64,000 bases of DNA, taken from the NCBI GenBank assembly GCA_963664405.1, contig OY761158.1, positions 3,296,001 through 3,360,000 of the forward strand, read 5' to 3'. Positions 1-64,000 of this stretch are shown here, one piece after another. A program made the position numbers and the translations under genes. This DNA comes from Thermoanaerobaculia bacterium. Lineage in GTDB: Bacteria > Acidobacteriota > Thermoanaerobaculia > Multivoradales > Multivoraceae. Position 1 is the stretch's first letter. Every line of letters begins with the position of its first letter. The notes below the pieces were generated by a model. That model saw only the letters and a list, made by a program, of their open reading frames with translations, ran no database searches and was not told where the DNA came from.

Positions 1-71
1 GAGCTGATGCGCGCCGCTTTCGAGTTGGATGCCAGCCTGCAGTAAGTCAATTGTCGTGTAGAGAGGAGCTC

Positions 72-567
72 ATGAGCGAAAATGTTTATTGGACCTGGGA
101 GGCAGATATCAAGCCGGGCGAGGAGGAGGGGTTCAAGGCTCTCGCCGCACGATGGGAGGAAATCGCGGCAATGGACCCGAAAACGCTGTACAGTAACTGG
201 ACCATCAGCGAAGATGGTAAATCGGTTCGGGTCGATCAGCGCTTCCTAGTGTCGTGTCCCGGAAATGCCTGCCTAATAGATCGAGGTCATTTCGTTCGCT
301 GCCAAGGCGCGGCGAGGCAGGCATATTGGGAAATCTGTCGGCGAGGCGTAACGAAGGCAGCGAGCGAAAGGGGCCGAGCTATTGGGTAGGCATTTCTGGG
401 ACACGACACTAGATTCGGCTGCGGCGATGGCGCAGTATCACGTGAATGACTGTTGGGGACAGCTGGATAATCACCTTCAGCCGACTTCGATGGTGATTTG
501 TGGCGATTACAGAGAGGATCTAGACTGGCTGAGAACGCACGGTGCTCGGTTCATGAAGCTCGTGTAG
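72..567 (+). pseudogene. Small ABM/dimeric alpha-beta barrel-like protein interrupted by a MITE
   Basis: ATG 72 follows AGGAG. Removing 249-411 (element plus one TA) gives a continuous 110-aa ORF ...VRVDQRF-LDSAAAMAQYH...; the fold call is weak. Confidence 0.7.
249..409 (+). mobile_element. 161-bp MITE, end type A
   Basis: TIR gtgtcgtgtcccggaaatgcct / aggcatttctgggacacgacac; TA flanks at 247-248 and 410-411; interrupts an ORF. Confidence 0.9.
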
Positions 568-621
568 TCAGACCCTGCGGTCGATTTCGTCGAGATAACT
601 TTGGCGCGGAAGGGGAGTTTG

Positions 622-981
622 ATGGCCTGGAAAGAGTTGGACCTAGGTAACAAGTCGGCTAAAGAGCTTCTAGCTCTACAGAAGAAGGTCGCCGCAGCAC
701 AGGCGAAAATGACGGCGAAGGGGAAGACAGCCCTTCTAAAGCGTTGGCGCTCCGAAGCGAAGAAGGCCGGATTCACTTTCGAGGAAGTGCTCGAAGCGGC
801 TTCCAGAAGGGCGACTTCGAAGAGCAGGCGCACGAAGTCGAAGAGCAAAGGTGCGAAGGTTCCAATGAAGTACCGCAATCCGAAGGACGCAACAGAAGCG
901 TGGTCGGGCCGTGGGCGGACGCCGCGTTGGATGCAGGCGCTCCTCACCAAAGGCAAGAAGAAAGAGGACTTTCTCATCTAG
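622..981 (+). CDS. hns: H-NS family nucleoid-associated protein
   Basis: C-terminal KYRNPKDATEAWSGRGRTPRW DNA-binding motif, Lys-rich coiled-coil N-terminus, RBS before ATG 622. Confidence 0.85.
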   Translation: MAWKELDLGNKSAKELLALQKKVAAAQAKMTAKGKTALLKRWRSEAKKAGFTFEEVLEAASRRATSKSRRTKSKSKGAKVPMKYRNPKDATEAWSGRGRTPRWMQALLTKGKKKEDFLI

Positions 982-1140
982 ACCAGCGTTTCCAAAGTTC
1001 GTGCTGCATAGCTCGAGGTCATTCTGTTCGCTGGCTAGGCGCGCTGACGCAGGCATATTGGGCAATATGTCGAGGAGGCGAAACGACGCCAGCGGGCAGA
1101 AGGGCCCGAGATATGTGCGCGAACTTTGGAAACACTGGTC
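981..1140 (+). mobile_element. 160-bp MITE, end type B
   Basis: TIR gaccagcgtttccaaagttcg / cgaactttggaaacactggtc; begins inside the hns TAG stop; flanks TA/TG; near-identical copies at 26158 and 62728. Confidence 0.9.
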
Positions 1141-1301
1141 TGGTCTGCGCGTCTGAATGAGGACTCCCGGCCTTCGCCTCTCTCGGGCTCTGAAGGGGGC
1201 GAGCATTCTGGCCCTCGCCTGCACGGCGCTGGTCTGGGGTGCGTTGCTGGCGTCGGTGTGGAGGTCGGGCGAGCTGGTCGGGCGCTCCTCGCGGCGCACT
1301 C

Positions 1302-2555
1302 TCAGCTGCCGAAATCCCAGCCTTCGCCGCGGTGATAGTTCTTGAGCACGTTCTTGGCGATGAGGATCTTGTGAACCTCGTCGGGACCGTCGGCGATGCG
1401 CAGAGTCCTGGCTCCCAGGTACATCCCGGCCAGGGGTAGGTCGCCGGAGACGCCGGCCGCTCCCCAGACCTGGATGGCGCGGTCGACCACCCGGTGATAG
1501 GCCGCCGGGACGAAGACCTTGATCGCCGAGATGTCGGTGCGCACGCTCTCTCCGAGCTCCATCCTCTCCGCCGTGTGCAGCGTCATCAGTCGCGCTGCCT
1601 GGATGTCGATATAGGAGTCGGCGATGAAGCCTTGGATGAACTGCTTGGTCTCGAGTCTGCCGCCATGGACGTCGCGAGTGGCGGCGCGATGCACCATCAG
1701 GTCGAAGGCCCGCCACATCTGGCCGATCGAGTTCATGCAGTGGTACACGCGGCCGGCGCCGAGACGGTCCTGGGCCGCCTGATGCCCCGATCCGGGTTGG
1801 CCGAGCTGGTTCTCGAGCGGAACCCGAACGTTGTCGTAGATGATCTCGCAATGATCGCTTGGGCGTCCCCAGACCGGCACTCCCCGCACGATATTCACCC
1901 CGGGTGTGTCGGTGGGCACGATGATCTGAGTCATCTGCGAGTTGCGACCCGTGGCCCCGCCCGCCTCGCCGGTGCGACACATCACGATCAGGAAGTCAGC
2001 CGCCTTGCCATTCGAAGTGAACCACTTGTGACCGTTGATCACCCACTCGTCACCGTCTTTTGTGGCGGAGGTCTTGAGCGAGCGAGGGTCCGACCCTGGG
2101 CTGTCGGGCTCGGTCATGGAGAAGCCGGACTGCATCTTGCCTTCGGTCAGCGGCACCAACCACTTCTTCTTCTGCTCTTCGGTGCCGTACTTGAGGAGGA
2201 TCTTCTGGTTCCCCGAGTTGGGAGCCACGACGCCGAAAAGTGCCGCGCCTCCGGAGCAGTAGGCCAGGATCTCATTCATGTAGGCGTGCTCCAGAAAGTC
2301 GAGCCCGCAACCGCCGTATTCGGGAGGAAGGTGGGGTGCCCACAGTCCGGCCTTCTTCACCCTGCCCTGGATCTGTTGTCTCAGCTCGTGAGCTTCCTTG
2401 GCTTGGCTCTCGCTGACGCCCTGTTGCCTCCATACCCAGATCCGGTTCTCGTTGGGCAGGATGTCCTGGTTGATGATCTCTGCCGTACTCATCCGAATGT
2501 CGTTGACTCGGTCGCTGAGACTGGCGATCGGCTTGACGTTCATGGCCGTATTCAT
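1302..2555 (-). CDS. Acyl-CoA dehydrogenase
   Basis: FSMTEPDSPGSD, INGHKWFTS, AIQVWGAAG and RIADGPDEVH motifs. Confidence 0.93.
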   Translation of the reverse strand: MNTAMNVKPIASLSDRVNDIRMSTAEIINQDILPNENRIWVWRQQGVSESQAKEAHELRQQIQGRVKKAGLWAPHLPPEYGGCGLDFLEHAYMNEILAYCSGGAALFGVVAPNSGNQKILLKYGTEEQKKKWLVPLTEGKMQSGFSMTEPDSPGSDPRSLKTSATKDGDEWVINGHKWFTSNGKAADFLIVMCRTGEAGGATGRNSQMTQIIVPTDTPGVNIVRGVPVWGRPSDHCEIIYDNVRVPLENQLGQPGSGHQAAQDRLGAGRVYHCMNSIGQMWRAFDLMVHRAATRDVHGGRLETKQFIQGFIADSYIDIQAARLMTLHTAERMELGESVRTDISAIKVFVPAAYHRVVDRAIQVWGAAGVSGDLPLAGMYLGARTLRIADGPDEVHKILIAKNVLKNYHRGEGWDFGS

Positions 2556-2569
2556 CGAAGTCTCCGATC

Positions 2570-3709
2570 TCAGTAGCCTTGGATCTCGGCAAAGCGGTTG
2601 CGATGAAAAGCGGCGTCGCCGAAGGTCATCTCCGCCACCCGCGCCCGCTTCATGAAGAGGCCGATGTCGTGCTCGTCGGTCATGCCGATACCGCCGTGCA
2701 TCTGCAGGGCTTCGTTGGTGATCAGAATGTAGGCGTCCGAGCAGCGCGCCTTGGCGTTGGATACCTGCAAGCGCGCGTCGTCGTCGCCGGAGTCGACCGC
2801 ACGTGCGGCCGCCATCACCACCGATCGCGAGAGCTCCTTCTCGATGAACATCTTCGCCGCCCGGTGCTTGAGCGCCTGGAAGGTGCCGATCAGCACGCCG
2901 AACTGCTCGCGCTCGTTGAGATAAGCGACGGTGCGATCGAGAGCTTCGTTCATGCCCCCGAGCATCTCGCCGCAGAGTGCCACGGTGGCTCGGTCGGCGG
3001 CTGCGGTGAGCGTGTCGAGCCCGCCCCCGACTTCACCGATGACGTCGCCCTGGCCGACCTTGACGCCTTCGAGGCGCACGATTGCGGCATTGCGCGAGTC
3101 GACCCGGCTCTGTCGCACCGAGGAGACTCCTTGGCGATCGGCCGGCACTAGAAAGAGGGTGATGCCCGAGCTGTCTTTGGCGTCGCCTGCGGATCGCGAG
3201 GAGATGATCCAGCCGTCTGCCAGATGGCCGTCGATGACCTGGATCTTCTCGCCGTTGAGCTCCCACCCCTCCCCATTCGCGCTCGCCATCGTCTCGACGT
3301 GTGCGAGGTCGTAACGCGAGCCGCTCTCCTGATAGGCGACGGCAACCCGCTTCTCGCCGGTGATGGTGGGTTCCACCCAGGCGGCCTTCTGTTCGTCGTT
3401 GGCCTGGCCAAACAGGCTGCCGGCGAGGACGACTGCCGAGATATAGGGCTCCGGCGCCAACCCACGCCCGAGGGCTTCGGTGATGAGCACGACCTCGGCA
3501 AGGCCCAGTCCGAGGCCGCCATCGTCCTCGGCAAACGGGATTGCGGTCCATCCTAGGTCGGCCATTTCCTTCCATACCAGGGGCGAGTAGCCGAGCGCAT
3601 CGTCGGCTTCGCGCAACTCGCGTAGACGCAGGATCGCGTCGTTCTTGGTCATGAAATCAGCGGCGGTCTTTGCCAGCATCTGCTGGGCGCCATCGAGTAC
3701 GAGTTTCAT
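2570..3709 (-). CDS. Acyl-CoA dehydrogenase (PimD-like small partner subunit)
   Basis: REQFGVLIGTFQALKHR and LQMHGGIGMTDEH; adjacent to a second ACAD. Confidence 0.9.
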   Translation of the reverse strand: MKLVLDGAQQMLAKTAADFMTKNDAILRLRELREADDALGYSPLVWKEMADLGWTAIPFAEDDGGLGLGLAEVVLITEALGRGLAPEPYISAVVLAGSLFGQANDEQKAAWVEPTITGEKRVAVAYQESGSRYDLAHVETMASANGEGWELNGEKIQVIDGHLADGWIISSRSAGDAKDSSGITLFLVPADRQGVSSVRQSRVDSRNAAIVRLEGVKVGQGDVIGEVGGGLDTLTAAADRATVALCGEMLGGMNEALDRTVAYLNEREQFGVLIGTFQALKHRAAKMFIEKELSRSVVMAAARAVDSGDDDARLQVSNAKARCSDAYILITNEALQMHGGIGMTDEHDIGLFMKRARVAEMTFGDAAFHRNRFAEIQGY

Positions 3710-3721
3710 ATTTTCACTTCC

Positions 3722-4906
3722 TCAATCGGGGAGATTCAGCACTCGCTTGGCGATGATGTTGAGTTGGATCTCCGAGGTGCCACCCTCGATGCTGTTTGCC
3801 CGCGAGCGCAGCCAGGTGCGTGTTTGGCGCAGCTCGCTGTTCTCGAAGCCCTCGCCCGTCCATCCCAGGGCCTGAGGCCCACGGATCGAGAGCATGAGCT
3901 CTTCCCGGCGCATGTTGAGCTCGGTGCCGTAGTACTTGAACATCGAGCTCTCCGGCCCGGGCTGATTCCCTGCCTCGAGCGAGTCGACGTGGCGCTTGGT
4001 GGTCGTGCCGAAAGACAATGCGTCCATCTCGTTCTGGATCACGCGATCGCGCAGCGCCGGCTCTGCAATGCGTCCATGCTCTTCGCCGACGTGCTTCTTT
4101 GCGAGGTTGGCGAGGAATGCGCGCTGGGCGCCTCCTCCCATGCCTCCGATGCTGCTTCGCTCGTGGCCGAGCAGGGCTTTGGCCACTGTCCAGCCGCTGT
4201 TGGCGTCGCCGATGACATTGGCCACCGGCACGCTCACGTTTTCGAAGAAGGTCTCACAGAAGGGCGACGCGCCCGAGATCAGGCGAATCGGCTTGGCCTG
4301 GACCCCTGGGCTCGTCATGTCGACCAGAATAAAGGTGATGCCGGCCTGCTTCTTCACCGACGGGTCGGTACGCACCAACATGAAGATCCAGTCGGCCTGG
4401 TCGGCGCCACTGGTCCAGATCTTCTGGCCGTTGATGATGTAGACGTCGCCATCGCGCACTGCGGAGGTCTGGAGCGATGCCAGGTCGGATCCGGAGTTGG
4501 GCTCCGAGTAGCCTTGACACCAGCGAATCTCGCCACTACAGATCTTGGGAATGTGCTCGCGCCTCTGCTCCTCGGTGCCGTATTGGAGCAGCGTCGGTCC
4601 GATCATGCTGGTGCCGAAGCCGCTCAGCGGAGGCGGCACACCCAGTCGGCGAATCTCTTCGCCGATGATCAGGGCCTCTTCCTTGCTGTGCCCGCCGCCG
4701 CCATACTCTCTGGGCCAGGCCGGGGCCGTCCACCCACGCGTCGCCGCGATCTCCATCCACTGCTTGGACTCGGGGTATCTGTAGACGGCCCTCTTACCGC
4801 CGCCGGGAAACGCCTCCTGTTCACCGGCCTTGCCGCGCATCAATGGGGGGACGTTCTCCTCCAGCCAGGCACGTGTCTCTTCGCGAAAGTTGTCGAGATC
4901 GGACAT
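3722..4906 (-). CDS. Acyl-CoA dehydrogenase (PimC-like large subunit)
   Basis: WCQGYSEPNSGSDLASL, INGQKIWTS and IEGGTSEIQLNII. Confidence 0.92.
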   Translation of the reverse strand: MSDLDNFREETRAWLEENVPPLMRGKAGEQEAFPGGGKRAVYRYPESKQWMEIAATRGWTAPAWPREYGGGGHSKEEALIIGEEIRRLGVPPPLSGFGTSMIGPTLLQYGTEEQRREHIPKICSGEIRWCQGYSEPNSGSDLASLQTSAVRDGDVYIINGQKIWTSGADQADWIFMLVRTDPSVKKQAGITFILVDMTSPGVQAKPIRLISGASPFCETFFENVSVPVANVIGDANSGWTVAKALLGHERSSIGGMGGGAQRAFLANLAKKHVGEEHGRIAEPALRDRVIQNEMDALSFGTTTKRHVDSLEAGNQPGPESSMFKYYGTELNMRREELMLSIRGPQALGWTGEGFENSELRQTRTWLRSRANSIEGGTSEIQLNIIAKRVLNLPD

Positions 4907-5074
4907 CTTTTTCTACACCTCTTGCAGGAACGGCACCGGTTTTCGATGCCACCTTTTTCTCAAAACGCGGCAGAAGGGTAGCAGATTGAGCCCTCGAGAT
5001 CAGGGCGTCTGGCGCTTGTTCTGAATCTAGGCTCGAAAGGGTAGATTGGGCCCGAATGCGTCAGTTTCCTACTA

Positions 5075-5235
5075 GTACATGGGGCCACAAGTACGGTTAC
5101 GTTTCGAACGTCGATGCGCCTCGCCAGCAAGGCGCGCGACTGAGGCGTACCTGGGAGTACGTCGCAAGGAGCGCAACGCCGCTGGAGAGGATGCAGCGTC
5201 GTTCCAAACGTGTACGTATTTGTGGCCGCATGTAC
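5075..5235 (+). mobile_element. 161-bp MITE, end type C
   Basis: TIR gtacatggggccacaagtacg / cgtatttgtggccgcatgtac; TA flanks at 5073-5074 and 5236-5237; same AGGCGC...GTCG...AACG core as types A and B. Confidence 0.85.
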
Positions 5236-5261
5236 TAGCGGTCCGTCGAGGAGGGCGAGGT

Positions 5262-6065
5262 ATGAAGACAATCTCTGAAGGTCTGGTGTTGGTCGAAGTA
5301 GAGGGCTCCAGCGCTTGTTTCGTCCTCAATCGGCCGCAGAAGAAGAACGCGATGACCAACGAGATGTTGTGGACCTTCCACGACTCGCTGCAGCAAGCGA
5401 TCGCGGACGATCGTGTGCGCACGATCCTGGTTCGGGGCGAGGGCCCCTGCTTCTCGTCGGGGCGTGATCTCAAGGAATTCACCGGCGAGGCGATGTTGCA
5501 GGACTCCTCGGTGGATCGATGTACTGAGCCCTTCCTTCGCACCCTGACTCTGTTGCTCGACTCTCCGAAGCCGACAGTGGCAGCCGTACATGGCTTTGCC
5601 CTCGGCGGCGGTCAGGCGCTCAGTCTGGCTTGCGATTTCGTTGTTGCCGAGCGTAGCGCTCAGTTCGGCAATGTGGAGATGGCATACGGCTTTCCGGCGG
5701 CTATGAACCTGGTGCTGCTTTCCAAGCACCTCGGCCGGCGCTTGGCATTGGAGATCGCCATGACGGGCGAGATCTATACCGCTGAGCGCTACTACGAGCT
5801 GGGTCTGATCAATCGTCTAGTTGAGGACGGGGGTCTGGACGAAGCCACTCGCGATTTCTCGAGCGTGCTCAACGCCCGTGAGCCCTGGGCGGTTCGTCGC
5901 ACCAAAGAGGCCTTCAGAGCCGCAGAGGAGGCGACCCTTTCGGCCGGCCTCCACATCGGAGATCAGCTCAACCAGCTGCTCCAGCTCGGCGGTCAGAGCC
6001 AGCGCTTTCACAGCGGCAGTGCCGACGTCAGGGGCGAGCTCAAGAAGGATCTTGGCGAAGACTGA
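5262..6065 (+). CDS. Enoyl-CoA hydratase/isomerase family protein
   Basis: LNRPQKKNA, FSSGRDL and AAVHGFALGGG crotonase motifs; RBS before ATG 5262. Confidence 0.9.
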   Translation: MKTISEGLVLVEVEGSSACFVLNRPQKKNAMTNEMLWTFHDSLQQAIADDRVRTILVRGEGPCFSSGRDLKEFTGEAMLQDSSVDRCTEPFLRTLTLLLDSPKPTVAAVHGFALGGGQALSLACDFVVAERSAQFGNVEMAYGFPAAMNLVLLSKHLGRRLALEIAMTGEIYTAERYYELGLINRLVEDGGLDEATRDFSSVLNAREPWAVRRTKEAFRAAEEATLSAGLHIGDQLNQLLQLGGQSQRFHSGSADVRGELKKDLGED

Positions 6066-6094
6066 CTCGCCGGCACGCTCTGTCCGATTCCAAG

Positions 6095-7153
6095 CTATTC
6101 CGCGGCCGGCGCGGCCGCCGGTTCGGGTTCGCGCGGACCGAGTAGGACCGCCCAGCAGCGGGTGCTCTCTCTCGACTCGAGTGCGAGTTTGATCGCCATC
6201 GTCAGAGGCACCGACAACAACATGCCGACAACGCCGAGAATCCAGCCCCAGAGAAAGATCGAGAAGAAAACGACCAGCGGCGAGAGTCCCATTCCTCCCC
6301 CCATTACCCTCGGCTCGATAAAGCCTCCGACAGTAGCGTTGATTACCAGATAGCCCAGAGCCACCAGGGCGGCGGTCCCCGGACCGAGCTGAAGGTAGGC
6401 GACGATCACCGCCGGAATCGCGGCAATGAACGAGCCGATATTCGGAATGAAGTTGAGCAGGAAAGCGACCAGGCCCCAGATGAGGGCGAAATCAACACCG
6501 AAGAGTCGGAGAAAGACGTAGACCGTGACACCGGTGAACAGACTGATGATCGTTTTGAGACCGAGATAGCGATTGAGTGAGCGATTCAGCGTCTGCAGCC
6601 GTTCCAGGGTTTCGTCGGAGCTCTTGAACGCGGCACGGACCTTACCCGGGAAGTGCGATGCTTCGAGCAGCATGAAGACCAGAGCAAAGAAGATGAGGAA
6701 TCCGCTGCCGAAGACACCACTGACCCCGGTCAGGAGGTTCCCGGCGAATCCAAGGGCCGCGCCCGGGTCGACCCATTTGACGATCTCGTCTCCGGAGATC
6801 GGGAGATCGCCGGAGTCGACGCGACCCAGGAGCGAGAGCAGATCATCGCGCAGACGCTCTTGGTAGATCGGAAGGCGAGAGAAGAAGGGACCCAGCGAGC
6901 CTGCCACCACCGAGACCAGGAAAGCGAGCGTGCTCCCCATTACCAGGACCACGACAGCGACCGCGACGGGAGAGGGGACTCGGAACCTGACCAGCCACCG
7001 GACAGGTCCGATCGCGATGCCGGCCAGAAACGCGGCGAGTAGAAAGGGCACGAGCACGACGCGCGCCTGTTGAAGACCGAGGATGATACCCACGATCGCC
7101 GCCGTGCCCAGGAGCGCGGTCAGCCAGCGCGGGAGCCCGATTTGCTGTGCCAC
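6095..7153 (-). CDS. AI-2E family transporter
   Basis: Multi-pass membrane protein with LLNFIPNIGS, EPRVMG and WGWILGVVGMLLSVPLT motifs. Confidence 0.9.
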   Translation of the reverse strand: MAQQIGLPRWLTALLGTAAIVGIILGLQQARVVLVPFLLAAFLAGIAIGPVRWLVRFRVPSPVAVAVVVLVMGSTLAFLVSVVAGSLGPFFSRLPIYQERLRDDLLSLLGRVDSGDLPISGDEIVKWVDPGAALGFAGNLLTGVSGVFGSGFLIFFALVFMLLEASHFPGKVRAAFKSSDETLERLQTLNRSLNRYLGLKTIISLFTGVTVYVFLRLFGVDFALIWGLVAFLLNFIPNIGSFIAAIPAVIVAYLQLGPGTAALVALGYLVINATVGGFIEPRVMGGGMGLSPLVVFFSIFLWGWILGVVGMLLSVPLTMAIKLALESRESTRCWAVLLGPREPEPAAAPAAE

Positions 7154-9245
7154 GGTCGCAGTTTACATGCCAAGCGGTGAGTGCACCTCGATCGCTGCTA
7201 GCGGGGGGAGCGAGACCGGAGGTGTCAAGGAGCTGAGGTGCGCTTGTACTTACTTCAGTCGGGTAGGGCCAGGGCGATGAGCTCGGGCACCGAGCCGCGA
7301 GTCGTCAGGACGATGTACTGTCTTCCGTCGATCGAGTAGGTCATCGGCGTTCCCAGACCGGGAGCCGGTAGAGGCACCTCGCCGACGACCTCGCCGGTCT
7401 TCTTGTCGCGTGCGACCAGGAGTGGGCCGCGAGCTCCGGTCTGGTCCCACTGGCCTTGAATCAACAGGGTCTTGGTGAGCAGAGGGCCGGTGTAGGTGTC
7501 GCCGCCGAGAGGCGGGAGATCGAGGCCCGCGAGACGCGGGTGGTCACGTAGCTTTCCGCCGTCGCCGAGAGGCTGCATCCAGACCTTGTCGCCGGCGTTC
7601 ATGTTGTAGGCGGTCATGCTGGTGTAGGGCGGCTTCCAAAGCGGAAGATCTTCGGGCATCCGCGGCCGCGCGCCGAGACCACCGTGGGTAAAACGCAGAG
7701 TGCCGCCTTCTTCTTTGTTGGGGGTGTAGAAGGTGATCATCGACATCCGATTGCGAGAGGGCACGTAGAGCCAGCCGGTCTCGGGGTCGACGGCCGCTCC
7801 GTACCAGTTGGCGCCGCCTCCGGTACTGGGTCGGAAGAGCATTCCCTGTTTGCCCCCAGGAACCTTCAGCGTTGGCGGCGTGTAGAGCGGGCCGAGATCG
7901 AAGTCCTTCACCGCCTCGATCGCCATGGCTCGGATCTCGGGGGTGAAATCGACCAGGTCGTCGATAGCCGTTCCTTGCGCCTCGAAGGGCGGTGGCTTGC
8001 TGGGAAAGGGCTGCGTTGGCCAGGCGACGTCTCCCGGCATCGTAGCTGGGGGAACGGGTCGCTCGGGGATCGGCCACACCGGCTCGCCGGTGGCGCGATC
8101 GAATACGTAGACGAATCCCTGTTTAGTGGCCTGTGCCACCGCCTTGATCCGGCGCCCGTCGACCGTGATATCGATCAGATTTGGCGCTGACGCGAGATCG
8201 TAGTCCCAAAGTCCGTGGTGAACCATCTGGAAGTGCCAGACCTTCTCTCCGGTCATGACGTCGACGCACACCAGGCTCTCGGAGTAGAGATTGGCGCCCG
8301 GCCTATGGCCTCCCCAGAAGTCATTGGTGGCGGTCCCGATGGGAAGATAGACGTAGCCGAGCTCTTCGTCACCGCTCATGATCGACCACACATTGGCGTT
8401 GCCCGAGTACTTCCAGGAGTCGTCCTCCCAAGTCTCGACGCCCTCGTCACCCGCCTGCGGCACGGTGCGGAAGACCCATCGCATCGCACCTGTCTTAGCG
8501 TCCCAGCCACGCACCCAGCCGGGGATCGACTCCATGGTAATGCGGCGGTCCGCGATCGAGGCTCCCGTGATGACGACGTCGCGCACCACGATGGGCGGTG
8601 ACTGCATCGAGTAGAGAAGGGCGTTCAGGTAGTCCCGCTCGCCGCGGTTGGCCCGGGGTAGCCCCTCCATCAAGTCGACACGTCCATCGACTCCGAAGTC
8701 GGGGCATGGACGCCCGGTCTTGGCGTCGACGGCGAGCAGATAGCCGTCTCCGGTGCCCCAATAGATACGCTCGTCGTCACCGTCGCTCCACCGGGCGACG
8801 CCACGCTGGTTCCAGATCACGGTCATCGAAGTGGTGCCGCTCTCGTAACTCTTGGGGTTGTAGATCCACAGGGTTTCGCCTGTCGAGGCATCGACCGCGG
8901 CGCCCTGGGACAGCGGCGTATTGAGGAAGAGCCTGCCGTCGGCCATCAGCGGCGTCGCCTTGAGGTTGGTGATCATCGGGTTGCGGCCCGCACGCCAGAG
9001 CATTGGATCCTCACGCTCGAGCGCGGCGAAGATCTCTCTGCGGTCAGCCTGCCACTCGCCGCCGTCCTCCGACTTGGTGAGGAAGGCGTCGGCCGATCGC
9101 CAGCGCCACGCCACCTCGAGCTCTTCGAAGTTGGAGCGATCGATCTGGTCGAGGGCCGAGTACTTGGTGCTGCCGGTGTCGCCACCGTGGCTCGGCCACT
9201 GGTCGATGGGGGAGCCGTATTGGGCGCCGACACTCGTTGCGCTAA

Positions 9246-11250
9246 GGGTCGGCGCGGAAATAAGTTTCCAGTATCTGGGGTGACCATACCACTGCCCCCT
9301 TCTTCAGCCACCGCATAATCCTCCGGTACGCGCCTTGTTTGCAAGGTTTAGAGCTAGCATAGCCCTGCCCGCATTTGGTATAGTTTCCCCTGTCACCTCT
9401 TTTGGAAGGGGAACTATACCAAATGGTACGAGCCGAAGATCGTGATGCAACAGTGCGCGAGCTCTTGATGAGCGAACAGATGGCCACCATGGATGAGCTC
9501 AAGGACGCCATGGGAACCCGAGCCACCATGACGGTCTACCGTTCGCTGTCTCGATTGGGCTATTTGGCCAGCTACTCGGATCGAGGGCGGTTCTATACCT
9601 TGAACGAGATTCCCGATTTCGACGATCTGGGTTTGTGGTCGTGCGGTTCGGCGAGGTTCAGTCGGCATGGCAGCCTCCTCGAAACTGCGGTGGCTGCCGT
9701 GGACCGGTCCGCTGCCGGCTATACGGCTTCTGAACTCGAGCTCCTGCTGCAGGTCGAGGTCAAGCACGCGATGTTGCACCTCGTTCGTCGCAAGAGAATC
9801 GTACGATCCAGAGTTGGGAAGAGGTTCGTATACTTGTGCTCGGAAACAGGGCGCCGTCGTCAGCAGAAGCTGATGCGCAACGAACGGCAGGCTCTCCAGG
9901 ATGTAGCTGCCAGCCTCGTTCCAGAAGTGCTCCCCGAGGAGCTCAGGGCTGCCATCGTTTTATTCTTCAGCCTGCTAGACGAACGCCAGCGGCGGCTCTT
10001 CGCTGGCCTGGAAGCGACCAAGCTCGGGCATGGCGGCGACCGGAAGATCGCCGATCTTCTGGACCTGGACCCTCATACAGTCGCAAAAGGACGTCGCGAG
10101 CTCTTCGGCGGCTCCGTGGAGCGCGGAAGAGTTCGAAGAGCAGGCGGTGGCAACCAACGAGTGGAAAAAAAACGCCCGAGATAGTCGATGGAATCCATTC
10201 CATACTCGAGGCCGATATAGCTGGTGATCCCATGTCATCAAGAAGATGGACGCACGAGACCGCTGCAAGGGTGGCCCAATGCCTTGCCGAACGCCTTGAC
10301 ATCATCGTATCGGCTACGGTGGTGCGTCGATTGCTCGCAGACCTGAACTATTCCCTCAAGAGCAATAGGAAATGTCTGTCTTCGGGGAACTCCCCAGATC
10401 GTGATGCACAGTTCAAGGCCATCAAGCAACTGCGCGAGGATTTCACAAGCGCTGGCGACCCGATCATCAGCGTCGATACGAAGAAGAAGGAGCTGATCGG
10501 TCGGTTCAAGAACCAGGGACAGACATGGTGCCGCGAGGCCAAGCGGGTCAAGGATCACGACTTCCGGTCCGAAGCTCTCGCCATCGCCTCCCCCTATGGG
10601 ATCTACGATCTTCAGAGGAACTTCGGCGTTCTCGTCGTCGGACAGTCGTCGGACACGCCGGAGTTCGCCGTCAACAGCATCGCGACCTGGTGGCTCAACT
10701 ACGGTCGATCTCAGTATCCGGCGGCTCAGCGTCTCCTCATTCTTGCTGACAGCGGCGCAAGCAACGGCGCACGGCTTCGAGCCTGGAAGAAGTACCTCCA
10801 GGAGAAGCTCTCAGACAAGTGCGGCCTCATCATCACCGTAGCCCACTATCCAACCGGCACCAGTAAATGGAATCCCATCGAGCACAGGATGTTCAGCGAG
10901 ATCAGCAAGAACTGGGCCGGAGTTCCTCTCGAGAGTTTCGAGATCCTGGTCAATCTCGTCCGCAACACGACGACATCCACCGGACTGCGCGTCGAGCCGT
11001 GCCGTGATCAACGCCAATACGAGAAAGGGGTCAGGGTATCGGACAAGGAAATGCTGCAGCTCGCGGTGGCCAGGAGCGACTTCCTAGGAAAGTGGAACTA
11101 CACGCTCTCGCCGAGACCGCGAACCGAGCAGCAAGAGCTTGCCCCACAGCCTGGGCTCAGCTCACCACCACCTCCAATGCAGCGACCGCCCTGTGGCGCC
11201 TCGGCCTCACACGCTCCGGCGATAATGTGAAGTTATTTCCGCGCCGACCC
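9246..11250 (+). mobile_element. ISAzo13-family insertion sequence, copy 1
   Basis: TIR gggtcggcgcggaaataa; TAA duplicated at 9243-9245 and 11251-11253. Confidence 0.92.
9402..11230 (+). CDS. ISAzo13-family transposase, two ORFs joined by a -1 frameshift
   Basis: ISVDTKKKELIG, DHDF and GTSKWNPIEHRMFS motifs; A8 run at 10165-10172 links ORF 9402-10184 to the -1 frame. Confidence 0.85.
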
Positions 11251-11295
11251 TAAGCAGCGTCGCGAGGGCCGCCGGCGCGCGGAAGCTTCGCGTGG

Positions 11296-12201
11296 TCAAT
11301 TGCCCTTGCGCTTGAATAGGTCCTTCAAGCGTGGCCGGCGGCCGCTATCCTTCTTCTTGGCATCCCCGCTCTGCTGTCCCTCGATTTGGGAGAGGTCCGG
11401 TACCACCTGGGTCTCGGTATAGTCCGCCGGGAACTCGAAGGTCGACGGGGGAACCGACTCCTCGCGCAAGGTCGTCACTTCGGTGGTCGACACCGAGGTC
11501 GTGACCCGGCCCTTCTTATCGGTCGTTTTGGTGGTCACGACGGTTTTCAGGGGCACTCCGTCTACCTGGCCGAAGGTGGTTTCCATGATCTCGTCGAGAC
11601 CCTCGAACATCCCAGTCAGACGTTTGTCCGGCCGCAGCCATACCGAGAAGGCGCGGGTGTCGAAGCCGTCGGCAAGCCACATATCTTGGATCATTTCGAC
11701 AATCTGCATCCGCTTGATGCCCATGACCGCCATCTTCATCGTGTAGCCGGTACGAAAACGAAGGTGTTTGGTGCTGCGGCCCAGGATCGATCCACCCGGC
11801 TCCTCGAGGAGCTGCTCCGAGGAGAGATTGGTGAACTCGATCTTGAACAGCCCTCCCATGCCCTCCATCGCCTGGCCCAGAGTGTCCATCATCTGGCCGA
11901 GGTTGAACTCTGCCCAGGTCTTGTCTTTGGTGTTGACCAGGTACATGAGCTCGCCCGCGTCTTTAGTCACAATGTAGGAGCCCGGCCCGAAGAGACCGTC
12001 GCCATTTCCTTGTTCCATCTGAATCTTGGTGGCGTCACCTTCCACCCACACGAACACGGTCATCCGATCGTCCCGACGCTTGCCCTGGGCGTCGGTAGTT
12101 GTAACCGCTTCGTAGTAATACCCGGCTCTCGCCGCCGTGCTCACGAACACGAGCGCGGTCACGATCATCGCCAAGGCGGCTCGATATCCCTTCATTTTCA
12201 T
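11296..12201 (-). CDS. Secreted protein, DUF4412-like
   Basis: Signal peptide; GVPLKTV and PPSTFEFPADY C-terminal pattern; stop overlaps the PQQ gene start (TTGA). Confidence 0.6.
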   Translation of the reverse strand: MKMKGYRAALAMIVTALVFVSTAARAGYYYEAVTTTDAQGKRRDDRMTVFVWVEGDATKIQMEQGNGDGLFGPGSYIVTKDAGELMYLVNTKDKTWAEFNLGQMMDTLGQAMEGMGGLFKIEFTNLSSEQLLEEPGGSILGRSTKHLRFRTGYTMKMAVMGIKRMQIVEMIQDMWLADGFDTRAFSVWLRPDKRLTGMFEGLDEIMETTFGQVDGVPLKTVVTTKTTDKKGRVTTSVSTTEVTTLREESVPPSTFEFPADYTETQVVPDLSQIEGQQSGDAKKKDSGRRPRLKDLFKRKGN

Positions 12202-12415
12202 CTCGTTCTCTCCGGAGTCATCTCATCACCGCGAGCTCAGAAAGAGACCGGTGCTCGGGGAATCGTAACGTCATTACACTTTCGGACCAAGTGTCGGAAG
12301 GAGCCTCTCGCCCTTCCCTGGAGCGATGCTCGACCCCCGAGTCAAGCCCTGCAAGGAGGGCATGCTTTCAACTAGACTCGGTCGTCTCTTAGCTCAGAGG
12401 CGCCAGGGAACCCGA

Positions 12416-13084
12416 ATGAGAAACAAGGCAGCGCTTCATATGAAATGGGTGCGAAGGGTCTGTCCCGTCTGGTCGCTCTTTTTTCGAGCCTTCTTTGGAG
12501 CACGAGTGCGGGCTATGAGAAACCTCCCGAGCTCGGGTGCCTTCATCCTGGCGCCCAACCATCAGAGCTTCTTCGACGGACAGCTCTTGGGATGTCCACT
12601 GGATCGTCCCATCTTCTTCATGGTCTCGGCCCCGTATTTCAAAATCCCTGTCATCGGCTCTTTCTTGAATGCTGTCGGTTGTATTCCCATAGGTGGCGGG
12701 GGAGGGCAGGAGGCTTATCGAGCCGGCCTAGAGGTGCTCGAGGAAGGGTATTGCCTCGCGGTCTTTCCCGAGGGGCACAGGAGTAGAGACGGGAGCTTGC
12801 TCAATCTGCAGTTGGGCGCGGCAAGAATGGCCCACCTCACCGGGACACCGATCGTACCGGTGAGTGTCGTAGGCGCGTTCGAGGCTTGGCCCAGGAACCG
12901 CATGCTGCCACGACCCTTCCGACCCATCACCGTCAAGTACCACCGGCCGATTCCTTGTCCGGTGGTCCCCAAGGACCAACTGAGAGTCGAGAGTCGCAGG
13001 ACCACCGAGAAGCTCGGGCGGGTGTTGCGTCGTCGCCTGGCGGCATGGGAGGTTGTTCGGCGCCGCGTCTCCGGCGGAGGATAG
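12416..13084 (+). CDS. Lysophospholipid acyltransferase (PlsC family)
   Basis: NHQSFFD (HxxxxD) and FPEGHRS motifs; start uncertain. Confidence 0.85.
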   Translation: MRNKAALHMKWVRRVCPVWSLFFRAFFGARVRAMRNLPSSGAFILAPNHQSFFDGQLLGCPLDRPIFFMVSAPYFKIPVIGSFLNAVGCIPIGGGGGQEAYRAGLEVLEEGYCLAVFPEGHRSRDGSLLNLQLGAARMAHLTGTPIVPVSVVGAFEAWPRNRMLPRPFRPITVKYHRPIPCPVVPKDQLRVESRRTTEKLGRVLRRRLAAWEVVRRRVSGGG

Positions 13085-13088
13085 TCCT

Positions 13089-14015
13089 ATGCCAATCTGC
13101 CCCTACATTTACTGCCGGTCGCCGCTCGACGAGGATGGTTCCGACTGCGCCGTGTGCGGCCACCCGCAGAGCGAAGCTGAGCTCATGAGCCCGTCTTTTC
13201 TGGCGCAGGCCGATGTCGAGGGTCTGCCGGATTCGATTCTGGACATGCACCAGATCCTGCCGTCTCATAAGGGCATGCTCGAGGTGCAGCTACTGGCGAT
13301 GCAGAAGTTCCGCATCGAGCGGGCCCTTCTCCAATCTGCGCCAGATCAGGCGCACTCACTCTTCGGTAATGCGAGGCTCCTCGAGCTGGTGGAACAGCGG
13401 CCGGAGACCTTTTGGATCTCTCAATTCATCGACCCGCGGATGCCGAACGCGCTGTCGATCCTCGAGGACGTGGCGGCGAAGGGCGCCAAAGTGGTGAAAC
13501 TGCTGCCACCCGCCGGCTTCAGGCTCGACGACCCGGCTCATGATCCTTTCCTCTCCCGCATGGAGGAGATGGGACTCGTGGCCATGGTCCATACCGGTTT
13601 CATCACCGCTCGGCACAAGGACGAGGAAGCCAAGGCGGGCGCCTTTATGAGCTCAGTTTACGCCAACCCTCTGACCCTCGACATGCCGGCACGCAAGTTC
13701 CCACGCCTGACGATCATTCTCTGCCACCTCGGCGGCGCGATCTGGCACGAGGAGGGAGCGCAGATGGTGACGCAGCACGACAACGTGTGGGGGGATGTGA
13801 GCGGTTTCGGGCTATTCGCTCTTCAGCGATTGCTACAGACTCGAGCCGCCGTAGACTGGAGCAAGGTGTTCTGGGGTAATGATTCTGTTCCCTTCGCCTA
13901 CCCTCTCAATCTGCGGCTGCTTCTTGCCAGCCTGCGGCAGGCTGGGGCAGAGGCTCTGTTACCCCCGCTGCTCTTCGAGAACGGTCGCGATTTCGCAGCT
14001 GCATTTCTCCCATGA
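13089..14015 (+). CDS. Amidohydrolase_2-family protein with N-terminal Cys4 zinc ribbon
   Basis: MVHTG, LCHLGG and VFWGNDSVP motifs; N-terminal CPYIYC...CAVC. Confidence 0.7.
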   Translation: MPICPYIYCRSPLDEDGSDCAVCGHPQSEAELMSPSFLAQADVEGLPDSILDMHQILPSHKGMLEVQLLAMQKFRIERALLQSAPDQAHSLFGNARLLELVEQRPETFWISQFIDPRMPNALSILEDVAAKGAKVVKLLPPAGFRLDDPAHDPFLSRMEEMGLVAMVHTGFITARHKDEEAKAGAFMSSVYANPLTLDMPARKFPRLTIILCHLGGAIWHEEGAQMVTQHDNVWGDVSGFGLFALQRLLQTRAAVDWSKVFWGNDSVPFAYPLNLRLLLASLRQAGAEALLPPLLFENGRDFAAAFLP

Positions 14016-14617
14016 GCTCGCCCGTCAACCGGCTCCCATTTCTCGTCATCAGGAGGCTATTGAAGCTTCTTTTGGCGCTTCCGGCGCGCGCGAAGTGGGG
14101 TCTCGATGTCGATCATGGAGAGCGACTGCCGCGGACTCGGGAACCGCTGATCCTGGCCTGCAATCATGCAGCTCTCTTGGACACGGTCTTTCTGATCTTG
14201 GCGCTGCGACCTCGGTTTACGGTCTGCGGTGCCAAGCCGAGCTACTTCCGGACCACTGCCAGGCGCTTCCTCATGGCGGTCGCTAATATTCTGCGGGTCG
14301 ACGACAAGGAAGTTTTTCTGGCCGATTGCCGTCGCTTGCTCCTCGCCGGAGAGATTGTCCTGATCTACCCGGAGATGGGGCGCAACCCGGAGGGGCTTGG
14401 CGCGTTCCAGACTTGGGCCGCGGAGGTGTCTCTCGACAACGGCGTTCCTCTTTTGCCTTGCTATCTCCACGGCACCACTCGCGGTCATAGCGGCGGCGTC
14501 CGCTTGAGAGTCGGTGACCGGATCCGGCCGCGAGGCACGGCAGGCGAGCTCACGGCTCGACTGCGCGAGGCGATCAGCGCTCTCGCCCAGCCGGCAGGGG
14601 CCGCCGAAACGCCATGA
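14012..14617 (+). CDS. Lysophospholipid acyltransferase family protein
   Basis: NHAALLD and IYPEMGR motifs; ATGA-coupled to the upstream gene. Confidence 0.8.
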   Translation: MSSPVNRLPFLVIRRLLKLLLALPARAKWGLDVDHGERLPRTREPLILACNHAALLDTVFLILALRPRFTVCGAKPSYFRTTARRFLMAVANILRVDDKEVFLADCRRLLLAGEIVLIYPEMGRNPEGLGAFQTWAAEVSLDNGVPLLPCYLHGTTRGHSGGVRLRVGDRIRPRGTAGELTARLREAISALAQPAGAAETP

Positions 14618-15597
14618 TCCTGGTGACCGGCGCCAATGGCTTTCTCGGACCCCACGTGGTCGAGAGTTTGACCGAAGCGTCTCCGGGGAACGGTGTACGC
14701 GCTGTGCTGCGGAACGCTGACGAGCGATTCAGCTCGCGTTTCCCAGATGTCGAGGTCAAGGAGGGAGATCTTCGCGACGAATCGCTCGTGGCCGATGCCG
14801 TGGCGGGAGTGACGGCCGTCGTTCACTTGGCGTCCAAGAACATCGATCGCGACGGTTCGGGTTTCGACGTCAACGTGGAGAGCACCGAGAAATTGTGCCG
14901 CGCGGCGCAGGCCGCGGGAGTGCGACGCCTCATCTACACCAGTTCGGTCGGTGTCTACGGCCACGGGGCCCATCGCGGTGCCGACGAGACGACTCCAGTG
15001 CGACCCGACACGGCTCTCAGCATCTCGAAGGCGGCAGCAGAGGCCATCGTGCTCGAACATCACCGTACGGGCGCCTTCCGTGCCACGGTCCTGCGCCCCC
15101 GATTCGTCTATGGCGCAGGAGACACCTCCCTACTGCCGCGACTGATCGGAGCCGCCCGCAAGTACCCGTTTTTGATCTCCGGCGGCAGGGCTCGCATCTC
15201 GTTGGTGCTCGCCGACGATCTTGCGCAGGTCATCCTGCGCTTCGCCACCGACGAGACCGAAGTCTCGGGCGCCGGAGACCCGGTACTCCACGTCACCTCG
15301 GGCGAGACGCTTTCCTATCGCGAGCTCGTCTCCACTCTCTGCGCGGCGTTCGGCTATCGGTCGCCACGCTTCAGCCTGCCGATCTGGCTGGTATTGGCGC
15401 CGCTTCTTCTACGCGAGAGACTTCTTGGTCAGGACCCCGAGACTGTACGGGGTATCTCCTCCCTGCGCGTTAGAATGATTGCGCAGGACAACGAGTTCTC
15501 CAATCACAAGCTTCTCCAGCGCTTTCCGGATCTGAGCTTCACCTCGTTTGCGGAAGGCTTCGAGAGCTCTCTCGACTATTACCAGCGCTTCGCGTGA
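14614..15597 (+). CDS. NAD-dependent epimerase/dehydratase (extended SDR)
   Basis: TGANGFLG, VHLAS, YTSSVGVYG and LRPRFVYG; the catalytic YxxxK appears as LSISK. Confidence 0.85.
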   Translation: MILVTGANGFLGPHVVESLTEASPGNGVRAVLRNADERFSSRFPDVEVKEGDLRDESLVADAVAGVTAVVHLASKNIDRDGSGFDVNVESTEKLCRAAQAAGVRRLIYTSSVGVYGHGAHRGADETTPVRPDTALSISKAAAEAIVLEHHRTGAFRATVLRPRFVYGAGDTSLLPRLIGAARKYPFLISGGRARISLVLADDLAQVILRFATDETEVSGAGDPVLHVTSGETLSYRELVSTLCAAFGYRSPRFSLPIWLVLAPLLLRERLLGQDPETVRGISSLRVRMIAQDNEFSNHKLLQRFPDLSFTSFAEGFESSLDYYQRFA

Positions 15598-15601
15598 GCG
15601 G

Positions 15602-16252
15602 ATGAAGGTTTCGATCAAGAGCCTTCTCAAGGGGGCTCGGGAAGCACGTGGTCACGTTGCGCTCATCGACGTGTTCACGTCGACCACCCTGATCGCGACC
15701 TTGCTGGACCGGGGTGCGACAGAGGTCGTCCCGGTGCGCTCCGTGCGTGAGGCCATGGCGATCCGGGCCGGCCGTCCCGACACGATTCTGATGGGAGAGA
15801 GATGGGGCAAGAAGATCCCGAGCTTCGATCACAACACTTCCTGCGTACGCGCCAGTACGCTCGACGTCGCCGATCGGCAGGTGGTGGTGTCGACCACGAA
15901 TGGAACCCTGGGAATCCTCAGTGTGGAGAAGGCCGACCGCCTCTTTCTTGGCTGTTTCCGCAACGCAGCGGCGCTGGCCCAGCGATTGGCGGAAGCTGAT
16001 GAAGTGACCCTGGTGCCGATAGGGCTTGCCCACGGGAGGATCAGGGCTATCGAAGACGAGCTCTGTGCCGAGGCGGTGAGACGCTACCTTCTGGGTGAGG
16101 ATGTCGGGTTCGCGGCTCTTGAGCAACGCATTCGTCGAGACCTCTCGAGCCGAGTGAGAAACGTGAGCCGCCGTTCCGATGTCGATTACTGCCTCGAGCT
16201 CAACGCTGTCGATATCGTGCCTGAGCTCCGCGGCAAGATCATCAGAGCCTAG
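15602..16252 (+). CDS. comB: 2-phosphosulfolactate phosphatase (ComB)-family phosphatase
   Basis: LIDVFTSTT, MGER, STTNGT and EDELCA motifs. Confidence 0.8.
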   Translation: MKVSIKSLLKGAREARGHVALIDVFTSTTLIATLLDRGATEVVPVRSVREAMAIRAGRPDTILMGERWGKKIPSFDHNTSCVRASTLDVADRQVVVSTTNGTLGILSVEKADRLFLGCFRNAAALAQRLAEADEVTLVPIGLAHGRIRAIEDELCAEAVRRYLLGEDVGFAALEQRIRRDLSSRVRNVSRRSDVDYCLELNAVDIVPELRGKIIRA

Positions 16253-17807
16253 GAGTCTGCGCGGCAGGAGTGCGGGTACGGTGAAGCTTCGATCGCGCTG
16301 CAGAATGGACGCCGCATTGGGTTTCGGATGGCGGAGAGTGCGTTGAGCAAGCCTGACGAGGCGTCAGGAAGCGCGATGCGGGTCGTATAGTGAGCTCTAA
16401 CTCGGTGGCATGGCCCGGAGCGGCTCATGAAGCCGCTTGGAGGACGTGGAAGCGCTTCAAGTTGACGGCCAGACACACCAGATCCCACTCGTGGCCGACG
16501 TTGTCTTGGCCCCGGAGGCTGAATCGTCGGAAGCCCAAGACCTCTTTGATCCAACCGATCACCGGTTCCACGACCGCCTTGCGCCGTCGGTAGCGTTGCT
16601 TGCCGGCGTCGCTGGCGAGTTTGTTCTGCATGCGGCGAGACGCTGCGAGCCTCTTGGTCACCTCACGCTTCTTTCCCTCTCGACCCAAGGAGATGTGAGC
16701 TTCAATGCCTCGTTTCTCGAGCTCGAGAAACGTCGCCTCGCTGCGATACCCCGCATCCGCCAAGACCTGCTCGGGATCCTCCCCCATCGCCGCCTTCGCC
16801 CGCGACAGCAACGGCATCATCTCGCCCACGTCCGCGGCGTTGTTCGTCAGGCTCGTCGAGACGATCATCTGCGACTCTTCCTCCACCGCCAACTGGCCGT
16901 TGTAGCACTGATCGTAGCCATGGACCGTTTTCATGATCCGACTCTGCGGATCGGTGAAGTTGTCCTGGGCCCGGTCCTCCGGTACACCAAAATCGCGCGC
17001 GAAGGGCCGCCCGCGACGAGGCGGGTCGTCGTCGTCAACCTCCTTACGGCCGCGCTCTCGGTCCTTTTCGGCCTGGCGCGCCTCGAGCCTCTCCTTCGCC
17101 TGCTGGATCTTCGCCAAGCGCTGCTCGCGCCGCTGCAGCTCGGCCGGCAGCTCATCGCCGCGCACCTGCGCACCATGCTCCACATCCTCTGCCGTATCCA
17201 CCGCCTCGGCCTGCGACAGGAGCTCGGCGATCTCCTCTTGCAGACGCTTCTCCTCCTCCAGCATCCGAGCGTAGCTCATCGACTTGCGCTTGCTCGCGTT
17301 GGCCTTGACCTTCGTACCGTCCACCACCAACGTCCCCATACGCAGCACCCCGGCCTCACGAGCGATCTGCACCACCTGCACGAACAGCGCCCGGAATGCC
17401 GCTAAATGAAGCTGACGAAACTCACATATCGTGCGATGCGCCGGGGAGTTGCCCGCCGCCAGATAACGATACGCCACGTCCTCCTCGAGCTTGCGCGCGA
17501 TGCCGCGCGACGAATACGTCCCCGTCCCATACGCATACAACATCACCTTCACCATCATCCGAGGATCGAACGGCTGATTCCGACGACCATCCCCCTCGTA
17601 ACGAGCGTAAAACGACGACAGATCCAGCGCCTCCACCGTCTCGGAGATGAAGTACACCAAGTGGCCCTCCGGCAACCAGTCACGAGGGCTCGGGGCTAGC
17701 AGATACAGCTGATCCGGAGCATACGGACGAAACGACGTTGGCATGCCACAACTCTACTCCGTCTTCGATCTCTTCACTAAACACTCCGTTTCTGCCGCGC
17801 AGACTCC
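16252..17807 (-). mobile_element. IS1182-family insertion sequence
   Basis: TIR ggagtctgcgcggcag / ctgccgcgcagactcc; CTAG (TA) flanks at 16249-16252 and 17807-17810; sits on the comB stop codon. Confidence 0.9.
16425..17744 (-). CDS. IS1182-family DDE transposase
   Basis: LPEGHLVYFI, VDGTKVKANAS, NFTDPQSRIMK, LADAGY and VEPVIGWIK motifs. Confidence 0.92.
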   Translation of the reverse strand: MPTSFRPYAPDQLYLLAPSPRDWLPEGHLVYFISETVEALDLSSFYARYEGDGRRNQPFDPRMMVKVMLYAYGTGTYSSRGIARKLEEDVAYRYLAAGNSPAHRTICEFRQLHLAAFRALFVQVVQIAREAGVLRMGTLVVDGTKVKANASKRKSMSYARMLEEEKRLQEEIAELLSQAEAVDTAEDVEHGAQVRGDELPAELQRREQRLAKIQQAKERLEARQAEKDRERGRKEVDDDDPPRRGRPFARDFGVPEDRAQDNFTDPQSRIMKTVHGYDQCYNGQLAVEEESQMIVSTSLTNNAADVGEMMPLLSRAKAAMGEDPEQVLADAGYRSEATFLELEKRGIEAHISLGREGKKREVTKRLAASRRMQNKLASDAGKQRYRRRKAVVEPVIGWIKEVLGFRRFSLRGQDNVGHEWDLVCLAVNLKRFHVLQAAS

Positions 17808-17829
17808 TAGCCAGAAGAAATGATGAGTA

Positions 17830-18753
17830 TCATTTCCTCTGGCTAGTTGCCTTTGGCGCCGAGGACGGCGCACTCAGTTCTTGCTTCTTATTCGCTTCGG
17901 GCAGCGTCTGCGCCTCGGGCGCCGCTTGTGGGGGTGTCTTTTCTTCGCTGCTCCAGCCCAGGCCGGCTCCGTCGGGAAGGAAAAAGTCGCGCACGTCATG
18001 CTCAGAGATGTGGTCGCTCACCAGGTTGAGGAGCCCCTCGAAAGTGAGATGCACTCCGCGTTTGGCAACCATCCTCTGACCCAATCCGATGAAGCCGCCC
18101 GGCTCGGTGTGGGTGAAGTACTCGACCGCGGTGCAATCTTCGCTCAGGGGAATCATCAGCCAGGAGCCCCGGCTCGACTTGAGCGCCGGCATCTTCTTCG
18201 CCACGTCCGCGATCGGAGGGTTCTCCGTGTCGGCACTGTCGATCTCGTCAGTCCAGGTCAGCTCCCACAGGTTGCCGTCGGATTGTCGATATAGATCCGC
18301 GCTCATCCGGATCCGGCTCAACCACCAGCGACCGATGCCCCATCGTTGGAAGGTCTGGAAGAGAAGGCGCTCACTACCACGGGGGTCCCCACCAATGACT
18401 TCGGAGTGCTTGACCGGTATGTAGTCGCCCTCCAGATCGTGATGATCCTCGTCATTGACCGCTTTCCAGAGCTTCTCTATAGGTAGCTCGACGATGAGGA
18501 CACCAAACCCCTTCAGTCCGGAGCGGCTGACAAAAACCTCGCCGACGCGATCGACGGCTGACTGATAAAGCTCGGTGGGTACAGCGTTTTCGAAGCTCTT
18601 CGTACGTGAAGCCCGCTCCAGCTGGAGGTCGTCGAGTGTTTCGAGAAGCTGATCCGGAGAGGGGCAGGCTGCCATTGTCGGGCTCACCATTGAGCTGAGC
18701 GCTACGAGAACGGCGCCGAGGGTACCGATGCCTCTTATTGACATCACCTCCAC
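17830..18753 (-). CDS. Secreted START/SRPBCC-like lipid-binding protein
   Basis: Signal peptide; GSWLMIPL...TAVEYFTHTEPGG resembles the START-fold C-terminus. Confidence 0.55.
   Translation of the reverse strand: MEVMSIRGIGTLGAVLVALSSMVSPTMAACPSPDQLLETLDDLQLERASRTKSFENAVPTELYQSAVDRVGEVFVSRSGLKGFGVLIVELPIEKLWKAVNDEDHHDLEGDYIPVKHSEVIGGDPRGSERLLFQTFQRWGIGRWWLSRIRMSADLYRQSDGNLWELTWTDEIDSADTENPPIADVAKKMPALKSSRGSWLMIPLSEDCTAVEYFTHTEPGGFIGLGQRMVAKRGVHLTFEGLLNLVSDHISEHDVRDFFLPDGAGLGWSSEEKTPPQAAPEAQTLPEANKKQELSAPSSAPKATSQRK
17854..17871 (-). repeat. REP-like hairpin GCGCCGTCCTCGGCGCCA
   Basis: Identical 18-mer also at 44963-44980 and 56219-56236. Confidence 0.6.
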
Positions 18754-18760
18754 GCCACCT

Positions 18761-20158
18761 TCATTCAGAGGCGACCGCCGGAACCGATCTCTCGGTGGTC
18801 AAGAACGAAAGCGCATCTGACGAAGACACCGGCCGCCCAGGATCGAGGGCCGCATCGTTGACAAGGAAGAATCCGGACGAGGAGAGGGAGTCCAGGCCCC
18901 CATGGGTACCCTCGAGGAGGCCGCCCTTGATCCTGGCGACGAGGTAAGCGGCTTTTCGTCCCCAGGCGTAGCCCGGTTCGATCGAGAACAGAACACTGGC
19001 GGCGTGCTTGACATAGGTTCCGGTGAGACTGTCGATGATGCGCTTGGGTGCGTTGGGATACGGGGCCTCGATGCTGTGGACGAGCCAGTCCTCGCTCTTG
19101 GCGAATCCGTCGTCGTCCAGCGCTCCAGTGGCCCGTAACCGTGACACTGCGGTTGATAGCGCCAGCGGGTCGCCGCCGGTCGGCTCGTAACTGTATCGGG
19201 GGCCGTCAGGAGTTTCTCGCCACCCAAGCCGTGCCGAGGCCTCTCCGGCCAACACGGTCACCTCCTGGCTGCCCGACACAAAGGCCGCCAGCTCCACATT
19301 CGGATGAGCGGCGATGCTCTCTGCGGCATCACGAGCTCGACGATCTTGCACATAGATTGCGCCGAAGTTGACGAGCCCGAAGGTCGGGGCGACCGCATCA
19401 TTCGGGCCCTCGAGACGGGAACGTAGGTTGAAGCCCGACCGGCGGAGCTGGCGCTTCAAGCCCTTGGCCCGCCGCACCTTCTCGTCGGTGTTGCCATGGT
19501 CGGACAACAGAACCAGGCGCAGGCATCGGCTCGTCTGCTGTCGGTACTGCTCCTGCAGGGCCTCGAGTCGCGGGTCGAGCTCGAGTAGAAAGCGGAGAGT
19601 GCTCTGGTAACCGTGGAGGTGAGTCAGACTGTCAGTGCGCGCGAGATAGACGACAAGGAAGTCCTGGTCGCTTGCCAGAACCGTTTCCTCCATCTGGGCT
19701 AGCTCGGCAAAGGCTAAACGGCGCGGGGTCAAATATCCCATGGCGTGCTTCCAGGAGCCTTGCCGCTCTTTCTCCACGACATCCCTCCAGGCGTAGGCGC
19801 GCTTCTTGGCCCCGAAGGGCAACTTGCCCACCATCCTGTTGCGATCGCGGTCGAAGTGCGGGATCTCGTAGCCGGCGACGGGACCGACATCCAGGGGCTG
19901 GAGAATGGCGGAGAAGCTCACATTGGTCATCGATGGAAAAGTGGCGACAAGTGGCCTCTGCGTCTGCCAGCCGTCGAAAGCGCCTTGCTCACGGGCCAGT
20001 CCAATAACGGAGTAGGGCACCCCATCCAGAGCCAGAACGACTGTCGTCTGATCCTCACTCGAGGAGTCGCAAGCCACCGCGGCATGGCCGGGCTGCGTCA
20101 CGCTCCAGATCACCACGATTCCGCAGGCTACGGAGCTCGGTGAGAGGCCGAGCCTCAC
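18761..20158 (-). CDS. Alkaline phosphatase/nucleotide pyrophosphatase superfamily protein
   Basis: LALDGVP, FPSMTN, DSLTH, LLSDHGN and GTHGGLD metal and nucleophile motifs; GTG overlaps the PKS stop. Confidence 0.8.
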   Translation of the reverse strand: MRLGLSPSSVACGIVVIWSVTQPGHAAVACDSSSEDQTTVVLALDGVPYSVIGLAREQGAFDGWQTQRPLVATFPSMTNVSFSAILQPLDVGPVAGYEIPHFDRDRNRMVGKLPFGAKKRAYAWRDVVEKERQGSWKHAMGYLTPRRLAFAELAQMEETVLASDQDFLVVYLARTDSLTHLHGYQSTLRFLLELDPRLEALQEQYRQQTSRCLRLVLLSDHGNTDEKVRRAKGLKRQLRRSGFNLRSRLEGPNDAVAPTFGLVNFGAIYVQDRRARDAAESIAAHPNVELAAFVSGSQEVTVLAGEASARLGWRETPDGPRYSYEPTGGDPLALSTAVSRLRATGALDDDGFAKSEDWLVHSIEAPYPNAPKRIIDSLTGTYVKHAASVLFSIEPGYAWGRKAAYLVARIKGGLLEGTHGGLDSLSSSGFFLVNDAALDPGRPVSSSDALSFLTTERSVPAVASE

Positions 20159-23100
20159 ACCTCTCCCCACCGTGCACGCTGGTACTCCGGTGTATCCGCG
20201 GCGGCACCGTACAGCTCGATTCCTCCCAGCTTCAGATCGCCGCTGCGTAACTCGACATGGGAACCGCTGAGGCGCATCGTCGAGGTATCGATACTCCGGA
20301 TCGTCGGCGACCAAAGTGTCACGGGGTCGTCTGCGCCGATCACCTCAGCGAGGCGGATGTGGACCGCCAGCAGAATGAAGTGAGAATCGAACGATTCGTG
20401 CTCCAGTGCGTGAGCACGGGCGGTGAGGAATTGTCGAGTCCACTCGACCAGCTGGGTCGCTGAAACATGATCCACATCACTATCGCGAAGGGCGTGCTCC
20501 GGAGTCGGTAGGAGGGCCGTTGCAGCGACGCCTTCGTCCGACACCACCGGCTCCGAGATCAATACGTTCTCGCTCCGCTGCTTGTGAACCAAGCGGCGGC
20601 TTGCCGCTCGCTGCGGCCCCGGCATCCGCTCGTGGCCGCCGACGAGATCGACAGGGCGCATAAGGCCTTCGAAGGTTGCACACCGCTGACTCCCGCCGAT
20701 GGAGCCGCGCACACGCCACCGCTCGGATTCGCGGGTCAAGCCCTCTGAAGTGATCTTGAGGGGCGTATCCAGATCTCCCCAGCTCTCGAAACGGATTCTG
20801 AGCTCCTCCAGTTGCAGCCGGCGGCGTAGCGACTCGCCGCCGAGAGCCATAGCGAGCCACTCGCTGAGCTGCTGAACGGCCTCGACAAAGAGCAAGCCTG
20901 GTACGTGATCGTAGGGATGATCGAAATAGAAAGGGTGCGTCTGGTCGACAACGATTCGCGCTTCGAGCTTTCCGTCGTTGTTGACGATCTGTTCGAGCAC
21001 CCGATTGCGCGGGTCCCTACGTAATTGCAGCACTCCTGTGGGCGCTACCAGGATTTCGATGGGCGCCCCTTCCTGCCCGGGGCCTACAGTTGACTCGTTG
21101 GCGGCCAGACCCACCGCAGTCGCGCCTTCTGCACTCAGATGCGGTCTTAGCGTCTCGACGATGTCGCCAACCGTGCTCACCTCCGCCCAATCCAGCTCCT
21201 GCTCCTCCAGCGCCGGAACGTCCTCCCCCAGAGCGAGGACCAGCTCGACCAACCCGATCGAAGAGAGGCCGAGACCGCGAACTTGGGTCTCGAGCGAGAG
21301 CTCCGAGGCCAGGTGGCCGGTGATCGCTGCGAGTCGCGCCACTACGATGGCGTGCGCCGGATCTGAGGGCGTAGGGAGTGCTTCTGGGGCCGTCGCCGCG
21401 GATATGGGCTCGACGAGGGCTCGCGGCTTGGTGGCCTCACCTTTGAGCCAGTACGGCCGGCGCTGGAACGGGTACCTTGGCAGGGTGCTGACACGACGCG
21501 TAGGCGCGCCGAAGAACTGACTCCAATCGGGTGTGGCACCAAGCTCGAAAAGACCTCCGAGCGTGCTGACCATTCGTCTCGAATCGGACGTCCCTGGTCG
21601 CAGACTGGCAAATCCCTTGGTGTCGGGCCCCAGGCACCCTCGGGCCAGAGAGAGCAGGACCGGCGTGCTGCCCACCTCGAGCAGGGCGTCGTAACCCTCC
21701 TCGGCCAGGGCAGCCATACATTCGGCAAAGCGCACTGTAGAGCGGGCTTGGGTGAGCCAGTACGAGGGAGACGAGAGCTCCTCCGTCGCTCGCTTACCTG
21801 TGACGTTGGAGAAGAAAGGCACCGACGGGCTAGTGCAGGCGAGGTCTCGAATGCCACGCTCGAGCTTCGGTAGCACAGGGTCGAGAAGCGCTGAGTGGAA
21901 GGCTCGCCTCACCGGCAGCCGCTTACCGGAAACACCTATCTCTCGCAGGCGCTCGTCCAGCCGATCGAGAGATGTGCTGCGGCCGGTGAACACCGTCTGC
22001 AGCGGCGAATTGACGGCTGCCACCTCCACCTCGGGGGCCACCTCTTCGAGCAGAGCGAGAGCCCTCTCTTCGCTCATCTCGACCGCCAACATCGACCCCT
22101 CGGCGGAGCTTTCCTGCATCACTCGTCCGCGCAGCGCTACGAGTCTGAGCGCGGCGTCCAGGTCGAGGGCGCCGGCGACGCAGGCAGCAACGATCTCGCC
22201 GACGCTGTGACCAAGAACCGCCGCCGGGGTGATACCCCACGCCTTCCACAGCTGAGCCAGCCCATACTCGAGTGCGAAGATCGCCGGTTGGGAGTAAACG
22301 GTCTCGTCGAGAGTCGCCGAATCCGTGCCGAACATGACCTCCAACAGAGGGCGATCGAGCTCGCGGTCGAGAACCTCGGCGCAGCGTTGTACGCTTTGAC
22401 GAAAGAGCGGCTCACGGTCGAATAGCTCCGACCCCATGCCGGTGTATTGAGAGCCCTGACCGGTGAAGAGGAAGGCAATCCTGAGCCCACTTCGGGATGC
22501 CGGCCGTGCCTCAGCGTTCCACTCCGAGAGCGCCCGCTGCACTTCTTCGGTCGACTCCGCAACGATCGCGGCGCGGTAAGGAAGGGCTTCCCGTTGCGTG
22601 GCGGCAGCGTTGCAGAGGGCGCCTAGCTCGCTTTCGTCCGTTTGTTCCAAGAGGCTGGCGTATCTCGTGCACAGTTGCCGCAATGCGGTCGGGGTCTCGG
22701 CTGCAAGCGCCAGCAGCGGCTGAAGCGCAGTGGCCGGTGGGCCGGTGGCCGGTTCCGCGGCGACCGATTCGAGGACGATGTGGGCGTTGGTTCCGCCGAT
22801 TCCGAACGAGCTCACGCCCGCCACCTGTGATTCGCCGTTGTTCGTTTCCCAGGGCTCAAAGCGGGTCTGTACCGCCAGGTTGAGTCGCTCGAAGGGGATG
22901 TAGGGGTTGGCGTTGTGGAAGCCGAGGCTGGGAACGAAGGAGCGGTGGTGCATCATCAAACAGCACTTGACCACGCCGGTGACTCCCGCGGCCGACTCGA
23001 GATGGCCGACGTTGGTCTTCGAAGAACCGACACGGCAGGGCGCCTCGGGCGGGCGGCCTCGGCCCACCGTCCGACCCAACGCCTTCGCTTCGATCGGGTC

Positions 23101-24036
23101 ACCGAGGAGAGTCCCGGTGCCGTGTGCCTCGACGTAGTCAACGCGGCTAGGTTCGACGCCGGCCCGCTGGTAGGCCTGGCCGAGAACCATTTCCTGTGCC
23201 CGGCCGTTCGGTGCCATCAATCCGTTACTGGGTCCGTCCTGGTTGACGGCGCTTCCGCGAATCACCGCGTAGATCCGGTCGCCATCGCACTGGGCCGCCG
23301 CCAGCGGGCGTAGGACCAGCATCGCTGCGCCCTCGCCGCGCACATAGCCGTTGGCGCTGGCGTCAAAAGTCTTGCAGCGACCGTCTGGCGACAAGACCCC
23401 TGCCTCGGCGAGGCTCGCCGAGCTCAGGCTGTCGAGAAGCAGGCTCACGCCGCCGGCGAGCGCGAGATCGGTATCGCCGCGCGCGAGCCCCTCGCATGCG
23501 AGGTGGATGGCTACCAGCGATGACGAGCAGGCGGTGTCCACCGCAAGGCTCGGACCGTGGACACCGAGAAAATAGGACAAGCGATTGGCCGCGATGCTGC
23601 ACAGAGCTCCGGTGAGCTGTACTGCGTCCCTCTGGCCGGGTGACGCCGCGCTCTGCAAGGCGTAGCCGCTGCCCGAGATGCCGATGTAGACCCCCGCGGC
23701 GCTCCGCCGGAGGGCGGAAGGCACGATGCCGCTGTCCTCCAGAGCGTGCCATGCGAGCTCCAGAAGGAGTCGCTGTTGGGGGTCCATGTAATCTGCCTCG
23801 CGGGGTGAGATGCGAAAGAACGGTGCGTCGAACTCTGCGATGTCGTTCAACAGCGCCGCGTGCCCCAGATCCCTCACTCGTTCCCGGTCCCAGTCACCGA
23901 GGGCCGACACGTCGGTGACACCATGTCGTCCTTCCCTCAACAGATCCCAGAAGGCGTCGAGGTCAGGGGCGCCCGGCAATCGGCACGCCATACCGACGAT
24001 GGCTACACTCTCGTCAGGCTGTGCTTTCGAGCTCAT
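20155..24036 (-). CDS. Type I PKS: KS-AT-ACP plus C-terminal AfsA-like double hotdog domain
   Basis: KS DTACSSS/HGTGT/GHLE; AT GHSVG and RAFH; ACP GLSS; C-terminal FDHPYDHVPGLLFVEAVQQ and LVHKQRSENVL...LVEWTRQ. Confidence 0.9.
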   Translation of the reverse strand: MSSKAQPDESVAIVGMACRLPGAPDLDAFWDLLREGRHGVTDVSALGDWDRERVRDLGHAALLNDIAEFDAPFFRISPREADYMDPQQRLLLELAWHALEDSGIVPSALRRSAAGVYIGISGSGYALQSAASPGQRDAVQLTGALCSIAANRLSYFLGVHGPSLAVDTACSSSLVAIHLACEGLARGDTDLALAGGVSLLLDSLSSASLAEAGVLSPDGRCKTFDASANGYVRGEGAAMLVLRPLAAAQCDGDRIYAVIRGSAVNQDGPSNGLMAPNGRAQEMVLGQAYQRAGVEPSRVDYVEAHGTGTLLGDPIEAKALGRTVGRGRPPEAPCRVGSSKTNVGHLESAAGVTGVVKCCLMMHHRSFVPSLGFHNANPYIPFERLNLAVQTRFEPWETNNGESQVAGVSSFGIGGTNAHIVLESVAAEPATGPPATALQPLLALAAETPTALRQLCTRYASLLEQTDESELGALCNAAATQREALPYRAAIVAESTEEVQRALSEWNAEARPASRSGLRIAFLFTGQGSQYTGMGSELFDREPLFRQSVQRCAEVLDRELDRPLLEVMFGTDSATLDETVYSQPAIFALEYGLAQLWKAWGITPAAVLGHSVGEIVAACVAGALDLDAALRLVALRGRVMQESSAEGSMLAVEMSEERALALLEEVAPEVEVAAVNSPLQTVFTGRSTSLDRLDERLREIGVSGKRLPVRRAFHSALLDPVLPKLERGIRDLACTSPSVPFFSNVTGKRATEELSSPSYWLTQARSTVRFAECMAALAEEGYDALLEVGSTPVLLSLARGCLGPDTKGFASLRPGTSDSRRMVSTLGGLFELGATPDWSQFFGAPTRRVSTLPRYPFQRRPYWLKGEATKPRALVEPISAATAPEALPTPSDPAHAIVVARLAAITGHLASELSLETQVRGLGLSSIGLVELVLALGEDVPALEEQELDWAEVSTVGDIVETLRPHLSAEGATAVGLAANESTVGPGQEGAPIEILVAPTGVLQLRRDPRNRVLEQIVNNDGKLEARIVVDQTHPFYFDHPYDHVPGLLFVEAVQQLSEWLAMALGGESLRRRLQLEELRIRFESWGDLDTPLKITSEGLTRESERWRVRGSIGGSQRCATFEGLMRPVDLVGGHERMPGPQRAASRRLVHKQRSENVLISEPVVSDEGVAATALLPTPEHALRDSDVDHVSATQLVEWTRQFLTARAHALEHESFDSHFILLAVHIRLAEVIGADDPVTLWSPTIRSIDTSTMRLSGSHVELRSGDLKLGGIELYGAAADTPEYQRARWGEV

Positions 24037-24274
24037 CCTTGAGGAATCGGGCCAGCTCGTCGATGCTGGGATAGTCGAAGAACATCGTGGGCTCCAGCTC
24101 GACCTCCAGCCAGTCCTCGAGATCCGCTGTTATGGCGATCGCAGCGAGCGAGTCCAAGCCGTAGTCGGCGAGAGGGCGATCGGCATCCAACGGCGTTTCG
24201 ACGCCGAGCCTCTCGCGTAGTCTTGCGAGCAGCCAGGCCCGGATACTGTCCGTGGTTGGCGCCGGCGAGCTCAC
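24014..24274 (-). CDS. Acyl carrier protein
   Basis: YGLDSL phosphopantetheine motif and FDYPSIDELA. Confidence 0.92.
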   Translation of the reverse strand: MSSPAPTTDSIRAWLLARLRERLGVETPLDADRPLADYGLDSLAAIAITADLEDWLEVELEPTMFFDYPSIDELARFLKDELESTA

Positions 24275-26133
24275 GTGACCTCGCCGAGCTCTCCGGATTG
24301 AAAACGTTGCCTGGCAATGTAGCGTTGAGGCTTGCCGCTCGGGGTCTTCGTCAAGGCGCCGGCGTCCAGAGCCACCAGAGTGTGGACGTTCAGGCCATGC
24401 TGGGCGAGGACGGCATGGCGGATCTGGGAGCTCACGCTCGGCCGCTCTTCCGGAGGCACATCGCGCATCTCGACACCGATGACCAGCCGCTCCCCGTCAT
24501 CTGCGTCCACCGAGAAGGCGACGATTCGGTCCGCCCGCAGGGGGGCGTGGGTACTTGCGACTGTCTGCTCGATGTCTTGAGGGTGATGGTTGGCACCGCT
24601 GAAGACCATTAGGTCCTTGTAGCGGCCGGTGACGAAGACCTCCTGGTCGTAGATGACTCCGGTATCGCCGGTGCGCAGAAAAAACGCTCCGGGGATCTGC
24701 CCAAGCCGCGCCCCGAAGGTTGCTGCCGAGCTCTCTGCGTGCCCGAAGTACCCCTCTGCTACATGAGAGCTGGCTACCCAGATCTCGCCTACGCCCCCCT
24801 CCGGGCAGGTTTCGAGCGATTCGGGATCCACGATCCGGAGAATCGCATCACCGACTGGAGAGCCGCAGCTAACCAAGGGGACCGCCCCTGCGGATCCCTC
24901 GTTGACCGCCACCGCCTTGCCGTGGCGCAGCCCCTCGCGGTCGAAACACCGAGAGCGAAGGCCTCGGCGCCCTGTGACGATGAGCGTCGACTCGGCCAGC
25001 CCGTAGCAGGGGAAGATTGCCTCGGGGTTCAGACCACAAGGTTCGAAGGCATCGATAAATCGGCGCACTGTGTCGGCTCGGACTGGCTCTCCGCCCACGA
25101 CAACGATTCGCAGGCTGCTGAGATCGAGATTGCGGCGTGAGTCTTCCGTGGTTTTGGCGACGCAGAGCTCGAGGGCGAAGTTAGGGACCGCGGTGAGCGT
25201 TGCCTGGTTTTCAGAAATGGCCCTGAGCCATGTCAATGGGCGCTTGAGAAAGGTCATCGGCGAGAGTTGGACCTGGGACGAGCCGCTCAGGATCTGGAAA
25301 AGCATGCAACCGATCAAGCCCATGTCGTGCGTTGCGGGCAGCCAACTGACGCAGATCTCGCGCTGCGGTCGGAGCTCGCCCAGGTCGTTTATTGCGGTAG
25401 CGTTGCTAGTCAAATGCTTCTGGGCAACGGCAACGCCCTTGGGGTCCGATGTCGAGCCGGATGTGTATTGGAGCAGGCTCAAGGCATCGGGCTCCCAGAC
25501 TGGTTGCTGCCAGGCTTCGGCCAGGCTGTCGTCGATCTCGTCGACTGCGATCCAACGTGCTACCGCCAGCGCTGGAACTTGCTCAGTCATATCGGTGGCA
25601 TGGTCGGCAAGCTCGGAGGTGGTCAGCAGTGTCGACGCGTCGGCATCTTTGGCGATGAGGGCAAAGCGTTGCAGGGCGCCGAGCACACGCTTCTGGGCCC
25701 GTCGTGCCGATGTGCGACGGCCGAAGCGCATCCCGGCAGGCGGCTGGACAGGTACTGCCACCATGGCAGCGTACTGGCAACCCATGAAGGCGGCGAGGAA
25801 CTCTATGCCCGGCTTGAACAGTAGGACGATACGGGCACCGGGCGACTCCTCCCGCTGTAGACGGGCCGCGATGGCGCGGGCGCGCTGATCCAGATCGCTG
25901 AACGTGTAGCTGTCACGGACCTCGAGACTGTCGGTGAGAAAGGTCACCGCAACTCGATCCCCGCACTCCGCGGCATACCGCCGAAGAGCGAACGGCAGCA
26001 GATCCTGACCGTCTTCGCGGTGTGGTAGCGGTTGGCTCTTAGGCTTAGACTCCGTCAGCCCTTCGCGTCCCCTCCCGGCGGCGCCGGGTCCGTGGCTAGT
26101 GTTTCGAGGCGTGGCGAATCCTAGCAGGATCAA
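24271..26133 (-). CDS. Fatty acyl-AMP ligase (FAAL)
   Basis: QYTSGSTSDPKGV, WLPATHDMGLIG, YGLAESTL with FAAL insertion, LRTGD and KTPSGK; start uncertain. Confidence 0.9.
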   Translation of the reverse strand: MILLGFATPRNTSHGPGAAGRGREGLTESKPKSQPLPHREDGQDLLPFALRRYAAECGDRVAVTFLTDSLEVRDSYTFSDLDQRARAIAARLQREESPGARIVLLFKPGIEFLAAFMGCQYAAMVAVPVQPPAGMRFGRRTSARRAQKRVLGALQRFALIAKDADASTLLTTSELADHATDMTEQVPALAVARWIAVDEIDDSLAEAWQQPVWEPDALSLLQYTSGSTSDPKGVAVAQKHLTSNATAINDLGELRPQREICVSWLPATHDMGLIGCMLFQILSGSSQVQLSPMTFLKRPLTWLRAISENQATLTAVPNFALELCVAKTTEDSRRNLDLSSLRIVVVGGEPVRADTVRRFIDAFEPCGLNPEAIFPCYGLAESTLIVTGRRGLRSRCFDREGLRHGKAVAVNEGSAGAVPLVSCGSPVGDAILRIVDPESLETCPEGGVGEIWVASSHVAEGYFGHAESSAATFGARLGQIPGAFFLRTGDTGVIYDQEVFVTGRYKDLMVFSGANHHPQDIEQTVASTHAPLRADRIVAFSVDADDGERLVIGVEMRDVPPEERPSVSSQIRHAVLAQHGLNVHTLVALDAGALTKTPSGKPQRYIARQRFQSGELGEVT

Positions 26134-26157
26134 AACCGGTTGCCCAGCGTCGGCCTA

Positions 26158-26316
26158 GACCAGCGTTTCCAAAGTTCGTGTACATAGCTCGAGGTCATTC
26201 TGTTCGCTGGCCAGGCGCGCCGACGCAGGCATATTGGGCAATATGTCGAGGAGGCGAAACGCCGTCAGCGGACAGAAGGGGCCGAGATATGTGCGCGAAC
26301 TTTGGAAACGCTGGTC
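26158..26316 (+). mobile_element. 159-bp MITE, end type B
   Basis: TIR gaccagcgtttccaaagttcg / cgaactttggaaacgctggtc with TA flanks. Confidence 0.92.
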
Positions 26317-26574
26317 TAGGGCCTCTGAGCACAAGAACCGCCAGTGTCGTTGCAGGTCGTTTTGCCATCTCTGCCCTCTCCTCTTCGGGCTATAGGCTGC
26401 CGATGCCACTACACTTCAACATTCGGAGCTTCTCTCTATCGACTGCGGTTTCGCACTTTACCGTTGTCAGATATTGGGGTGGGGTTCAGTTGTTATTAGC
26501 TATATGACAATATATAGAGTCGGCTGTTTTTCTCACGCTGCGGGAAGCAAGGTTGCGAAAGTGAAGGAGAGCTC

Positions 26575-27024
26575 ATGAAGAAGGCTCGGCCGTTGATGTT
26601 GCTGGCGGCTGCCGCGATTCTGCTTGCAGGAGGGCACCTATCGCTTGTCCAGCCCGACGGTGCCTCGTCAGACACGCCTCATGAGCTGACCCTGGCTCCG
26701 GGTGAGCAAGGTTTGCGGGCATATATCGACCCCGTTACCGGCCAATTCACCGCTCCGCCGCCGGGTGTGAGCAGAAGCCTTGCCGACCCGGAGCGCCGGA
26801 TGCTCAATCGTTCCGATGTCGGTCTACAGAGTCGCACTTTAGCGGACGGTACTGTCATCCTAGATCTCGAGGGACGCTTCATGAGTCTAGCGGTGGCGAC
26901 CCTCGGCACCGCCGAAGGCGTGTCGGTGGATTGCGTCCAGGACTCGGCTCGAGCCGAGGCTTGTCTCACCGATCAGACGGAGGGTCGCAGCGAGGCAGGA
27001 GAACACGGCCGAGATGTCCGATAG
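26575..27024 (+). CDS. Secreted hypothetical protein of a type recalled upstream of PA-domain peptidases
   Basis: AGGAG RBS, signal peptide, AYIDPVTGQF...DLEGRF motif. Confidence 0.6.
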   Translation: MKKARPLMLLAAAAILLAGGHLSLVQPDGASSDTPHELTLAPGEQGLRAYIDPVTGQFTAPPPGVSRSLADPERRMLNRSDVGLQSRTLADGTVILDLEGRFMSLAVATLGTAEGVSVDCVQDSARAEACLTDQTEGRSEAGEHGRDVR

Positions 27025-27526
27025 CTCCCCAGCTCGTCGAAGAGCTCCCCTTTTTGTTGGCCTGTTGGCGCTCTTGGGGGTTCTCTCCTCTCAAGCGGCG
27101 ACGCTGACGATCGTGAACTCGGATGGCCCGGGCGAAGGGTTCAACGACGCTAGTGCGGTTACGCCGGTGGGTGGAAACACCGGGACGACTCTGGGTCAGC
27201 AACGCCTGATCGCCTTTCAGGCCGCCGCCGACATCTGGGGGGCAGTGCTCGAGAGCGTGGTAGAGATCCGGATTCAAGCGAGCTTCGACCCCTTGAGCTG
27301 CAGCCCCAGCTCGGCCATTCTCGGTTCGGCTGTAGCCCTTCAGATCGTCAGAGACTTTCCCGGCGCCCCCTTCGCCGGTACCTGGTACCACGTCGCGCTG
27401 GGCAATGCACTTGCGGGGGTTGACCTATCCATCGGCGACGACATCCGGGCGATCTTCAATAGCGCTATCGACAACAACAACAATTGCCTGGCGGGGCCAA
27501 TTAGTACCTCGGTCTCGACCACCTAG
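27014..27526 (+). pseudogene. Truncated secreted peptidase (PA-domain peptidase-type N-terminus)
   Basis: GEGFND..PVGGNTGTTLGQQRL..AADIWG; after NCLAG a frameshift, with a shifted frame reading N*YLGLDH, then abrupt loss. Confidence 0.65.
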
Positions 27527-27535
27527 GAATCTCCT

Positions 27536-28489
27536 TTGGTTTACGAGAACATAATCGAGGTCATCGGCCACACCCCCTTGGTCAAGCTGCACGCGATGGC
27601 AGAAGGTCTTGCCTGCAACCTCTACGGCAAGTGCGAGTTCTTGAGTCCAGGGGGCTCCGTCAAAGATCGCATCGCTCGCCAGATGATCGTCGACGCGGAG
27701 AAGAGTGGACGCATCAAACCGGGCGACACGCTGATCGAGGCCACCAGTGGCAATACCGGGATCGGCATGGCGCTGGCGGGGGCTGCTCTGGGGTACGAAG
27801 TGATCATCACGATGCCGGAAAAGATGAGCAAGGAGAAGCAGGTGATCTTAGAGGCGCTCGGCGCCAGGATCGTTCGGACTCCTACCGCCGCCGCCTGGGA
27901 TTCGCCCGAGTCTCATATCGAGGTAGCCAAGAAGATTCAGCGAGAGACGCCCAATTCACACATCCTCGATCAGTACACGAACGACTCCAATCCTCAGGCC
28001 CATTACCTCGGCACTGGGCAAGAGATCGTCGATGACCTGAATGGAGAGGTCGACATGGTAGTGATCGGGGCCGGCACCGGCGGCACTTTGACCGGAGTCG
28101 CTAGGAAGGTCAAAGAGCACTGTCCTGATGCGATCATTGTCGCGGCAGACCCCGAAGGCTCGATCCTCGCTGGACCCGACGCGATCGAGTCCTACCAGGT
28201 TGAAGGCATCGGCTACGACTTCATCCCCAGGGTCTTGGACCGCGCTCTCGTCGATCGTTGGGTAAAGACCAACGATGCAGAGTCCTTCCGCTTGGCGCGT
28301 CGATTGATTCGCGAAGAGGGCCTGCTGGTCGGTGGATCCTCGGGAGCGGCGATGATGGCGGCCTACGAGGCGGCCGCTACCCTCGAGGAAGGGCACAACT
28401 GTGTGGTGCTCTTGCCCGATGGGATTCGCAATTATCTGAGCAAGTTCGTAGACAAAGACTGGCGACAGGCTCAGGGTTTCGTCGATTGA
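27536..28489 (+). CDS. Cystathionine beta-synthase-like PLP enzyme without CBS domains
   Basis: KCEFLSPGGSVKDR, EATSGNTG, GTGGT and YQVEGIGYDFIP motifs. Confidence 0.88.
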   Translation: MVYENIIEVIGHTPLVKLHAMAEGLACNLYGKCEFLSPGGSVKDRIARQMIVDAEKSGRIKPGDTLIEATSGNTGIGMALAGAALGYEVIITMPEKMSKEKQVILEALGARIVRTPTAAAWDSPESHIEVAKKIQRETPNSHILDQYTNDSNPQAHYLGTGQEIVDDLNGEVDMVVIGAGTGGTLTGVARKVKEHCPDAIIVAADPEGSILAGPDAIESYQVEGIGYDFIPRVLDRALVDRWVKTNDAESFRLARRLIREEGLLVGGSSGAAMMAAYEAAATLEEGHNCVVLLPDGIRNYLSKFVDKDWRQAQGFVD

Positions 28490-28491
28490 GG

Positions 28492-28551
28492 GCGGAGGAT
28501 CATCACCGCGCCTCGGATGAGGTCGATGGATGCGATGCGGGAGCGGCTCAT
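28492..28551 (-). pseudogene. N-terminal fragment of a DUF1624/HGSNAT-like membrane acyltransferase
   Basis: MSRSRIASIDLIRGAVMIL, then cut off at the end of the CBS gene. Confidence 0.5.
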
Positions 28552-28831
28552 CGTTTGCTTGCGTGAATGAAGAGGCGTGGACTCTGCGCGGTGTAGGTCA
28601 CCGAATACGCTCGGCGAGTGAGGACTCCTGCCTCGTCGGTCTCGTCGTACCACCCTGCCAGCTTCTGTCGGTGAGCGGCGTCGAATGGCCCCAGGGTCGC
28701 GAAGCGGGTGTAGGTTCGGCCGGCGTGCGGATTTCGGCGGGTGAAGAAGGGTTTGGGGACGGGGTGTTGATGGCTGCGAGAAAGCGCATCCCGTTGGCTG
28801 CGAGCGCAGTTTCCGGGATGGAGTGAGCTGA

Positions 28832-29176
28832 GGGCTCATTCCCGACCCGCCCCGGCGGCACTCTGGGTACCGACAGTACCCGCCAGAGACGATCCCGCGC
28901 CTGCTCTTCATCAGGCGCGCCAAAGAGATCGGCTTCTCCCTCAAAGAGATCCTCGAGCTCCTGTCTCTGCGCGTGGATCCAGACAAGACCTGTTGCGATG
29001 TGAAAGCGCAGACCGAGGAGAAGATGCGCGAGATCGACGCCAAGATGAAATCGCTCCGCAGGATGAAGCGAGCCCTCGGCACGCTCTCCGCCTCATGTAG
29101 CGGGAGCGGTCCAACCAGTGAGTGCCCCATCTTGGACGCCCTCGGCGCCGTCGGAAGCTCCACTGAAAGCCTTTGA
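28832..29176 (+). pseudogene. merR: MerR-family heavy-metal regulator lacking the start of its HTH
   Basis: GLIPDPPRRHSGYRQY...FIRRAKEIGFSLKEI; Cys pattern TCC...SCSGSGPTSECP; no in-frame start upstream. Confidence 0.75.
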
Positions 29177-29224
29177 ACTAACCTGCCCTGCCTGTCAGGG
29201 CGCAAAAAGGAGGTACTAGATACC

Positions 29225-29493
29225 ATGGAGCAGAAACGAATTATTGAGATCTTCAGTGCCGAATGCCCAGCGTGCCAAAAGACGATTGATCTCGTCTCTA
29301 GCATCGCTTGCCCATCGTGTGAGCTGAGCATTCTGGACATGTCAGACGCCGAAGTGGCAGCCCGCGCCAAGAACCTTGGTGGCGCTCGGTACCCGCCGTC
29401 GTGATCGATGGCAAGCTAGCCGACTGCTGTGCCGGGCGAGGCCCGGACGAAGCAGGTCTGCGATCCGCAGGTATTGGTGTCGCCTTGGTCTAG
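29225..29493 (+). pseudogene. Small thioredoxin/glutaredoxin-like protein with one frameshift
   Basis: EIFSAECPAC...ACPSC; 1-nt deletion near 29381, then RSVPAVVIDGKLADCCAGRG. Confidence 0.7.
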
Positions 29494-29600
29494 AGTTCTT
29501 CGGGCCTCCGGCATACAGCCGGGGGCCTCTTTTCATTTCCGCAAACCTGGCCCACCACAAGGGACTGTCCCCCAGTAGAAAGAGACGAGGAGGTGAAGTT

Positions 29601-29945
29601 ATGACCCGATTCCAAACTTCAAGAACGACAGCCATGGGGATGATGCTGGGGGTGTTGCTCGCCAGCCCTCCGCTCGCATTCGGCGACGACTCGAAGGACA
29701 AACCTCGACAGGTGATCTCCACGTTCGCTGTTACCGGCATGATATGAGGCGGCTGCGAAGCATCGGTCCGTGAGGCCGTAGGCAAGCTCGAGGGCGTCAA
29801 AAAGGTGGAGGCCTCTGTCGAGGAGGAGAAGGCCACCGTTGCCCATGACTCGACGAAGGTGACCGTCGAGCAGATTGCAGCCACGATCGAGAAGTTGGGT
29901 TTCGAGTGTGGGCTCCAGAAGAGCGAACCCGACAGCGACTCCTGA
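29601..29945 (+). CDS. Secreted HMA-domain (MerP/CopZ-like) metal-binding protein, candidate selenoprotein
   Basis: GGAGG RBS, signal peptide, FAVTGMI-TGA(29745)-GGC, then an intact HMA domain to TGA 29943. Confidence 0.7.
29764..29778 (+). promoter_or_regulatory. Candidate bacterial SECIS hairpin
   Basis: CGG-U(bulge)-CC[GUGA]GG-CCG; G-first loop begins 22 nt after the UGA. Confidence 0.5.
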
Positions 29946-30272
29946 ACCGACCTAGGGCTCCCCTTCTCCCGTTTCTTCAACCCCGCCTGCCTTCGCGGGC
30001 GGTTGGCACCTTCCGCTACAGAAGGCGCCATCGCCGCCAAGGTTTTGAAACCTGACCGACACGGCCCTCCTAAGTGTTGATTCCCATAAGGTTGTTCAGT
30101 TCGAGCCTGGAGTTAGGTGGTCGTCCGCCAAGAGCTGAATGGGCTCGATGTTTGTTGTAGAAGTGGAGATATCTGGGTAAGAGATCGGAGCGCTCGCGCG
30201 AGGAGTGGAAGGTGAAGGCGTAGGCCCACTCTCGTTGGAGCGTTTGGATGAATCTCTCGGCTTTCCCGTTGG

Positions 30273-30563
30273 GCTCAATGGTCGAATGCACCCGATACAG
30301 ATTGTGAGCAACGACGTTTTCGGGTAACCCATCCGTTCCACCCGCTGTTGGGGCGTGAGTACGAGCTGGCTCACTATCGCCAGTGCTGGGGCGAGGACCG
30401 GGTCTTCTACCTGGATGAATGCGAGGAGCTACGCTCCCTTCCAGCGCGTTGGACGAGTGCGGTGGCCGAGGACCCCGTGGTTGTCCTCTCCGCAGGCAGA
30501 TCGATGTACCGCTTGGCCGACCTGCTCGAGCTCGCCAAGCTGACCCGGGAGAGCGAGCGATGA
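30273..30563 (+). CDS. DUF5372 (Y4bD/Y4pK-like) protein; 5' end lies at the other end of the element (GTG 33607)
   Basis: RVTHPFHPL...WGEDRV...SLPARWT motif; frame open from the element end but no start codon before HPFHP. Confidence 0.7.
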   Translation, partial: AQWSNAPDTDCEQRRFRVTHPFHPLLGREYELAHYRQCWGEDRVFYLDECEELRSLPARWTSAVAEDPVVVLSAGRSMYRLADLLELAKLTRESER

Positions 30564-30597
30564 AGAGCTGCGCGAGGACGGTTGAGGGGCACCGTGC

Positions 30598-30759
30598 GTA
30601 AAGGAGATTATGCCGTGAATGTAATCACAATTATGTCGGGAAGAGTGCCAGAGTGTGACCAGGAGTGTAGAGATAGGCCAATTTAATGCACGATCTATCG
30701 GTACTCTCTTGGTGGACACCCCTTGACAGAGGATCCATGAAAGGCATAATTAGAATTAC
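30598..30759 (+). promoter_or_regulatory. Sigma70-like promoter with three operator-like repeats
   Basis: TTGACA (30723)-16 nt-CATAAT (30745); GTAA-N5-ATTATGYC at 30598, 30621 and inverted at 30743-30759. Confidence 0.65.
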
Positions 30760-30775
30760 ATTCCATGAGGAGACC

Positions 30776-31243
30776 ATGCCGCGACGCAGACCCGACCCGA
30801 AAGCCGAGGCCCTCCGTCAACGAGGGTGCCTTCATCCCCAGCCGGAGAAGGTCTCGGACGATTTGTTCACCTCGAGCGAGTTCTTCGACCCTCGAGACCT
30901 CGTGCAGGTCAAGTACGAGATGCTGCGCCGTGTCCGGGTGGACAGACACACGGTGAGCCGGAGCGCGGCAAGCTTCGGGTTGTCGCGCCCATCCTTCTAC
31001 CACGCCCAGGTGGTTTACGAAGAAGGCGGCCTACCCGCGTTGCTGCCAAGAAAGCCGGGGCCGCGCCGCGCCCACAAGCTATCCGAGGAGGTCGTCGAGG
31101 CCCTGCACGACAGGCTGGAGGGGGAGCCGGACGCAGATGCAACCGCCCTGGTCGAGTGGGTGCAGAAGCGCTTTGGCATCTCGATCCATCCGCGCAGCAT
31201 TGAGCGAGCCCTGGCTCGCCAGGAAAAAAAACGCCGGCCATGA
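30776..31243 (+). CDS. Helix-turn-helix protein of the recombinase element
   Basis: FFDPRDLVQVKYEMLR, FGLSRPSFY and KPGPRRAHKL; AGGAG RBS. Confidence 0.8.
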   Translation: MPRRRPDPKAEALRQRGCLHPQPEKVSDDLFTSSEFFDPRDLVQVKYEMLRRVRVDRHTVSRSAASFGLSRPSFYHAQVVYEEGGLPALLPRKPGPRRAHKLSEEVVEALHDRLEGEPDADATALVEWVQKRFGISIHPRSIERALARQEKKRRP

Positions 31244-31527
31244 GCGCGACACGCCAGCAGAACGCTCCGGCCCATGTCGCTCGCTACGAGGAGCTCCGAG
31301 GACATGCGGCGAAGCGGCAGCTCCTATCGGTTCGGTTCGGCTTGGCCGTTCTCCTGCGACAAGGGCTGGCCGCTTGGGTTGAACAGGGGTCCAAGATGCC
31401 CGCGCCGACCCCGGCACCGTCCGCCGAGATAGCCAGGCCGTCCGCACTGCCTCACGATACGAGCGCGGATCTGATCAACGTGCTGGCCGCCATGGCTCTC
31501 AGCCATCTAGAGGAGAACCACGCATGA
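31240..31527 (+). CDS. Hypothetical accessory protein of the recombinase element
   Basis: ATGA overlaps on both sides; RYEELR...GLAVLLRQGLAAW. Confidence 0.7.
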   Translation: MSATRQQNAPAHVARYEELRGHAAKRQLLSVRFGLAVLLRQGLAAWVEQGSKMPAPTPAPSAEIARPSALPHDTSADLINVLAAMALSHLEENHA

Positions 31528-33617
31528 GCGCAAGCGCCCACCAGAAGGTGACCCCAAGCCACCTGCGACGCGATGCGTACCTGTATGTTCGCCAGTCGAC
31601 CGTGCGCCAGGTGTTCGAGAATACGGAGAGCACGAGACGCCAGTACGCGTTGCGAGAGCGCGCGGTGGCGATGGGATGGCCCATCGAGCGAGTCATCGTG
31701 ATCGACTCGGACCTGGGTAAGTCCGCAGCTTCCAGCGTCGACCGCGAGGGCTTTCAGAAGCTCGTCGGCGAGGTCGGTATGGGCCGAGCCGGGATCGTTC
31801 TCGGGCTGGAGGTTTCGCGCCTGGCACGCAATAGCACGGACTGGCATCGACTGCTGGAGATCTGCGCGCTGACCGACACGCTGATCCTTGACGAGGACGG
31901 GGTCTACAGCCCGAGTGATTTCAACGATCGCCTTCTGCTCGGGCTCAAGGGCACGATGAGCGAGGCGGAGCTTCACGTGATGCGGGCTCGGCTGCGCGGA
32001 GGCATTCTGAATCAGGCGCGCCGAGGTGCGCTGCAAACCCCGTTACCCGTCGGCCTACTCTACGACCCGACCGGTAACGTGGTGCTCGATCCCGACGGCC
32101 AGGTCCAACGGAGCTTCGAGCACCTGTTCGAGACCTTCGAGCGTATGGGCTCGGCCTCGGCGACGGTCAAACACTTCCGCGAGCAAGGCTTGCGGTTTCC
32201 GCGCCGGCCGCGCTTCGGCCCCCACAAGGGAGAGCTGTTGTGGGAGTCGTTGCGCCACTGGCGCGTCCTGAGGGTGCTGCACAATCCCCGCTACGCTGGC
32301 GCTTTCTGTTTCGGTCGCACTCACACGCAAAGGCGCGTCAACGGCACCGTCGAGGTCAAGTCGCTTCCGCGGGAGGAGTGGACCGCGCTGTTGCTCGACG
32401 CGCACCCCGGATACATTCCCTGGGAACAATTCGAAGAAAACCTGAGACGACTACGAGACAACGCCCAGGCCCACGGCCGAGACCGGCGCAAGAGCCCACC
32501 GCGCGAGGGGCCAGCGCTGGTGCAGGGCTTGGTCCTCTGCGGCGTTTGTGGCCATCGGATGACGGTCCGCTATCACACGCGCAGGGGCACTCAGTGGCCC
32601 GAGTACGTCTGCCAGCGCGAGGGCATCGACACCGCGACACCCAAGTGTCAGTCGATCCCGGGCAAGGGCATCGATCGGGCCATCGGAGAGCTGCTTGTGG
32701 AGACGGTTACGCCTGTGACTCTGGAGGTTGCACTGAAAGTCCAGGTCGAGCTCGATGCACGGATCCACGAGGCCGATTCCCTGCGGCGCCAGCACGTACA
32801 GCGAGCTCGACAGGAGGCTGACTTGGCTCGGCGTCGCTTCATGGAGGTCGATCCGGGGAACCGCCTCGTGGTGGATGTCCTCGAGGCCGAGTGGAACGAG
32901 AGGCTGCGCGGGCTGCACGACGCACAGGAGGAGCTCGAGCAGCGCCGCCAGCAAGATCACCAACAGCTCGGCGACCAGCAACGAGAAGAGATCCTCGCCC
33001 TCGCCACCGACTTCCCGCGGTTGTGGAACGACCCGAAGACGCCTCAACGCGAGCGCAAGCGCATGGTGCGCTTGCTCATCGAGGACGTCACCTTGACGAA
33101 GGGCGACGAGATCGTTGTCGGTGTCCGCTTCCGAGGTGGCGCGACACGAAGTCTCAAACTGCCCATTCCGCCGACAGCATGGGAGTTACGCCAAACCTCG
33201 AAACAGGTCGTTGCCGAGATTGATACCCTGCTTGATGACTACACCGAGGCCGAGATTGCGAGCATCCTCAACGACAGAGGCCATCTCTCCGGAGAGGGCA
33301 AACGATTTCACGCCGGCATCGTCCGGCGACTGCGCCGTGACTACGACATCAAGAAGAGGTACGACCGACTGCGTGAGGGGGGAATGCTTACCCTCGAAGA
33401 GATGGCTGACCTACTGGGTGTCGCGACCCACACGGTGAAGACATGGCGCAACCACGGCCTGCTGCGTGCCCATGCCTACAACGACAAGAACGAGTGCCTC
33501 TACGAGCATCCCGGCGACGACCCGCCCGTCAAAATGCAGGGCCGAAAACTCTCGCAACGACGGCGCCGCCTCGACGTCGAACCGAACCCTACGGAGGAGG
33601 TGCAGTGTGAAGCGTAG
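31524..33617 (+). CDS. Large serine recombinase with zinc ribbon and C-terminal HTH
   Basis: YVRQST catalytic motif, EVSRLAR, NPRYAG, CGVCG...C..C ribbon, coiled coil, LEEMADLLGVATHTVKTW. Confidence 0.93.
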   Translation: MSASAHQKVTPSHLRRDAYLYVRQSTVRQVFENTESTRRQYALRERAVAMGWPIERVIVIDSDLGKSAASSVDREGFQKLVGEVGMGRAGIVLGLEVSRLARNSTDWHRLLEICALTDTLILDEDGVYSPSDFNDRLLLGLKGTMSEAELHVMRARLRGGILNQARRGALQTPLPVGLLYDPTGNVVLDPDGQVQRSFEHLFETFERMGSASATVKHFREQGLRFPRRPRFGPHKGELLWESLRHWRVLRVLHNPRYAGAFCFGRTHTQRRVNGTVEVKSLPREEWTALLLDAHPGYIPWEQFEENLRRLRDNAQAHGRDRRKSPPREGPALVQGLVLCGVCGHRMTVRYHTRRGTQWPEYVCQREGIDTATPKCQSIPGKGIDRAIGELLVETVTPVTLEVALKVQVELDARIHEADSLRRQHVQRARQEADLARRRFMEVDPGNRLVVDVLEAEWNERLRGLHDAQEELEQRRQQDHQQLGDQQREEILALATDFPRLWNDPKTPQRERKRMVRLLIEDVTLTKGDEIVVGVRFRGGATRSLKLPIPPTAWELRQTSKQVVAEIDTLLDDYTEAEIASILNDRGHLSGEGKRFHAGIVRRLRRDYDIKKRYDRLREGGMLTLEEMADLLGVATHTVKTWRNHGLLRAHAYNDKNECLYEHPGDDPPVKMQGRKLSQRRRRLDVEPNPTEEVQCEA

Positions 33618-34651
33618 CCCTTGGTGCGAGGTCGGTAGGGGCGTGTTCTGGAGTGCTTCAAACCGAGTTCCTGACCAAGATGGGCAAAGATCTAGGCGAC
33701 GTAGCAAGCTCCGTTGTCGGTCAAGATCCTCTGAATGGTAAACGCCTCGATCGGCGAAGAAAGCCATGACCCGCTGGAGAAAGGCTTGGGCGCTGGTCGA
33801 GCGCTCATTCTCGAGGATCTCCACGTAGGCCACCCGCGAGTTGTCATCGATGGCCACGTGGGCAAACTGCCAGCCGGCACCCTGACGGCGCCCCGATAGT
33901 CGCCCGTGATCCGGTGGCCCACGGAACGGATCTTGCCGAGCTTCTTGATGTCCAGGTGCACGAGCTCGCCCGCGTGCTGCTTCTCGTAGCGACGAACCGG
34001 TTCGGGCGGCGCCAGCTGAGGCAGTCGGCCCAAGTCCCAGCGACGCAACCAACGCGAAACGGTGGATCGGGGAATCCCTGTCTTCCAGGCGATCTCAGCC
34101 TGGCTCAGACGCTCCAGCCGAAGAGAGAGGATGCGTTCCCGATCCTTCTTACCCAGCCTCCGGGGACTCTGATGAGGGCAGGACGATCGATCCTGGAGAC
34201 CCTGGGAGCCCTCGGAGCGATAACGCCGCAACCACCGGTACCCCGATCGCGCGCTGAGGCCCTGGGCCTCAGCAGCCTTCCTGACCGTCCAACCTTCTTC
34301 CAACACTCTCTTCACCAGCAGGGCTCGACTCTTCGGGCAGCTTCGGGCATTCTTGTGCAGGTCCATCCCTTCACTCCTCTCCATGCGTTGTTTTCGTATC
34401 CAAAGCATGGCGGAAGTGGCTGGGATGGACCACCCCTCTTACTGAACAACCTTGTGAGCACTGACACCTAAGAGGAGTGGGTTAGTGGCCGCGGGGTTGG
34501 CTTCCGGTTAGCGCCGTTCGGGTCTTTTTCCCGGACACTCTAGAATCGCTCCGTGGGTCTCGACACATTCCTGCGCGAGGTTGTGCTCCTTCTGGCGTCG
34601 GCCGTGGTCGTGGTTCTGGCCAGCGCGAAGCGTGGAAGTCTGGCTTTCCTT

Positions 34652-35950
34652 CTACTGGGCCACTCGCCATGGCGAAGTACTCGGCCAGCCTTTGAGCTCC
34701 TCTCGGGCCCATTCCGAGCTCTGGTCGGTGTGGCACGAGGTACACGGACTCGGCATGCCGTGCTGCTCCGTCATCGATGGGGGTATGAACTTGAAAGTGT
34801 GACTGCGCACCTTGACCTCGCCGATCGTTTTGGCGATCTTCGGCATATGACAGGCGATGCACTGGCTTCCTTCACTTTCCGGAGCATGATGGGTGTGCTC
34901 TTCGAGCGTACCGCCGGGACCGTTCGGGGAGCGAGGGCCATGACACTGCAGGCACAGAGCATTGTCGGGTCTGGTCAGCTCCGCGCCGTGCTCGGTTCCG
35001 TGTACGTCGTGACAGGCGGAGCACTTCACTCCTCGCGTGTACATCACGCTGGAGACATAGTCGTTCCCCTGCATTCGATTCTTGTGGGCGGATCCGTCGG
35101 GCCAATGAGTGAACGACTCCTCGCCGAGATGGTGCTCCTCTAGCTTCCAGAAGTCACTGAGCCGATCGCCGGGCTCGTATCCGACCGGCCAGTCATAGTA
35201 CGTGCCGGCGATCGGGTTGGTGAGGGGCTGCCCCTGAGAGTGGCATTGAATGCAGACGTCGGCCGCTCGCACGTAGTCGAGCCGGGCTGGATTGGTGATG
35301 TTCTCGCTCTGCGGATCGGCGGCGTGCGCGCTCCCAGCGCCGTGGCACTTCTCACAGCCGACATTCCACTCGGTGACTTCTTTGGTCTCGATGTCGTAGT
35401 TGGTCGAATGACAGCCATCACAGAGAGGCCCGGTAGGCCTTTGCATCTGATCCGCGGGGTAGTGCTCCACCCACCAGTCGGTGCCCTCTCTGACGTAGTA
35501 GGTACGCCACTCCCGGTTGGTCACGTCCCACTGGGCGGGAAAGACGTAGTAATCGCTGCCGATCTTGGTGAAGTAGCGTTGTTTCCACTTGCTGCCGTAG
35601 GTGAAGACGATGTCTTCCTTACTGAAGGTCACCAACTCATGGGGTGTCAAAAAGTCGCCTTTGATGGCTTCGGGGCGCTCCTTGACATCTTGCAGGATGT
35701 TCGCCATCAGAGTGTTTTTCCAGCGGCTATAGAGGCTCCTGTGACAGGACCCGCAGGCCTCCGAGCCGACAAAAGCCTTGCCGGTATCTTCGGCAGGAGG
35801 CTCGACCTGCCCGGCAGCCGGAACTTGGAGAACGATCAATGCGAGAACGGCTGCGTACCCCAGCTTCGCGAGGGGTCGGAGCCGTAGGCTGTCCCGTCGC
35901 CCTCGGGTCTCGAGGCCGGCTCTTCTCCTGTGCCTGAATGAGCATCGCAT
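34652..35950 (-). CDS. Multiheme cytochrome c (8 CxxCH motifs)
   Basis: CGSCH, CDGCH, CEKCH, CIQCH, CSACH, CLQCH, CIACH and CTSCH; signal-like N-terminus. Confidence 0.88.
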   Translation of the reverse strand: MRCSFRHRRRAGLETRGRRDSLRLRPLAKLGYAAVLALIVLQVPAAGQVEPPAEDTGKAFVGSEACGSCHRSLYSRWKNTLMANILQDVKERPEAIKGDFLTPHELVTFSKEDIVFTYGSKWKQRYFTKIGSDYYVFPAQWDVTNREWRTYYVREGTDWWVEHYPADQMQRPTGPLCDGCHSTNYDIETKEVTEWNVGCEKCHGAGSAHAADPQSENITNPARLDYVRAADVCIQCHSQGQPLTNPIAGTYYDWPVGYEPGDRLSDFWKLEEHHLGEESFTHWPDGSAHKNRMQGNDYVSSVMYTRGVKCSACHDVHGTEHGAELTRPDNALCLQCHGPRSPNGPGGTLEEHTHHAPESEGSQCIACHMPKIAKTIGEVKVRSHTFKFIPPSMTEQHGMPSPCTSCHTDQSSEWAREELKGWPSTSPWRVAQ

Positions 35951-36251
35951 CGCGTTCGCTCCTTTCGTTCGTGCTGTCCGCCGCTCAGAAGGTTAACTGA
36001 AGTCCCAGGAAGCCTAACCCGCCGGCCTCGACACGGGCTCCGGCAACACCACGCCCCCGCCGCGCCCGCTGTCGCGATCTTTAGCGCGACCACCGTTCTC
36101 CCAAGGGCTCTTCCGTAATCTCCCTTCGCAGCTGCCATCAATCCGCGGAGGCTAATACCTGAAGGGCGTAGAAGGAGTAATGACACTCGGAGCGAGATGA
36201 TCGTGTTACAACTAGCTAGCGGTAGCCTTGTTGGCCAGAAAGGTGCCCTGC

Positions 36252-37043
36252 ATGAAACACAGAACGCTCGGCCCGACCGTCCTATTGCTGCTCTGGGCTG
36301 TCGCCTGCGGTGAGCCCAGGGGAAAAGATGACCCGGCGGCCGCGAGTGCAGGGGCCGCCGCAGGCGAGCAGGCTGGCCTGGAAAACGTGCCGTCTTCACA
36401 GCTCTACGATTTCGAGGGGGATCCGCTCGGCATGCTTCCCCACGGCTTCTCAGCGGCCCACTCAGGTCGCGGTGCCGAGGGCCGGTGGGAGGTCATCGAG
36501 GCCGGACCCGCTCCGTCCGGCCACCTCGCAGTCGCGCAGCTCGACGTCGATCGCACCAACTACCGCTTTCCGCTGTTGGTGCTCGACGCGCCTCGGGCGC
36601 GCGATGTGGAGCTGTCGGTGATGGGCCATCCAGTCTCGGGCACAAAAGACCAGGCCATCGGCTTGATATGGAGGTACCAGGACACCGACAACTACTATGT
36701 CCTGCGGGCGAACGCTCTCGAAGACAATGTGGTCCTCTACAAGATGGAGAACGGCGAGCGGACAGATCTTCCTCTCCTCGGCAAGGGACGTTCCTACGGC
36801 ATAGACGTCGACGTGCCGTTGCGGTCCTGGTCGAAGCTCGGCGTGCGCGCAGAGGGGCAGCTCTTCACTGCCTTTCTCGACGGTCGCGAGCTGTTCCAGG
36901 TGACTGACGAGACTTTCCAGAACCCGGGGCGCGTGGGCCTGTGGACCAAAGCCGACAGCGTCACCTGGTTCGACGATCTGCGCTTGGCGACCTTCGATGA
37001 AGGGGCAAGCGGCGAGGCCGCCGATCTGACCGAAGGCGACTGA
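36252..37043 (+). CDS. Lipoprotein with DUF1080/LamG-like beta-sandwich domain
   Basis: Lipobox AVAC; WRYQDTDNYYVLRANALE and GRVGLWTKADSVTWFDD. Confidence 0.65.
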   Translation: MKHRTLGPTVLLLLWAVACGEPRGKDDPAAASAGAAAGEQAGLENVPSSQLYDFEGDPLGMLPHGFSAAHSGRGAEGRWEVIEAGPAPSGHLAVAQLDVDRTNYRFPLLVLDAPRARDVELSVMGHPVSGTKDQAIGLIWRYQDTDNYYVLRANALEDNVVLYKMENGERTDLPLLGKGRSYGIDVDVPLRSWSKLGVRAEGQLFTAFLDGRELFQVTDETFQNPGRVGLWTKADSVTWFDDLRLATFDEGASGEAADLTEGD

Positions 37044-37047
37044 TGCC

Positions 37048-38070
37048 ATGAGGAAACCTGTCAGCAACTGTGCCCTGCTCGGCTTCGCGCTAGTTTCCGT
37101 CTTCGCCCTCGGATGTGGCTCTGGCAGTGGCGAGGGCGAAGTCGTGGTCTACACCTCAGTCGATCAGGTGTTCTCCGAGCCCGTCTTCCGCTCGTGCGAG
37201 GAGCGCCTCGGGCTCCGAGTCAGGGGCGTCTTCGACACCGAGGAGACGAAGAGCACCGGCATTCTCAATCGTCTCCTCGCCGAGGCCGACCATCCGCAGG
37301 CCGACGTCTTCTGGTCCGGAGACCCGGTGCGGCCGTTTCTGCTCGACGAACGTGGTCTCATCGACCCCTACGTCTCTCCGGAGGCGGCTGCCGTGCCGGT
37401 GGGGTTCCGCGCCGAGGACGGAACCTGGACTGGCATCGCGGCGCGGGCCCGCGTCTTGCTGGTGAATCGTGAGCTCCTCTCCGAGGGGGATCGCCCCGAC
37501 TCGATCCGCGATCTTGCCGATCCGCGCTGGCGTGGGCAGAGCGCCATCGCCAATCCGCTCTTCGGCACCACCACCATGCACGTCGCCGCGCTGGCGGTGA
37601 TCTGGGGCGTAGATGAGGCACGCGCCTTCCTCGAGGCCCTTCAGGACAACCAGGTGCGCGTCGCCAGCTCGAACGGTGAGGTGAGACGTCTCGTCGCTTC
37701 TGGGCAGGTGGCTTTCGGACTGACTGACACCGACGATGCGTTCGTCGCGCTCTCGGAAGGTGATCCCGTCGAGGTTGTCTACCCGGACCAGGACGGCATC
37801 GGAACCCTGGTGATGCCGACCTCCGTGGTGCTGATCGCGGGTGCGCCACATCCTGCTGCGGGCAGACGCCTCGTCGACTGTCTTCTCTCTGCCACAAGCG
37901 AACGTCTGTTGGCAATGAGCGCCGCTCACATGCCGCTCCGCGACGACACGGTGGCCCCTGCTTCGGTACCAGCGGTGTCGAGCCTGAACGCGATGCAGGT
38001 CGACTACGCCGAAGTAGCGAAAACGATGGAGAGCTTGCAACCGTGGCTCCGCGAATGGGTCGGTCTCTGA
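37048..38070 (+). CDS. Fe3+-type ABC transporter substrate-binding lipoprotein
   Basis: Lipobox ALGC; VVVYTSVDQ, PQADVFWSG, ANPLFGTT and LTDTDD. Confidence 0.85.
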   Translation: MRKPVSNCALLGFALVSVFALGCGSGSGEGEVVVYTSVDQVFSEPVFRSCEERLGLRVRGVFDTEETKSTGILNRLLAEADHPQADVFWSGDPVRPFLLDERGLIDPYVSPEAAAVPVGFRAEDGTWTGIAARARVLLVNRELLSEGDRPDSIRDLADPRWRGQSAIANPLFGTTTMHVAALAVIWGVDEARAFLEALQDNQVRVASSNGEVRRLVASGQVAFGLTDTDDAFVALSEGDPVEVVYPDQDGIGTLVMPTSVVLIAGAPHPAAGRRLVDCLLSATSERLLAMSAAHMPLRDDTVAPASVPAVSSLNAMQVDYAEVAKTMESLQPWLREWVGL

Positions 38071-39677
38071 GCCTTGGCGCTGGGGTCGGTCACGGCTGGC
38101 TGCACACGGCCGTGCACGAACGCTGGCGACGTTACCAGCGAGTCGGCGCGCTCGTGCTCGCGACGGTCTGCGTCGCGCTCGTCGCCTCCCTGCCTCTTCT
38201 CGCCCTCGTGGCCGAGCTGACTTCGTCTACTGTCGACAGTCTCAGCCTTCTTCAGCGGTGGGATCTGTGGGCGCTTTTTCTTCGCTCTGCAGCACGAGCT
38301 CTCCTCGTGACCCTCCTTTCCCTGGCCGTCGGCATCCCGCTGGGGTGCCTTTTCGGCCGCAGTGATCTTCCGCTGCGGCGCATACTGTGGCTGGTCCATG
38401 CCTTCCCGCTCTTTCTGCCGCCTTTCCTACTGGCACTGGGTTGGTTTCACCTCGTCGATCTGAGCGGTGTGGCCGGCGCCGGTATCGGCGGTCGTTCGCT
38501 CTCTGGTGAGCCGGCCGTGACTTGGGTGCTGACCTTCGCGCTGGCGCCGATCGTGACCACCCTGACCGCGTTTGCGCTGCGCGGCATCGAGCCTTCTCTC
38601 GAAGAGGCGGCTCTGGTGGTGGCTAGGCCGCTGCACGTGTTCCGCTCGGTCCTGCTCCCGGGCGCCGCGCCTGCCGTCGCCCTCGCCTCTGTCGTCGTCT
38701 TTTCGCTGGCCATCTCCGAGCTCGGGGTGCCTCTGTTTTTTGGCACGCGCGCCTACAACGAAGTGGTGTTTTCCCGCTTGGCGGGGATCGACTTCAACCC
38801 CGGCGAGGCGGTCGCACTGGCGACGCCGCTGCTTGTCGCCGGTCTTCTCCTGGTCGTCGCCGAGCGCCGACTCTTCGGTCGGCGCCGCTTCGATCTGCTC
38901 GGCCTTCGCGAGTCACGACAACCGATAGAGCTTGGACGTTGGCGGAGCCTTGCGACAGCGGTCGTGCTCGCATTGGCGGCAGCGGGGGTGGCTCCGCTCG
39001 CGGGCCTGGTCTGGCGTGCGATGGTAGGCCCGATTCGGCCAGGGCAGAAGCTGGCGTTGGGCGACAGTCTTTGGACGAGCCTGTCGACGGCGTCTATAGC
39101 GGCCGCCGCTGCCACCGCGATCGCTTGCGTTGTCGGGCACGCCCTGGTGCGGAGGTCGAGGATTGCGTCGATCTTGGACGGCTGTCTCTTTCTCGCTTTC
39201 GTGATGCCGTCGGCTGTGCTCGGCGTGGGGTTGATCTCGGCCTGGAACCGGCCGGCGACCCAGTGGGTGTATACAACGACCGCGATTCTGGTGATCGCCG
39301 GCTGTGGTCGGTACGCGATTCTGGCGGTCCGCTCCTCGGCCGTTGCGTTCGCGCAGTCTTCGCCGCAGCTGGAGGAGGGCGGCCAGGTTGCCGGCGCGTC
39401 TTTCTTGCGCCGGCTCGTCATGTTAGTGCTACGGCCCCACTGGCGGGGGTTGGCGCTGGCCTTTCTGCTCACTCTTGTCTTCTGTATGCGAGACCTCGAT
39501 ACCGTCGTCCTCTTCTATCCGCCTGGCGCAGAGCCGCTAACGGTGCGCCTCTTCACCCTCGAAGCCAACGGACCTCCGCGGCTCGTGGCCGCACTGGCGC
39601 TGGTTCAAGTGGTGCTGGTAGCCGGGGCGGTGACCGTGGGCTCGCTGCTGCTGTCGTTGGGGGCTCGACGCCGGTGA
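38043..39677 (+). CDS. Fe3+-type ABC transporter permease
   Basis: Duplicated transmembrane halves with LEEAA and LEEGG EAA loops. Confidence 0.85.
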   Translation: MAPRMGRSLSLGAGVGHGWLHTAVHERWRRYQRVGALVLATVCVALVASLPLLALVAELTSSTVDSLSLLQRWDLWALFLRSAARALLVTLLSLAVGIPLGCLFGRSDLPLRRILWLVHAFPLFLPPFLLALGWFHLVDLSGVAGAGIGGRSLSGEPAVTWVLTFALAPIVTTLTAFALRGIEPSLEEAALVVARPLHVFRSVLLPGAAPAVALASVVVFSLAISELGVPLFFGTRAYNEVVFSRLAGIDFNPGEAVALATPLLVAGLLLVVAERRLFGRRRFDLLGLRESRQPIELGRWRSLATAVVLALAAAGVAPLAGLVWRAMVGPIRPGQKLALGDSLWTSLSTASIAAAAATAIACVVGHALVRRSRIASILDGCLFLAFVMPSAVLGVGLISAWNRPATQWVYTTTAILVIAGCGRYAILAVRSSAVAFAQSSPQLEEGGQVAGASFLRRLVMLVLRPHWRGLALAFLLTLVFCMRDLDTVVLFYPPGAEPLTVRLFTLEANGPPRLVAALALVQVVLVAGAVTVGSLLLSLGARRR

Positions 39678-40420
39678 AAGAATCGACCGTTCTCCAGATC
39701 GAGGGCCTCGAGCTCGCATTCGGCACTAGGGCCGTCGTCCACGATCTCTCGCTCGCCGTCGCGCAAGGCGAGGTGGTCGCGGTGGCGGGAGCCTCGGGAA
39801 CTGGCAAGACGACTCTCTTGCGTGCCGTGCTCGGTCTAGCTCGGCCGCGCCAGGGTGTCGTCCGTATCGCGGGACGCGAGGTGAGCCGAGGCGCGCGGAT
39901 TCTCGTTCCTCCGGAGGAGAGGAACCTCGCCGTCGTCTTTCAGGATCTGGCTCTGTGGCCGCACCTCACCGTCGCGCGCAATCTCGGGTTCGTGCTCTCG
40001 GCCAAGGGCTTCAAGAGGTCCGATCGACAGGTGCTGGTGGATGAGTGGCTGAAAAGAGTGGGCCTGGGCGACCGAGGTCGCGCCTACCCTGGAGACTTGT
40101 CTGGAGGCGAGCGTCAGCGGGTAGCTCTGGCGCGCGCTTTGGTCTACGAGCCAACAGCTCTGCTGCTCGACGAGCCTTTTGGGAGTCTGGACATCGCGCT
40201 GAAGGAACAGCTCATCGGTTTGGTGCGTGAGCTGCTTGCCGAGCGCCAGGTGCCGACGCTTCTGGTCACCCACGATCCCGACGAGGCCGGCGCCCTGGCC
40301 GACCGGGTAGCCATCCTCGAAGGTGGCACGATCCGACAGATCTGTGCCCCGGAGCAGCTGACGCCGTCGCCTCCTGGGTCCTTCGCCGAGTCGTTCGTCG
40401 GTCGTCTGTTACCGCGTTAG
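39674..40420 (+). CDS. ABC transporter ATP-binding protein
   Basis: GASGTGKT, LSGGERQR, LLLDEP and VTHD; GTG overlaps the permease stop. Confidence 0.9.
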   Translation: MKESTVLQIEGLELAFGTRAVVHDLSLAVAQGEVVAVAGASGTGKTTLLRAVLGLARPRQGVVRIAGREVSRGARILVPPEERNLAVVFQDLALWPHLTVARNLGFVLSAKGFKRSDRQVLVDEWLKRVGLGDRGRAYPGDLSGGERQRVALARALVYEPTALLLDEPFGSLDIALKEQLIGLVRELLAERQVPTLLVTHDPDEAGALADRVAILEGGTIRQICAPEQLTPSPPGSFAESFVGRLLPR

Positions 40421-40765
40421 CGAAGACTTGCGGATGCGGGCGGCGAATGCCGGGATCTCGTATTGATGGCTTGACGTGACCCCTCTGAGCGCGAGGGGCC
40501 GAGCGGTCCCTGCGACGCCTGGATGGTGTCGAAAGTGCAGAGATCGATTTCGAGGCTGCGACGGCGGTGGTCGTCGCAGAGCCGTCGACATCGAGATCGC
40601 GCCGGTCGGGCCGGTGTCGCGTATTTCCTTGCGTTCCACGAGCCCTTTGCTACACTGGCTAAAAAGGAAGTCCTTTTTAGCACTGCCTTAGGCTCCCCTC
40701 TCGACCCTTATGGAATGGGGGTTTCCGAGCCTCTAATCTGACTACCCTTTTTAGCCACCCCATCT

Positions 40766-40822
40766 ATGCCTTCATCCACCAAACGCGTCGCGATCTACGC
40801 CAGGGTCTCGACCATCGACAAG
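40766..40822 (+). pseudogene. Serine resolvase N-terminal fragment
   Basis: MPSSTKRVAIYARVSTIDK then similarity is lost; upstream GGCTAAAAAGG / CCTTTTTAGC repeats. Confidence 0.6.
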
Positions 40823-40861
40823 TTTGCGGAGGGCCTTCGACGCATGCATGTCTTTTCTTCG

Positions 40862-41282
40862 CGAGATCGCTGCGAATAGGCGCTCGATCGCACTCGATCG
40901 GTCATCGGCGAGCGCTACCACTACATGCGGAACTTCATCACCGACCGACCGTTGGCCCAATCGAACTACCGATCAAAGTGGCCCGCCTTCGCAAAGATCG
41001 AAGGGATGGCACAGAGAGGTGAGCTGACCGAAGCTCAGGCGGCGCCCTATGGCCAGCGCCCGGCCGAAGAACTCTACGATCTACAAGATGACCCCCACGA
41101 GCTCGTCAACCTCGCAAAGGGGTCTAGACCAGGACATCTTGGTCGAGATGAGAGAGATCGTCGAAGCTTGGATCGAGGATACCGGAGACAAAGGGCAGTT
41201 CCCGGAGTCGAGGGCAGCTCTGCAGATCGTCAAGAATCAGTTTGCGACGATGGCGATCAGTCCGGAGTTTCTCGATCTGTAG
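40862..41282 (+). pseudogene. Sulfatase C-terminal fragment
   Basis: RDRCE*ALDRTRSV..YHYMRNF...RPAEELYDLQDDPHELVNLA; internal stop and frameshift. Confidence 0.7.
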
Positions 41283-41351
41283 CAATGCCTGACGGGCCCC
41301 GAGCGCAGCCTGTAGCACGCAGCGCAACAATGTGCTTCGTGCTACAATAGC

Positions 41352-41582
41352 TTGATGAAAAAGATCACGATCCGTGAAATGCGCGCCTCCCTCGGGCGAC
41401 TCGACCAGATCTTGGACGAAGAGGGAGAGCTCCTTCTCACCAGACACGGCAAGACGGTCGCGCGCCTACTACCGGTGAGCCCAAAGCGGCGACTGCCCTC
41501 CCACCGGGATCTTCGTGAACGAATGAGCCGCGTCGGCTCGAGCGCTGAGATCGTGCGTGCCGATCGGGACGACCGAGGGTGA
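41352..41582 (+). CDS. Phd/YefM-family antitoxin
   Basis: ITIREMR...ELLLTRHGKTVARLLP; overlaps the PIN gene. Confidence 0.85.
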   Translation: MMKKITIREMRASLGRLDQILDEEGELLLTRHGKTVARLLPVSPKRRLPSHRDLRERMSRVGSSAEIVRADRDDRG

Positions 41583-42013
41583 CCGCCCCGTATCTGGACA
41601 CTTCGGCCTTAGCCAAGTGGTACATCAACGAGCCGCTCTCCGAACAGGTCGAGGACTACCTTTCCGCCCTGCCCTACGCCCTGATCAGTTCTCTCGTGAT
41701 CGTAGAGATGCGCAGCCTGCTACTGCGCAGAAGGCGCTCCGGCGAAATCGAGTCGGCTCTGGTTGAGCGTATTTGGACGACGTTTCGAGAAGATCAGGCG
41801 ACAGGCTCGCTGGTGGTCCTCGAGGTCAAGGACGAACATCTGAGATCCGCCGAGCGGCTCCTTGACCGAGTCGAAACACCGCTGCGAACGCTCGACGCCT
41901 TGCACCTGGCACTGGCGGAAAGCTCTAAGGCCATCGAGTGCGTAACAGCCGATCGGACCATGGCCGCGGGTGCCCGTGGGCTCGGGTTAAAAGTCAGAAC
42001 TTTCTTCGAGTAG
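41579..42013 (+). CDS. vapC: VapC-family PIN toxin
   Basis: YLDTSALAKWY, LRTLDALHLALA and TAD acidic motifs. Confidence 0.9.
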   Translation: MTAPYLDTSALAKWYINEPLSEQVEDYLSALPYALISSLVIVEMRSLLLRRRRSGEIESALVERIWTTFREDQATGSLVVLEVKDEHLRSAERLLDRVETPLRTLDALHLALAESSKAIECVTADRTMAAGARGLGLKVRTFFE

Positions 42014-42020
42014 GGTCGCC

Positions 42021-44795
42021 TCACGGCGAAGCCGGTCGCAACAACGTCAAGAACAACGACTGCTTGGGGTCTTTCGCCAGAAAGCGATCCACCCAATACT
42101 GGCCGGAGGGCGAGGCGACAACCTCGCCGAAGAGGCGCGCGTCGTTGGTCAGGCCATCGGCGAAGCCGCTCTCATAGCCCGCGCGCAAGGCAAGCAGTGC
42201 GGTCCGAGCGGCGTGCCTCCGAGCAGCCGCCAGTTCATTGGCGTCATCCTCACTCGGAGCCGGCGAGGCCATGATCGCAGACACTTCGTCATCCTCGAAG
42301 AGAGCCTCGACATCCGTCGCCTGTTCAGCGGCCAGAGCGTCCCAATCCGCTCGCTCCAACTCTCGGCTACCCGTCATCACCTCGCGAGCGATCTCGAACG
42401 CCCGCACCAGCGCCGTCGAAGAAGGATGAAGCTCGTGTGCCAGGCCCAATCGCACCGCCTCGCCACCGTTCACCGATTCTCCGTTGACCGCCATCTCGGC
42501 TGCCTTGCGCGGTCCGATCAGGCGAGGCAGCCTCTGCATGCCGCCGTAACCGGGAATGATCCCGAGCTTGACCTCGGGCTGGCCCAGGATCGCGTTCTCG
42601 GTGACGATCCGATAGTGGGTGCTCATCGCCAACTCGTTGCCCCCGCCGAGAGCGAATCCGTCGACCAGAGATACGACAGGGATCGAGAGACTCTCGAGAC
42701 CGGTGAAGACGGCCATGTTGTCGGCGGCCAGCCGCTCGAGAGCTGACGCGCTCTTGGCAACGAAGACCTGGATGTCAGCGCCGGCAACGAACGATCTTCC
42801 GGCGCCGCGCAGAATCAGGGCTCCGACGGGCTCTCCTCGTAGAGTCCCAGTTGTCGCCAGCTCTTCGACCATGGTCGCGAGCTGCGCCACCATCTCCTCG
42901 CTCAAGGCGTTCAGAGCCGCGGGCCGGGTAAGAGTGACGATGCCGACCTCATCGATCACACGCAGGTCGAGAAGACGATTGTTGGCCGGTTCTGCGGCCT
43001 CGAGAGACTGGCCGAGATACTCGGACTCGTAGTCGGCGATCGTTCGTCCCGCCCGATCCGCCTGCACCAGTGCGACACCTTTGGGCTTGGTCATCGAGCC
43101 GTCGAGCATCTTCTGTTGGATGGTCGGGAGCTGCTCGAGGTCGACAATCTCGAGATCTTCCTGGCTCATCACGATGCGCTTCTCGGCGAGCAGACGCACG
43201 GTCTCTCGAGCCTGTGCCGAACAGTACATATGGGAGCCAAGGATCGAGACGTCGGAGGCACCGCGAGCGACGATGAAGCCTGAAGGCATCGCGTCGGTCT
43301 CGTCGTGGTCGCGGAGCAGGAAGGTACTGAAGTGAAGCGTGCTCGCGTCGGGTCGCTCGACGATGAAGTCGGGACTGACACGAGGGCCAAAGACTCCCCA
43401 GACGGCTCTGCCGACAGCTCGGGCATTGAGCATGAACTCGGAGTTGTAGACCGGATTGGGCTCGCCTTCCTCGGTCAAGGGGTCCGGCATGTCTTCGCCG
43501 AGCTCGAAAAGATCTCTGTCGATGAGGCTCGAGCGCGCAACGCCGAGTCGATCGAGTGCGGCAATCCCCTCTTCCTCTCGTGAGTGCGAAGCGATCACCG
43601 CGAGCTCAGAGCCACGCTCGAGTGCTGCTTTGGCGAACTCGAGGGCATAGGCGTCGGCTCCCCAGATCAGCCCTCTTCTCCCCGGAAGCAAACCGATCTC
43701 GGCGAAGATCTCCCTCGGCGAGCGATGACGAAAGATCACCTGTTTCTGGCGCATCCACACCCAGCGGGCGTCCATGACCAGGCGCCTTCGATCGTAGAAG
43801 AAGGTCTCTTTGTACTCGCCCTTGAGCCCCTGGCCGGTGGCACCGAAGAACGCGAGCGCACCTTTGGGAGCGAGAACCGAGGCAAGCAGAGGGAAGTTCT
43901 TGCCGCCGGTATGTTCGAACACCTTGTCCACCGCCTGGCCATCATTAGCAGCCAGTACCGCCCGGCGGAAGGGCTCGGTCCTTGCGGCCCAGGCGTCGTA
44001 GTCCTCATCCTCGGACAGAACACCAAAGACCTCAGGTGGAAGCTCGCGACGATTGACAAAGGTGTCGGCGACGCCGCGCTCGATGAGGGACTCGGCCAAT
44101 TCTCTGTTCGAGCCCACCAGGACGACCCGTGCCCCCAATGCCTTCGCGATCTGGGCCCCCGCGAAGCTCGTCCCCTTGCCTCCCCCCATCACCAGAACCG
44201 AGTCTCCGGGACCAACCGCGAGCCGTTCGACCACGGCACGGTAAGCGGTGCCGTAAGTCAGAAGCATGGCCGCCAGCCGCTCCGGGCTGTGGCCACTCAA
44301 CTCGGGTGGCACGGCCACCGCCCGCTCTTCATCGACCACCGCAAATTGCGCATTGAAGCCGTCATGGCTCTCATAACCGCGGATGCTCTGCCCGGTCCAC
44401 GAGTCGAGAATCACGGCTTGCCCGACTCGGACACTGGTGACCGCCGCGCCGGCGTCGACCACAATACCGAGGGCATCGCTGCCGGGGATATGAAGGGTGG
44501 CGCTGTCGCCTCTAGCGAAGACCGGAACCGGAAGTCCGAGCGCGGCGAAATTTGTATTGAAATTGGGACCGGTGGCGAGGATCGAGACCAACACTCGACC
44601 GGCGTCGGCCGCCCCCAGCCGAGGCACGGGCACTTCTTCACAGCGGAGCACCTCTGCCGGGGCGCCGTAGTCGTCTCGATGCAAGGTCAGGGCGAGCATC
44701 GTCTCCGGTATCGAGCTCGCCAGGCTCGGGCAGACTCCAAGCGGCCAGCGTGAAGCTTCCGGTGGCGCACTTTCAGGCTGAGATATCTCGCTCAT
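42021..44795 (-). CDS. Enoyl-CoA reductase (Ccr/Pcs-like MDR) fused to enoyl-CoA hydratase
   Basis: GPNFN, HIPGSDA, TYGTAYRA, WMRQKQ and ILGSH in the reductase; FVAGADI, ALGGGNEL and GQPEVKLGIIPGYGG in the crotonase. Confidence 0.8.
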   Translation of the reverse strand: MSEISQPESAPPEASRWPLGVCPSLASSIPETMLALTLHRDDYGAPAEVLRCEEVPVPRLGAADAGRVLVSILATGPNFNTNFAALGLPVPVFARGDSATLHIPGSDALGIVVDAGAAVTSVRVGQAVILDSWTGQSIRGYESHDGFNAQFAVVDEERAVAVPPELSGHSPERLAAMLLTYGTAYRAVVERLAVGPGDSVLVMGGGKGTSFAGAQIAKALGARVVLVGSNRELAESLIERGVADTFVNRRELPPEVFGVLSEDEDYDAWAARTEPFRRAVLAANDGQAVDKVFEHTGGKNFPLLASVLAPKGALAFFGATGQGLKGEYKETFFYDRRRLVMDARWVWMRQKQVIFRHRSPREIFAEIGLLPGRRGLIWGADAYALEFAKAALERGSELAVIASHSREEEGIAALDRLGVARSSLIDRDLFELGEDMPDPLTEEGEPNPVYNSEFMLNARAVGRAVWGVFGPRVSPDFIVERPDASTLHFSTFLLRDHDETDAMPSGFIVARGASDVSILGSHMYCSAQARETVRLLAEKRIVMSQEDLEIVDLEQLPTIQQKMLDGSMTKPKGVALVQADRAGRTIADYESEYLGQSLEAAEPANNRLLDLRVIDEVGIVTLTRPAALNALSEEMVAQLATMVEELATTGTLRGEPVGALILRGAGRSFVAGADIQVFVAKSASALERLAADNMAVFTGLESLSIPVVSLVDGFALGGGNELAMSTHYRIVTENAILGQPEVKLGIIPGYGGMQRLPRLIGPRKAAEMAVNGESVNGGEAVRLGLAHELHPSSTALVRAFEIAREVMTGSRELERADWDALAAEQATDVEALFEDDEVSAIMASPAPSEDDANELAAARRHAARTALLALRAGYESGFADGLTNDARLFGEVVASPSGQYWVDRFLAKDPKQSLFLTLLRPASP

Positions 44796-44962
44796 GCGGG
44801 GCATCGTAGCGCAGAGAGGCAGCGGAATCTGTTTGCTAACGTCCAGCGCTCGAGCCTGAAAAGCGGCGCAATACGCAGGCGGAGGAGGACTACAGGCGCT
44901 GGTTTCACGGGCGGCTTCGGCTAGCGGAAGCAGCGCTGGCCGATCGAGACCTGAGTCCGAAC

Positions 44963-44980
44963 GCGCCGTCCTCGGCGCCA
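44963..44980 (+). repeat. REP-like hairpin GCGCCGTCCTCGGCGCCA
   Basis: Intergenic copy of the 18-mer. Confidence 0.6.
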
Positions 44981-44990
44981 AACAGCAATC

Positions 44991-45026
44991 TGATTTCAGA
45001 AGTGCTATTCAGCACTTCTGAAGTCA
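44991..45026. terminator. Strong hairpin at the end of the ACAD gene
   Basis: tgatttcagaagtgct-attc-agcacttctgaagtca; overlaps the stop; no clear U-tract. Confidence 0.45.
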
Positions 45027-46148
45027 GCAGAGCAGAAGGTCGGCTAGATGCTTGCGGTGGTGCATCGCGTCGCCGTACTGGCTCTGACACCAGAGTGCCC
45101 GGCGCAAAAAGAGTTGCGCGTCGCACTCATAGGTGAAGCCGAAGGCGCCGTGGAACTGGACAGCCCGATCGCCGGCAAAGGCGAAGGACTCGCTGGCCTC
45201 GGCCTTGAGCATCCTCAACGCCGTCTCGGCCTCAGCTTCTCCGAATACGGTGGCGGCGTGGTACAGATGCGATCGCGAGCGCTCGAGGCCGATGAGAATG
45301 TCGACCGTAGGGTGCTTCAGGGCCTGAAAGCTGCCGATCTTACGGTCGAACTGAGTGCGAGACTTGAGGTAGTCGACAACGATTTCGAGAGTGCCGGCGA
45401 TGCCGCCGCAGGATTCGGCTGAGACCAGCAGCAAAGCCATATCGCCGATCGCGTGTAGAGCCGCGAGCGCGACCTCGCCGCGAATCAAAGAACCGTCGTC
45501 GACTTCGACGCCGTCGAGAGTCAGGCGATAGCTGCGCCTGGTTTCGTCGATAACCGTTTCTCGCTCGAGCGCGGCGTCAGGAATGCGACTCCGCTCCAGC
45601 GCGATCAAAGCGGGCTCGTTGTCGAGAACGGTGGTGACCAGAAAGAGCTCCGCCTCTCCGGCATCGAGCACGAAGCTCTTGGCACCGTGGAGAGTCACCT
45701 TCGACCCCGAGACCTCGGCACGGCTGACACTGCTCTCGAGCGCCCACCCGCCCTCGAGATCAACCGCCGCTAGAGTCGCGATTGCGCCCTCGGCAAGACG
45801 AGGAAGCCACTCTTGTCGTAGTGCCTCGGCGCCGTTTCCGACACCCGCATTCAACAGACCCTGAATCACCAGCTGAGTGCTGAGGAATGGCGAAGCGAAG
45901 AGACAGCGCCCCATCGGCTCCACCAGGCTGACCAGCTCGACCGCTCCCAGCCCGGTGCCGCCGAGCTCCTCGGGAACCGCGATGCCTAGCCACCCGGCGT
46001 CGGTCATCTCGGCCCACAGATCTCGGTCGAAGCCGGTCTCGGAGGTCAGCTGCTCACGAGTAGATTCCACCGACCACTTGTCGCGAAAGAATCGGGTGGC
46101 GATGTCAGCGAGCATCGCCTGCTCGGGTGAGAAGAGGATCCCACTCAT
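45024..46148 (-). CDS. Acyl-CoA dehydrogenase, small partner subunit
   Basis: RTQFDRKIGSFQALKH and VQFHGAFGFTYE; start 46148 overlaps the upstream stop. Confidence 0.88.
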   Translation of the reverse strand: MSGILFSPEQAMLADIATRFFRDKWSVESTREQLTSETGFDRDLWAEMTDAGWLGIAVPEELGGTGLGAVELVSLVEPMGRCLFASPFLSTQLVIQGLLNAGVGNGAEALRQEWLPRLAEGAIATLAAVDLEGGWALESSVSRAEVSGSKVTLHGAKSFVLDAGEAELFLVTTVLDNEPALIALERSRIPDAALERETVIDETRRSYRLTLDGVEVDDGSLIRGEVALAALHAIGDMALLLVSAESCGGIAGTLEIVVDYLKSRTQFDRKIGSFQALKHPTVDILIGLERSRSHLYHAATVFGEAEAETALRMLKAEASESFAFAGDRAVQFHGAFGFTYECDAQLFLRRALWCQSQYGDAMHHRKHLADLLLC

Positions 46149-47353
46149 GACTTGTCCAGCCCGAGCACCCGCTCGCCGATGATATTCGCTTGGATCTGGC
46201 TGGTGCCGCCGCCGATCGTGCCGGAGAACGCGTTGAAGTAGGAGCGCTGCCACTTGCCGCCATCCGCTGCCTGCGGATCGCCCACCCAGAGCGCACCGCT
46301 CGACCCCTGGAGCGCGATGGCGAGCTGGAAGAGGCGGCGGCGATGCTCGGTGCCGCGGAGCTTCCCGGAGAGCGGAATCGCGTGCGGTCGCTCGCCCACC
46401 AATGCCGGGATCTTGGCACGCTCGCGGCACAGGCGGTCGCCTTCTTCCTCGATGAGGAATCGGACGAGCTGGTCTCGGATCAGCGGATCTTCGATCGCCG
46501 GGCGACCGTCTCGCTTGGCCCGTCGCGCCAGCTCGACTACATCCCCAACCCGAACGAACATCGACGACAGGCCACCGGCCTGGCCCCCAGTCGCGCCACG
46601 CTCGAACTGAAGCGTGGTCATCGCGATCTGCCAGCCCTGCCCTTCCTCGCCCATCAGGCAATCCGCCGGAATGCGGGCATCGTTGAAGAAGGTCTGGACG
46701 AAGCCGTACTCACCGGTCAGCTTACGAATCGGGCTGGTCTCGACCCCTTCCGCCGTCATCGGCGCCAGGAAGTAGCTCAAGCCGGCGTATTTGTTCGACG
46801 CGGCCGGATCGGTGCGCGCCAGCAGAATCATGTATTTCGCGTACTTTCCCAGGCTCGTCCACATCTTGCTGCCGTTGATCAGGTACTCGTCGCCGTCGCG
46901 CACCGCTCGAGTCTGCACATTGCCCAGGTCCGAGCCGTGATCCGGCTCGGAGAAGCCCTGACACCAGATGTCCTCGGCGCTGAGGATGCGCCGAATGTAG
47001 CGCTGCTTTTCCTCCTCGCTTCCCATGTGGAGGATCAGCGGGCCCGCCCAGTTCAAACCGATGGTGTTGGGTACGAAAGGCACGCCGTGATGAGCCATCT
47101 CGGCATTCACGATGTTCTGGAACGCCTGCGCCTTGCCACCCCCACCGTAGGCCTCCGGCCACGCCATCCCCAGGTACCCGGCTTCGTAGACCTTGCGCTG
47201 CCAATCGCGTAGGAACTCGAACTGCTGGTCGGTACCGACCTCCATGAACGACTCCGGAAGCAGGAAAGAGGGCTTGGGGGGCCGGTTCTCCTCGAGCCAG
47301 GCGACGACCTCGGCGCGAAAGTCTTCTAGTTGGGCGGGCTCAGGCTCTGGCAC
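46145..47353 (-). CDS. Acyl-CoA dehydrogenase, large subunit
   Basis: WCQGFSEPDHGSDL and IGGGTSQIQANII. Confidence 0.9.
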   Translation of the reverse strand: MPEPEPAQLEDFRAEVVAWLEENRPPKPSFLLPESFMEVGTDQQFEFLRDWQRKVYEAGYLGMAWPEAYGGGGKAQAFQNIVNAEMAHHGVPFVPNTIGLNWAGPLILHMGSEEEKQRYIRRILSAEDIWCQGFSEPDHGSDLGNVQTRAVRDGDEYLINGSKMWTSLGKYAKYMILLARTDPAASNKYAGLSYFLAPMTAEGVETSPIRKLTGEYGFVQTFFNDARIPADCLMGEEGQGWQIAMTTLQFERGATGGQAGGLSSMFVRVGDVVELARRAKRDGRPAIEDPLIRDQLVRFLIEEEGDRLCRERAKIPALVGERPHAIPLSGKLRGTEHRRRLFQLAIALQGSSGALWVGDPQAADGGKWQRSYFNAFSGTIGGGTSQIQANIIGERVLGLDKS

Positions 47354-47449
47354 GAATCAATCCTCCGGTTTGAGTCTCGACCAAGTCGAGCGTGAAAGGT
47401 ATCATCGCGCTCTGCTCGCCGTCGGCGAGGCGCCGCCACATTTCTTCCT

Positions 47450-49081
47450 ATGCCAATCCTACGCTCCAACATCGACACCCGCTCCGAGTCCTTTCAGAAG
47501 AACCGTTCCGACGTGCTCGAGCAGCTCGCCGAGATCGATGTCCTCCTCGAGGAGGTTTCGCAGGGCGGCGGCGAGGAGGCGATGGCGAGGCTGCGCTCGC
47601 GCGACAAGATGCCGGTTCGTCGCCGGGTTTCGCTCGCGCTCGACCGCGACACACCCTTTCTCGAGATCAGTCCGCTCGCCGCCTGGAACACCAATTACAC
47701 GGTGGGCTCGGGGTTCCTGGTCGGCATCGGCCAGATCTCGGGGGTCGAATGCGTCATTCTCGCTCACGACCCCTCGGTACGAGCCGGCGCATTCAACGAG
47801 TTCAATGCCAAGAAGCTGATGCGCGGCCTGCAGATCGCCCGCGAGAACCGTCTTCCCTATGTCCAATTCGTCGAGTCGGCCGGCGCCGACCTGCGAGGAT
47901 CGCGGGGCGACGACCCGGAAGCCGCTCTGATGCGGGAAACCGGCCACTTTGCCGAGTCCGGCCGTCTCTTCTACGAGATCTCCGAGTTGTCGCAGATGCG
48001 CATTCCAACCATCTCTCTGGTTTTCGGCGCGTCGACCGCCGGCGGCGCCTACCAGCCCGGGATGAGCGACTACAACATCTTCATCAAGAAGCAATCGATG
48101 GTGTTTCTGGGCGGCCCACCGCTGGTGAAGATGGCGACCGGCGAGGACTCCGACGCGGAAAGTCTCGGCGGTGCCGACATGCATTGCAGGGTCTCAGGCC
48201 TCGGCGACTATCTCGCCGAAGACGAGCTCGACGGAATCCGCATCTGCCGCGAGCTGATGACCCATCTCAACTGGCGCAAGGAGGGCCCAGGTCCGACGCT
48301 ACCGCCCGACGAGCCGATCTACGATCCGGAGGATCTCTTGGGCCTGGTGTCGAGGGACCTGCGCTCACCGCTCGATATCCGAGAGGTCATCGCCCGCGTC
48401 GTCGACGGGTCGCGCTTCGAAGAGTTCAAGCCCGTCTACGGGACGACCCTGATTTGCGGGTGGGCTTCGATCCATGGCTTTCCGGTGGGCATCCTGGGCA
48501 ACAACGGAGCGCTGCTCTCCGAGTCGGCCGAGAAGGCCACCCAGTTCATCCAGCTCTGTAACCAGATCGATGTCCCGCTATTGTTCCTCCACAACATCAC
48601 CGGCTACATCGTCGGCAAGGACTTCGAAGAGGGCGGCATCACCAAGAACGGCTCGAAGATGATCAACGCCGTTACCAACTCGACGGTGCCTCATATCTCG
48701 GTCATCGTCGGCAACTCTTACGGCGCCGGAAACTACGGCATGAGTGGCCGTGCCTACGGCACTCGCTTCGCCTTTATCTGGCCGACCGCCAAGATCGCGG
48801 TCATGGGCCCCAAGCAGATGGCTGGGGTGATGACGATCGTGGGTCGCAACGCGGCGAAGCGGCGGGGTCTCGATTTCGACGAAGAAGCCAACGCAAAAAG
48901 GGCGGAGACAGTGATCCACTGGGGGGAGAAGCGCTCGCTTGCGCTGCACGCGACCTCTCGCGTTTCGGATGACGGTCTCATCGACCCACGCGACACGCGC
49001 ACGACTTTGGGCATCGCCCTTTCGGCCTGCCACAGCCGCGAGGTCAAAGGCACCAAGGGCTACGCGGTATTCAGGATGTAA
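47450..49081 (+). CDS. Acyl-CoA carboxylase carboxyltransferase subunit (AtuC/LiuB-like)
   Basis: VESAGADL, STAGGAY, FLGGPPLVK and SYGAGNYGM. Confidence 0.9.
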   Translation: MPILRSNIDTRSESFQKNRSDVLEQLAEIDVLLEEVSQGGGEEAMARLRSRDKMPVRRRVSLALDRDTPFLEISPLAAWNTNYTVGSGFLVGIGQISGVECVILAHDPSVRAGAFNEFNAKKLMRGLQIARENRLPYVQFVESAGADLRGSRGDDPEAALMRETGHFAESGRLFYEISELSQMRIPTISLVFGASTAGGAYQPGMSDYNIFIKKQSMVFLGGPPLVKMATGEDSDAESLGGADMHCRVSGLGDYLAEDELDGIRICRELMTHLNWRKEGPGPTLPPDEPIYDPEDLLGLVSRDLRSPLDIREVIARVVDGSRFEEFKPVYGTTLICGWASIHGFPVGILGNNGALLSESAEKATQFIQLCNQIDVPLLFLHNITGYIVGKDFEEGGITKNGSKMINAVTNSTVPHISVIVGNSYGAGNYGMSGRAYGTRFAFIWPTAKIAVMGPKQMAGVMTIVGRNAAKRRGLDFDEEANAKRAETVIHWGEKRSLALHATSRVSDDGLIDPRDTRTTLGIALSACHSREVKGTKGYAVFRM

Positions 49082-49083
49082 CC

Positions 49084-51075
49084 TTGGGTAAGTCGATCAC
49101 ACGCCTACTGGTCGCCAACCGAGGCGAGATTGCCCGCCGCATCATGCGCTCGGCGCACGGCATGGGCATCGGCAGTGTCGCGATCTACGCCGACTCGGAC
49201 GCGGATGCGCCCTTCGTCAAAGAGGCGGATCAGGCCATCGCCCTCGGCGGGCGCACCTCGGCCGAGAGCTACCTCGATACCGAAAAGGTCCTCGCCGCCG
49301 CGGCGCGCACAGGCGCCGACGCGGTGCATCCGGGATACGGCTTCCTGGCCGAGAACGCGAGCTTCGCTGCCGCCGTCCGCGATGCGGGACTGATCTGGGT
49401 GGGCCCGAGCCCGGAAGCGATTACCGCAATGGGCGACAAGCTCAGCGCCAAGCGGTTGATGCAAGAGGCCAAGGTGCCGACCCTGCCCGCGGCCGAGCTC
49501 GACGCCGATGCCGACGTTGCCGCGGCTGCAAAAGAGATCGGCTTCCCACTGCTCGTCAAGGCGGCGGCCGGCGGTGGTGGCAAGGGCATGAGAGTGGTCG
49601 ACGACCCCGCCGACCTCGAAGACGCGGTGGCCGGCGCTCGTCGAGAGGCCCTCGCCTCCTTCGGCGACGACACTGTCTTCCTCGAGCGCTGGTTGGCGGT
49701 CAGCCGGCACGTCGAGATCCAGTTGCTAGGCGACGAGCACGGCAACTTGGTTCACTGTTTCGAGCGCGAGTGCTCGATTCAGCGACGCCATCAAAAGGTC
49801 ATCGAAGAGTCGCCATCGCCGGCGGTCACTGCAGAGCTACGACAGCGGATGGGAGACGCAGCGGTCGCCGCGGGTCAGGCCATCGGTTACTCGTCAGCCG
49901 GCACGGTCGAATTCTTGCTCGACGGAAGTGACTTCTGGTTTCTCGAGGTCAACACTCGACTCCAGGTCGAGCATCCGGTGACCGAGATGATCACCGGCCT
50001 CGATCTCGTACGCGAGCAGTTGCGAGTGGCCCAGGGCGAAGAGCTGGGCTTCAATCAAGACGACATCACCATGAGTGGGCACTCGATCGAGGCTCGTCTC
50101 TATGCCGAAGATCCGGCCAACGACTTTCTTCCCACCACCGGTTGTGTTGCCGCCTGGCAGCCTTCGACCTCGGTAGAGGCTCGCTTCGACTCGGCGATCG
50201 AGACCGGCAGCGAAGTGGGGATCGAGTTCGACCCGATGCTGGCAAAGATCATCACTCATGCGCCGACTCGCCAGGAAGCCGCGGGCCGCCTGGCGCGAGC
50301 GCTCGAGACCACCCGCGTGCAAGGTCTGGTGACCAACCGAGACTTTCTCGTCGCGGTCCTTCGCTCGCCGGAGTTTCTCGACGGCGACACCACTACCGAC
50401 TTCATCGAACGAGTCAGCCTGGCACCAAAGCGTCAGTCATCGCGCCAAGAGCTCGAAGAGGCCGCGATCCTGGCGGCGATGGCGGCCCAGGTCGATCGGC
50501 GGCGAGCCGCCAAGTCGCTCGCGACCATCGCTACCGGGTGGCGCAATACGGTAATGCCGCGCGAAGAAGTGAGCTACCGCTCCGTTTCTGACGACGGTGA
50601 AAGGGACCTGCTGGTGGAGTACCGCCGGCGACGGGACGACACCTTGAGTGTCAAGGTCGGCGAAGAAGACCGCGTCGTTTCAGTGCTCTCTCGCCAAGGA
50701 GACGAGATCGCGCTCGTCATCGACGGCCGGCGAGTTGCCGCCACAGTCACGGCTAGGGAGAATCGACGCTACGTGCACGGACCGGCTGGTGATGTGGAAC
50801 TGCTCGAGCTACTTCGCTTCCCCGAACCGGAAATCGAAGGCATCTCGGGCGGCCTGGTCGCCCCCATGCCGGGCAAAGTCATCGCGGTGCACGTAGCCGC
50901 AGGCGACACCGTCGAGGTCGGCCAGCTGCTGCTCGTGCTCGAAGCGATGAAAATGGAGCACCGCATCACCGCACCGACGGCCGGGACGATCTCCGAGCTG
51001 CGCGTTGCGGAGGGAGACCAGGTGGACAACGGTGAGCTGGTAGTGGTTCTGAACGAGGAGGAGTCCGCCGAATAA
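49084..51075 (+). CDS. Biotin carboxylase/biotin carrier subunit (AtuF/LiuD-like)
   Basis: ANRGEIA, HPGYGFLAEN, ERECSIQRRHQK and EAMKME. Confidence 0.93.
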   Translation: MGKSITRLLVANRGEIARRIMRSAHGMGIGSVAIYADSDADAPFVKEADQAIALGGRTSAESYLDTEKVLAAAARTGADAVHPGYGFLAENASFAAAVRDAGLIWVGPSPEAITAMGDKLSAKRLMQEAKVPTLPAAELDADADVAAAAKEIGFPLLVKAAAGGGGKGMRVVDDPADLEDAVAGARREALASFGDDTVFLERWLAVSRHVEIQLLGDEHGNLVHCFERECSIQRRHQKVIEESPSPAVTAELRQRMGDAAVAAGQAIGYSSAGTVEFLLDGSDFWFLEVNTRLQVEHPVTEMITGLDLVREQLRVAQGEELGFNQDDITMSGHSIEARLYAEDPANDFLPTTGCVAAWQPSTSVEARFDSAIETGSEVGIEFDPMLAKIITHAPTRQEAAGRLARALETTRVQGLVTNRDFLVAVLRSPEFLDGDTTTDFIERVSLAPKRQSSRQELEEAAILAAMAAQVDRRRAAKSLATIATGWRNTVMPREEVSYRSVSDDGERDLLVEYRRRRDDTLSVKVGEEDRVVSVLSRQGDEIALVIDGRRVAATVTARENRRYVHGPAGDVELLELLRFPEPEIEGISGGLVAPMPGKVIAVHVAAGDTVEVGQLLLVLEAMKMEHRITAPTAGTISELRVAEGDQVDNGELVVVLNEEESAE

Positions 51076-51875
51076 TGTCGACTGCCGGACAAGAACACAC
51101 GCTCTACGAAGTCCGCGACTCGGCTGCTTGGATCACGCTCAACCGGCCGGAGGTGCGCAACGCCCTCTCCGGGACCTTGATCACCGAGGTCTACGACCAC
51201 CTGGCGAACGCCCAGGCCGACGACAACGTGCGCTGCATTGTGCTGACAGGGGCCGGCAAAGGCTTCTGTTCCGGCGCCGATCTCAAGAATCGGGCGGTGC
51301 CGGAGGGAAAAGTCGTGGCTTACCCCGACTTGCTCACCGCGATCTGGGAGTGCGAAAAGCCGGTGGTTGCCGCCATCAATGGCCCGGCCTTTGCCGGCGG
51401 TCTCGGCCTCGTCGCAGCTTCCGACATCGTGATTACGGCCGAAGAAGCGATTTTCAGCTTCAGCGAAGTTCGTATCGGCGTCATCCCCGCCATCATCGCG
51501 GTGGTATGCCTGCGAAAGCTCGGCCCTCACCACGGCATGCGGCTCTTCGTCACCGGCGATCGCTTCACCGGCGCTCAGGCGGTGGACTACGGCTTGGCTC
51601 ATCGAGCGGTACCTCGGGCAGAGCTCTACGAGGCCGTCGAAGCTGAGCTCGAGATGATCCGGCTGGGCGGACCGACCGCCGTCGTCGAGTGTAAGAAACT
51701 GGTGCGAGCCCTACCCGATCTCTCGATGAAGGAGGGCTTCGAGCTCACCCAGGGCTGGAGCCGCCGCATGTTTCAAGCCCCGGAAGCTGCCGAAGGCATG
51801 GCGGCCTTTCGCGAAAAGCGCAAGGCCGCCTGGTGCGCGCCGGACGAGACTGGCGACGGCGAGGCTCTGGAGTAG
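51075..51875 (+). CDS. Enoyl-CoA hydratase (AtuE/LiuC-like)
   Basis: LNRPEVRNAL, FCSGADL and FSEVRIGVIP; coupled to the carboxylase. Confidence 0.88.
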   Translation: MSTAGQEHTLYEVRDSAAWITLNRPEVRNALSGTLITEVYDHLANAQADDNVRCIVLTGAGKGFCSGADLKNRAVPEGKVVAYPDLLTAIWECEKPVVAAINGPAFAGGLGLVAASDIVITAEEAIFSFSEVRIGVIPAIIAVVCLRKLGPHHGMRLFVTGDRFTGAQAVDYGLAHRAVPRAELYEAVEAELEMIRLGGPTAVVECKKLVRALPDLSMKEGFELTQGWSRRMFQAPEAAEGMAAFREKRKAAWCAPDETGDGEALE

Positions 51876-52090
51876 GCACGCGAGCATCGCATCGAGCGCT
51901 ACGAGCCGCGTCTCAGGCCTCGCTCAGCTTTGTCATCGAGGCGCCATGAACCGGCGGCGCTTCAGGGTCTGATCAAGCTCTCCTGGCTGGTGACGAGGCT
52001 CACTGTCGTACCGGGCTCCTGTGCCTGGTCAAAAATCCGATCTGCTTGACCGGCTTGACCTTGCGGCAGTTCCCCAGGCAGTGTCACAGG

Positions 52091-52785
52091 ATGCTGGAAC
52101 TTACGCTCTTGCTCCTTAGGACTGTCGGATCGGCGCTTCGAAGGCGCGGTTACCTCCTCGCCGAGAACCTCGTGCTGAGACACCCACTGGCGGTGCTTCA
52201 ACGTGGGCTTGGACGGCCGCGGCTCCGACAGACGGATCGCCTGTTCTGGGTGCTTGTGCGTAAGTTCTGGAATGGCTGGCAGGGTGCCCTTGTGCTGGTC
52301 CAGCCGGCCACGGTCGTTCGCTGGCATCGACAGGCGTTCAAGAGCTACTGGACTCGGATCTCTCGACGGGGTCGTCGCGGCCGACCCCCGGTGAGTCGCG
52401 AGATTCGCGAGCTCATCCTCCGCATGGCCAAGGCGAATCCGTTGTGGGGCGCTCCTCTCGGATCCACGGCGAACTCCTGAAGCTCGGAATCGAGGTTTCC
52501 CAGAGCACGGTCGGCCGCTTGATACCGCGGCGCGGTAAGCCGCCGTCGCCGAGCTGGCGATCCTTCCTCGACAACCACGTCCCTGAGTTGGCCTCTCTCG
52601 ACTTCTTCACGATCACGGCCACATTCCGCGTACTCTTCGTTGGGGTCGTGCTCAGACATGACCGACGGCGTGTAGTGCACTTCAACGTCACGGAGCACCC
52701 AACGGCGGAATGGACGGCCCAACAGGTCGTCGAGTTCCCTGAGGCCGGTCGGCTCCATCACCACTACGAGCGCCGGGCGGCTTAG
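52091..52785 (+). pseudogene. rve integrase-core transposase remnant
   Basis: VQPATVVRWHR, NPLWGAP|RIHGELLKLG and VHFNVTEHPTAEWTAQQ; frameshift and large internal deletion before LHHHYERRAA. Confidence 0.8.
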
Positions 52786-53216
52786 CACCGCCAACGGTCA
52801 GTCGTTCCGGTAGCCGAGTCTCGCGTCCGCGCATAGGTTGCCAAGGGTGTCGGATTCTTCACCAGGACCAACGAAAGATTGGCCGATCGATGGGCCACTA
52901 CGAGAAACGGGAACGCGGACCGCGCCGCCGCCGGCCGCCGCTCCCCCGCGTGCGGAGGCGCGGATGGGGTTTTGACCAGACACAACACCCGACGCCCTGG
53001 CGGCGGCAGGTTCGGAAATGAGGCCCTTCACGAGGCCGCCTGCATCAAACGCCGGCTAGCCAGACCCTACTCAAGCAGGGCGACCCCTCCGCAGTGCGAT
53101 CGCGTGTTCTATTTCGCCCACTTTTCTTGCAGGAGTCTTGCAATCGACGGAATGGGTCCGGGTCTCTGGCCGCATCGATACGCCGCTAGATCTCTTGTTT
53201 ACAACGAGAACGAACG

Positions 53217-53293
53217 TGGTGCACCCAGAGGGAGTCGAACCCCCAACTTCCTGATCCGTAGTCAGACACTCTATCCAGTTGAGCTATGGGTGC
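53217..53293 (-). tRNA. tRNA-Arg (ACG)
   Basis: GCACCCA acceptor stem, D-loop TGGA, anticodon arm ctgact-ACG-gatcag, GGTTCGA T-loop, encoded CCA. Confidence 0.96.
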
Positions 53294-53775
53294 TTAGAGC
53301 GGAGCAGATTCTAGAAGAAGCAGACTCCAGAGGCAAGCTCCCATTTGGCACCAGGGTCTGGTGGAAGTAGTAGGGACGAACCATGATCAGTCGCGTTCCT
53401 TTCGCACACCTCGGATTTGGCCTCGGATCTCCCCACTCGGGAAGCCGATGGTGTGAACGTTGACGTACGTAGAACGGGACTTCATCGCGCGCAGGAGCTT
53501 TCCGAGGTCGCCGCCTCCCAGGCCCTGTGCCGGAACGCCGAGAACGTCCGCAGCGACGATCATCCCTGAGATCTCACCTCCCGGCGCGGCTGGGCAGGCG
53601 GGCGCAAGGTCTCCGCCGCACAGAAACGCGGCCACGCCGCCGTTGGCGCCGGCCTGGCCTAGGTGAATGTGCGCCTGAAGCACATCGCTACCCAGGTGCG
53701 ACAGCCTCAGGACGTACTCGAAGGCGCCTCCGTCAGAGACAACCCTCCCTTCAAACTTCCCGCGAGCCCCGCTAA

Positions 53776-55780
53776 GGGTCGGCGCGGAAATAACTTCACA
53801 TTATCGCCGGAGCGTGTGAGGCCGAGGCGCCACAGGGCGGTCGCTGCATTGGAGGTGGTGGTGAGCTGAGCCCAGGCTGTGGGGCAAGCTCTTCCTGCTC
53901 GGTTCGCGGTCTCGGCGAGAGGGTGTAGTTCCACTTTCCTAGGAAGTCGCTCCTGGCCACCGCGAGCTGCAGCATTTCCTTGTCCGATACCCTGACTCCT
54001 TTCTGGTATTGGCGTTGATCACGGCACGGCTCGACGCGCAGTCCGGTGGATGTCGTCGTGTTGCGGACGAGGTTGACGAGGATCTCGAAACTCTCGAGAG
54101 GAACTCCGGCCCAGTTCTTGCTGATCTCGCTGAACATCCTGTGCTCGATGGGATTCCATTTACTGGTGCCAGTTGGATAGTGGGCGACGGTGATGATGAG
54201 GCCGCACTTGTCTACGAGCTTCTCCTGGAGGTACTTCTTCCAGGCTCGAAGCCGTGCGCCGTTGCTTGCGCCGCTGTCGGCAAGAATGAGGAGACGCTGA
54301 GACGCCGGATAGTGAGATCGACCGTATTTGAGCCACCAGGTCGCGATGCTGTTGACAGCGAACTCCGGCGTGTCCGACGACTGTCCGAGGACGAGAACGC
54401 CGAAGTTCCTCTGAAGATCGTAGATCCCATAGGGGGAGGCGATGGCGAGAGCTTCGGACCGGAAGTCGTGATCCTTGACCCGCTTGGCCTCGCGGCACCA
54501 TGTCTGTCCCTGGTTCTTGAACCGACCGATCAGCTCCTTCTTCTTCGTATCGACGCTGATGATCGGGTCGCCAGCGCTTGTGAAATCCTCGCGCAGTCGC
54601 TTGATGGCCTTGAACTGTGCATCACGATCTGGGGAGTTCCCCGAAGACAGACATTTCCTATTGCTCTTGAGGGAATAGTTCAGGTCTGCGAGCAATCGAC
54701 GCACCACCGTAGCCGATACGATGATGTCAAGGCGTTCGGCAAGGCATTGGGCCACCTTTGCAGCGGTCTCGTGCGTCCATCTTTTTGATGACATGGGATC
54801 ACCAGCTATATCGGCCTCGAGTATGGAATGGATTCCATCGACTATCTCGGGCGTTTTTTTTCCACTCGTTGGTTGCCACCGCCTGCTCTTCGAACTCTTC
54901 CGCGCTCCACGGAGCCGCCGAAGAGCTCGCGACGTCCTTTTGCGACTGTATGAGGGTCCAGGTCCAGAAGATCGGCGATCTTCCGGTCGCCGCCATGCCC
55001 GAGCTTGGTCGCTTCCAGGCCAGCGAAGAGCCGCCGCTGGCGTTCGTCTAGCAGGCTGAAGAATAAAACGATGGCAGCCCTGAGCTCCTCGGGGAGCACT
55101 TCTGGAACGAGGCTGGCAGCTACATCCTGGAGAGCCTGCCGTTCGTTGCGCATCAGCTTCTGCTGACGACGGCGCCCTGTTTCCGAGCACAAGTATACGA
55201 ACCTCTTCCCAACTCTGGATCGTACGATTCTCTTGCTACGAACGAGGTGCAACATCGCGTGCTTGACCTCGACCTGCAGCAGGAGCTCGAGTTCAGAAGC
55301 CGTATAGCCGGCAGCGGACCGGTCCACGGCAGCCACCGCAGTTTCGAGGAGGCTGCCATGCCGACTGAACCTCGCCGAACCGCACGACCACAAACCCAGA
55401 TCGTCGAAATCGGGAATCTCGTTCAAGGTATAGAACCGCCCTCGATCCGAGTAGCTGGCCAAATAGCCCAATCGAGACAGCGAACGGTAGACCGTCATGG
55501 TGGCTCGGGTTCCCATGGCGTCCTTGAGCTCATCCATGGTGGCCATCTGTTCGCTCATCAAGAGCTCGCGCACTGTTGCATCACGATCTTCGGCTCGTAC
55601 CATTTGGTATAGTTCCCCTTCCAAAAGAGGTGACAGGGAAAACTATACCAAATGCGGGCAGGGCTATGCTAGCTCTAAACCTTGCAAACAAGGCGCGTAC
55701 CGGAGGATTATGCGGTGGCTGAAGAAGGGGGCAGTGGTATGGTCACCCCAGATACTGGAAACTTATTTCCGCGCCGACCC
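53776..55780 (-). mobile_element. ISAzo13-family insertion sequence, copy 2
   Basis: Near-identical inverted copy of 9246-11250; flanks TAA / TTA. Confidence 0.92.
53796..55624 (-). CDS. ISAzo13-family transposase (frameshifted)
   Basis: Same two-ORF layout and A8 site as copy 1, with a few substitutions. Confidence 0.85.
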
Positions 55781-56218
55781 TTAGGACTACCGGAACCTCT
55801 TCGTGGCCCGACAGCCGGGCGCTGAGGTGAGCCAGCGACCGCTCTTCTGCAGCGCCAAGGAAAGATGTGCACATGAACGTCGCAGCCATGACAACAAGGA
55901 TGAGCATCGATCTCGATAGTTTCACCGGCAGACTCCTTTCCGAACCCATTAGAATATAGAAATGTCATTATAGCATAAATATGGCCTTCGGGGAGCTCGA
56001 CGTGAACCTCATAAAACTCTAGTCTAGCTCAGCGCATCGGCATGAAACATGTCGCCGCAGCATCACAGGCGTACCTCTAGGAACGTCTGGCCGGCCGTTC
56101 AGGGTGCCCCGGATCGCCGCAGCGCAGGAACGAGGCGACGCAGCCGTACTCTGGCGTACTCCTAGGAGCCGATCGACCCTTCACTCTGGCTGGCTGGATG
56201 GCCGGAGGAAATCCGAAT

Positions 56219-56236
56219 GCGCCGTCCTCGGCGCCA
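56219..56236 (+). repeat. REP-like hairpin GCGCCGTCCTCGGCGCCA
   Basis: Intergenic copy downstream of thiG. Confidence 0.6.
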
Positions 56237-56325
56237 TGTTCCGCATCCGGAGAAAGTGATACCGATCACTTCCGTAGGATGCGACGAGCACGCGGTGAGG
56301 TGGGGTGCCCTGGGCGGCCGGCAGG

Positions 56326-57126
56326 CTAGTCGATCAGGCCTTCGATAGGCGACGAGGCGGTCGCGTAGAGCTTCATCGGAATACGCCCGGCTCGGCGCGC
56401 CAGCCACCCGCCTTCGATCGCGAGCTTCATCGCACGCGCCATCGCAACCGGATCTTTCGCGCCGGCGACGCCGGTGTTCATGAGTACGCCGTCGGCTCCA
56501 AGCTCCATCGCGATGGCGGCGTCGGAAGCTGTGCCGACGCCGGCATCGACAATCACCGGCACCCCCGCCTGCTCGACGATGATCCGAATATTCGTCGGGT
56601 TGCGAATACCCATGCCCGATCCGATCGGAGCCCCGAGAGGCATTACTGCAGCCGCGCCGAGCTCTTCCAATTTTCGACACATGATCGGGTCGTCATTGGT
56701 GTAGGGAAGGACGACGAAGTCTTCGTTGACCAGTGTCTCGGTGGCCTTGAGAAGCTCCACATTGTCGGGAAAGAGGGTCTTCTCGTCGCCTATCACTTCA
56801 AGCTTCACCCAGTTCCAGCCCCCGAGCTCTCGGGCGAGGCGCGCGGTGCGCACCGCGGCGTCGGCGGTGTAGCACCCAGCAGTGTTGGGAAGCAGATGGT
56901 AGCGAGAGGGGTCGATCTGATCGATGAGCGAAGTGCTACCGAGCTCATCTAGATTCACCCGACGAAGCGCCACGGTGATCATGCCAGTGCCTGATGCTTC
57001 GAAGGCTTGCTTCATCACCTCGGCGTCGTCGTACTTGCCGGTACCCAGAATGAGCCGCGAAGAAAAGGTGTGACCGGCGATCTCGAGAGGCTCGACTTCC
57101 AAAGACGAGCGGTTCTCTTCGGTCAT
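56326..57126 (-). CDS. thiG: Thiazole synthase
   Basis: [25 protein letters not shown] and [10 protein letters not shown]. Confidence 0.96.
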
Positions 57127-57788
57127 ATCGATCCCTCCGCGCTGAAGGAGCCCATCGGTACGTAGTACTGCGTTCCCCGAATCGGGCGTACGAGTTGGTT
57201 CACCAGCTCCTCCAAGTCCCGCTCACGATGAGCGAAGTCCAAATGCCGCGTGTCGACGACGAGCAGCGGTGACGCATCATAGTGGTAGTAGTAGTGATTG
57301 TAAGCATCGATGAGCTCGCCAACATACTCTTCCGAGATACTCCTCTCAGCTTTCATCTGACGTCTCCGGATCCGCTCCATGCAGGTAGGAACATCGGCGG
57401 TGAGAAAGAGCACCAGGTCCGGCTTGGGCACCTGCGGCTCGAGAAGAAGAAAGAGCTTCTCGAAGAGCATGAGCTCGGTATCGGACAGGTTGATGTAGGC
57501 AAAGATGCGATTCTTCTGGAATGCGTAGTCCGCTAGCACCAGACGATTGAAGAGCTCGGGCTGAATCAGATCCTGCTGTTGCTTGAAGCGGGAGAGGAGG
57601 AAGTAGAGCTCGGTCTGAAACGACGCTCCCGGCGTGTCGCGGTAGAAGTCCTCGAGAAAAGGGTTCTCGATGTCTTCGAGAACCTTCACCCCCTCGAAGC
57701 GCTCAGCGAGTCTGTCGACGAGCGTCGTCTTACCCGCGCCGATCGGGCCGTCGACGGTCAGGTATCGGAAGGGAAGGGAGTCGGCCAA
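57123..57788 (-). CDS. Deoxynucleoside kinase
   Basis: [18 protein letters not shown] and FLLSRFKQ. Confidence 0.9.
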
Positions 57789-57824
57789 AGGCTGTGCTTG
57801 GCTAGATCGGGGGCCCGAGAAGCC

Positions 57825-58943
57825 CTAGACCGCCGCCGCCTCCAGCGGCTGGTAGAGCGTGTCTCTCTGGATCGGGACGTAACCGGCATCGCGAATGACC
57901 CGCTCGATCGCCTCGCGCTTCATAACCTCTCCCGACGAAGCACCGGCCATCTGGTAGATGTTCTCCTCCAGAACCGTGCCATCGAGGTCGTCGGCGCCGA
58001 AGCTCAGTGCGACCTGGGCCAGTCTGGGCGAGATCATGACCCAGTAGGCCTTGATATGGGGGATGTTGTCGAGGACCAAGCGGGCGGTTGCGATGTGGCG
58101 AAGATCTTCGAGGCCTGTGGTGTGATGAACCAGCCCCAGGTAGTTGTTCTCCGGGTGGTAGGCAAGCGGAATGAAGGCGTTGAACCCACCGGACTCTTGC
58201 TGCAGCGATCGCAAACGCATCAGATGGTCGACCTTGTGCCGCGGCTCTTCGACGTGGCCATAGAGCATTGTGCAGTTGGAGGTGATGCCCATGCCATGAG
58301 CCACGCGGTGAACCTCGAGCCACTCCTCTGCGTCGAGCTTCCCGTCGCAGATCACCTCACGAATCTCGGCGTCGAAGATCTCCGCGCCACCGCCGGGAAG
58401 CGAACCAAGCCCGGCGTCTCGAAGTCTCTGGAGGACCTCGCGGATGGTCAATTTCTCGCGCTGCGCGAACCAGCCGATCTCGATCGAGGTGAAGGCCTTG
58501 AGGTGAGCATCGGGGTAGCGCTCCTTCAGACCACGCAGCATCTCTTCGTACCACGACATCGGCAGCTCCGGGTGGAGGCCGCCGACGATGTGAAACTCGG
58601 TGACCGAGTTACCGCCCTGGCGAGCGGCGTGCTCGTAGACCTCTTCGTGACTCATCTGCCAGGCGTGCTCCTCGCCCGGAAGCGCGGCGAAGCTGCAGAA
58701 CTTGCAGTTGTAGGTGTAGACACAGATGTTGGTCGGGTTGATGTGCCGATTGACGTTGTAATACACCGCGTCGCCGTTCAGCCGGCGGCGCAGATGGTTG
58801 GCCATTCTGCCCAGATGAAGGAGGTGAGGGGTCTCGAAGCAGACCAACGCATCCGCGGCGTCGAAGCTCTCACCGGCCTCGACCTTGGCGGCCAACGGCT
58901 CCAGATCGGCGGGAAAGGTGCGGGGATCGAGTACGTCTGTCAC
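57825..58943 (-). CDS. mqnE: Aminofutalosine synthase (radical SAM)
   Basis: NRHINPTNIC, EFHIVGGLHP, LPGGGAEIF, FIPLAYHPEN and HIKAYW. Confidence 0.9.
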   Translation of the reverse strand: MTDVLDPRTFPADLEPLAAKVEAGESFDAADALVCFETPHLLHLGRMANHLRRRLNGDAVYYNVNRHINPTNICVYTYNCKFCSFAALPGEEHAWQMSHEEVYEHAARQGGNSVTEFHIVGGLHPELPMSWYEEMLRGLKERYPDAHLKAFTSIEIGWFAQREKLTIREVLQRLRDAGLGSLPGGGAEIFDAEIREVICDGKLDAEEWLEVHRVAHGMGITSNCTMLYGHVEEPRHKVDHLMRLRSLQQESGGFNAFIPLAYHPENNYLGLVHHTTGLEDLRHIATARLVLDNIPHIKAYWVMISPRLAQVALSFGADDLDGTVLEENIYQMAGASSGEVMKREAIERVIRDAGYVPIQRDTLYQPLEAAAV

Positions 58944-59815
58944 AGCAGGACTATATCAACGGCGGAGGCGACAAAGAGCCAAACCGCAAGTGCGCCGTTG
59001 GCCTGGAAAAAGGCTGCGTTCAGACGACTCAGATCGGTCGGTCGAACCACCCAATGTTGAAAGAAGAGAAGGGCGGCGCAGCCGCCGACACCGACCCAGT
59101 ACGCAGCCGCCAGAACGCCCGGGTGCACGACGGGAAGGACTCCGAGAGCAACCAGCATGCCGAGGTGCAAAAGTGCCGAGATCCATAGCGCCCCCGCGAC
59201 TCCAAAGCGGACCGGGATCGAGTGAAGGCCGCGTGCCTTGTCGAAGTCTTGGTCTTGGAGTGCATAGAGGACATCGAATCCCGCTACCCAAAGAAGCACT
59301 GCAAGGGCCAACACCAAGCCGCCGGTCTCGACCCTGCCGGCAACGGCGATCCAGGCCCCGAGTGGAGCTGCCGAGATTCCCAGGCCGAGCACCAAGTGGG
59401 ATACCGCCGTGAAACGCTTGGTATAGGAGTACAGCAGGACGACAGCGATGGCCACCGGCGACAGCTTCAATGGCAGCGGCCCGAGCTGCCAAGCAGCGAC
59501 GAGCAGAAGTGCGAGGCTAGCGGCGACAAAGGCTGCGGTTGCGGCCGGAGAGAGGAGCCCGGCCGGGAGCTCTCGGTTGGCCGTCCTCGGGTTGGCCGCA
59601 TCGATATGCCGGTCGACCAAGCGGTTGAAGCCCATCGCTGCGCTGCGCGCCCCCACCATGGCGACGACAATCCAGCCAACCACTCCCCAGCGCGGCCAAC
59701 CTCGCGCCGCCAGCATCATGCCGAGGAAGGCGAAGGGGAGAGCGAACACCGTGTGCTCGAACTTGATCATCGCCAGGAAGGTACGAAGGCGCACGCCAGA
59801 CCCGCTAGTCGTCAC
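58940..59815 (-). CDS. UbiA-like polyprenyltransferase (futalosine pathway)
   Basis: IKFEHTVFALPFA, NRLVDRHIDAANPRT and FDVLYALQD. Confidence 0.92.
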   Translation of the reverse strand: MTTSGSGVRLRTFLAMIKFEHTVFALPFAFLGMMLAARGWPRWGVVGWIVVAMVGARSAAMGFNRLVDRHIDAANPRTANRELPAGLLSPAATAAFVAASLALLLVAAWQLGPLPLKLSPVAIAVVLLYSYTKRFTAVSHLVLGLGISAAPLGAWIAVAGRVETGGLVLALAVLLWVAGFDVLYALQDQDFDKARGLHSIPVRFGVAGALWISALLHLGMLVALGVLPVVHPGVLAAAYWVGVGGCAALLFFQHWVVRPTDLSRLNAAFFQANGALAVWLFVASAVDIVLL

Positions 59816-60443
59816 TCCGACCTCCCTGCCAGCGCAACTCCTTGCCACCCACTGCCGCCAATCCAGCAGCATCGAGCAGCCGAAGAACGTAGGCGTCGAG
59901 AAAGCGGCCGAGATCCTCGCCGCCCACGTAGAAGGCTGGGATCGGCGGCAAGAGGATCGCCCCGGCATAGATCAAGCGACGCATATTTTCGACGTGCACT
60001 AGATTGAACGGGGTTTCACGAAAACCCAGGATCAGAGGCCATCTTTCTTTCAGCGCTACCAGGCCGCCCCGATGAATGAGATTCGTCGCGGTACCCGAGG
60101 CGAGGGCACCCAAAGTACCCGAGCTACACGGCACGATCAATGTCGCTCCGAGGCGGTAGGAGCCCGACGCTATCTCGGCGTCCAGCTCTTCGTTCTCGTG
60201 CAAACGGAGGCGACCGTCGAGATCACCCTTGATGCCCGCGGCCGCGACCAAGCGCGCGGCGGCGCCCGAGCCGGCGCCTCCAGTCTCGACCTCGGCCAAC
60301 TCGTGCCGAAGCACCTTTCCGGCGCCCCGTGAGACCACCAAATGAAGGCTCTCGATGTCGCTGAGCTTGGCCAATGCGCGCAACACGTGGATGGGGAGGA
60401 GCATCCCGGAAGCACCGGTCACCAAAAGGGCCACTCGGCTCAT
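59805..60443 (-). CDS. ubiX: Flavin prenyltransferase
   Basis: VTGASG, IASGS, PCSSGTL, RETP and PAFY. Confidence 0.9.
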   Translation of the reverse strand: MSRVALLVTGASGMLLPIHVLRALAKLSDIESLHLVVSRGAGKVLRHELAEVETGGAGSGAAARLVAAAGIKGDLDGRLRLHENEELDAEIASGSYRLGATLIVPCSSGTLGALASGTATNLIHRGGLVALKERWPLILGFRETPFNLVHVENMRRLIYAGAILLPPIPAFYVGGEDLGRFLDAYVLRLLDAAGLAAVGGKELRWQGGRSDD

Positions 60444-60678
60444 GCGAGCATGGTAGCAACTGTGCCTCGGGCTCCGAGGATGACGACCTGCGCGGCCGTT
60501 TCGCGGCTCCGTGCTACACTCAGGTTCTCCAGGAGGGGCCCTACCATTTCTCGGCCCCACCCCTCGTAAGCGCGAATTGATCGCACAAGAAACTTCGGAC
60601 ATCCGTCCTGGAACTGGAATCCGAGCATTCCGGCCCTGCCCTGCTTAGTAGCGGCAGGCCGATCTATGGAGGCATTTA

Positions 60679-62079
60679 GTGAGCCCCTGGTGGAAGAAAC
60701 CAACCGAAGAAGCAATGGCAGACGCCGGCTTCGAAACCATCGACCGAAGGGAGGAAGCGGCGCCGCCACTTCCGACTCCCGACGACCAACCGCAATCATC
60801 AATCGAGCCCGAGCTCGAAACAACCAAGCCTGACCTCGAAGCTAGGGTCGAAGGCCCTATCACCGCCGCCGACCAGATCGCCGACGCCATCGCCGACGCC
60901 CCTGAGGGCGAAGAGGAGGCACCCAAGCCACGCCCGCGCCGACGCCCTCGGCGCCGGAGCCCGGCTACCAGGACCGACGATATGAACGGCGACGAGAAGC
61001 AGGCGGACGCCGGCAGCGACACTAGCTCCACGGATCAACCCGACGACACTTCCGCAGCGAAGGGCACGCCGGCACGGGCACCGGCAAAGAAGACGGCCGC
61101 CAAAAGAAAGGCGCCGGCAAAGAAGGCGACGGCTCGAAAGAGGGCTCCTGCCAGGAAGGAGCCGGCCGCAAGAGCGGAACCCAAGACGAGAGAGCCCGCC
61201 CCCGAGCGACCGAGCAGCCCGGTCCCCCGCCCCCTCATAGCCGACAGCGACAGCTCCATCGCTCAGCTCGCCGAAGCGATCCGAGAGGCATTCACTGCGG
61301 CTCCTGCGCGCAGCGGGGAGGATGCCGACGAGCGCAAGATCGCGCTCTTTTGCGACCTCGAGAACATTGCCCTCGGTGTGCGCGACTCGGACGTCAAAAA
61401 GTTCGATATCGACCTCGTCCTGGAGCGCCTGCTCGAAAAGGGCAAGATCATCGTCAAGAAGGCCTATGCCGATTGGCAGCGTTACAGCGAGTTCAAGAAG
61501 CCGCTGCACTCAAGCGGCATCGAGCTCATCGACATCCCTCAGAAGTACTACTCAGGCAAGAACAGCGCAGATATCAAGATGGTGGTCGATGCGCTCGAGA
61601 TGTCGTTCTCCAAGGAGCATCTCGACACTTTCGTGTTGCTCTCGGGCGACAGCGATTTCACTCCCCTGGTTCACAAGCTCAAGGAAAACAACAAGCACGT
61701 AATCTGTGTCGGAGTGAAAAGCTCCTCTTCCAAGCTGCTGATCGACAACTGCGACGAATTCATCTACTACGAGGACATCTGGCGCGACAGTCAGCAGGCC
61801 CCAAAGCTGGAGGGGCTCGACGAAAAGGCCGAGGAGATCTTCTTACTCATGAACGACGCCATTCAGGCTTTGTTGCGTGAGAACAAGACGGTGCTCTGGG
61901 GCTCCATGGTCAAACAGACGATGCAACGCAAGCGGCCCTCTTTCAATGAGGGCTACTACGGCTACCGCACCTTCTCCGACGTTCTCGAGGACGCAGAGCG
62001 CAAGGGCATCCTCCATCTAAAGAAAGACACCCGTTCAGGGAGCTACATCATCGCGGGACTCGGACCGCAGTCGACGTAG
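60679..62079 (+). CDS. NYN (LabA/DUF88) domain protein with OST-HTH and long disordered N-terminus
   Basis: DLENIA, KAYADW, GKNSADI, SGDSDF and YGYRTFSDVLE. Confidence 0.88.
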   Translation: MSPWWKKPTEEAMADAGFETIDRREEAAPPLPTPDDQPQSSIEPELETTKPDLEARVEGPITAADQIADAIADAPEGEEEAPKPRPRRRPRRRSPATRTDDMNGDEKQADAGSDTSSTDQPDDTSAAKGTPARAPAKKTAAKRKAPAKKATARKRAPARKEPAARAEPKTREPAPERPSSPVPRPLIADSDSSIAQLAEAIREAFTAAPARSGEDADERKIALFCDLENIALGVRDSDVKKFDIDLVLERLLEKGKIIVKKAYADWQRYSEFKKPLHSSGIELIDIPQKYYSGKNSADIKMVVDALEMSFSKEHLDTFVLLSGDSDFTPLVHKLKENNKHVICVGVKSSSSKLLIDNCDEFIYYEDIWRDSQQAPKLEGLDEKAEEIFLLMNDAIQALLRENKTVLWGSMVKQTMQRKRPSFNEGYYGYRTFSDVLEDAERKGILHLKKDTRSGSYIIAGLGPQST

Positions 62080-62221
62080 CGAAGCTCAGCCGGTAGCGAG
62101 GCCCGAGGGTCCTGGCCGGGGAACGTGCCGCAGGGCCGTTCCCCGGGGCTACGTCGGAGGAGCCGAGCGACGAGCACGGGGGCGCCTAGCCGCGGTGAGG
62201 TGGAGTGCCCTGGACGGCCGG

Positions 62222-62713
62222 CTAGGCCTCTGGCCTGGTCCAGCCTGCACCGTCGCGCACCAGGCCTTCTCGCTCCAAGGACTCTCCGAGGACGTCGAGG
62301 AAGCGATGGCTGCGGCGTACCACTGCGAGATTGAGAAAGAACTCGCGCGCTCGCCCGCGCGATTCGATGACGAAGCGGAGCGATTGGGTGCCGGGGCGCG
62401 GTGCGCAGGCGAGAACCGTGTCGAATGCAATGCGTCGAGGCTTGAAGGTGTGCAAAGGCTGGTGACCGAATCCGACCTCGTCGATCTCGACGGCAGGACG
62501 GCCGGCGGTCCACCAGATCTTGAGTAGGCTCACCCAGAACAGCAATCCGTATCCGAGCAATACGGCGAAGGCCTTACCGAGAAACCCGTCGTCAGGGGAG
62601 CGAAGGAGCCAAGCCGATACACCGAGAACGGTGATCGCGCCGACCCCCCACAACATTGCGGTACGGCAGGTGGAGCGCACCCAGGGGCGGAACGCAAAGG
62701 CCTCGCGGCTCAT
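62222..62713 (-). CDS. Hypothetical membrane protein
   Basis: Two hydrophobic helices; co-oriented downstream of tsaD. Confidence 0.55.
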   Translation of the reverse strand: MSREAFAFRPWVRSTCRTAMLWGVGAITVLGVSAWLLRSPDDGFLGKAFAVLLGYGLLFWVSLLKIWWTAGRPAVEIDEVGFGHQPLHTFKPRRIAFDTVLACAPRPGTQSLRFVIESRGRAREFFLNLAVVRRSHRFLDVLGESLEREGLVRDGAGWTRPEA

Positions 62714-62727
62714 TCAAGGAGCACCTA

Positions 62728-62886
62728 GACCAGCGTTTCCAAAGTTCGCGCACATATCTCGGCCCCTTCTGTCCGCTGACGGCGTTTCGCCTCCTCGACA
62801 TATTGCCCAATATGCCTGCGTCGGCGCGCCTGGCCAGCGAACAGAATGAACTCGAGCTATGTACACGAACTTTGGAAACGCTGGTC
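62728..62886 (-). mobile_element. 159-bp MITE, end type B
   Basis: Reverse-complement copy of 26158-26316; TA flanks; begins inside the tsaD TAG stop. Confidence 0.92.
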
Positions 62887-63974
62887 TAATGGGTCTCGAG
62901 CAAGATCCGACTCGCCGCGTCGACGCCGCGCGGGTCATCGACATGGCCGCGACCCGAGCGCAGCAAAGCGGCGTGAGCAATCATCGCGGCGTTGTCACCG
63001 GAGTACGCAAGGGGAACGAGCCACAGCCTCAGCCCAGCGCTCTCCGCCCAGCGGGTCACTTCGCGGCGCAGCAGCCGATTCGCCGCCACCCCACCTGAAA
63101 CCGCCAGGGTCTCGAACGGACGGCGCCTATGAAGACGTCCAACTCTCTCCAGGAGCTGGGCGACCGCGGCTGCACGGAAACCCGCCATGAGATCGGCGAC
63201 CGCCTCAACCGGGCTGTGTCCCTCGGCCACGCTCGTTTCGATACCGCGCGCCTCGAGTCGATCGAGGTCGAGAAGCGCCTGGCTCTTGAGCCCCGAATAG
63301 GAAAAGTCGAGGCTGTCGCCACAAGTCGCAACGGTAAACGGGTGACGAGCGGCGTCACCAGCCTCCGCGAGCCGGTCGACCTCGGCACCCGCGGGAAATA
63401 CCAAACCAAGGCGCTTGCCGATCTTGTCGAAGGCCTCGCCCATAGCATCGTCACGAGTTTCGGCAATCGTATGCAGCTCTTCGCCGCCCCCTTGAACCTC
63501 GACCAGAAGAGTGTGCCCTCCCGATACGACCAGCCCGACGAAAGACTCCGGCGGTGGCGACGCGGGCTCGCCGTCGTCGCGAAGAAAAGGGGAAAAGAGA
63601 TGGCCCTCGAGATGATGAACTGCATGGAAGGGGAGCTTCAGCGCGAACGCCACGGCTTTGCCGAGAGAGAGTCCGACCAGAAGGGAGCCCACCAGTCCGG
63701 GGCCCCGAGTCGCCGCCACGAGCGTCACATCGTGGAGCGACATGCTCGCGCGAGCCAGTGCTTCTTCGCTCACCGCCGGCCAGTTGCGCAAGTGCTCCCT
63801 CGAAGCGATCTCGGGCACGACTCCACCCCACTCTCGATGGGCGATCTGGCTCGATACAACCGAGGAGATCACCCGCCCGCATCCATCGACCACGGCGCAA
63901 GCGGTGTCGTCACAAGAGGTCTCGATGCCCAGAACGACTGCATCAGGGCGGCTCTCATACGACTCGGAAACCAT
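62886..63974 (-). CDS. tsaD: tRNA t6A threonylcarbamoyltransferase
   Basis: GIETSCDDT, GGVVPEIASREH, HHLEGH, VSGGHT and DNAAMIA. Confidence 0.96.
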   Translation of the reverse strand: MVSESYESRPDAVVLGIETSCDDTACAVVDGCGRVISSVVSSQIAHREWGGVVPEIASREHLRNWPAVSEEALARASMSLHDVTLVAATRGPGLVGSLLVGLSLGKAVAFALKLPFHAVHHLEGHLFSPFLRDDGEPASPPPESFVGLVVSGGHTLLVEVQGGGEELHTIAETRDDAMGEAFDKIGKRLGLVFPAGAEVDRLAEAGDAARHPFTVATCGDSLDFSYSGLKSQALLDLDRLEARGIETSVAEGHSPVEAVADLMAGFRAAAVAQLLERVGRLHRRRPFETLAVSGGVAANRLLRREVTRWAESAGLRLWLVPLAYSGDNAAMIAHAALLRSGRGHVDDPRGVDAASRILLETH

Positions 63975-64000
63975 CCTCGAAGTCTGTCACAGGGCACATG

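Follow-up and report, generated by a model that had tools for sequence, protein, structure and literature searches.

How does a polyketide synthase (PKS) with neither reductive nor thioesterase domains release its chain, and what does it make? The question arises from a locus in the 64,000-nucleotide stretch of Thermoanaerobaculia bacterium DNA analyzed here (the window). An initial annotation had described an FAAL (fatty acyl-AMP ligase), an ACP and a one-module KS-AT-ACP protein ending in two AfsA-type hotdog repeats, and had proposed that a fatty acid extended by one malonyl unit leaves the line in a DHAP-dependent reaction. We ran a Pfam scan of 15 window proteins across 11.3-28.5 kb and place the cluster at 12326-26133, a larger span than the 20155..26133 flagged earlier, which took in the core genes but missed the tailoring genes at 12326-20158 (Table 1). 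In our reading, which we consider probable, the locus encodes a pared-down assembly line for a tailored lipid, with the chain released by a phosphorylated butenolide synthase (PBS).

Table 1. Features of the cluster, in window coordinates.
Feature	Position	Strand	Evidence or remark
FAAL (fatty acyl-AMP ligase)	24271..26133	-	PF00501 + PF23024; start codon uncertain (TTG 26133)
Stand-alone ACP	24014..24274	-	Motif YGLDSL; PF00550 65 bits, E 6.4e-18
PKS, 1293 aa	20155..24036	-	KS-AT-ACP + AfsA-type double hotdog
KS domain of PKS	22765..24012	-	PF00109, PF02801; motifs DTACSS/HGTGT/KTNVGHLE
AT domain of PKS	21649..22473	-	PF00698 E 6.6e-63; GHSVG active site, RAFHS motif
Internal ACP of PKS	21151..21345	-	PF00550; variant motif LGLSSI
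First hotdog repeat (FDHPYDHVPG...EAVQQ)	20647..21039	-	Matches second half of AfsA/ScbA
Second hotdog repeat (VHKQ...EWTRQ...YQRAR)	20158..20619	-	Matches first half of AfsA/ScbA
NPP-like phosphodiesterase	18761..20158	-	Alkaline-phosphatase superfamily; PF01663 E 1.5e-10
START/SRPBCC-like protein	17830..18753	-	ESM Atlas neighbours; signal-peptide-like N-terminus (by eye)
IS1182 transposase	16425..17744	-	NF033551 364 bits, cut-off 270; not biosynthetic
ComB-like (2-phosphosulfolactate-type) phosphatase	15602..16252	+	PF04029 E 9.5e-41
Extended SDR reductase	14614..15597	+	PF01370
PlsC-like acyltransferase 2	14012..14617	+	PF01553; HX4D motif intact
Amidohydrolase-2 TIM barrel (lactonase/decarboxylase superfamily)	13053..14015	+	PF04909
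PlsC-like acyltransferase 1	12326..13084	+	PF01553 E 1e-25; HX4D + PEG motifs intact

Profiles and motifs agree with the domain order first described, and no KR, DH, ER or TE domain was matched in the PKS at E<=0.1. FAAL models head the NCBIfam list for the first gene at 292-392 bits, against 138 for TIGR01733 and 128 for PRK06187; none reaches its cut-off (the best, PRK05850, scores 392 bits against 775), and PRK07768, named as a CoA ligase, scores 305. FadD32, FadD23 and FadD28 are among the best PDB matches (E<1e-60), and by these comparisons the product lies nearer to FAALs than to models of acyl-CoA ligases or of NRPS adenylation domains. The GTG start of the stand-alone ACP overlaps the FAAL stop. 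Moreover, FAAL-ACP-KS-AT-ACP-PBS forms a single polypeptide in several relatives (P0010, P0014, L008, L033, L066 and L074), which ties the FAAL to the PKS. In the KS the catalytic Cys/His/His motifs are intact, and we take the RAFHS motif of the AT to mark malonyl selectivity by the xAFH rule. The internal ACP scores 18.3 bits with PF00550, below the cut-off of 20.8, while its counterparts in P0007 (27.2 bits) and P0008 (21.8) pass; its variant motif also occurs in P0006, P0007, P0009 and P0232.

The AfsA profile PF03756 matches two stretches of the C-terminal domain of the PKS with 107.9 bits (cut-off 24, E 5e-31), and the AlphaFold model of the domain (pLDDT 90.8) is a double hotdog. Were the domain instead a dehydratase of the FabZ/PKS type or a thioesterase with a hotdog fold, the line would yield a free 3-oxo acid (methyl ketone) with no C3 unit. 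The first repeat does carry a FabZ-like H...PG...E..Q pattern (E 0.29), FabA matches the domain with an E of 0.0044, and TesB thioesterases and PKS DH domains are among the top fold matches. However, the FabA match amounts to 17.1 bits, below its cut-off of 23 and far from the AfsA score; the PS-DH profile gave no match at E<=0.1; the dehydratase motif HxxxGxxxxP is absent; the module has no KR to supply a hydroxy substrate; and in relatives P0062 and P0127 a TE accompanies the AfsA-like domain. The fold matches, for their part, are generic double hotdogs (Z 12-20, 7-17% identity), with no AfsA-named entry among those listed to compete, and PDB sequence searches with the domain, an ScbA-family protein and an 82-sequence profile gave no significant match. 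By profile and motif the domain is a member of the AfsA hotdog family and not a PKS DH/FabA/FabZ dehydratase, an alternative that the initial annotation had also raised and that we regard as very unlikely.

Within that family the acceptor might not be DHAP but another ketose; AvrD-dependent formation of syringolides, for example, uses xylulose. In the ESM Atlas, AvrD clusters are listed at 0.93 and those of mixed AfsA/AvrD type at 0.94-0.95, but the top clusters are 74-85% AfsA, the AvrD Pfam profile gave no match at E<=0.1 and the phosphatase genes of the locus suit a phosphorylated acceptor, so that we give this option hardly any credence.

We then aligned each repeat separately to the halves of ScbA-family proteins. 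Residues 5-115 of the domain align to the C-terminal half (196-299) of one such protein, L004, and residues 161-289 to its N-terminal half (21-158), with 36-37% identity to ScbA-family proteins over the better half. Canonical half-profiles score 101.8 and 50.8 bits on the query halves, whereas the maxima of 1000 shuffles are 5.6 and 4.8 bits. The ScbA/BarX equivalog NF041195 stays at 88 bits against a cut-off of 200, its best stretch running over positions 178-276 of the 290-position profile, opposite residues 23-130 of the query. Along the minus strand the motifs run FDHPYDHVPG (20925-20896), EAVQQ (20883), VHKQ (20589), EWTRQ (20445) and YQRAR (20184). In Streptomyces griseus AfsA, ScbA, MmfL and Spt9 the VH motif comes first in each, according to the supplement of PMC8209734, which agrees with the order given in the initial annotation. 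Relative to all four, the halves of the release domain stand in swapped order.

This order is not peculiar to the locus: 190 of 253 collected relatives, a biased sample, are DH-first when classified by profiles (an earlier regex scheme left 53 of 153 unassigned), and the family occurs in three layouts, namely single hotdog, VH-first and DH-first. That the halves are swapped is sound, but their origin by circular permutation of AfsA, as the first description of the domain had it, is only one of two candidates. The other, to which we give slightly less than an even chance, is that a homodimeric ancestor with a single hotdog was duplicated independently for each order, the two products keeping opposite symmetric active sites. 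Twenty single-hotdog proteins, stand-alone as well as at PKS ends, carry both motif sets; their profile matches the second repeat with an E of 6e-27, on a par with the profile of the canonical first half (2e-24); and a tree constrained to separate duplications is not rejected (p-AU 0.146) and has a slightly higher likelihood once the motif columns are removed (p-AU 0.52). On the other hand, the free tree groups like halves across orders (SH-aLRT 93 and 88, neither starred), and the swapped canonical half is preferred by 190 of 190 first and 147 of 190 second halves.

The conserved residues of the DH-first set bear on where catalysis takes place. In the first repeat His58, Asp61 and His62 are present in 190, 189 and 190 of 190 proteins, and in the second repeat Glu216 is found in 185 and Gln220 in 188 of 189. 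The equivalents of ScbA E78, R81 and E240 are E216, R219 and E70, and the Arg following the Tyr of the YxRxR motif is present; the mapping of the linker residue R174 is approximate only. Position R243, reported as a key residue of ScbA, is Gln73 here and mostly Leu or Val across the set. A conserved Glu in each repeat had been pointed out earlier, and both are indeed in place, but they are not clearly a catalytic core: we hold them to be weak evidence because one of the two is retained in only 120 of 190 DH-first proteins and mutation of the other is harmless in the gladiofungin PKS, where a published Glu-to-Ala change had no effect on production in vivo. The nearly invariant His/Asp/His together with this harmless mutation points to catalytic residues that differ from the ScbA assignment. 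The two repeats probably build one composite active site, to which the first would contribute its His/Asp/His loop and the second its VH and ExxRQ elements and terminal Arg, and the chemistry could be the same whichever half comes first.

According to the domain map the AfsA-like domain follows the last ACP and there is no TE, a layout in keeping with PBS release. In the pathway that we propose, the FAAL would charge the free ACP with a fatty acid (step 1) and the KS-AT would add one malonyl unit to give a 3-oxoacyl-ACP (step 2); since the module has no KR, the chain should remain at that stage, and a 3-keto substrate is expected for the release domain. The double hotdog would then move the chain to DHAP, with ring closure to a long-chain 2-acyl-butenolide phosphate (step 3). 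These three steps are jointly quite likely. In step 4 reduction of ring or ketone may fall to the SDR, O-acylation of a freed hydroxyl to one PlsC enzyme or both, and removal of the phosphate to ComB, the exported phosphodiesterase or the two together; the START-like protein may carry the product, which we read as an O-acylated butyrolactone lipid; of the order and outcome of this step we are much less sure. For the product, envisaged at the outset as a butenolide or butyrolactone lipid or signal, an acylated lipid is likelier than a plain A-factor-like signal because conserved tailoring genes are present.

A search for homologous clusters, as had been suggested, found matching gene blocks in Thermoanaerobaculia and Myxococcota genomes. 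The phosphodiesterase start overlaps the PKS stop, and its N-terminus is signal-peptide-like (by eye); a phosphodiesterase gene follows the PKS in L007 (48% identity) and lies within a fused ORF in P0007, and a PDB sequence search with the protein gave no match. The START-like protein has no match in Pfam or NCBIfam; its ESM Atlas neighbours (0.92-0.95), some with PF03364/PF01852, are a lead only, and together with a counterpart in L007 (46%) they make it a probable lipid carrier. The transposase sits between two converging gene blocks, and the START-like gene of L007 borders directly on its ComB gene. Insertion of the IS and of repeats may have silenced expression of the window's copy of the cluster. 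The ComB-like phosphatase (59% to L007; replaced by a HAD phosphatase in L008) is a candidate for removal of the phosphate, and the SDR (58% to L007, 43% to L008; weak OleD-type match in NCBIfam, 98 bits against a cut-off of 580) is a candidate butenolide or ketone reductase. Acyltransferase 2 is 57% identical to its L007 and 42% to its L008 counterpart, and acyltransferase 1 is 48% identical to that of L007. For the amidohydrolase (65% to L007, 47% to L008), a profile search matched uncharacterised proteins only, and a fold search with a model built from three sequences (pLDDT 79, against 51-57 for four others) returned lactonases, decarboxylases and dihydroorotases alike, with no specific function. 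In L008 the amidohydrolase, PlsC and SDR genes come immediately after the PKS gene, and in L007 and the window they face it. Among 80 related loci the complete tailoring set occurs in only one (L007) and the three-gene block in two; a HAD phosphatase is found in 33, an Spt1-like PEP-utilising enzyme in 31 and a UbiA-like gene in 22. Phosphate-handling genes are common near relatives, which we counted in favour of PBS release; the rarity of the tailoring set, the low identity to ScbA-family proteins, the NF041195 score below cut-off and the Gln at R243 weigh against our reading.

The acyltransferases invite a different account, in which DHAP or glycerol phosphate is acylated but no ring forms: reduction of the ester by the SDR would come before cyclisation, and the PlsC pair would build a phosphatidic-acid-like lipid with an open 3-hydroxy/acyloxy-acyl chain. 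The presence of two genes of the PlsC family, both with the HX4D motif intact, a lipid-carrier-like neighbour, and weak matches of the SDR to OleD and of acyltransferase 1 to the lyso-ornithine-lipid acyltransferase OlsA (the latter E 1.4e-4, far below cut-off) speak for it. Nevertheless, characterised family members yield a cyclised butenolide phosphate in vitro, and many relatives of the domain lack PlsC genes (78 of 80 loci, many of them incomplete), so we judge it unlikely. With PBS release retained, the cluster might still make a membrane-type lipid of a new class, a possible but doubtful extension: the PlsC enzymes could add tails to the reduced butyrolactone phosphate because it resembles lyso-phosphatidic acid. 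The likeness lies in one tail, a free hydroxyl and a phosphate. Should the amidohydrolase open the ring and the 3-oxo acid decarboxylate, the first chain would end up C-C-bonded to a glycerol-like backbone. AfsA chemistry is known for nanomolar hormones; if this extension were true, Acidobacteriota and Myxococcota would use it as a source of structural or surface lipids.

What is new here is most likely the lipid product and the tailoring genes, the half order being common to an enzyme already studied. The three core proteins offer a small, reconstitutable assembly line for a predicted long-chain butenolide/butyrolactone lipid in little-studied phyla, and a structure of an AfsA-type domain would probably be new, none of the PDB matches listed being AfsA-named.

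Finally, we compared the locus with known systems. Streptomyces AfsA, ScbA and MmfL resemble the release domain in matching PF03756 twice, in the E78/R81/E240 equivalents, in the YxRxR Arg and in their reductase and phosphatase partners, and A-factor synthesis requires a reductase and dephosphorylation after AfsA. They are stand-alone with the VH half first, whereas the window domain is PKS-fused and reversed with Gln at R243, and no receptor-type regulator was found among the 15 window proteins scanned. In the salinipostin cluster AfsA chemistry (Spt9) feeds a lipidated butyrolactone, akin to our reading of the window, but Spt9 has the canonical order, and no Spt1 PEP-utilising enzyme, Spt6 kinase or Spt7 UbiA-type gene was found among the same 15 proteins. 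Spt1-like neighbours of relatives had suggested a reversed Spt9, a possibility ruled out by its VH-first sequence in the supplement (PMC8209734). The 3-acyltetronates (RK-682, agglomerin) and nostovalerolactone share the logic whereby a glycolytic C3 unit caps an acyl chain and a lactone results, and the nostovalerolactone chain is FAAL-loaded, as proposed here; those pathways use glyceryl-ACP and FkbH-/FabH-like enzymes, none of which turned up in the scan of 15 window proteins. PKS lines ending in AfsA, as here, are already in print: orphan lines with a terminal AfsA are described from Gloeobacter, Paenibacillus and Ruminiclostridium (Niehs 2020), and a KS-AfsA from Pseudomonas Ps664. The gladiofungin/gladiostatin PKS is multimodular, belongs to the trans-AT type and has a glutarimide starter, while that of the window is one-module, cis-AT and FAAL-primed; a phosphatase and an oxidoreductase lie near the former, and the PlsC, amidohydrolase, phosphodiesterase and START-like genes are features of the window that set it apart. 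When plasmids were searched with a relative of trans-AT type, no B. gladioli record was returned. In both GlaE and GdsF, as in the window PKS, the AfsA-like domain follows the last ACP in place of a TE. By-eye translation of the Table S6 cassettes (PMC7756420) gave GlaE of Burkholderia gladioli the same DHxxG-first, ExxRQ-type-last order and, also by eye, an LRRDPRN stretch in common with the window domain; GdsF presumably shares the reversed order, by analogy with GlaE. A known PKS release domain thus falls in the DH-first layout, on which we found no remark in the literature searched. Deletion of the AfsA-like domain of GlaE abolishes the butenolide product, and the ACP-PBS of GdsF, from the gladiostatin PKS, condenses 3-ketothioesters with DHAP in vitro. 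By analogy with the order of GlaE and the activity of GdsF, DHAP-dependent release of a fatty acid extended by one malonyl unit is well supported for the window, and because the gladiofungin domain has the same reversed order, the closest model for the locus is a known chain-release enzyme.

The FAAL, ACP and PKS genes of the window, whose stops and starts overlap, encode a real and probably functional lipid synthase terminated by a phosphorylated butenolide synthase (PBS). The initial annotation had described a FAAL, an ACP and a KS-AT-ACP module devoid of reductive or thioesterase domains, and Pfam agrees, giving no match to KR, DH, ER or TE at E ≤ 0.1 in the window PKS. A motif search shows KS and AT with complete sets of catalytic motifs; by the xAFH rule, we take the AT to be malonyl-specific. 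The two hotdog repeats proposed for the C-terminus were also recovered: the AlphaFold model of the AfsA-like region (P0002, the final 311 residues; pLDDT 90.8, input alignment of 82 sequences) is a double hotdog by PDB fold search. The fold matches listed are mostly thioesterases and dehydratases, at 7–17% identity, but it is very unlikely that the domain is one of these, as the AfsA family scores 107.9 bits versus 17.1 for FabA and the DH/FabZ hotdogs are not the better fit. We consider it quite likely that the FAAL would load a fatty acid, a single malonyl extension would give a 3-oxoacyl-ACP, and the AfsA-like domain would pass this chain to DHAP, forming a long-chain butenolide phosphate. 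Another ketose as acceptor, for which AvrD chemistry is a precedent, is hardly credible.

Features of the window, in window coordinates
Feature	Position	Strand	Remarks
FAAL	24271-26133	minus	adjoins ACP gene, stop/start overlap
ACP	24014-24274	minus	stand-alone gene; overlapping stop/start with neighbours
PKS, 1293 aa	20155-24036	minus	Pfam: KS, AT, weak ACP, AfsA (PF03756) twice
Phosphodiesterase	18761-20158		downstream of PKS
START-like protein	17830-18753		downstream of PKS
IS1182	16425-17744		separates PKS-side genes from converging block
PlsC, amidohydrolase, PlsC, SDR, ComB-type phosphatase	12326-16252		block converging on PKS genes
MITE-like element, ~170 bp	26154-26325		38-nt terminal inverted repeats; directly upstream of FAAL
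MITE-like copies	62719-62888; 977-1141		98% and 94-95% alike
MITE-like copy, diverged	246-412		
2014-bp element, two copies	9242-11255; 53771-55784	opposite	99% alike; 34-35-nt terminal inverted repeats; putative transposase-like ORFs inside
Element with 40-nt inverted repeats at both ends	30066-34475		
Recombinase-like ORF, 697 aa	31524-33617		within 30066-34475 element; label by eye
Broken transposase-like ORF	33692-34408		within 30066-34475 element; label by eye
Post-PEP-CTERM-1 domain protein, then short metalloprotease-like ORF	26575-27526		ORF probably truncated

The half order of P0002 is reversed relative to Streptomyces AfsA, with the DHxxG half preceding the VH half (DH-first). Each repeat, aligned separately, prefers the swapped half: the first scored 105 bits on the canonical C-half profile versus 11 on the N-half profile, the second 54 bits on the N-half versus 32 on the C-half, and the best of 1000 shuffled copies reached 5.6 bits. 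Likewise, with two plasmid-encoded ScbA/BarX proteins as references, half 1 aligned to their half 2 and half 2 to their half 1. The canonical order (VH-first, DHxxG last), as given in the initial annotation, holds for S. griseus AfsA, S. coelicolor ScbA and MmfL, and Salinispora Spt9 in the supplement rows of PMC8209734. The accompanying proposal of a circular permutation fared less well: the reversal itself stood, but permutation as its origin is just mildly favoured by sequence comparison, because the one-clade alternative survives AU tests. In a tree of 76 hand-picked halves (16 DH-first, 16 VH-first and 12 single-hotdog proteins), like halves group across both orders (SH-aLRT 93 and 88), yet constraining both DH-first halves to one clade was not rejected (p-AU 0.146), nor was it without the motif columns (p-AU 0.52; 112 columns remaining, simpler model). 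Hotdog enzymes usually act as dimers with shared sites, and single-hotdog AfsA-like proteins are candidates for the ancestral homodimer; after hand-sorting, 20 such proteins among the collected relatives bear both motif sets. Single-hotdog proteins with both sets occur stand-alone or PKS-terminal (L003, L006, P0215-P0229, P0246-P0249).

A library search gave 761 representatives at E ≤ 0.001, 150 of them among the matches listed. The DH-first order is common among the 253 collected AfsA relatives, although the counts are not natural frequencies because DH-first queries were used to collect the proteins: profiles assigned 190 as DH-first, 37 as VH-first, 15 as single-hotdog and 10 as overlapping (later hand-sorted into 5 VH-first and 5 single-hotdog), with 1 unassigned. 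DH-first domains also stand alone or, among 31 of the longer library matches scanned for domains, lie C-terminal in KS-containing proteins of ~1100–1260 aa with no AT detected; they end a FAAL-to-PBS fusion in P0010 and P0014 and a giant PKS without AT in P0147. In the FAAL-PKS proteins P0062 and P0127 a TE domain precedes the AfsA-like domain, as it probably does, judged by length, in L033, L066 and L074. Of 241 pattern matches in GTDB genomes, the scan bore out 183; the retained set comprises 80 loci, which represent 6 or more phyla. Nine of the 80, mostly Alphaproteobacteria, carry a stand-alone DH-first gene right behind tryptophan-pathway-like genes (trpA/trpF; L050, L062-L064, L067, L070, L078, L080, L082), as does L001.

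The initial annotation confined the cluster to 20155-26133; the core genes do lie there, but Pfam and the loci L007 and L008 extend it to tailoring genes from 12326. L007 (Thermoanaerobaculia) has all seven tailoring genes near its PKS (46–65% identity), whose start is lost at the contig end, and its START-like and ComB genes abut with no IS1182 between. In L008 (Myxococcota), amidohydrolase, PlsC and SDR genes come directly after a FAAL-to-PBS fusion, with a HAD phosphatase gene behind them. The full set occurs in 1/80 loci and the amidohydrolase-PlsC-SDR block in 2/80, many loci being short. PlsC motifs were given their generally accepted meaning. Reduction, O-acylation, dephosphorylation and export would follow, in some order, on the butenolide phosphate, and we regard this whole pathway as likely; the boldest reading, a membrane lipid with several tails whose backbone is either a butyrolactone or a carbon-linked, glycerol-like unit, is doubtful, and an open-chain, phospholipid-like product is unlikely.

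Seven of the 80 loci are of the cis-AT type. FAAL and PKS share one ORF in L008, L033, L066 and L074; L007, L013 and L040 are cut at contig ends. Since the window-type set is replaced in L013, L033, L040, L066 and L074 by an ICMT-type methyltransferase, an SDR and a Spt1-like enzyme, one core feeds several tailoring sets. In 31/80 loci (L010, L013, L033, L040-L043, L046, L049 and others) the DH-first domain is accompanied both by an ICMT-type methyltransferase and by a PEP-utilising enzyme of the Spt1 kind; 22 of these loci also have UbiA-like genes. As a guess, such loci may make cyclophostin-type methyl phosphotriesters; no characterised example was found in the Creative Commons PubMed Central and bioRxiv literature. 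A widespread cluster, present in L009 and ~32 similar loci, mostly Pseudomonas, combines SDR, AMP ligase, HAD phosphatase, FAD monooxygenase, tandem ACP and, as last gene, a KS-containing protein ending in a reversed-order domain. In the window, the MITE-like element upstream of FAAL may influence its promoter.

In Creative Commons PubMed Central and bioRxiv full text, "circular permut" was absent among the matches listed, and no description was found of a FAAL-primed one-module PBS line or of the window's tailoring set. Neither PMC7756420 nor PMC8209734 uses "permut" in its main text. A similar orphan line may already be shown by Niehs (Fig. 4G and S3B).

Across DH-first halves, His58 (190/190), Asp61 (189/190), His62 (190/190), Glu216 (185/189) and Gln220 (188/189) are conserved, in the numbering of the window domain. 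E78, R81, R174, E240 and R243 are reportedly key residues of ScbA (Hsiao 2007, as cited by others); in DH-first halves, Leu or Val usually takes the place of R243. The Glu claimed for each repeat is present in the window (Glu70, Glu216), but it is weak evidence: Glu70 is kept in 120/190 halves and is Ala in both cassettes of the Burkholderia gladioli gladiofungin PKS GlaE by eye, and the GlaE mutant E10080A, which by eye (guide sequence and new SacII site) hits the glutamate of the C-terminal ExxRQ motif, the counterpart of Glu216, shows wild-type-like production in vivo, with which a slowed enzyme is still compatible (PMC7756420). The editing cassettes in Table S6 of that supplement cover most of the GlaE AfsA domain and, in one frame by eye, read LRRDPRN, FFFDHPLDHVSG, NKH..ANVLL and, close to the C-terminus, an ExxRQ-type motif; the window domain has LRRDPRN, YFDHPYDHVPG, HKQRSENVLI and EWTRQ. 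On this reading GlaE is DH-first like the window domain, with the motif series in equal order. Deleting its AfsA domain abolished gladiofungin production (PMC7756420), and in vitro the ACP-PBS of GdsF, which belongs to the corresponding cluster for gladiostatin, uses DHAP in releasing 3-ketothioesters. By analogy through the GlaE order, we infer the same activity for the window domain, and PBS release in the reversed layout would appear to be already embodied in a characterised enzyme.

What the first reader, a model, noticed from the sequence alone, without database searches (positions are those of the whole stretch)
30269..33624. Recombinase element whose DUF5372 gene is split by the attachment site and assembles only on the excised circle
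Seen: the element is bounded by TTGG repeats. At its left end the DUF5372-like frame is open from 30273, but has no start codon before the conserved HPFHP motif, and the flank has an in-frame TGA at 30249. At its right end GGAGGAGG (33593-33600) sits 6 nt before GTG 33607, overlapping the recombinase C-terminus. Joining the ends through one TTGG gives a 102-aa ORF, MKRSPW|AQWSNAPDTDCEQRRFRVTHPFHP..., in frame. It also becomes the last gene of the operon promoter-HTH-ORF3-recombinase. Inference: recombination acts as an on/off switch, so this protein is made only from the circle, perhaps to promote integration, set directionality or maintain the circle. I do not recall this being described for the family.
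Basis: partly seen in the sequence, partly recalled or inferred. Interest (0 to 1): 0.88.

Follow-up and report, generated by a model that had tools for sequence, protein, structure and literature searches.

The report
Recombinase element with circle-assembled gene
A small jumping-gene element keeps the start signal of one of its genes at one end and the rest of that gene at the other end, so the protein can probably be made only when the element has cut itself out as a circle.

Summary
Window 30269-33622 is a 3.35-kb insertion-sequence-like element driven by a 697-aa large serine recombinase (LSR). It has five copies in this genome. It sits in an IS481 transposase gene. The shared crossover is TT, not TTGG.

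The DUF5372 frame at the left end has no ATG, GTG or TTG before HPFHP. GGAGGAGG, GTG and four more codons lie at the right end. They join the DUF5372 frame in phase across a palindromic attP (TGCA-N16-TT-N16-TGCA).

This arrangement is family-wide. Of 48 loci with both ends (47 homologues plus the window's copy), 43 show the site geometry. Of those, 42 have ATG or GTG at -14, and 41 are in frame and open. A Shine-Dalgarno core is present in 40 of 41. No locus has an ATG in the left end. Reconstructed empty sites restore intact target genes.

A complex model places DUF5372 at the base of the LSR coiled coil (score 0.70, best control 0.00). That is where known directionality factors bind.

No circle junction was seen in the data I could reach, so translation from the circle is inferred, not shown.

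In most loci the family inserts into the DNA that encodes the catalytic-glutamate motif of other transposases.

I rate this a new variant of known circle- or integration-dependent gene switches. I found no description of it in the searched papers.

The parts
30070..30268 (-). Left flank: 3' part of the interrupted IS481-family transposase gene (NGKAERF...), the target gene
   Evidence: rve_3 E 9.1e-13. The reconstructed empty site reads SRTRPYRPRTNGKAERFIQT.
30269..30270 (.). Left copy of the crossover dinucleotide TT
   Evidence: It is the only flanking sequence shared by all five genomic copies. TT occurs in 36 of 41 canonical loci (40 homologues plus the window's copy).
30271..30292 (+). 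P' arm of attP: GGGCT inner motif, 16-nt spacer region, TGCACC outer motif. It also encodes residues W-A-Q-W-S-N-A-P of the DUF5372 protein.
   Evidence: TGCA lies 16 nt from TT at both ends.
30270..30563 (+). Body of the DUF5372 gene (97 codons plus stop) without its own start codon
   Evidence: PF17342 E 1.9e-20. No ATG/GTG/TTG occurs before HPFHP. The frame is intact in all five copies. The AF2 model is an SH3-like barrel plus a C-terminal helix, pLDDT 78.8.
30564..30775 (+). Control region. It holds a promoter-like site TTGACA-16-CATAAT (30723-30750) facing the HTH gene. It also holds a 19-nt inverted repeat, 30617-30635 / 30745-30763, whose second arm overlaps the -10.
   Evidence: 11 of 12 promoter positions match; shuffles give a mean of 0.4 sites. 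The inverted repeat is 84% complementary. Function is inferred only.
30776..31243 (+). 155-aa helix-turn-helix protein with a transposase-type HTH. Its stop overlaps the ORF3 start as ATGA.
   Evidence: HTH_32 E 1.1e-08, HTH_29, HTH_28. The overlap was read.
31240..31527 (+). ORF3, 95 aa, no known family. Its stop overlaps the LSR start as ATGA.
   Evidence: No Pfam or NCBIfam match. The gene is present at the same place in pNGR234a and the Burkholderia plasmid.
31524..33617 (+). Large serine recombinase, 697 aa, with a C-terminal extension that has a weak, sub-cut-off HTH_17 / borderline MerR_1 match
   Evidence: Resolvase E 2.5e-17, Recombinase E 1.9e-11, Zn_ribbon_recom E 2.2e-07, HTH_17 and MerR_1 at residues 621-660. 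S25 in YVRQS is invariant in 28 sequences.
33593..33600 (+). Shine-Dalgarno sequence GGAGGAGG, 6 nt before the junction start codon
   Evidence: A GGAG/GAGG/AGGA core is present in 40 of 41 canonical loci. G-24 is invariant in 35 of 35 and A-23 in 34 of 35 unique junctions.
33607..33621 (+). Start codon GTG plus four codons (M-K-R-S-P) of the split DUF5372 gene. It overlaps the last codons and the stop of the LSR gene.
   Evidence: ATG or GTG sits at this position in 42 of 43 loci, 21 ATG and 20 GTG among the 41 in frame.
33599..33620 (+). P arm of attP: GGTGCA outer motif, spacer, AGCCC inner motif
   Evidence: It mirrors the left arm.
33621..33622 (.). Right copy of the crossover dinucleotide TT
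33623..34408 (-). Right flank: 5' part of the interrupted IS481-family transposase gene. It is spread over more than one frame, so the host IS may itself be degenerate.
   Evidence: LZ_Tnp_IS481 E 1.1e-22. ORF list.

Best explanation
Window 30269-33622 is a 3.35-kb insertion-sequence-like element moved by a large serine recombinase (LSR). The LSR exchanges strands at a TT dinucleotide in the centre of an imperfect palindrome, TGCA-N16-TT-N16-TGCA. That palindrome (attP) exists intact only when the two ends are joined.

The fourth gene, DUF5372, is built across this site. Its Shine-Dalgarno sequence, start codon and first five codons lie in the right arm and overlap the end of the LSR gene. The remaining 97 codons begin in the left arm. 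In the chromosome the body has no start and is not translated. On the excised circle, or in any head-to-tail form, the gene becomes the last, translationally coupled cistron of the operon HTH-ORF3-LSR-DUF5372.

Shown: the anatomy, its conservation and the exact ends. Inferred: that translation really follows this logic.

[quoted passage not shown] Recombination directionality factors act at that spot. Because the protein is made only while attP exists, I think it most likely biases the LSR towards insertion of the circle, or blocks immediate re-excision. In that case the DNA state itself sets the direction of the enzyme. Confidence is about 0.8 for the split-gene switch, about 0.6 for binding the LSR, and about 0.35-0.4 for the direction of the effect.
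For: Ends:
- Five copies in the genome have different flanks and share only TT.
- Removing the element restores a continuous IS481 transposase motif.
- L001 and L003 differ at 1 of 3354 positions, so movement was recent. All five copies keep the intact, startless frame.

Family-wide counts:
- One search returned 80 loci. 74 contain an exact HPFHP.
- Those with an LSR frame ending 2.8-3.7 kb downstream, plus the window's own copy, make 48 loci.
- 43 of 48 have TGCA 16 nt before a dinucleotide shared with the left end.
- 42 of those 43 have ATG or GTG at -14.
- 41 are in frame and open to HPFHP (21 ATG, 20 GTG).
- 40 of 41 have a Shine-Dalgarno core.
- L078, with the variant CGCA, also conforms by eye.

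Open frame: among 36 unique junctions, frame 0 has a stop in 0. Frames +1 and +2 have stops in 31 and 32.

Length changes: the distance from TT to HPFHP is 58, 61 or 64 nt, always a whole number of codons.

No own start: 0 of 41 have an ATG in the left end, and 21 of 41 have no ATG/GTG/TTG there. The Phe and Arg codons upstream of the occasional GTG vary only at third positions.

The conserved right-end motif is not explained by LSR coding. Different homologues read GAGGTGCAGTRTG as ...EVQ(C/Y)EA* or as ...GGAV*, or stop before it. The offset between the start and the LSR stop is -8 in 26 loci, -1 (ATGA) in 9 and +11 in 4.

G-24 and A-23 of GAGG are invariant or nearly so. The mirror positions in the other arm vary.

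Cultured strains: pNGR234a and S. meliloti M270 conform.

Binding: the complex model scored 0.70 against a best of 3 controls of 0.00. That mark was reached by 58 of 80 solved complexes and 2 of 110 mismatched pairs; these counts hold only roughly because my own alignments were used. The runs agree in at least 62% of contacts, and the partner's pLDDT is at least 69. The interface covers LSR 338-343, 394-414 and 480-543, and DUF5372 20-25 and 67-94. [quoted passage not shown]
Against: No circle junction, transcript or protein was observed.
- Logan contigs of four runs showed no joint between the ends. Contigs cannot show rare forms.
- Pattern scans of public contigs gave only three hits, all by chance.
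- No intact junction occurs in the held loci.
- None of 120 database proteins has a junction-type N-terminus.

Much of the junction lies inside the recombinase-binding site. Part of its conservation, and the constant spacing that keeps the frame, would exist without any coding role.

The loci are homologous, so the counts are not independent events.

Weak internal starts cannot be excluded in part of the family. GTG sits at the Val codon in 14 of 41 loci, and GTG or TTG lies further upstream in 5 of 41. Gene callers start 52 of 120 database homologues 17 residues before HPFHP and 24 of 120 two residues before it. RefSeq annotates internal GTG starts.

Exceptions among the 48 loci: L073 has CAG instead of a start. 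L053 has a 1-nt shift. Four loci (L060, L067, L076, L083) have ends I could not place.

The binding model is a prediction. A protein at the RDF hotspot would classically promote excision. That fits poorly with circle-only synthesis and leaves the direction of the effect open.
Confidence: 0.8

Rival explanations
1. DUF5372 is translated in the chromosome as well, from a weak or non-canonical internal start. Candidates are the Leu/TTG codon 17 residues before HPFHP, the Val/GTG codon just before THPFHP, or a non-standard codon. On this view the conserved SD-RTG at the right end is simply part of the recombinase-binding site.
For: Gene callers and RefSeq use such starts. 52 of 120 database homologues start 17 residues before HPFHP and 24 of 120 start 2 residues before it. 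pNGR234a is annotated from an internal GTG. GTG sits at the Val codon in 14 of 41 loci. The right-end motif overlaps the symmetric GGTGCA/TGCACC site motif.
Against: This element has TGG and GTA at those two positions, yet it has five near-identical copies, two of which differ by a single base. 21 of 41 loci have no ATG/GTG/TTG in the left end at all, and none has an ATG. The Phe and Arg codons upstream of the Val codon are under protein-level constraint. The -14 codon alternates only between the two start codons ATG and GTG (21 and 20). GA of GAGG is conserved where the mirror arm is not. ATGA stop/start overlaps with the LSR occur in 9 loci.
Confidence: 0.1
2. The split gene is real, but the protein is a classical recombination directionality factor that promotes excision. 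Once one circle exists, its product acts in trans on LSR bound at the other integrated copies and triggers a burst of excision. It does not help the circle to insert.
For: The predicted interface coincides with the hotspot described for excision-promoting RDFs. The genome holds five copies on which a trans-acting factor could work.
Against: A classical RDF also blocks attP x attB (abstracts listed, and established knowledge of LSRs). A factor made only by the circle would therefore hinder the circle's own reinsertion and favour its loss. It also leaves the first excision unexplained. Neither point was tested.
Confidence: 0.2
3. The startless DUF5372 frame is a decaying remnant and the in-frame junction in this element is a coincidence.
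For: The frame has no start. The host IS481 copy is itself spread over several frames.
Against: The frame is intact in all five copies and open in 41 of 43 placed loci from many phyla. Third-position variation and invariant residues show purifying selection.
Confidence: 0.02

Closest known systems
Tn4451/Tn4453 (large resolvase TnpX), and circle-junction promoters in general (ICEclc Pcirc, ICEKp1 P3'end)
   Same: A mobile element moved by a site-specific recombinase uses the joining of its own ends as the signal to express a recombination gene. The title of Lyras & Rood 2000 appears in the reference list of PMC13023037, and passages on ICEclc and ICEKp1 appear in its Discussion. Like Tn4451, this element is a multi-copy, multi-target LSR transposon with a 2-bp crossover. 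The Tn4451 details are recalled, not checked here.
   Different: Here no promoter is assembled. The promoter-like site is internal and should drive HTH-ORF3-LSR in both states. What is assembled is the reading frame itself: ribosome-binding site, start and five codons on one end, 97 codons on the other. The regulated product is a small accessory protein, not the recombinase.
Integration-dependent immunity of mycobacteriophage BPs and relatives (attP inside the repressor gene)
   Same: The attachment site lies inside a coding sequence, so integrated and free forms encode different products (start of the abstract of PMC4557955, search listing).
   Different: As I recall it (not checked here), integration in those phages cuts off the 3' end of a repressor and yields a shorter, active protein, so both forms are expressed. 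Here integration removes the translation start, so the integrated form should give no protein. The recombinase is a serine enzyme, and the gene product is predicted to bind the recombinase.
Recombination directionality factors of large serine integrases (phiC31 gp3, TG1 and Bxb1 RDFs, SPbeta SprB)
   Same: [quoted passage not shown] The literature places RDF action there (abstract of PMC11795197; title of PMC5814800).
   Different: There is no sequence or significant fold similarity to a solved structure. The best Foldseek E-value was 5.3e-03, to SH3-like barrels of ribosomal protein eS4. Synthesis is wired to the excised state, the opposite of what an excision factor needs. Its activity is untested.
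y4bA-y4bD / y4pH-y4pK gene sets of Sinorhizobium fredii NGR234 plasmid pNGR234a
   Same: The same four-gene element occurs there: DUF5372, HTH protein, small ORF and a 694-aa recombinase. The same end motifs and an in-frame junction are present. The y4b/y4p names are recalled from memory and come from no call.
   Different: These genes are annotated as separate hypothetical genes, with DUF5372 started at an internal GTG. A search for y4bA, y4bD, y4pH and y4pK found no relevant paper.

Membership tests
Large serine recombinase (LSR) mobile element | Recombinase with a resolvase catalytic domain, a recombinase domain and a zinc-ribbon domain with a coiled-coil insert | tested here: met
   PF00239 E 2.5e-17, PF07508 E 1.9e-11, PF13408 E 2.2e-07. 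S25 is invariant in 28 sequences. Its catalytic role is recalled, not tested.
Large serine recombinase (LSR) mobile element | Ends defined by a 2-bp crossover shared with the target, with no longer target duplication and no terminal inverted repeats of the DDE type | tested here: met
   Only TT is shared by the five copies. 35 reconstructed empty sites were made, and 22 of them restore an rve-type motif without a gap.
Large serine recombinase (LSR) mobile element | attP of about 50 bp with imperfect dyad symmetry around the crossover | tested here: met
   TGCA-N16-NN-N16-TGCA occurs in 43 of 48 loci. The inner motif is AGCCC/GGGCT.
Large serine recombinase (LSR) mobile element | Excision yields a free circle that carries attP | tested here: inconclusive
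   No joint was seen in Logan contigs. Pattern scans found no true junction. Raw reads were not available.
Pfam PF17342 (DUF5372) | Score above the curated gathering threshold | tested here: met
   73.1 bits against a cut-off of 25, covering profile positions 1-73 of 78.
Recombination directionality factor (RDF) of LSRs | [quoted passage not shown] | tested here: inconclusive
   This is a prediction only. Score 0.70 against a best control of 0.00, with the interface at LSR 338-343, 394-414 and 480-543.
Recombination directionality factor (RDF) of LSRs | Stimulates attL x attR and inhibits attP x attB | not testable with these tools
   This needs recombination assays.
Recombination directionality factor (RDF) of LSRs | Can be made from the integrated element before excision | tested here: not met
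   The integrated gene has no start codon.
Circle-junction-activated genes (Pjunc / Tn4451 type) | A promoter, or its two halves, is brought to the gene only by joining the ends | tested here: not met
   The only strong promoter-like site is internal, at 30723-30750. Here the ribosome-binding site and start codon are what get joined to the body.
attP-within-gene switches (integration-dependent immunity type) | The attachment site lies inside a coding sequence, so the two DNA states encode different products | tested here: met
   The crossover TT lies in codons 5-6 of the 102-codon frame.
attP-within-gene switches (integration-dependent immunity type) | The split gene is a repressor that loses a C-terminal tag on integration | tested here: not met
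   The 5' initiation region is what is removed. The product has no HTH and belongs to DUF5372.
Insertion sequence in the wide sense | Multi-copy, carries only mobility genes, inserts at many sites | tested here: met
   Five copies at 99-100% identity. The element has four genes and no cargo. There are 62 distinct left flanks in the family.

The most novel reading that the evidence does not exclude
DUF5372 is a 'reverse' directionality factor whose synthesis is hard-wired to the state of the DNA.

On this reading the LSR alone, or with ORF3/HTH, excises the element. Excision assembles the DUF5372 gene. Its product is translated in step with the LSR. [quoted passage not shown] Insertion then splits the gene again. 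The element would thus sense whether it is in or out of the chromosome without any external signal.

Together with its habit of inserting into the catalytic-motif DNA of other transposase genes, this would define an undescribed class of self-regulating hyperparasitic IS. It would also supply a natural small protein that controls LSR direction.
Probability: 0.35. Interest if true: 0.9.

Novelty: new variant of a known kind. Interest (0 to 1): 0.8.

Why it matters
1. It gives a concrete role, and a directly testable one, to a domain of unknown function found across many bacterial phyla. The evidence for breadth: 317 protein clusters; 226 confirmed loci in a collection with one genome per species; 130 plasmid records, including rhizobial symbiosis plasmids.

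2. Large serine recombinases are prized genome-engineering tools, and control of their direction is a live problem. A small natural cofactor whose production is coupled to the recombination state offers both a candidate part and a design principle.

3. Current annotations of these genes use internal start codons that are probably wrong.

4. In most loci the family targets the DNA encoding the catalytic-glutamate motif of rve-type transposases. In subfamilies it targets IS110-like and HNH-like motifs. It is therefore a mobile element that parasitises and inactivates other mobile elements.

Tried and rejected
- Junction in sequencing data. Seven runs hold the element. I laid the Logan contigs of four of them on 30150-33750. 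No joint between the right and left ends appeared. The loose ends at 33622-33635 correspond to the flanks of the other genomic copies. Contigs cannot show rare forms, so this says nothing either way. Raw reads were not on offer.

- Junction in public contigs. A narrow degenerate junction motif gave 0 hits in metagenome contigs. A broader one gave 3 hits. All three are unrelated sequence with no recombinase upstream and no DUF5372 downstream. The broad motif gave 0 hits in viral contigs. The held loci contain 0 intact junctions among 49 right-end motifs.

- Junction-type proteins in the protein database. None of the 120 listed homologues has the expected 25 residues before HPFHP.

- First attempt to place the ends. 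Maximising arm complementarity over 22 nt was too noisy, at about 12 of 22 matches with many false optima. I replaced it with the TGCA-N16 geometry.

- Fold search. No PDB match reached E <= 0.001. The best matches were SH3-like barrels of eS4 and NdhS at TM about 0.4, so no functional lead came from the fold.

- ORF3. No family was found, even at E up to 5.

- Literature. 'DUF5372' gave 0 papers. The y4b/y4p gene names gave nothing relevant. Combinations of serine recombinase, circular intermediate, junction and start codon gave nothing on this family, and phrases about genes spanning attP gave nothing on it either. The library holds open-access papers and bioRxiv only.

- Considered and rejected: that TTGG is a 4-bp target duplication of a DDE element, and that conservation of the right end reflects the LSR C-terminus.

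No earlier notes were seen.

Full report
WHAT IS THERE

Reading the window confirms every element of the observation.
- A frame that matches Pfam DUF5372 (PF17342, E 1.9e-20) is open from the TGA at 30249 to the TGA at 30561-30563.
- It has no ATG, GTG or TTG before the HPFHP motif (30331-30345). The first is TTG 30348.
- At the other end, GGAGGAGG (33593-33600) lies 6 nt before GTG 33607. This overlaps the last codons of a 697-aa recombinase whose stop is TAG 33615-33617.
- The recombinase has the three domains of a large serine recombinase (LSR): Resolvase, Recombinase and Zn_ribbon_recom.
- Between DUF5372 and the LSR lie a 155-aa helix-turn-helix protein and a 95-aa ORF with no known family. 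The stop of each overlaps the next start as ATGA.
- A promoter-like site TTGACA-16-CATAAT (11 of 12 positions) precedes the HTH gene. Its -10 overlaps one arm of a 19-nt inverted repeat.

THE ENDS

The element interrupts an IS481-family transposase gene on the minus strand (LZ_Tnp_IS481 and rve_3). Taking the element out restores ...RPYRPRT-NGKAERF....

The genome is one 6.78-Mb contig and holds five copies at 99-100% identity. Their flanks differ, and the only shared flanking letters are TT. After the right-hand TT the copies read GG, GG, CT, GT and CT.

The joined ends form an imperfect palindrome: GGTGCA-(N)-AGCCC-TT-GGGCT-(N)-TGCACC. TGCA lies exactly 16 nt from TT on both sides.

All five copies keep the intact, startless DUF5372 frame. 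Copies L001 and L003 differ at one of 3354 positions, so the element moved recently in this form.

IS THE SPLIT GENE A FAMILY TRAIT?

A protein search found 317 homologous clusters. A scan of one genome per species gave 226 confirmed loci, of which the best 80 were fetched. They come from Planctomycetota, Myxococcota, Gamma-, Beta- and Alphaproteobacteria, Spirochaetia, Acidobacteriota, Actinomycetota, Chloroflexota and other phyla.

Of the 80 loci, 74 contain an exact HPFHP. Forty-seven of these, plus the window's own copy, have an LSR frame ending 2.8-3.7 kb downstream (48 loci).

I placed the ends using only site geometry: TGCA 16 nt from a dinucleotide that both ends share, plus inner-arm complementarity. 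No coding information was used. The results:
- 43 of 48 loci fit the geometry.
- 42 of the 43 have ATG or GTG exactly 14 nt before the crossover. L073 has CAG.
- 41 are in frame and open through to HPFHP. L053 carries a 1-nt shift.
- The start is ATG in 21 and GTG in 20.
- 40 of 41 have a GGAG, GAGG or AGGA core upstream.
- L078, with the variant CGCA, also conforms by eye.
- I could not place the ends of L060, L067, L076 and L083.
- Among 36 unique junction sequences, the junction frame never contains a stop. The other two frames contain stops in 31 and 32 of them.
- The distance from TT to HPFHP is 58, 61 or 64 nt, so the length changes are whole codons.

The reconstructed empty sites give an independent check on the ends. 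In 35 loci, joining the two flanks through one dinucleotide gives a continuous protein sequence on the opposite strand. In 22 of these it is an rve-type transposase motif.

DO HOMOLOGUES HAVE THEIR OWN START?

None of the 41 has an ATG between the crossover and HPFHP. Twenty-one have no ATG, GTG or TTG there at all.

GTG at the Val codon directly before THPFHP occurs in 14. GTG or TTG further upstream occurs in 5. The Val codon is also GTA, GTC, ATA or ATT in other members. The Phe and Arg codons just upstream of it vary only at third positions. Translation therefore starts further upstream.

Gene callers nevertheless use these codons. Of 120 database proteins, 52 start 17 residues and 24 start 2 residues before HPFHP. 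RefSeq starts the NGR234 gene at an internal GTG. In the window's element those positions are TGG and GTA.

IS THE RIGHT-END CONSERVATION JUST THE BINDING SITE OR THE LSR C-TERMINUS?

It is not the LSR C-terminus. Different homologues read the motif GAGGTGCAGTRTG as ...EVQ(C/Y)EA* or, in another frame, as ...GGAV*. Others stop 11 nt before the start. In nine loci the LSR stop and the junction start overlap as ATGA. That is the same coupling style as the other two gene boundaries of the operon.

Part of the motif (GGTGCA) is mirrored in the left arm (TGCACC), so it belongs to the site. However, G-24 and A-23 of GAGG are invariant in 35 of 35 and 34 of 35 unique junctions, while the mirror positions vary. 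The -14 letter is only A or G.

The constant spacing that keeps the frame would follow from site geometry alone. The start codon, the ribosome-binding site, the open frame and the missing internal start would not.

WHAT THE PROTEIN MAY DO

The AlphaFold model (pLDDT 78.8) has a disordered N-terminus of 12 residues, which is the part that hosts the recombination site. This is followed by an SH3-like barrel and a C-terminal helix. No solved structure matches at E <= 0.001.

A complex model of the LSR with DUF5372 scored 0.70 against a best of three controls of 0.00. That mark was reached by 58 of 80 solved complexes and 2 of 110 mismatched pairs. Those counts hold only roughly here because my own alignments were used. 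The runs agree in at least 62% of contacts, and the partner's pLDDT is at least 69.

The interface joins the invariant HPFHP (residues 20-25) and the C-terminal part (67-94) of DUF5372 to three stretches of the LSR. [quoted passage not shown]

Published work places control of direction in large serine integrases at this junction (abstract of PMC11795197; title of PMC5814800; abstract of PMC11722253). This is a model, not a measurement.

HOW IT MOST LIKELY WORKS

Shown: the anatomy, the exact ends and the conservation.

Inferred: in the chromosome the operon gives HTH, ORF3 and LSR, but DUF5372 has no start. After excision the operon reads across attP, and DUF5372 is translated as the fourth, coupled cistron.

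A classical excision factor made only after excision would block reinsertion of its own circle. So I favour a factor that biases the LSR towards insertion or prevents re-excision. The alternative, a trans-acting excision factor that sets off a burst, is kept as a rival. Which direction it acts in can only be settled at the bench.

COMPARISON WITH WHAT IS KNOWN

Assembly of a promoter-gene unit by circularisation is known for Tn4451/TnpX, ICEclc and ICEKp1 (reference list and Discussion of PMC13023037). An attachment site inside a gene is known from integration-dependent immunity in mycobacteriophages (start of abstract, PMC4557955).

Here the reading frame itself is assembled. The product is an accessory protein of a serine recombinase, and the trait is conserved across a wide family.

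Searches for DUF5372, for the NGR234 gene names and for several phrase combinations found no description of it. The library covers open-access papers and bioRxiv only, and supplements were closed.

SEEN BESIDE THE FINDING

Of 62 distinct left flanks:
- 44 encode [N/K]xxxE on the opposite strand, beginning exactly at the crossover. This is the catalytic-glutamate motif of rve-type DDE transposases of IS481, IS21 and IS3 types.
- 3 sit at an IS110-like M-E-A-T-G motif. That subfamily has an AT crossover.
- 4 sit in an HNH-like K-R-Q-V-W-Q-R-D-G-G motif.
- 11 are other or unclear.

The family thus inserts into, and inactivates, the genes of other mobile elements.

VERDICT

The circle and the protein remain to be seen. 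I rate it a new variant of a known kind, with interest 0.8.

Noticed in passing
window 30240-30270 and 33621-33650; loci L007-L087: The family inserts at a fixed point in DNA that encodes conserved catalytic motifs of other mobile-element genes. Of 62 distinct left flanks, 44 read [N/K]xxxE on the opposite strand, starting at the crossover (rve-type DDE transposases of IS481, IS21 and IS3 types). Three read M-[E/Q]-[A/S]-T (IS110-like, AT crossover). Four read K-R-Q-V-W (HNH-like, in Spirochaetia genomes). Eleven are other or unclear.
   Followed up: partly
L002 and L004 (own genome, G000:C1:2342023-2345461 and 3059613-3062973): L002 shares its left flank with the window copy, but its right flank diverges 7 nt after TTGG. 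L004 shares its left flank with L003 but has a different right flank. These may be chimeric flanks from recombination between copies, or insertions into diverged IS copies.
   Followed up: no
window 30602-30784: A 19-nt inverted repeat lies at 30617-30635 / 30745-30763, and its second arm overlaps the -10 of the promoter-like site. A 17-nt direct repeat of the HTH gene's ribosome-binding region occurs at 30602-30618 and 30768-30784. The upstream copy heads a two-codon ORF. These could be operators for the HTH protein.
   Followed up: no
window 30630-30659, minus strand: A weaker promoter-like site (GTCACA-18-CATAAT, 9 of 12) points leftwards. It would give RNA antisense to DUF5372 that runs out of the left end.
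   Followed up: no
window 33384-33503 (LSR residues 621-660): The LSR has a C-terminal extension with a weak HTH_17 / MerR_1 match (E 5.5e-05 and 2.2e-04; HTH_17 is below its cut-off and MerR_1 is barely above its cut-off). This helix-turn-helix type is otherwise seen in excisionases (that last point is recalled).
   Followed up: no
window 33411-34408, minus strand: The 5' part of the interrupted IS481 transposase is spread over at least two overlapping frames (ORFs 33692-34408 and 33411-34052). The host IS may have been defective already, or it may use a frameshift.
   Followed up: no
loci L008, L014, L032, L056, L084 (contigs of 3.3-3.5 kb): Several metagenome-assembled contigs consist of the element alone. 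They start at or within 2 nt of the crossover TT. Four of them also end at or 1 nt past it (L032 runs about 60 nt on into flank). This is what collapsed multi-copy repeats would look like, and it independently marks the same ends.
   Followed up: partly
L093 (S. meliloti M270) and L094 (Streptomyces sp. NBC_01727): In both records an IS21-like istB gene lies just beyond the left end on the opposite strand, which fits insertion into istA. The Streptomyces copy lacks the recombinase gene.
   Followed up: no
window 34652-35950, minus strand: A 432-aa ORF with many CxxCH motifs, a likely multihaem cytochrome c, lies next to the IS.
   Followed up: no
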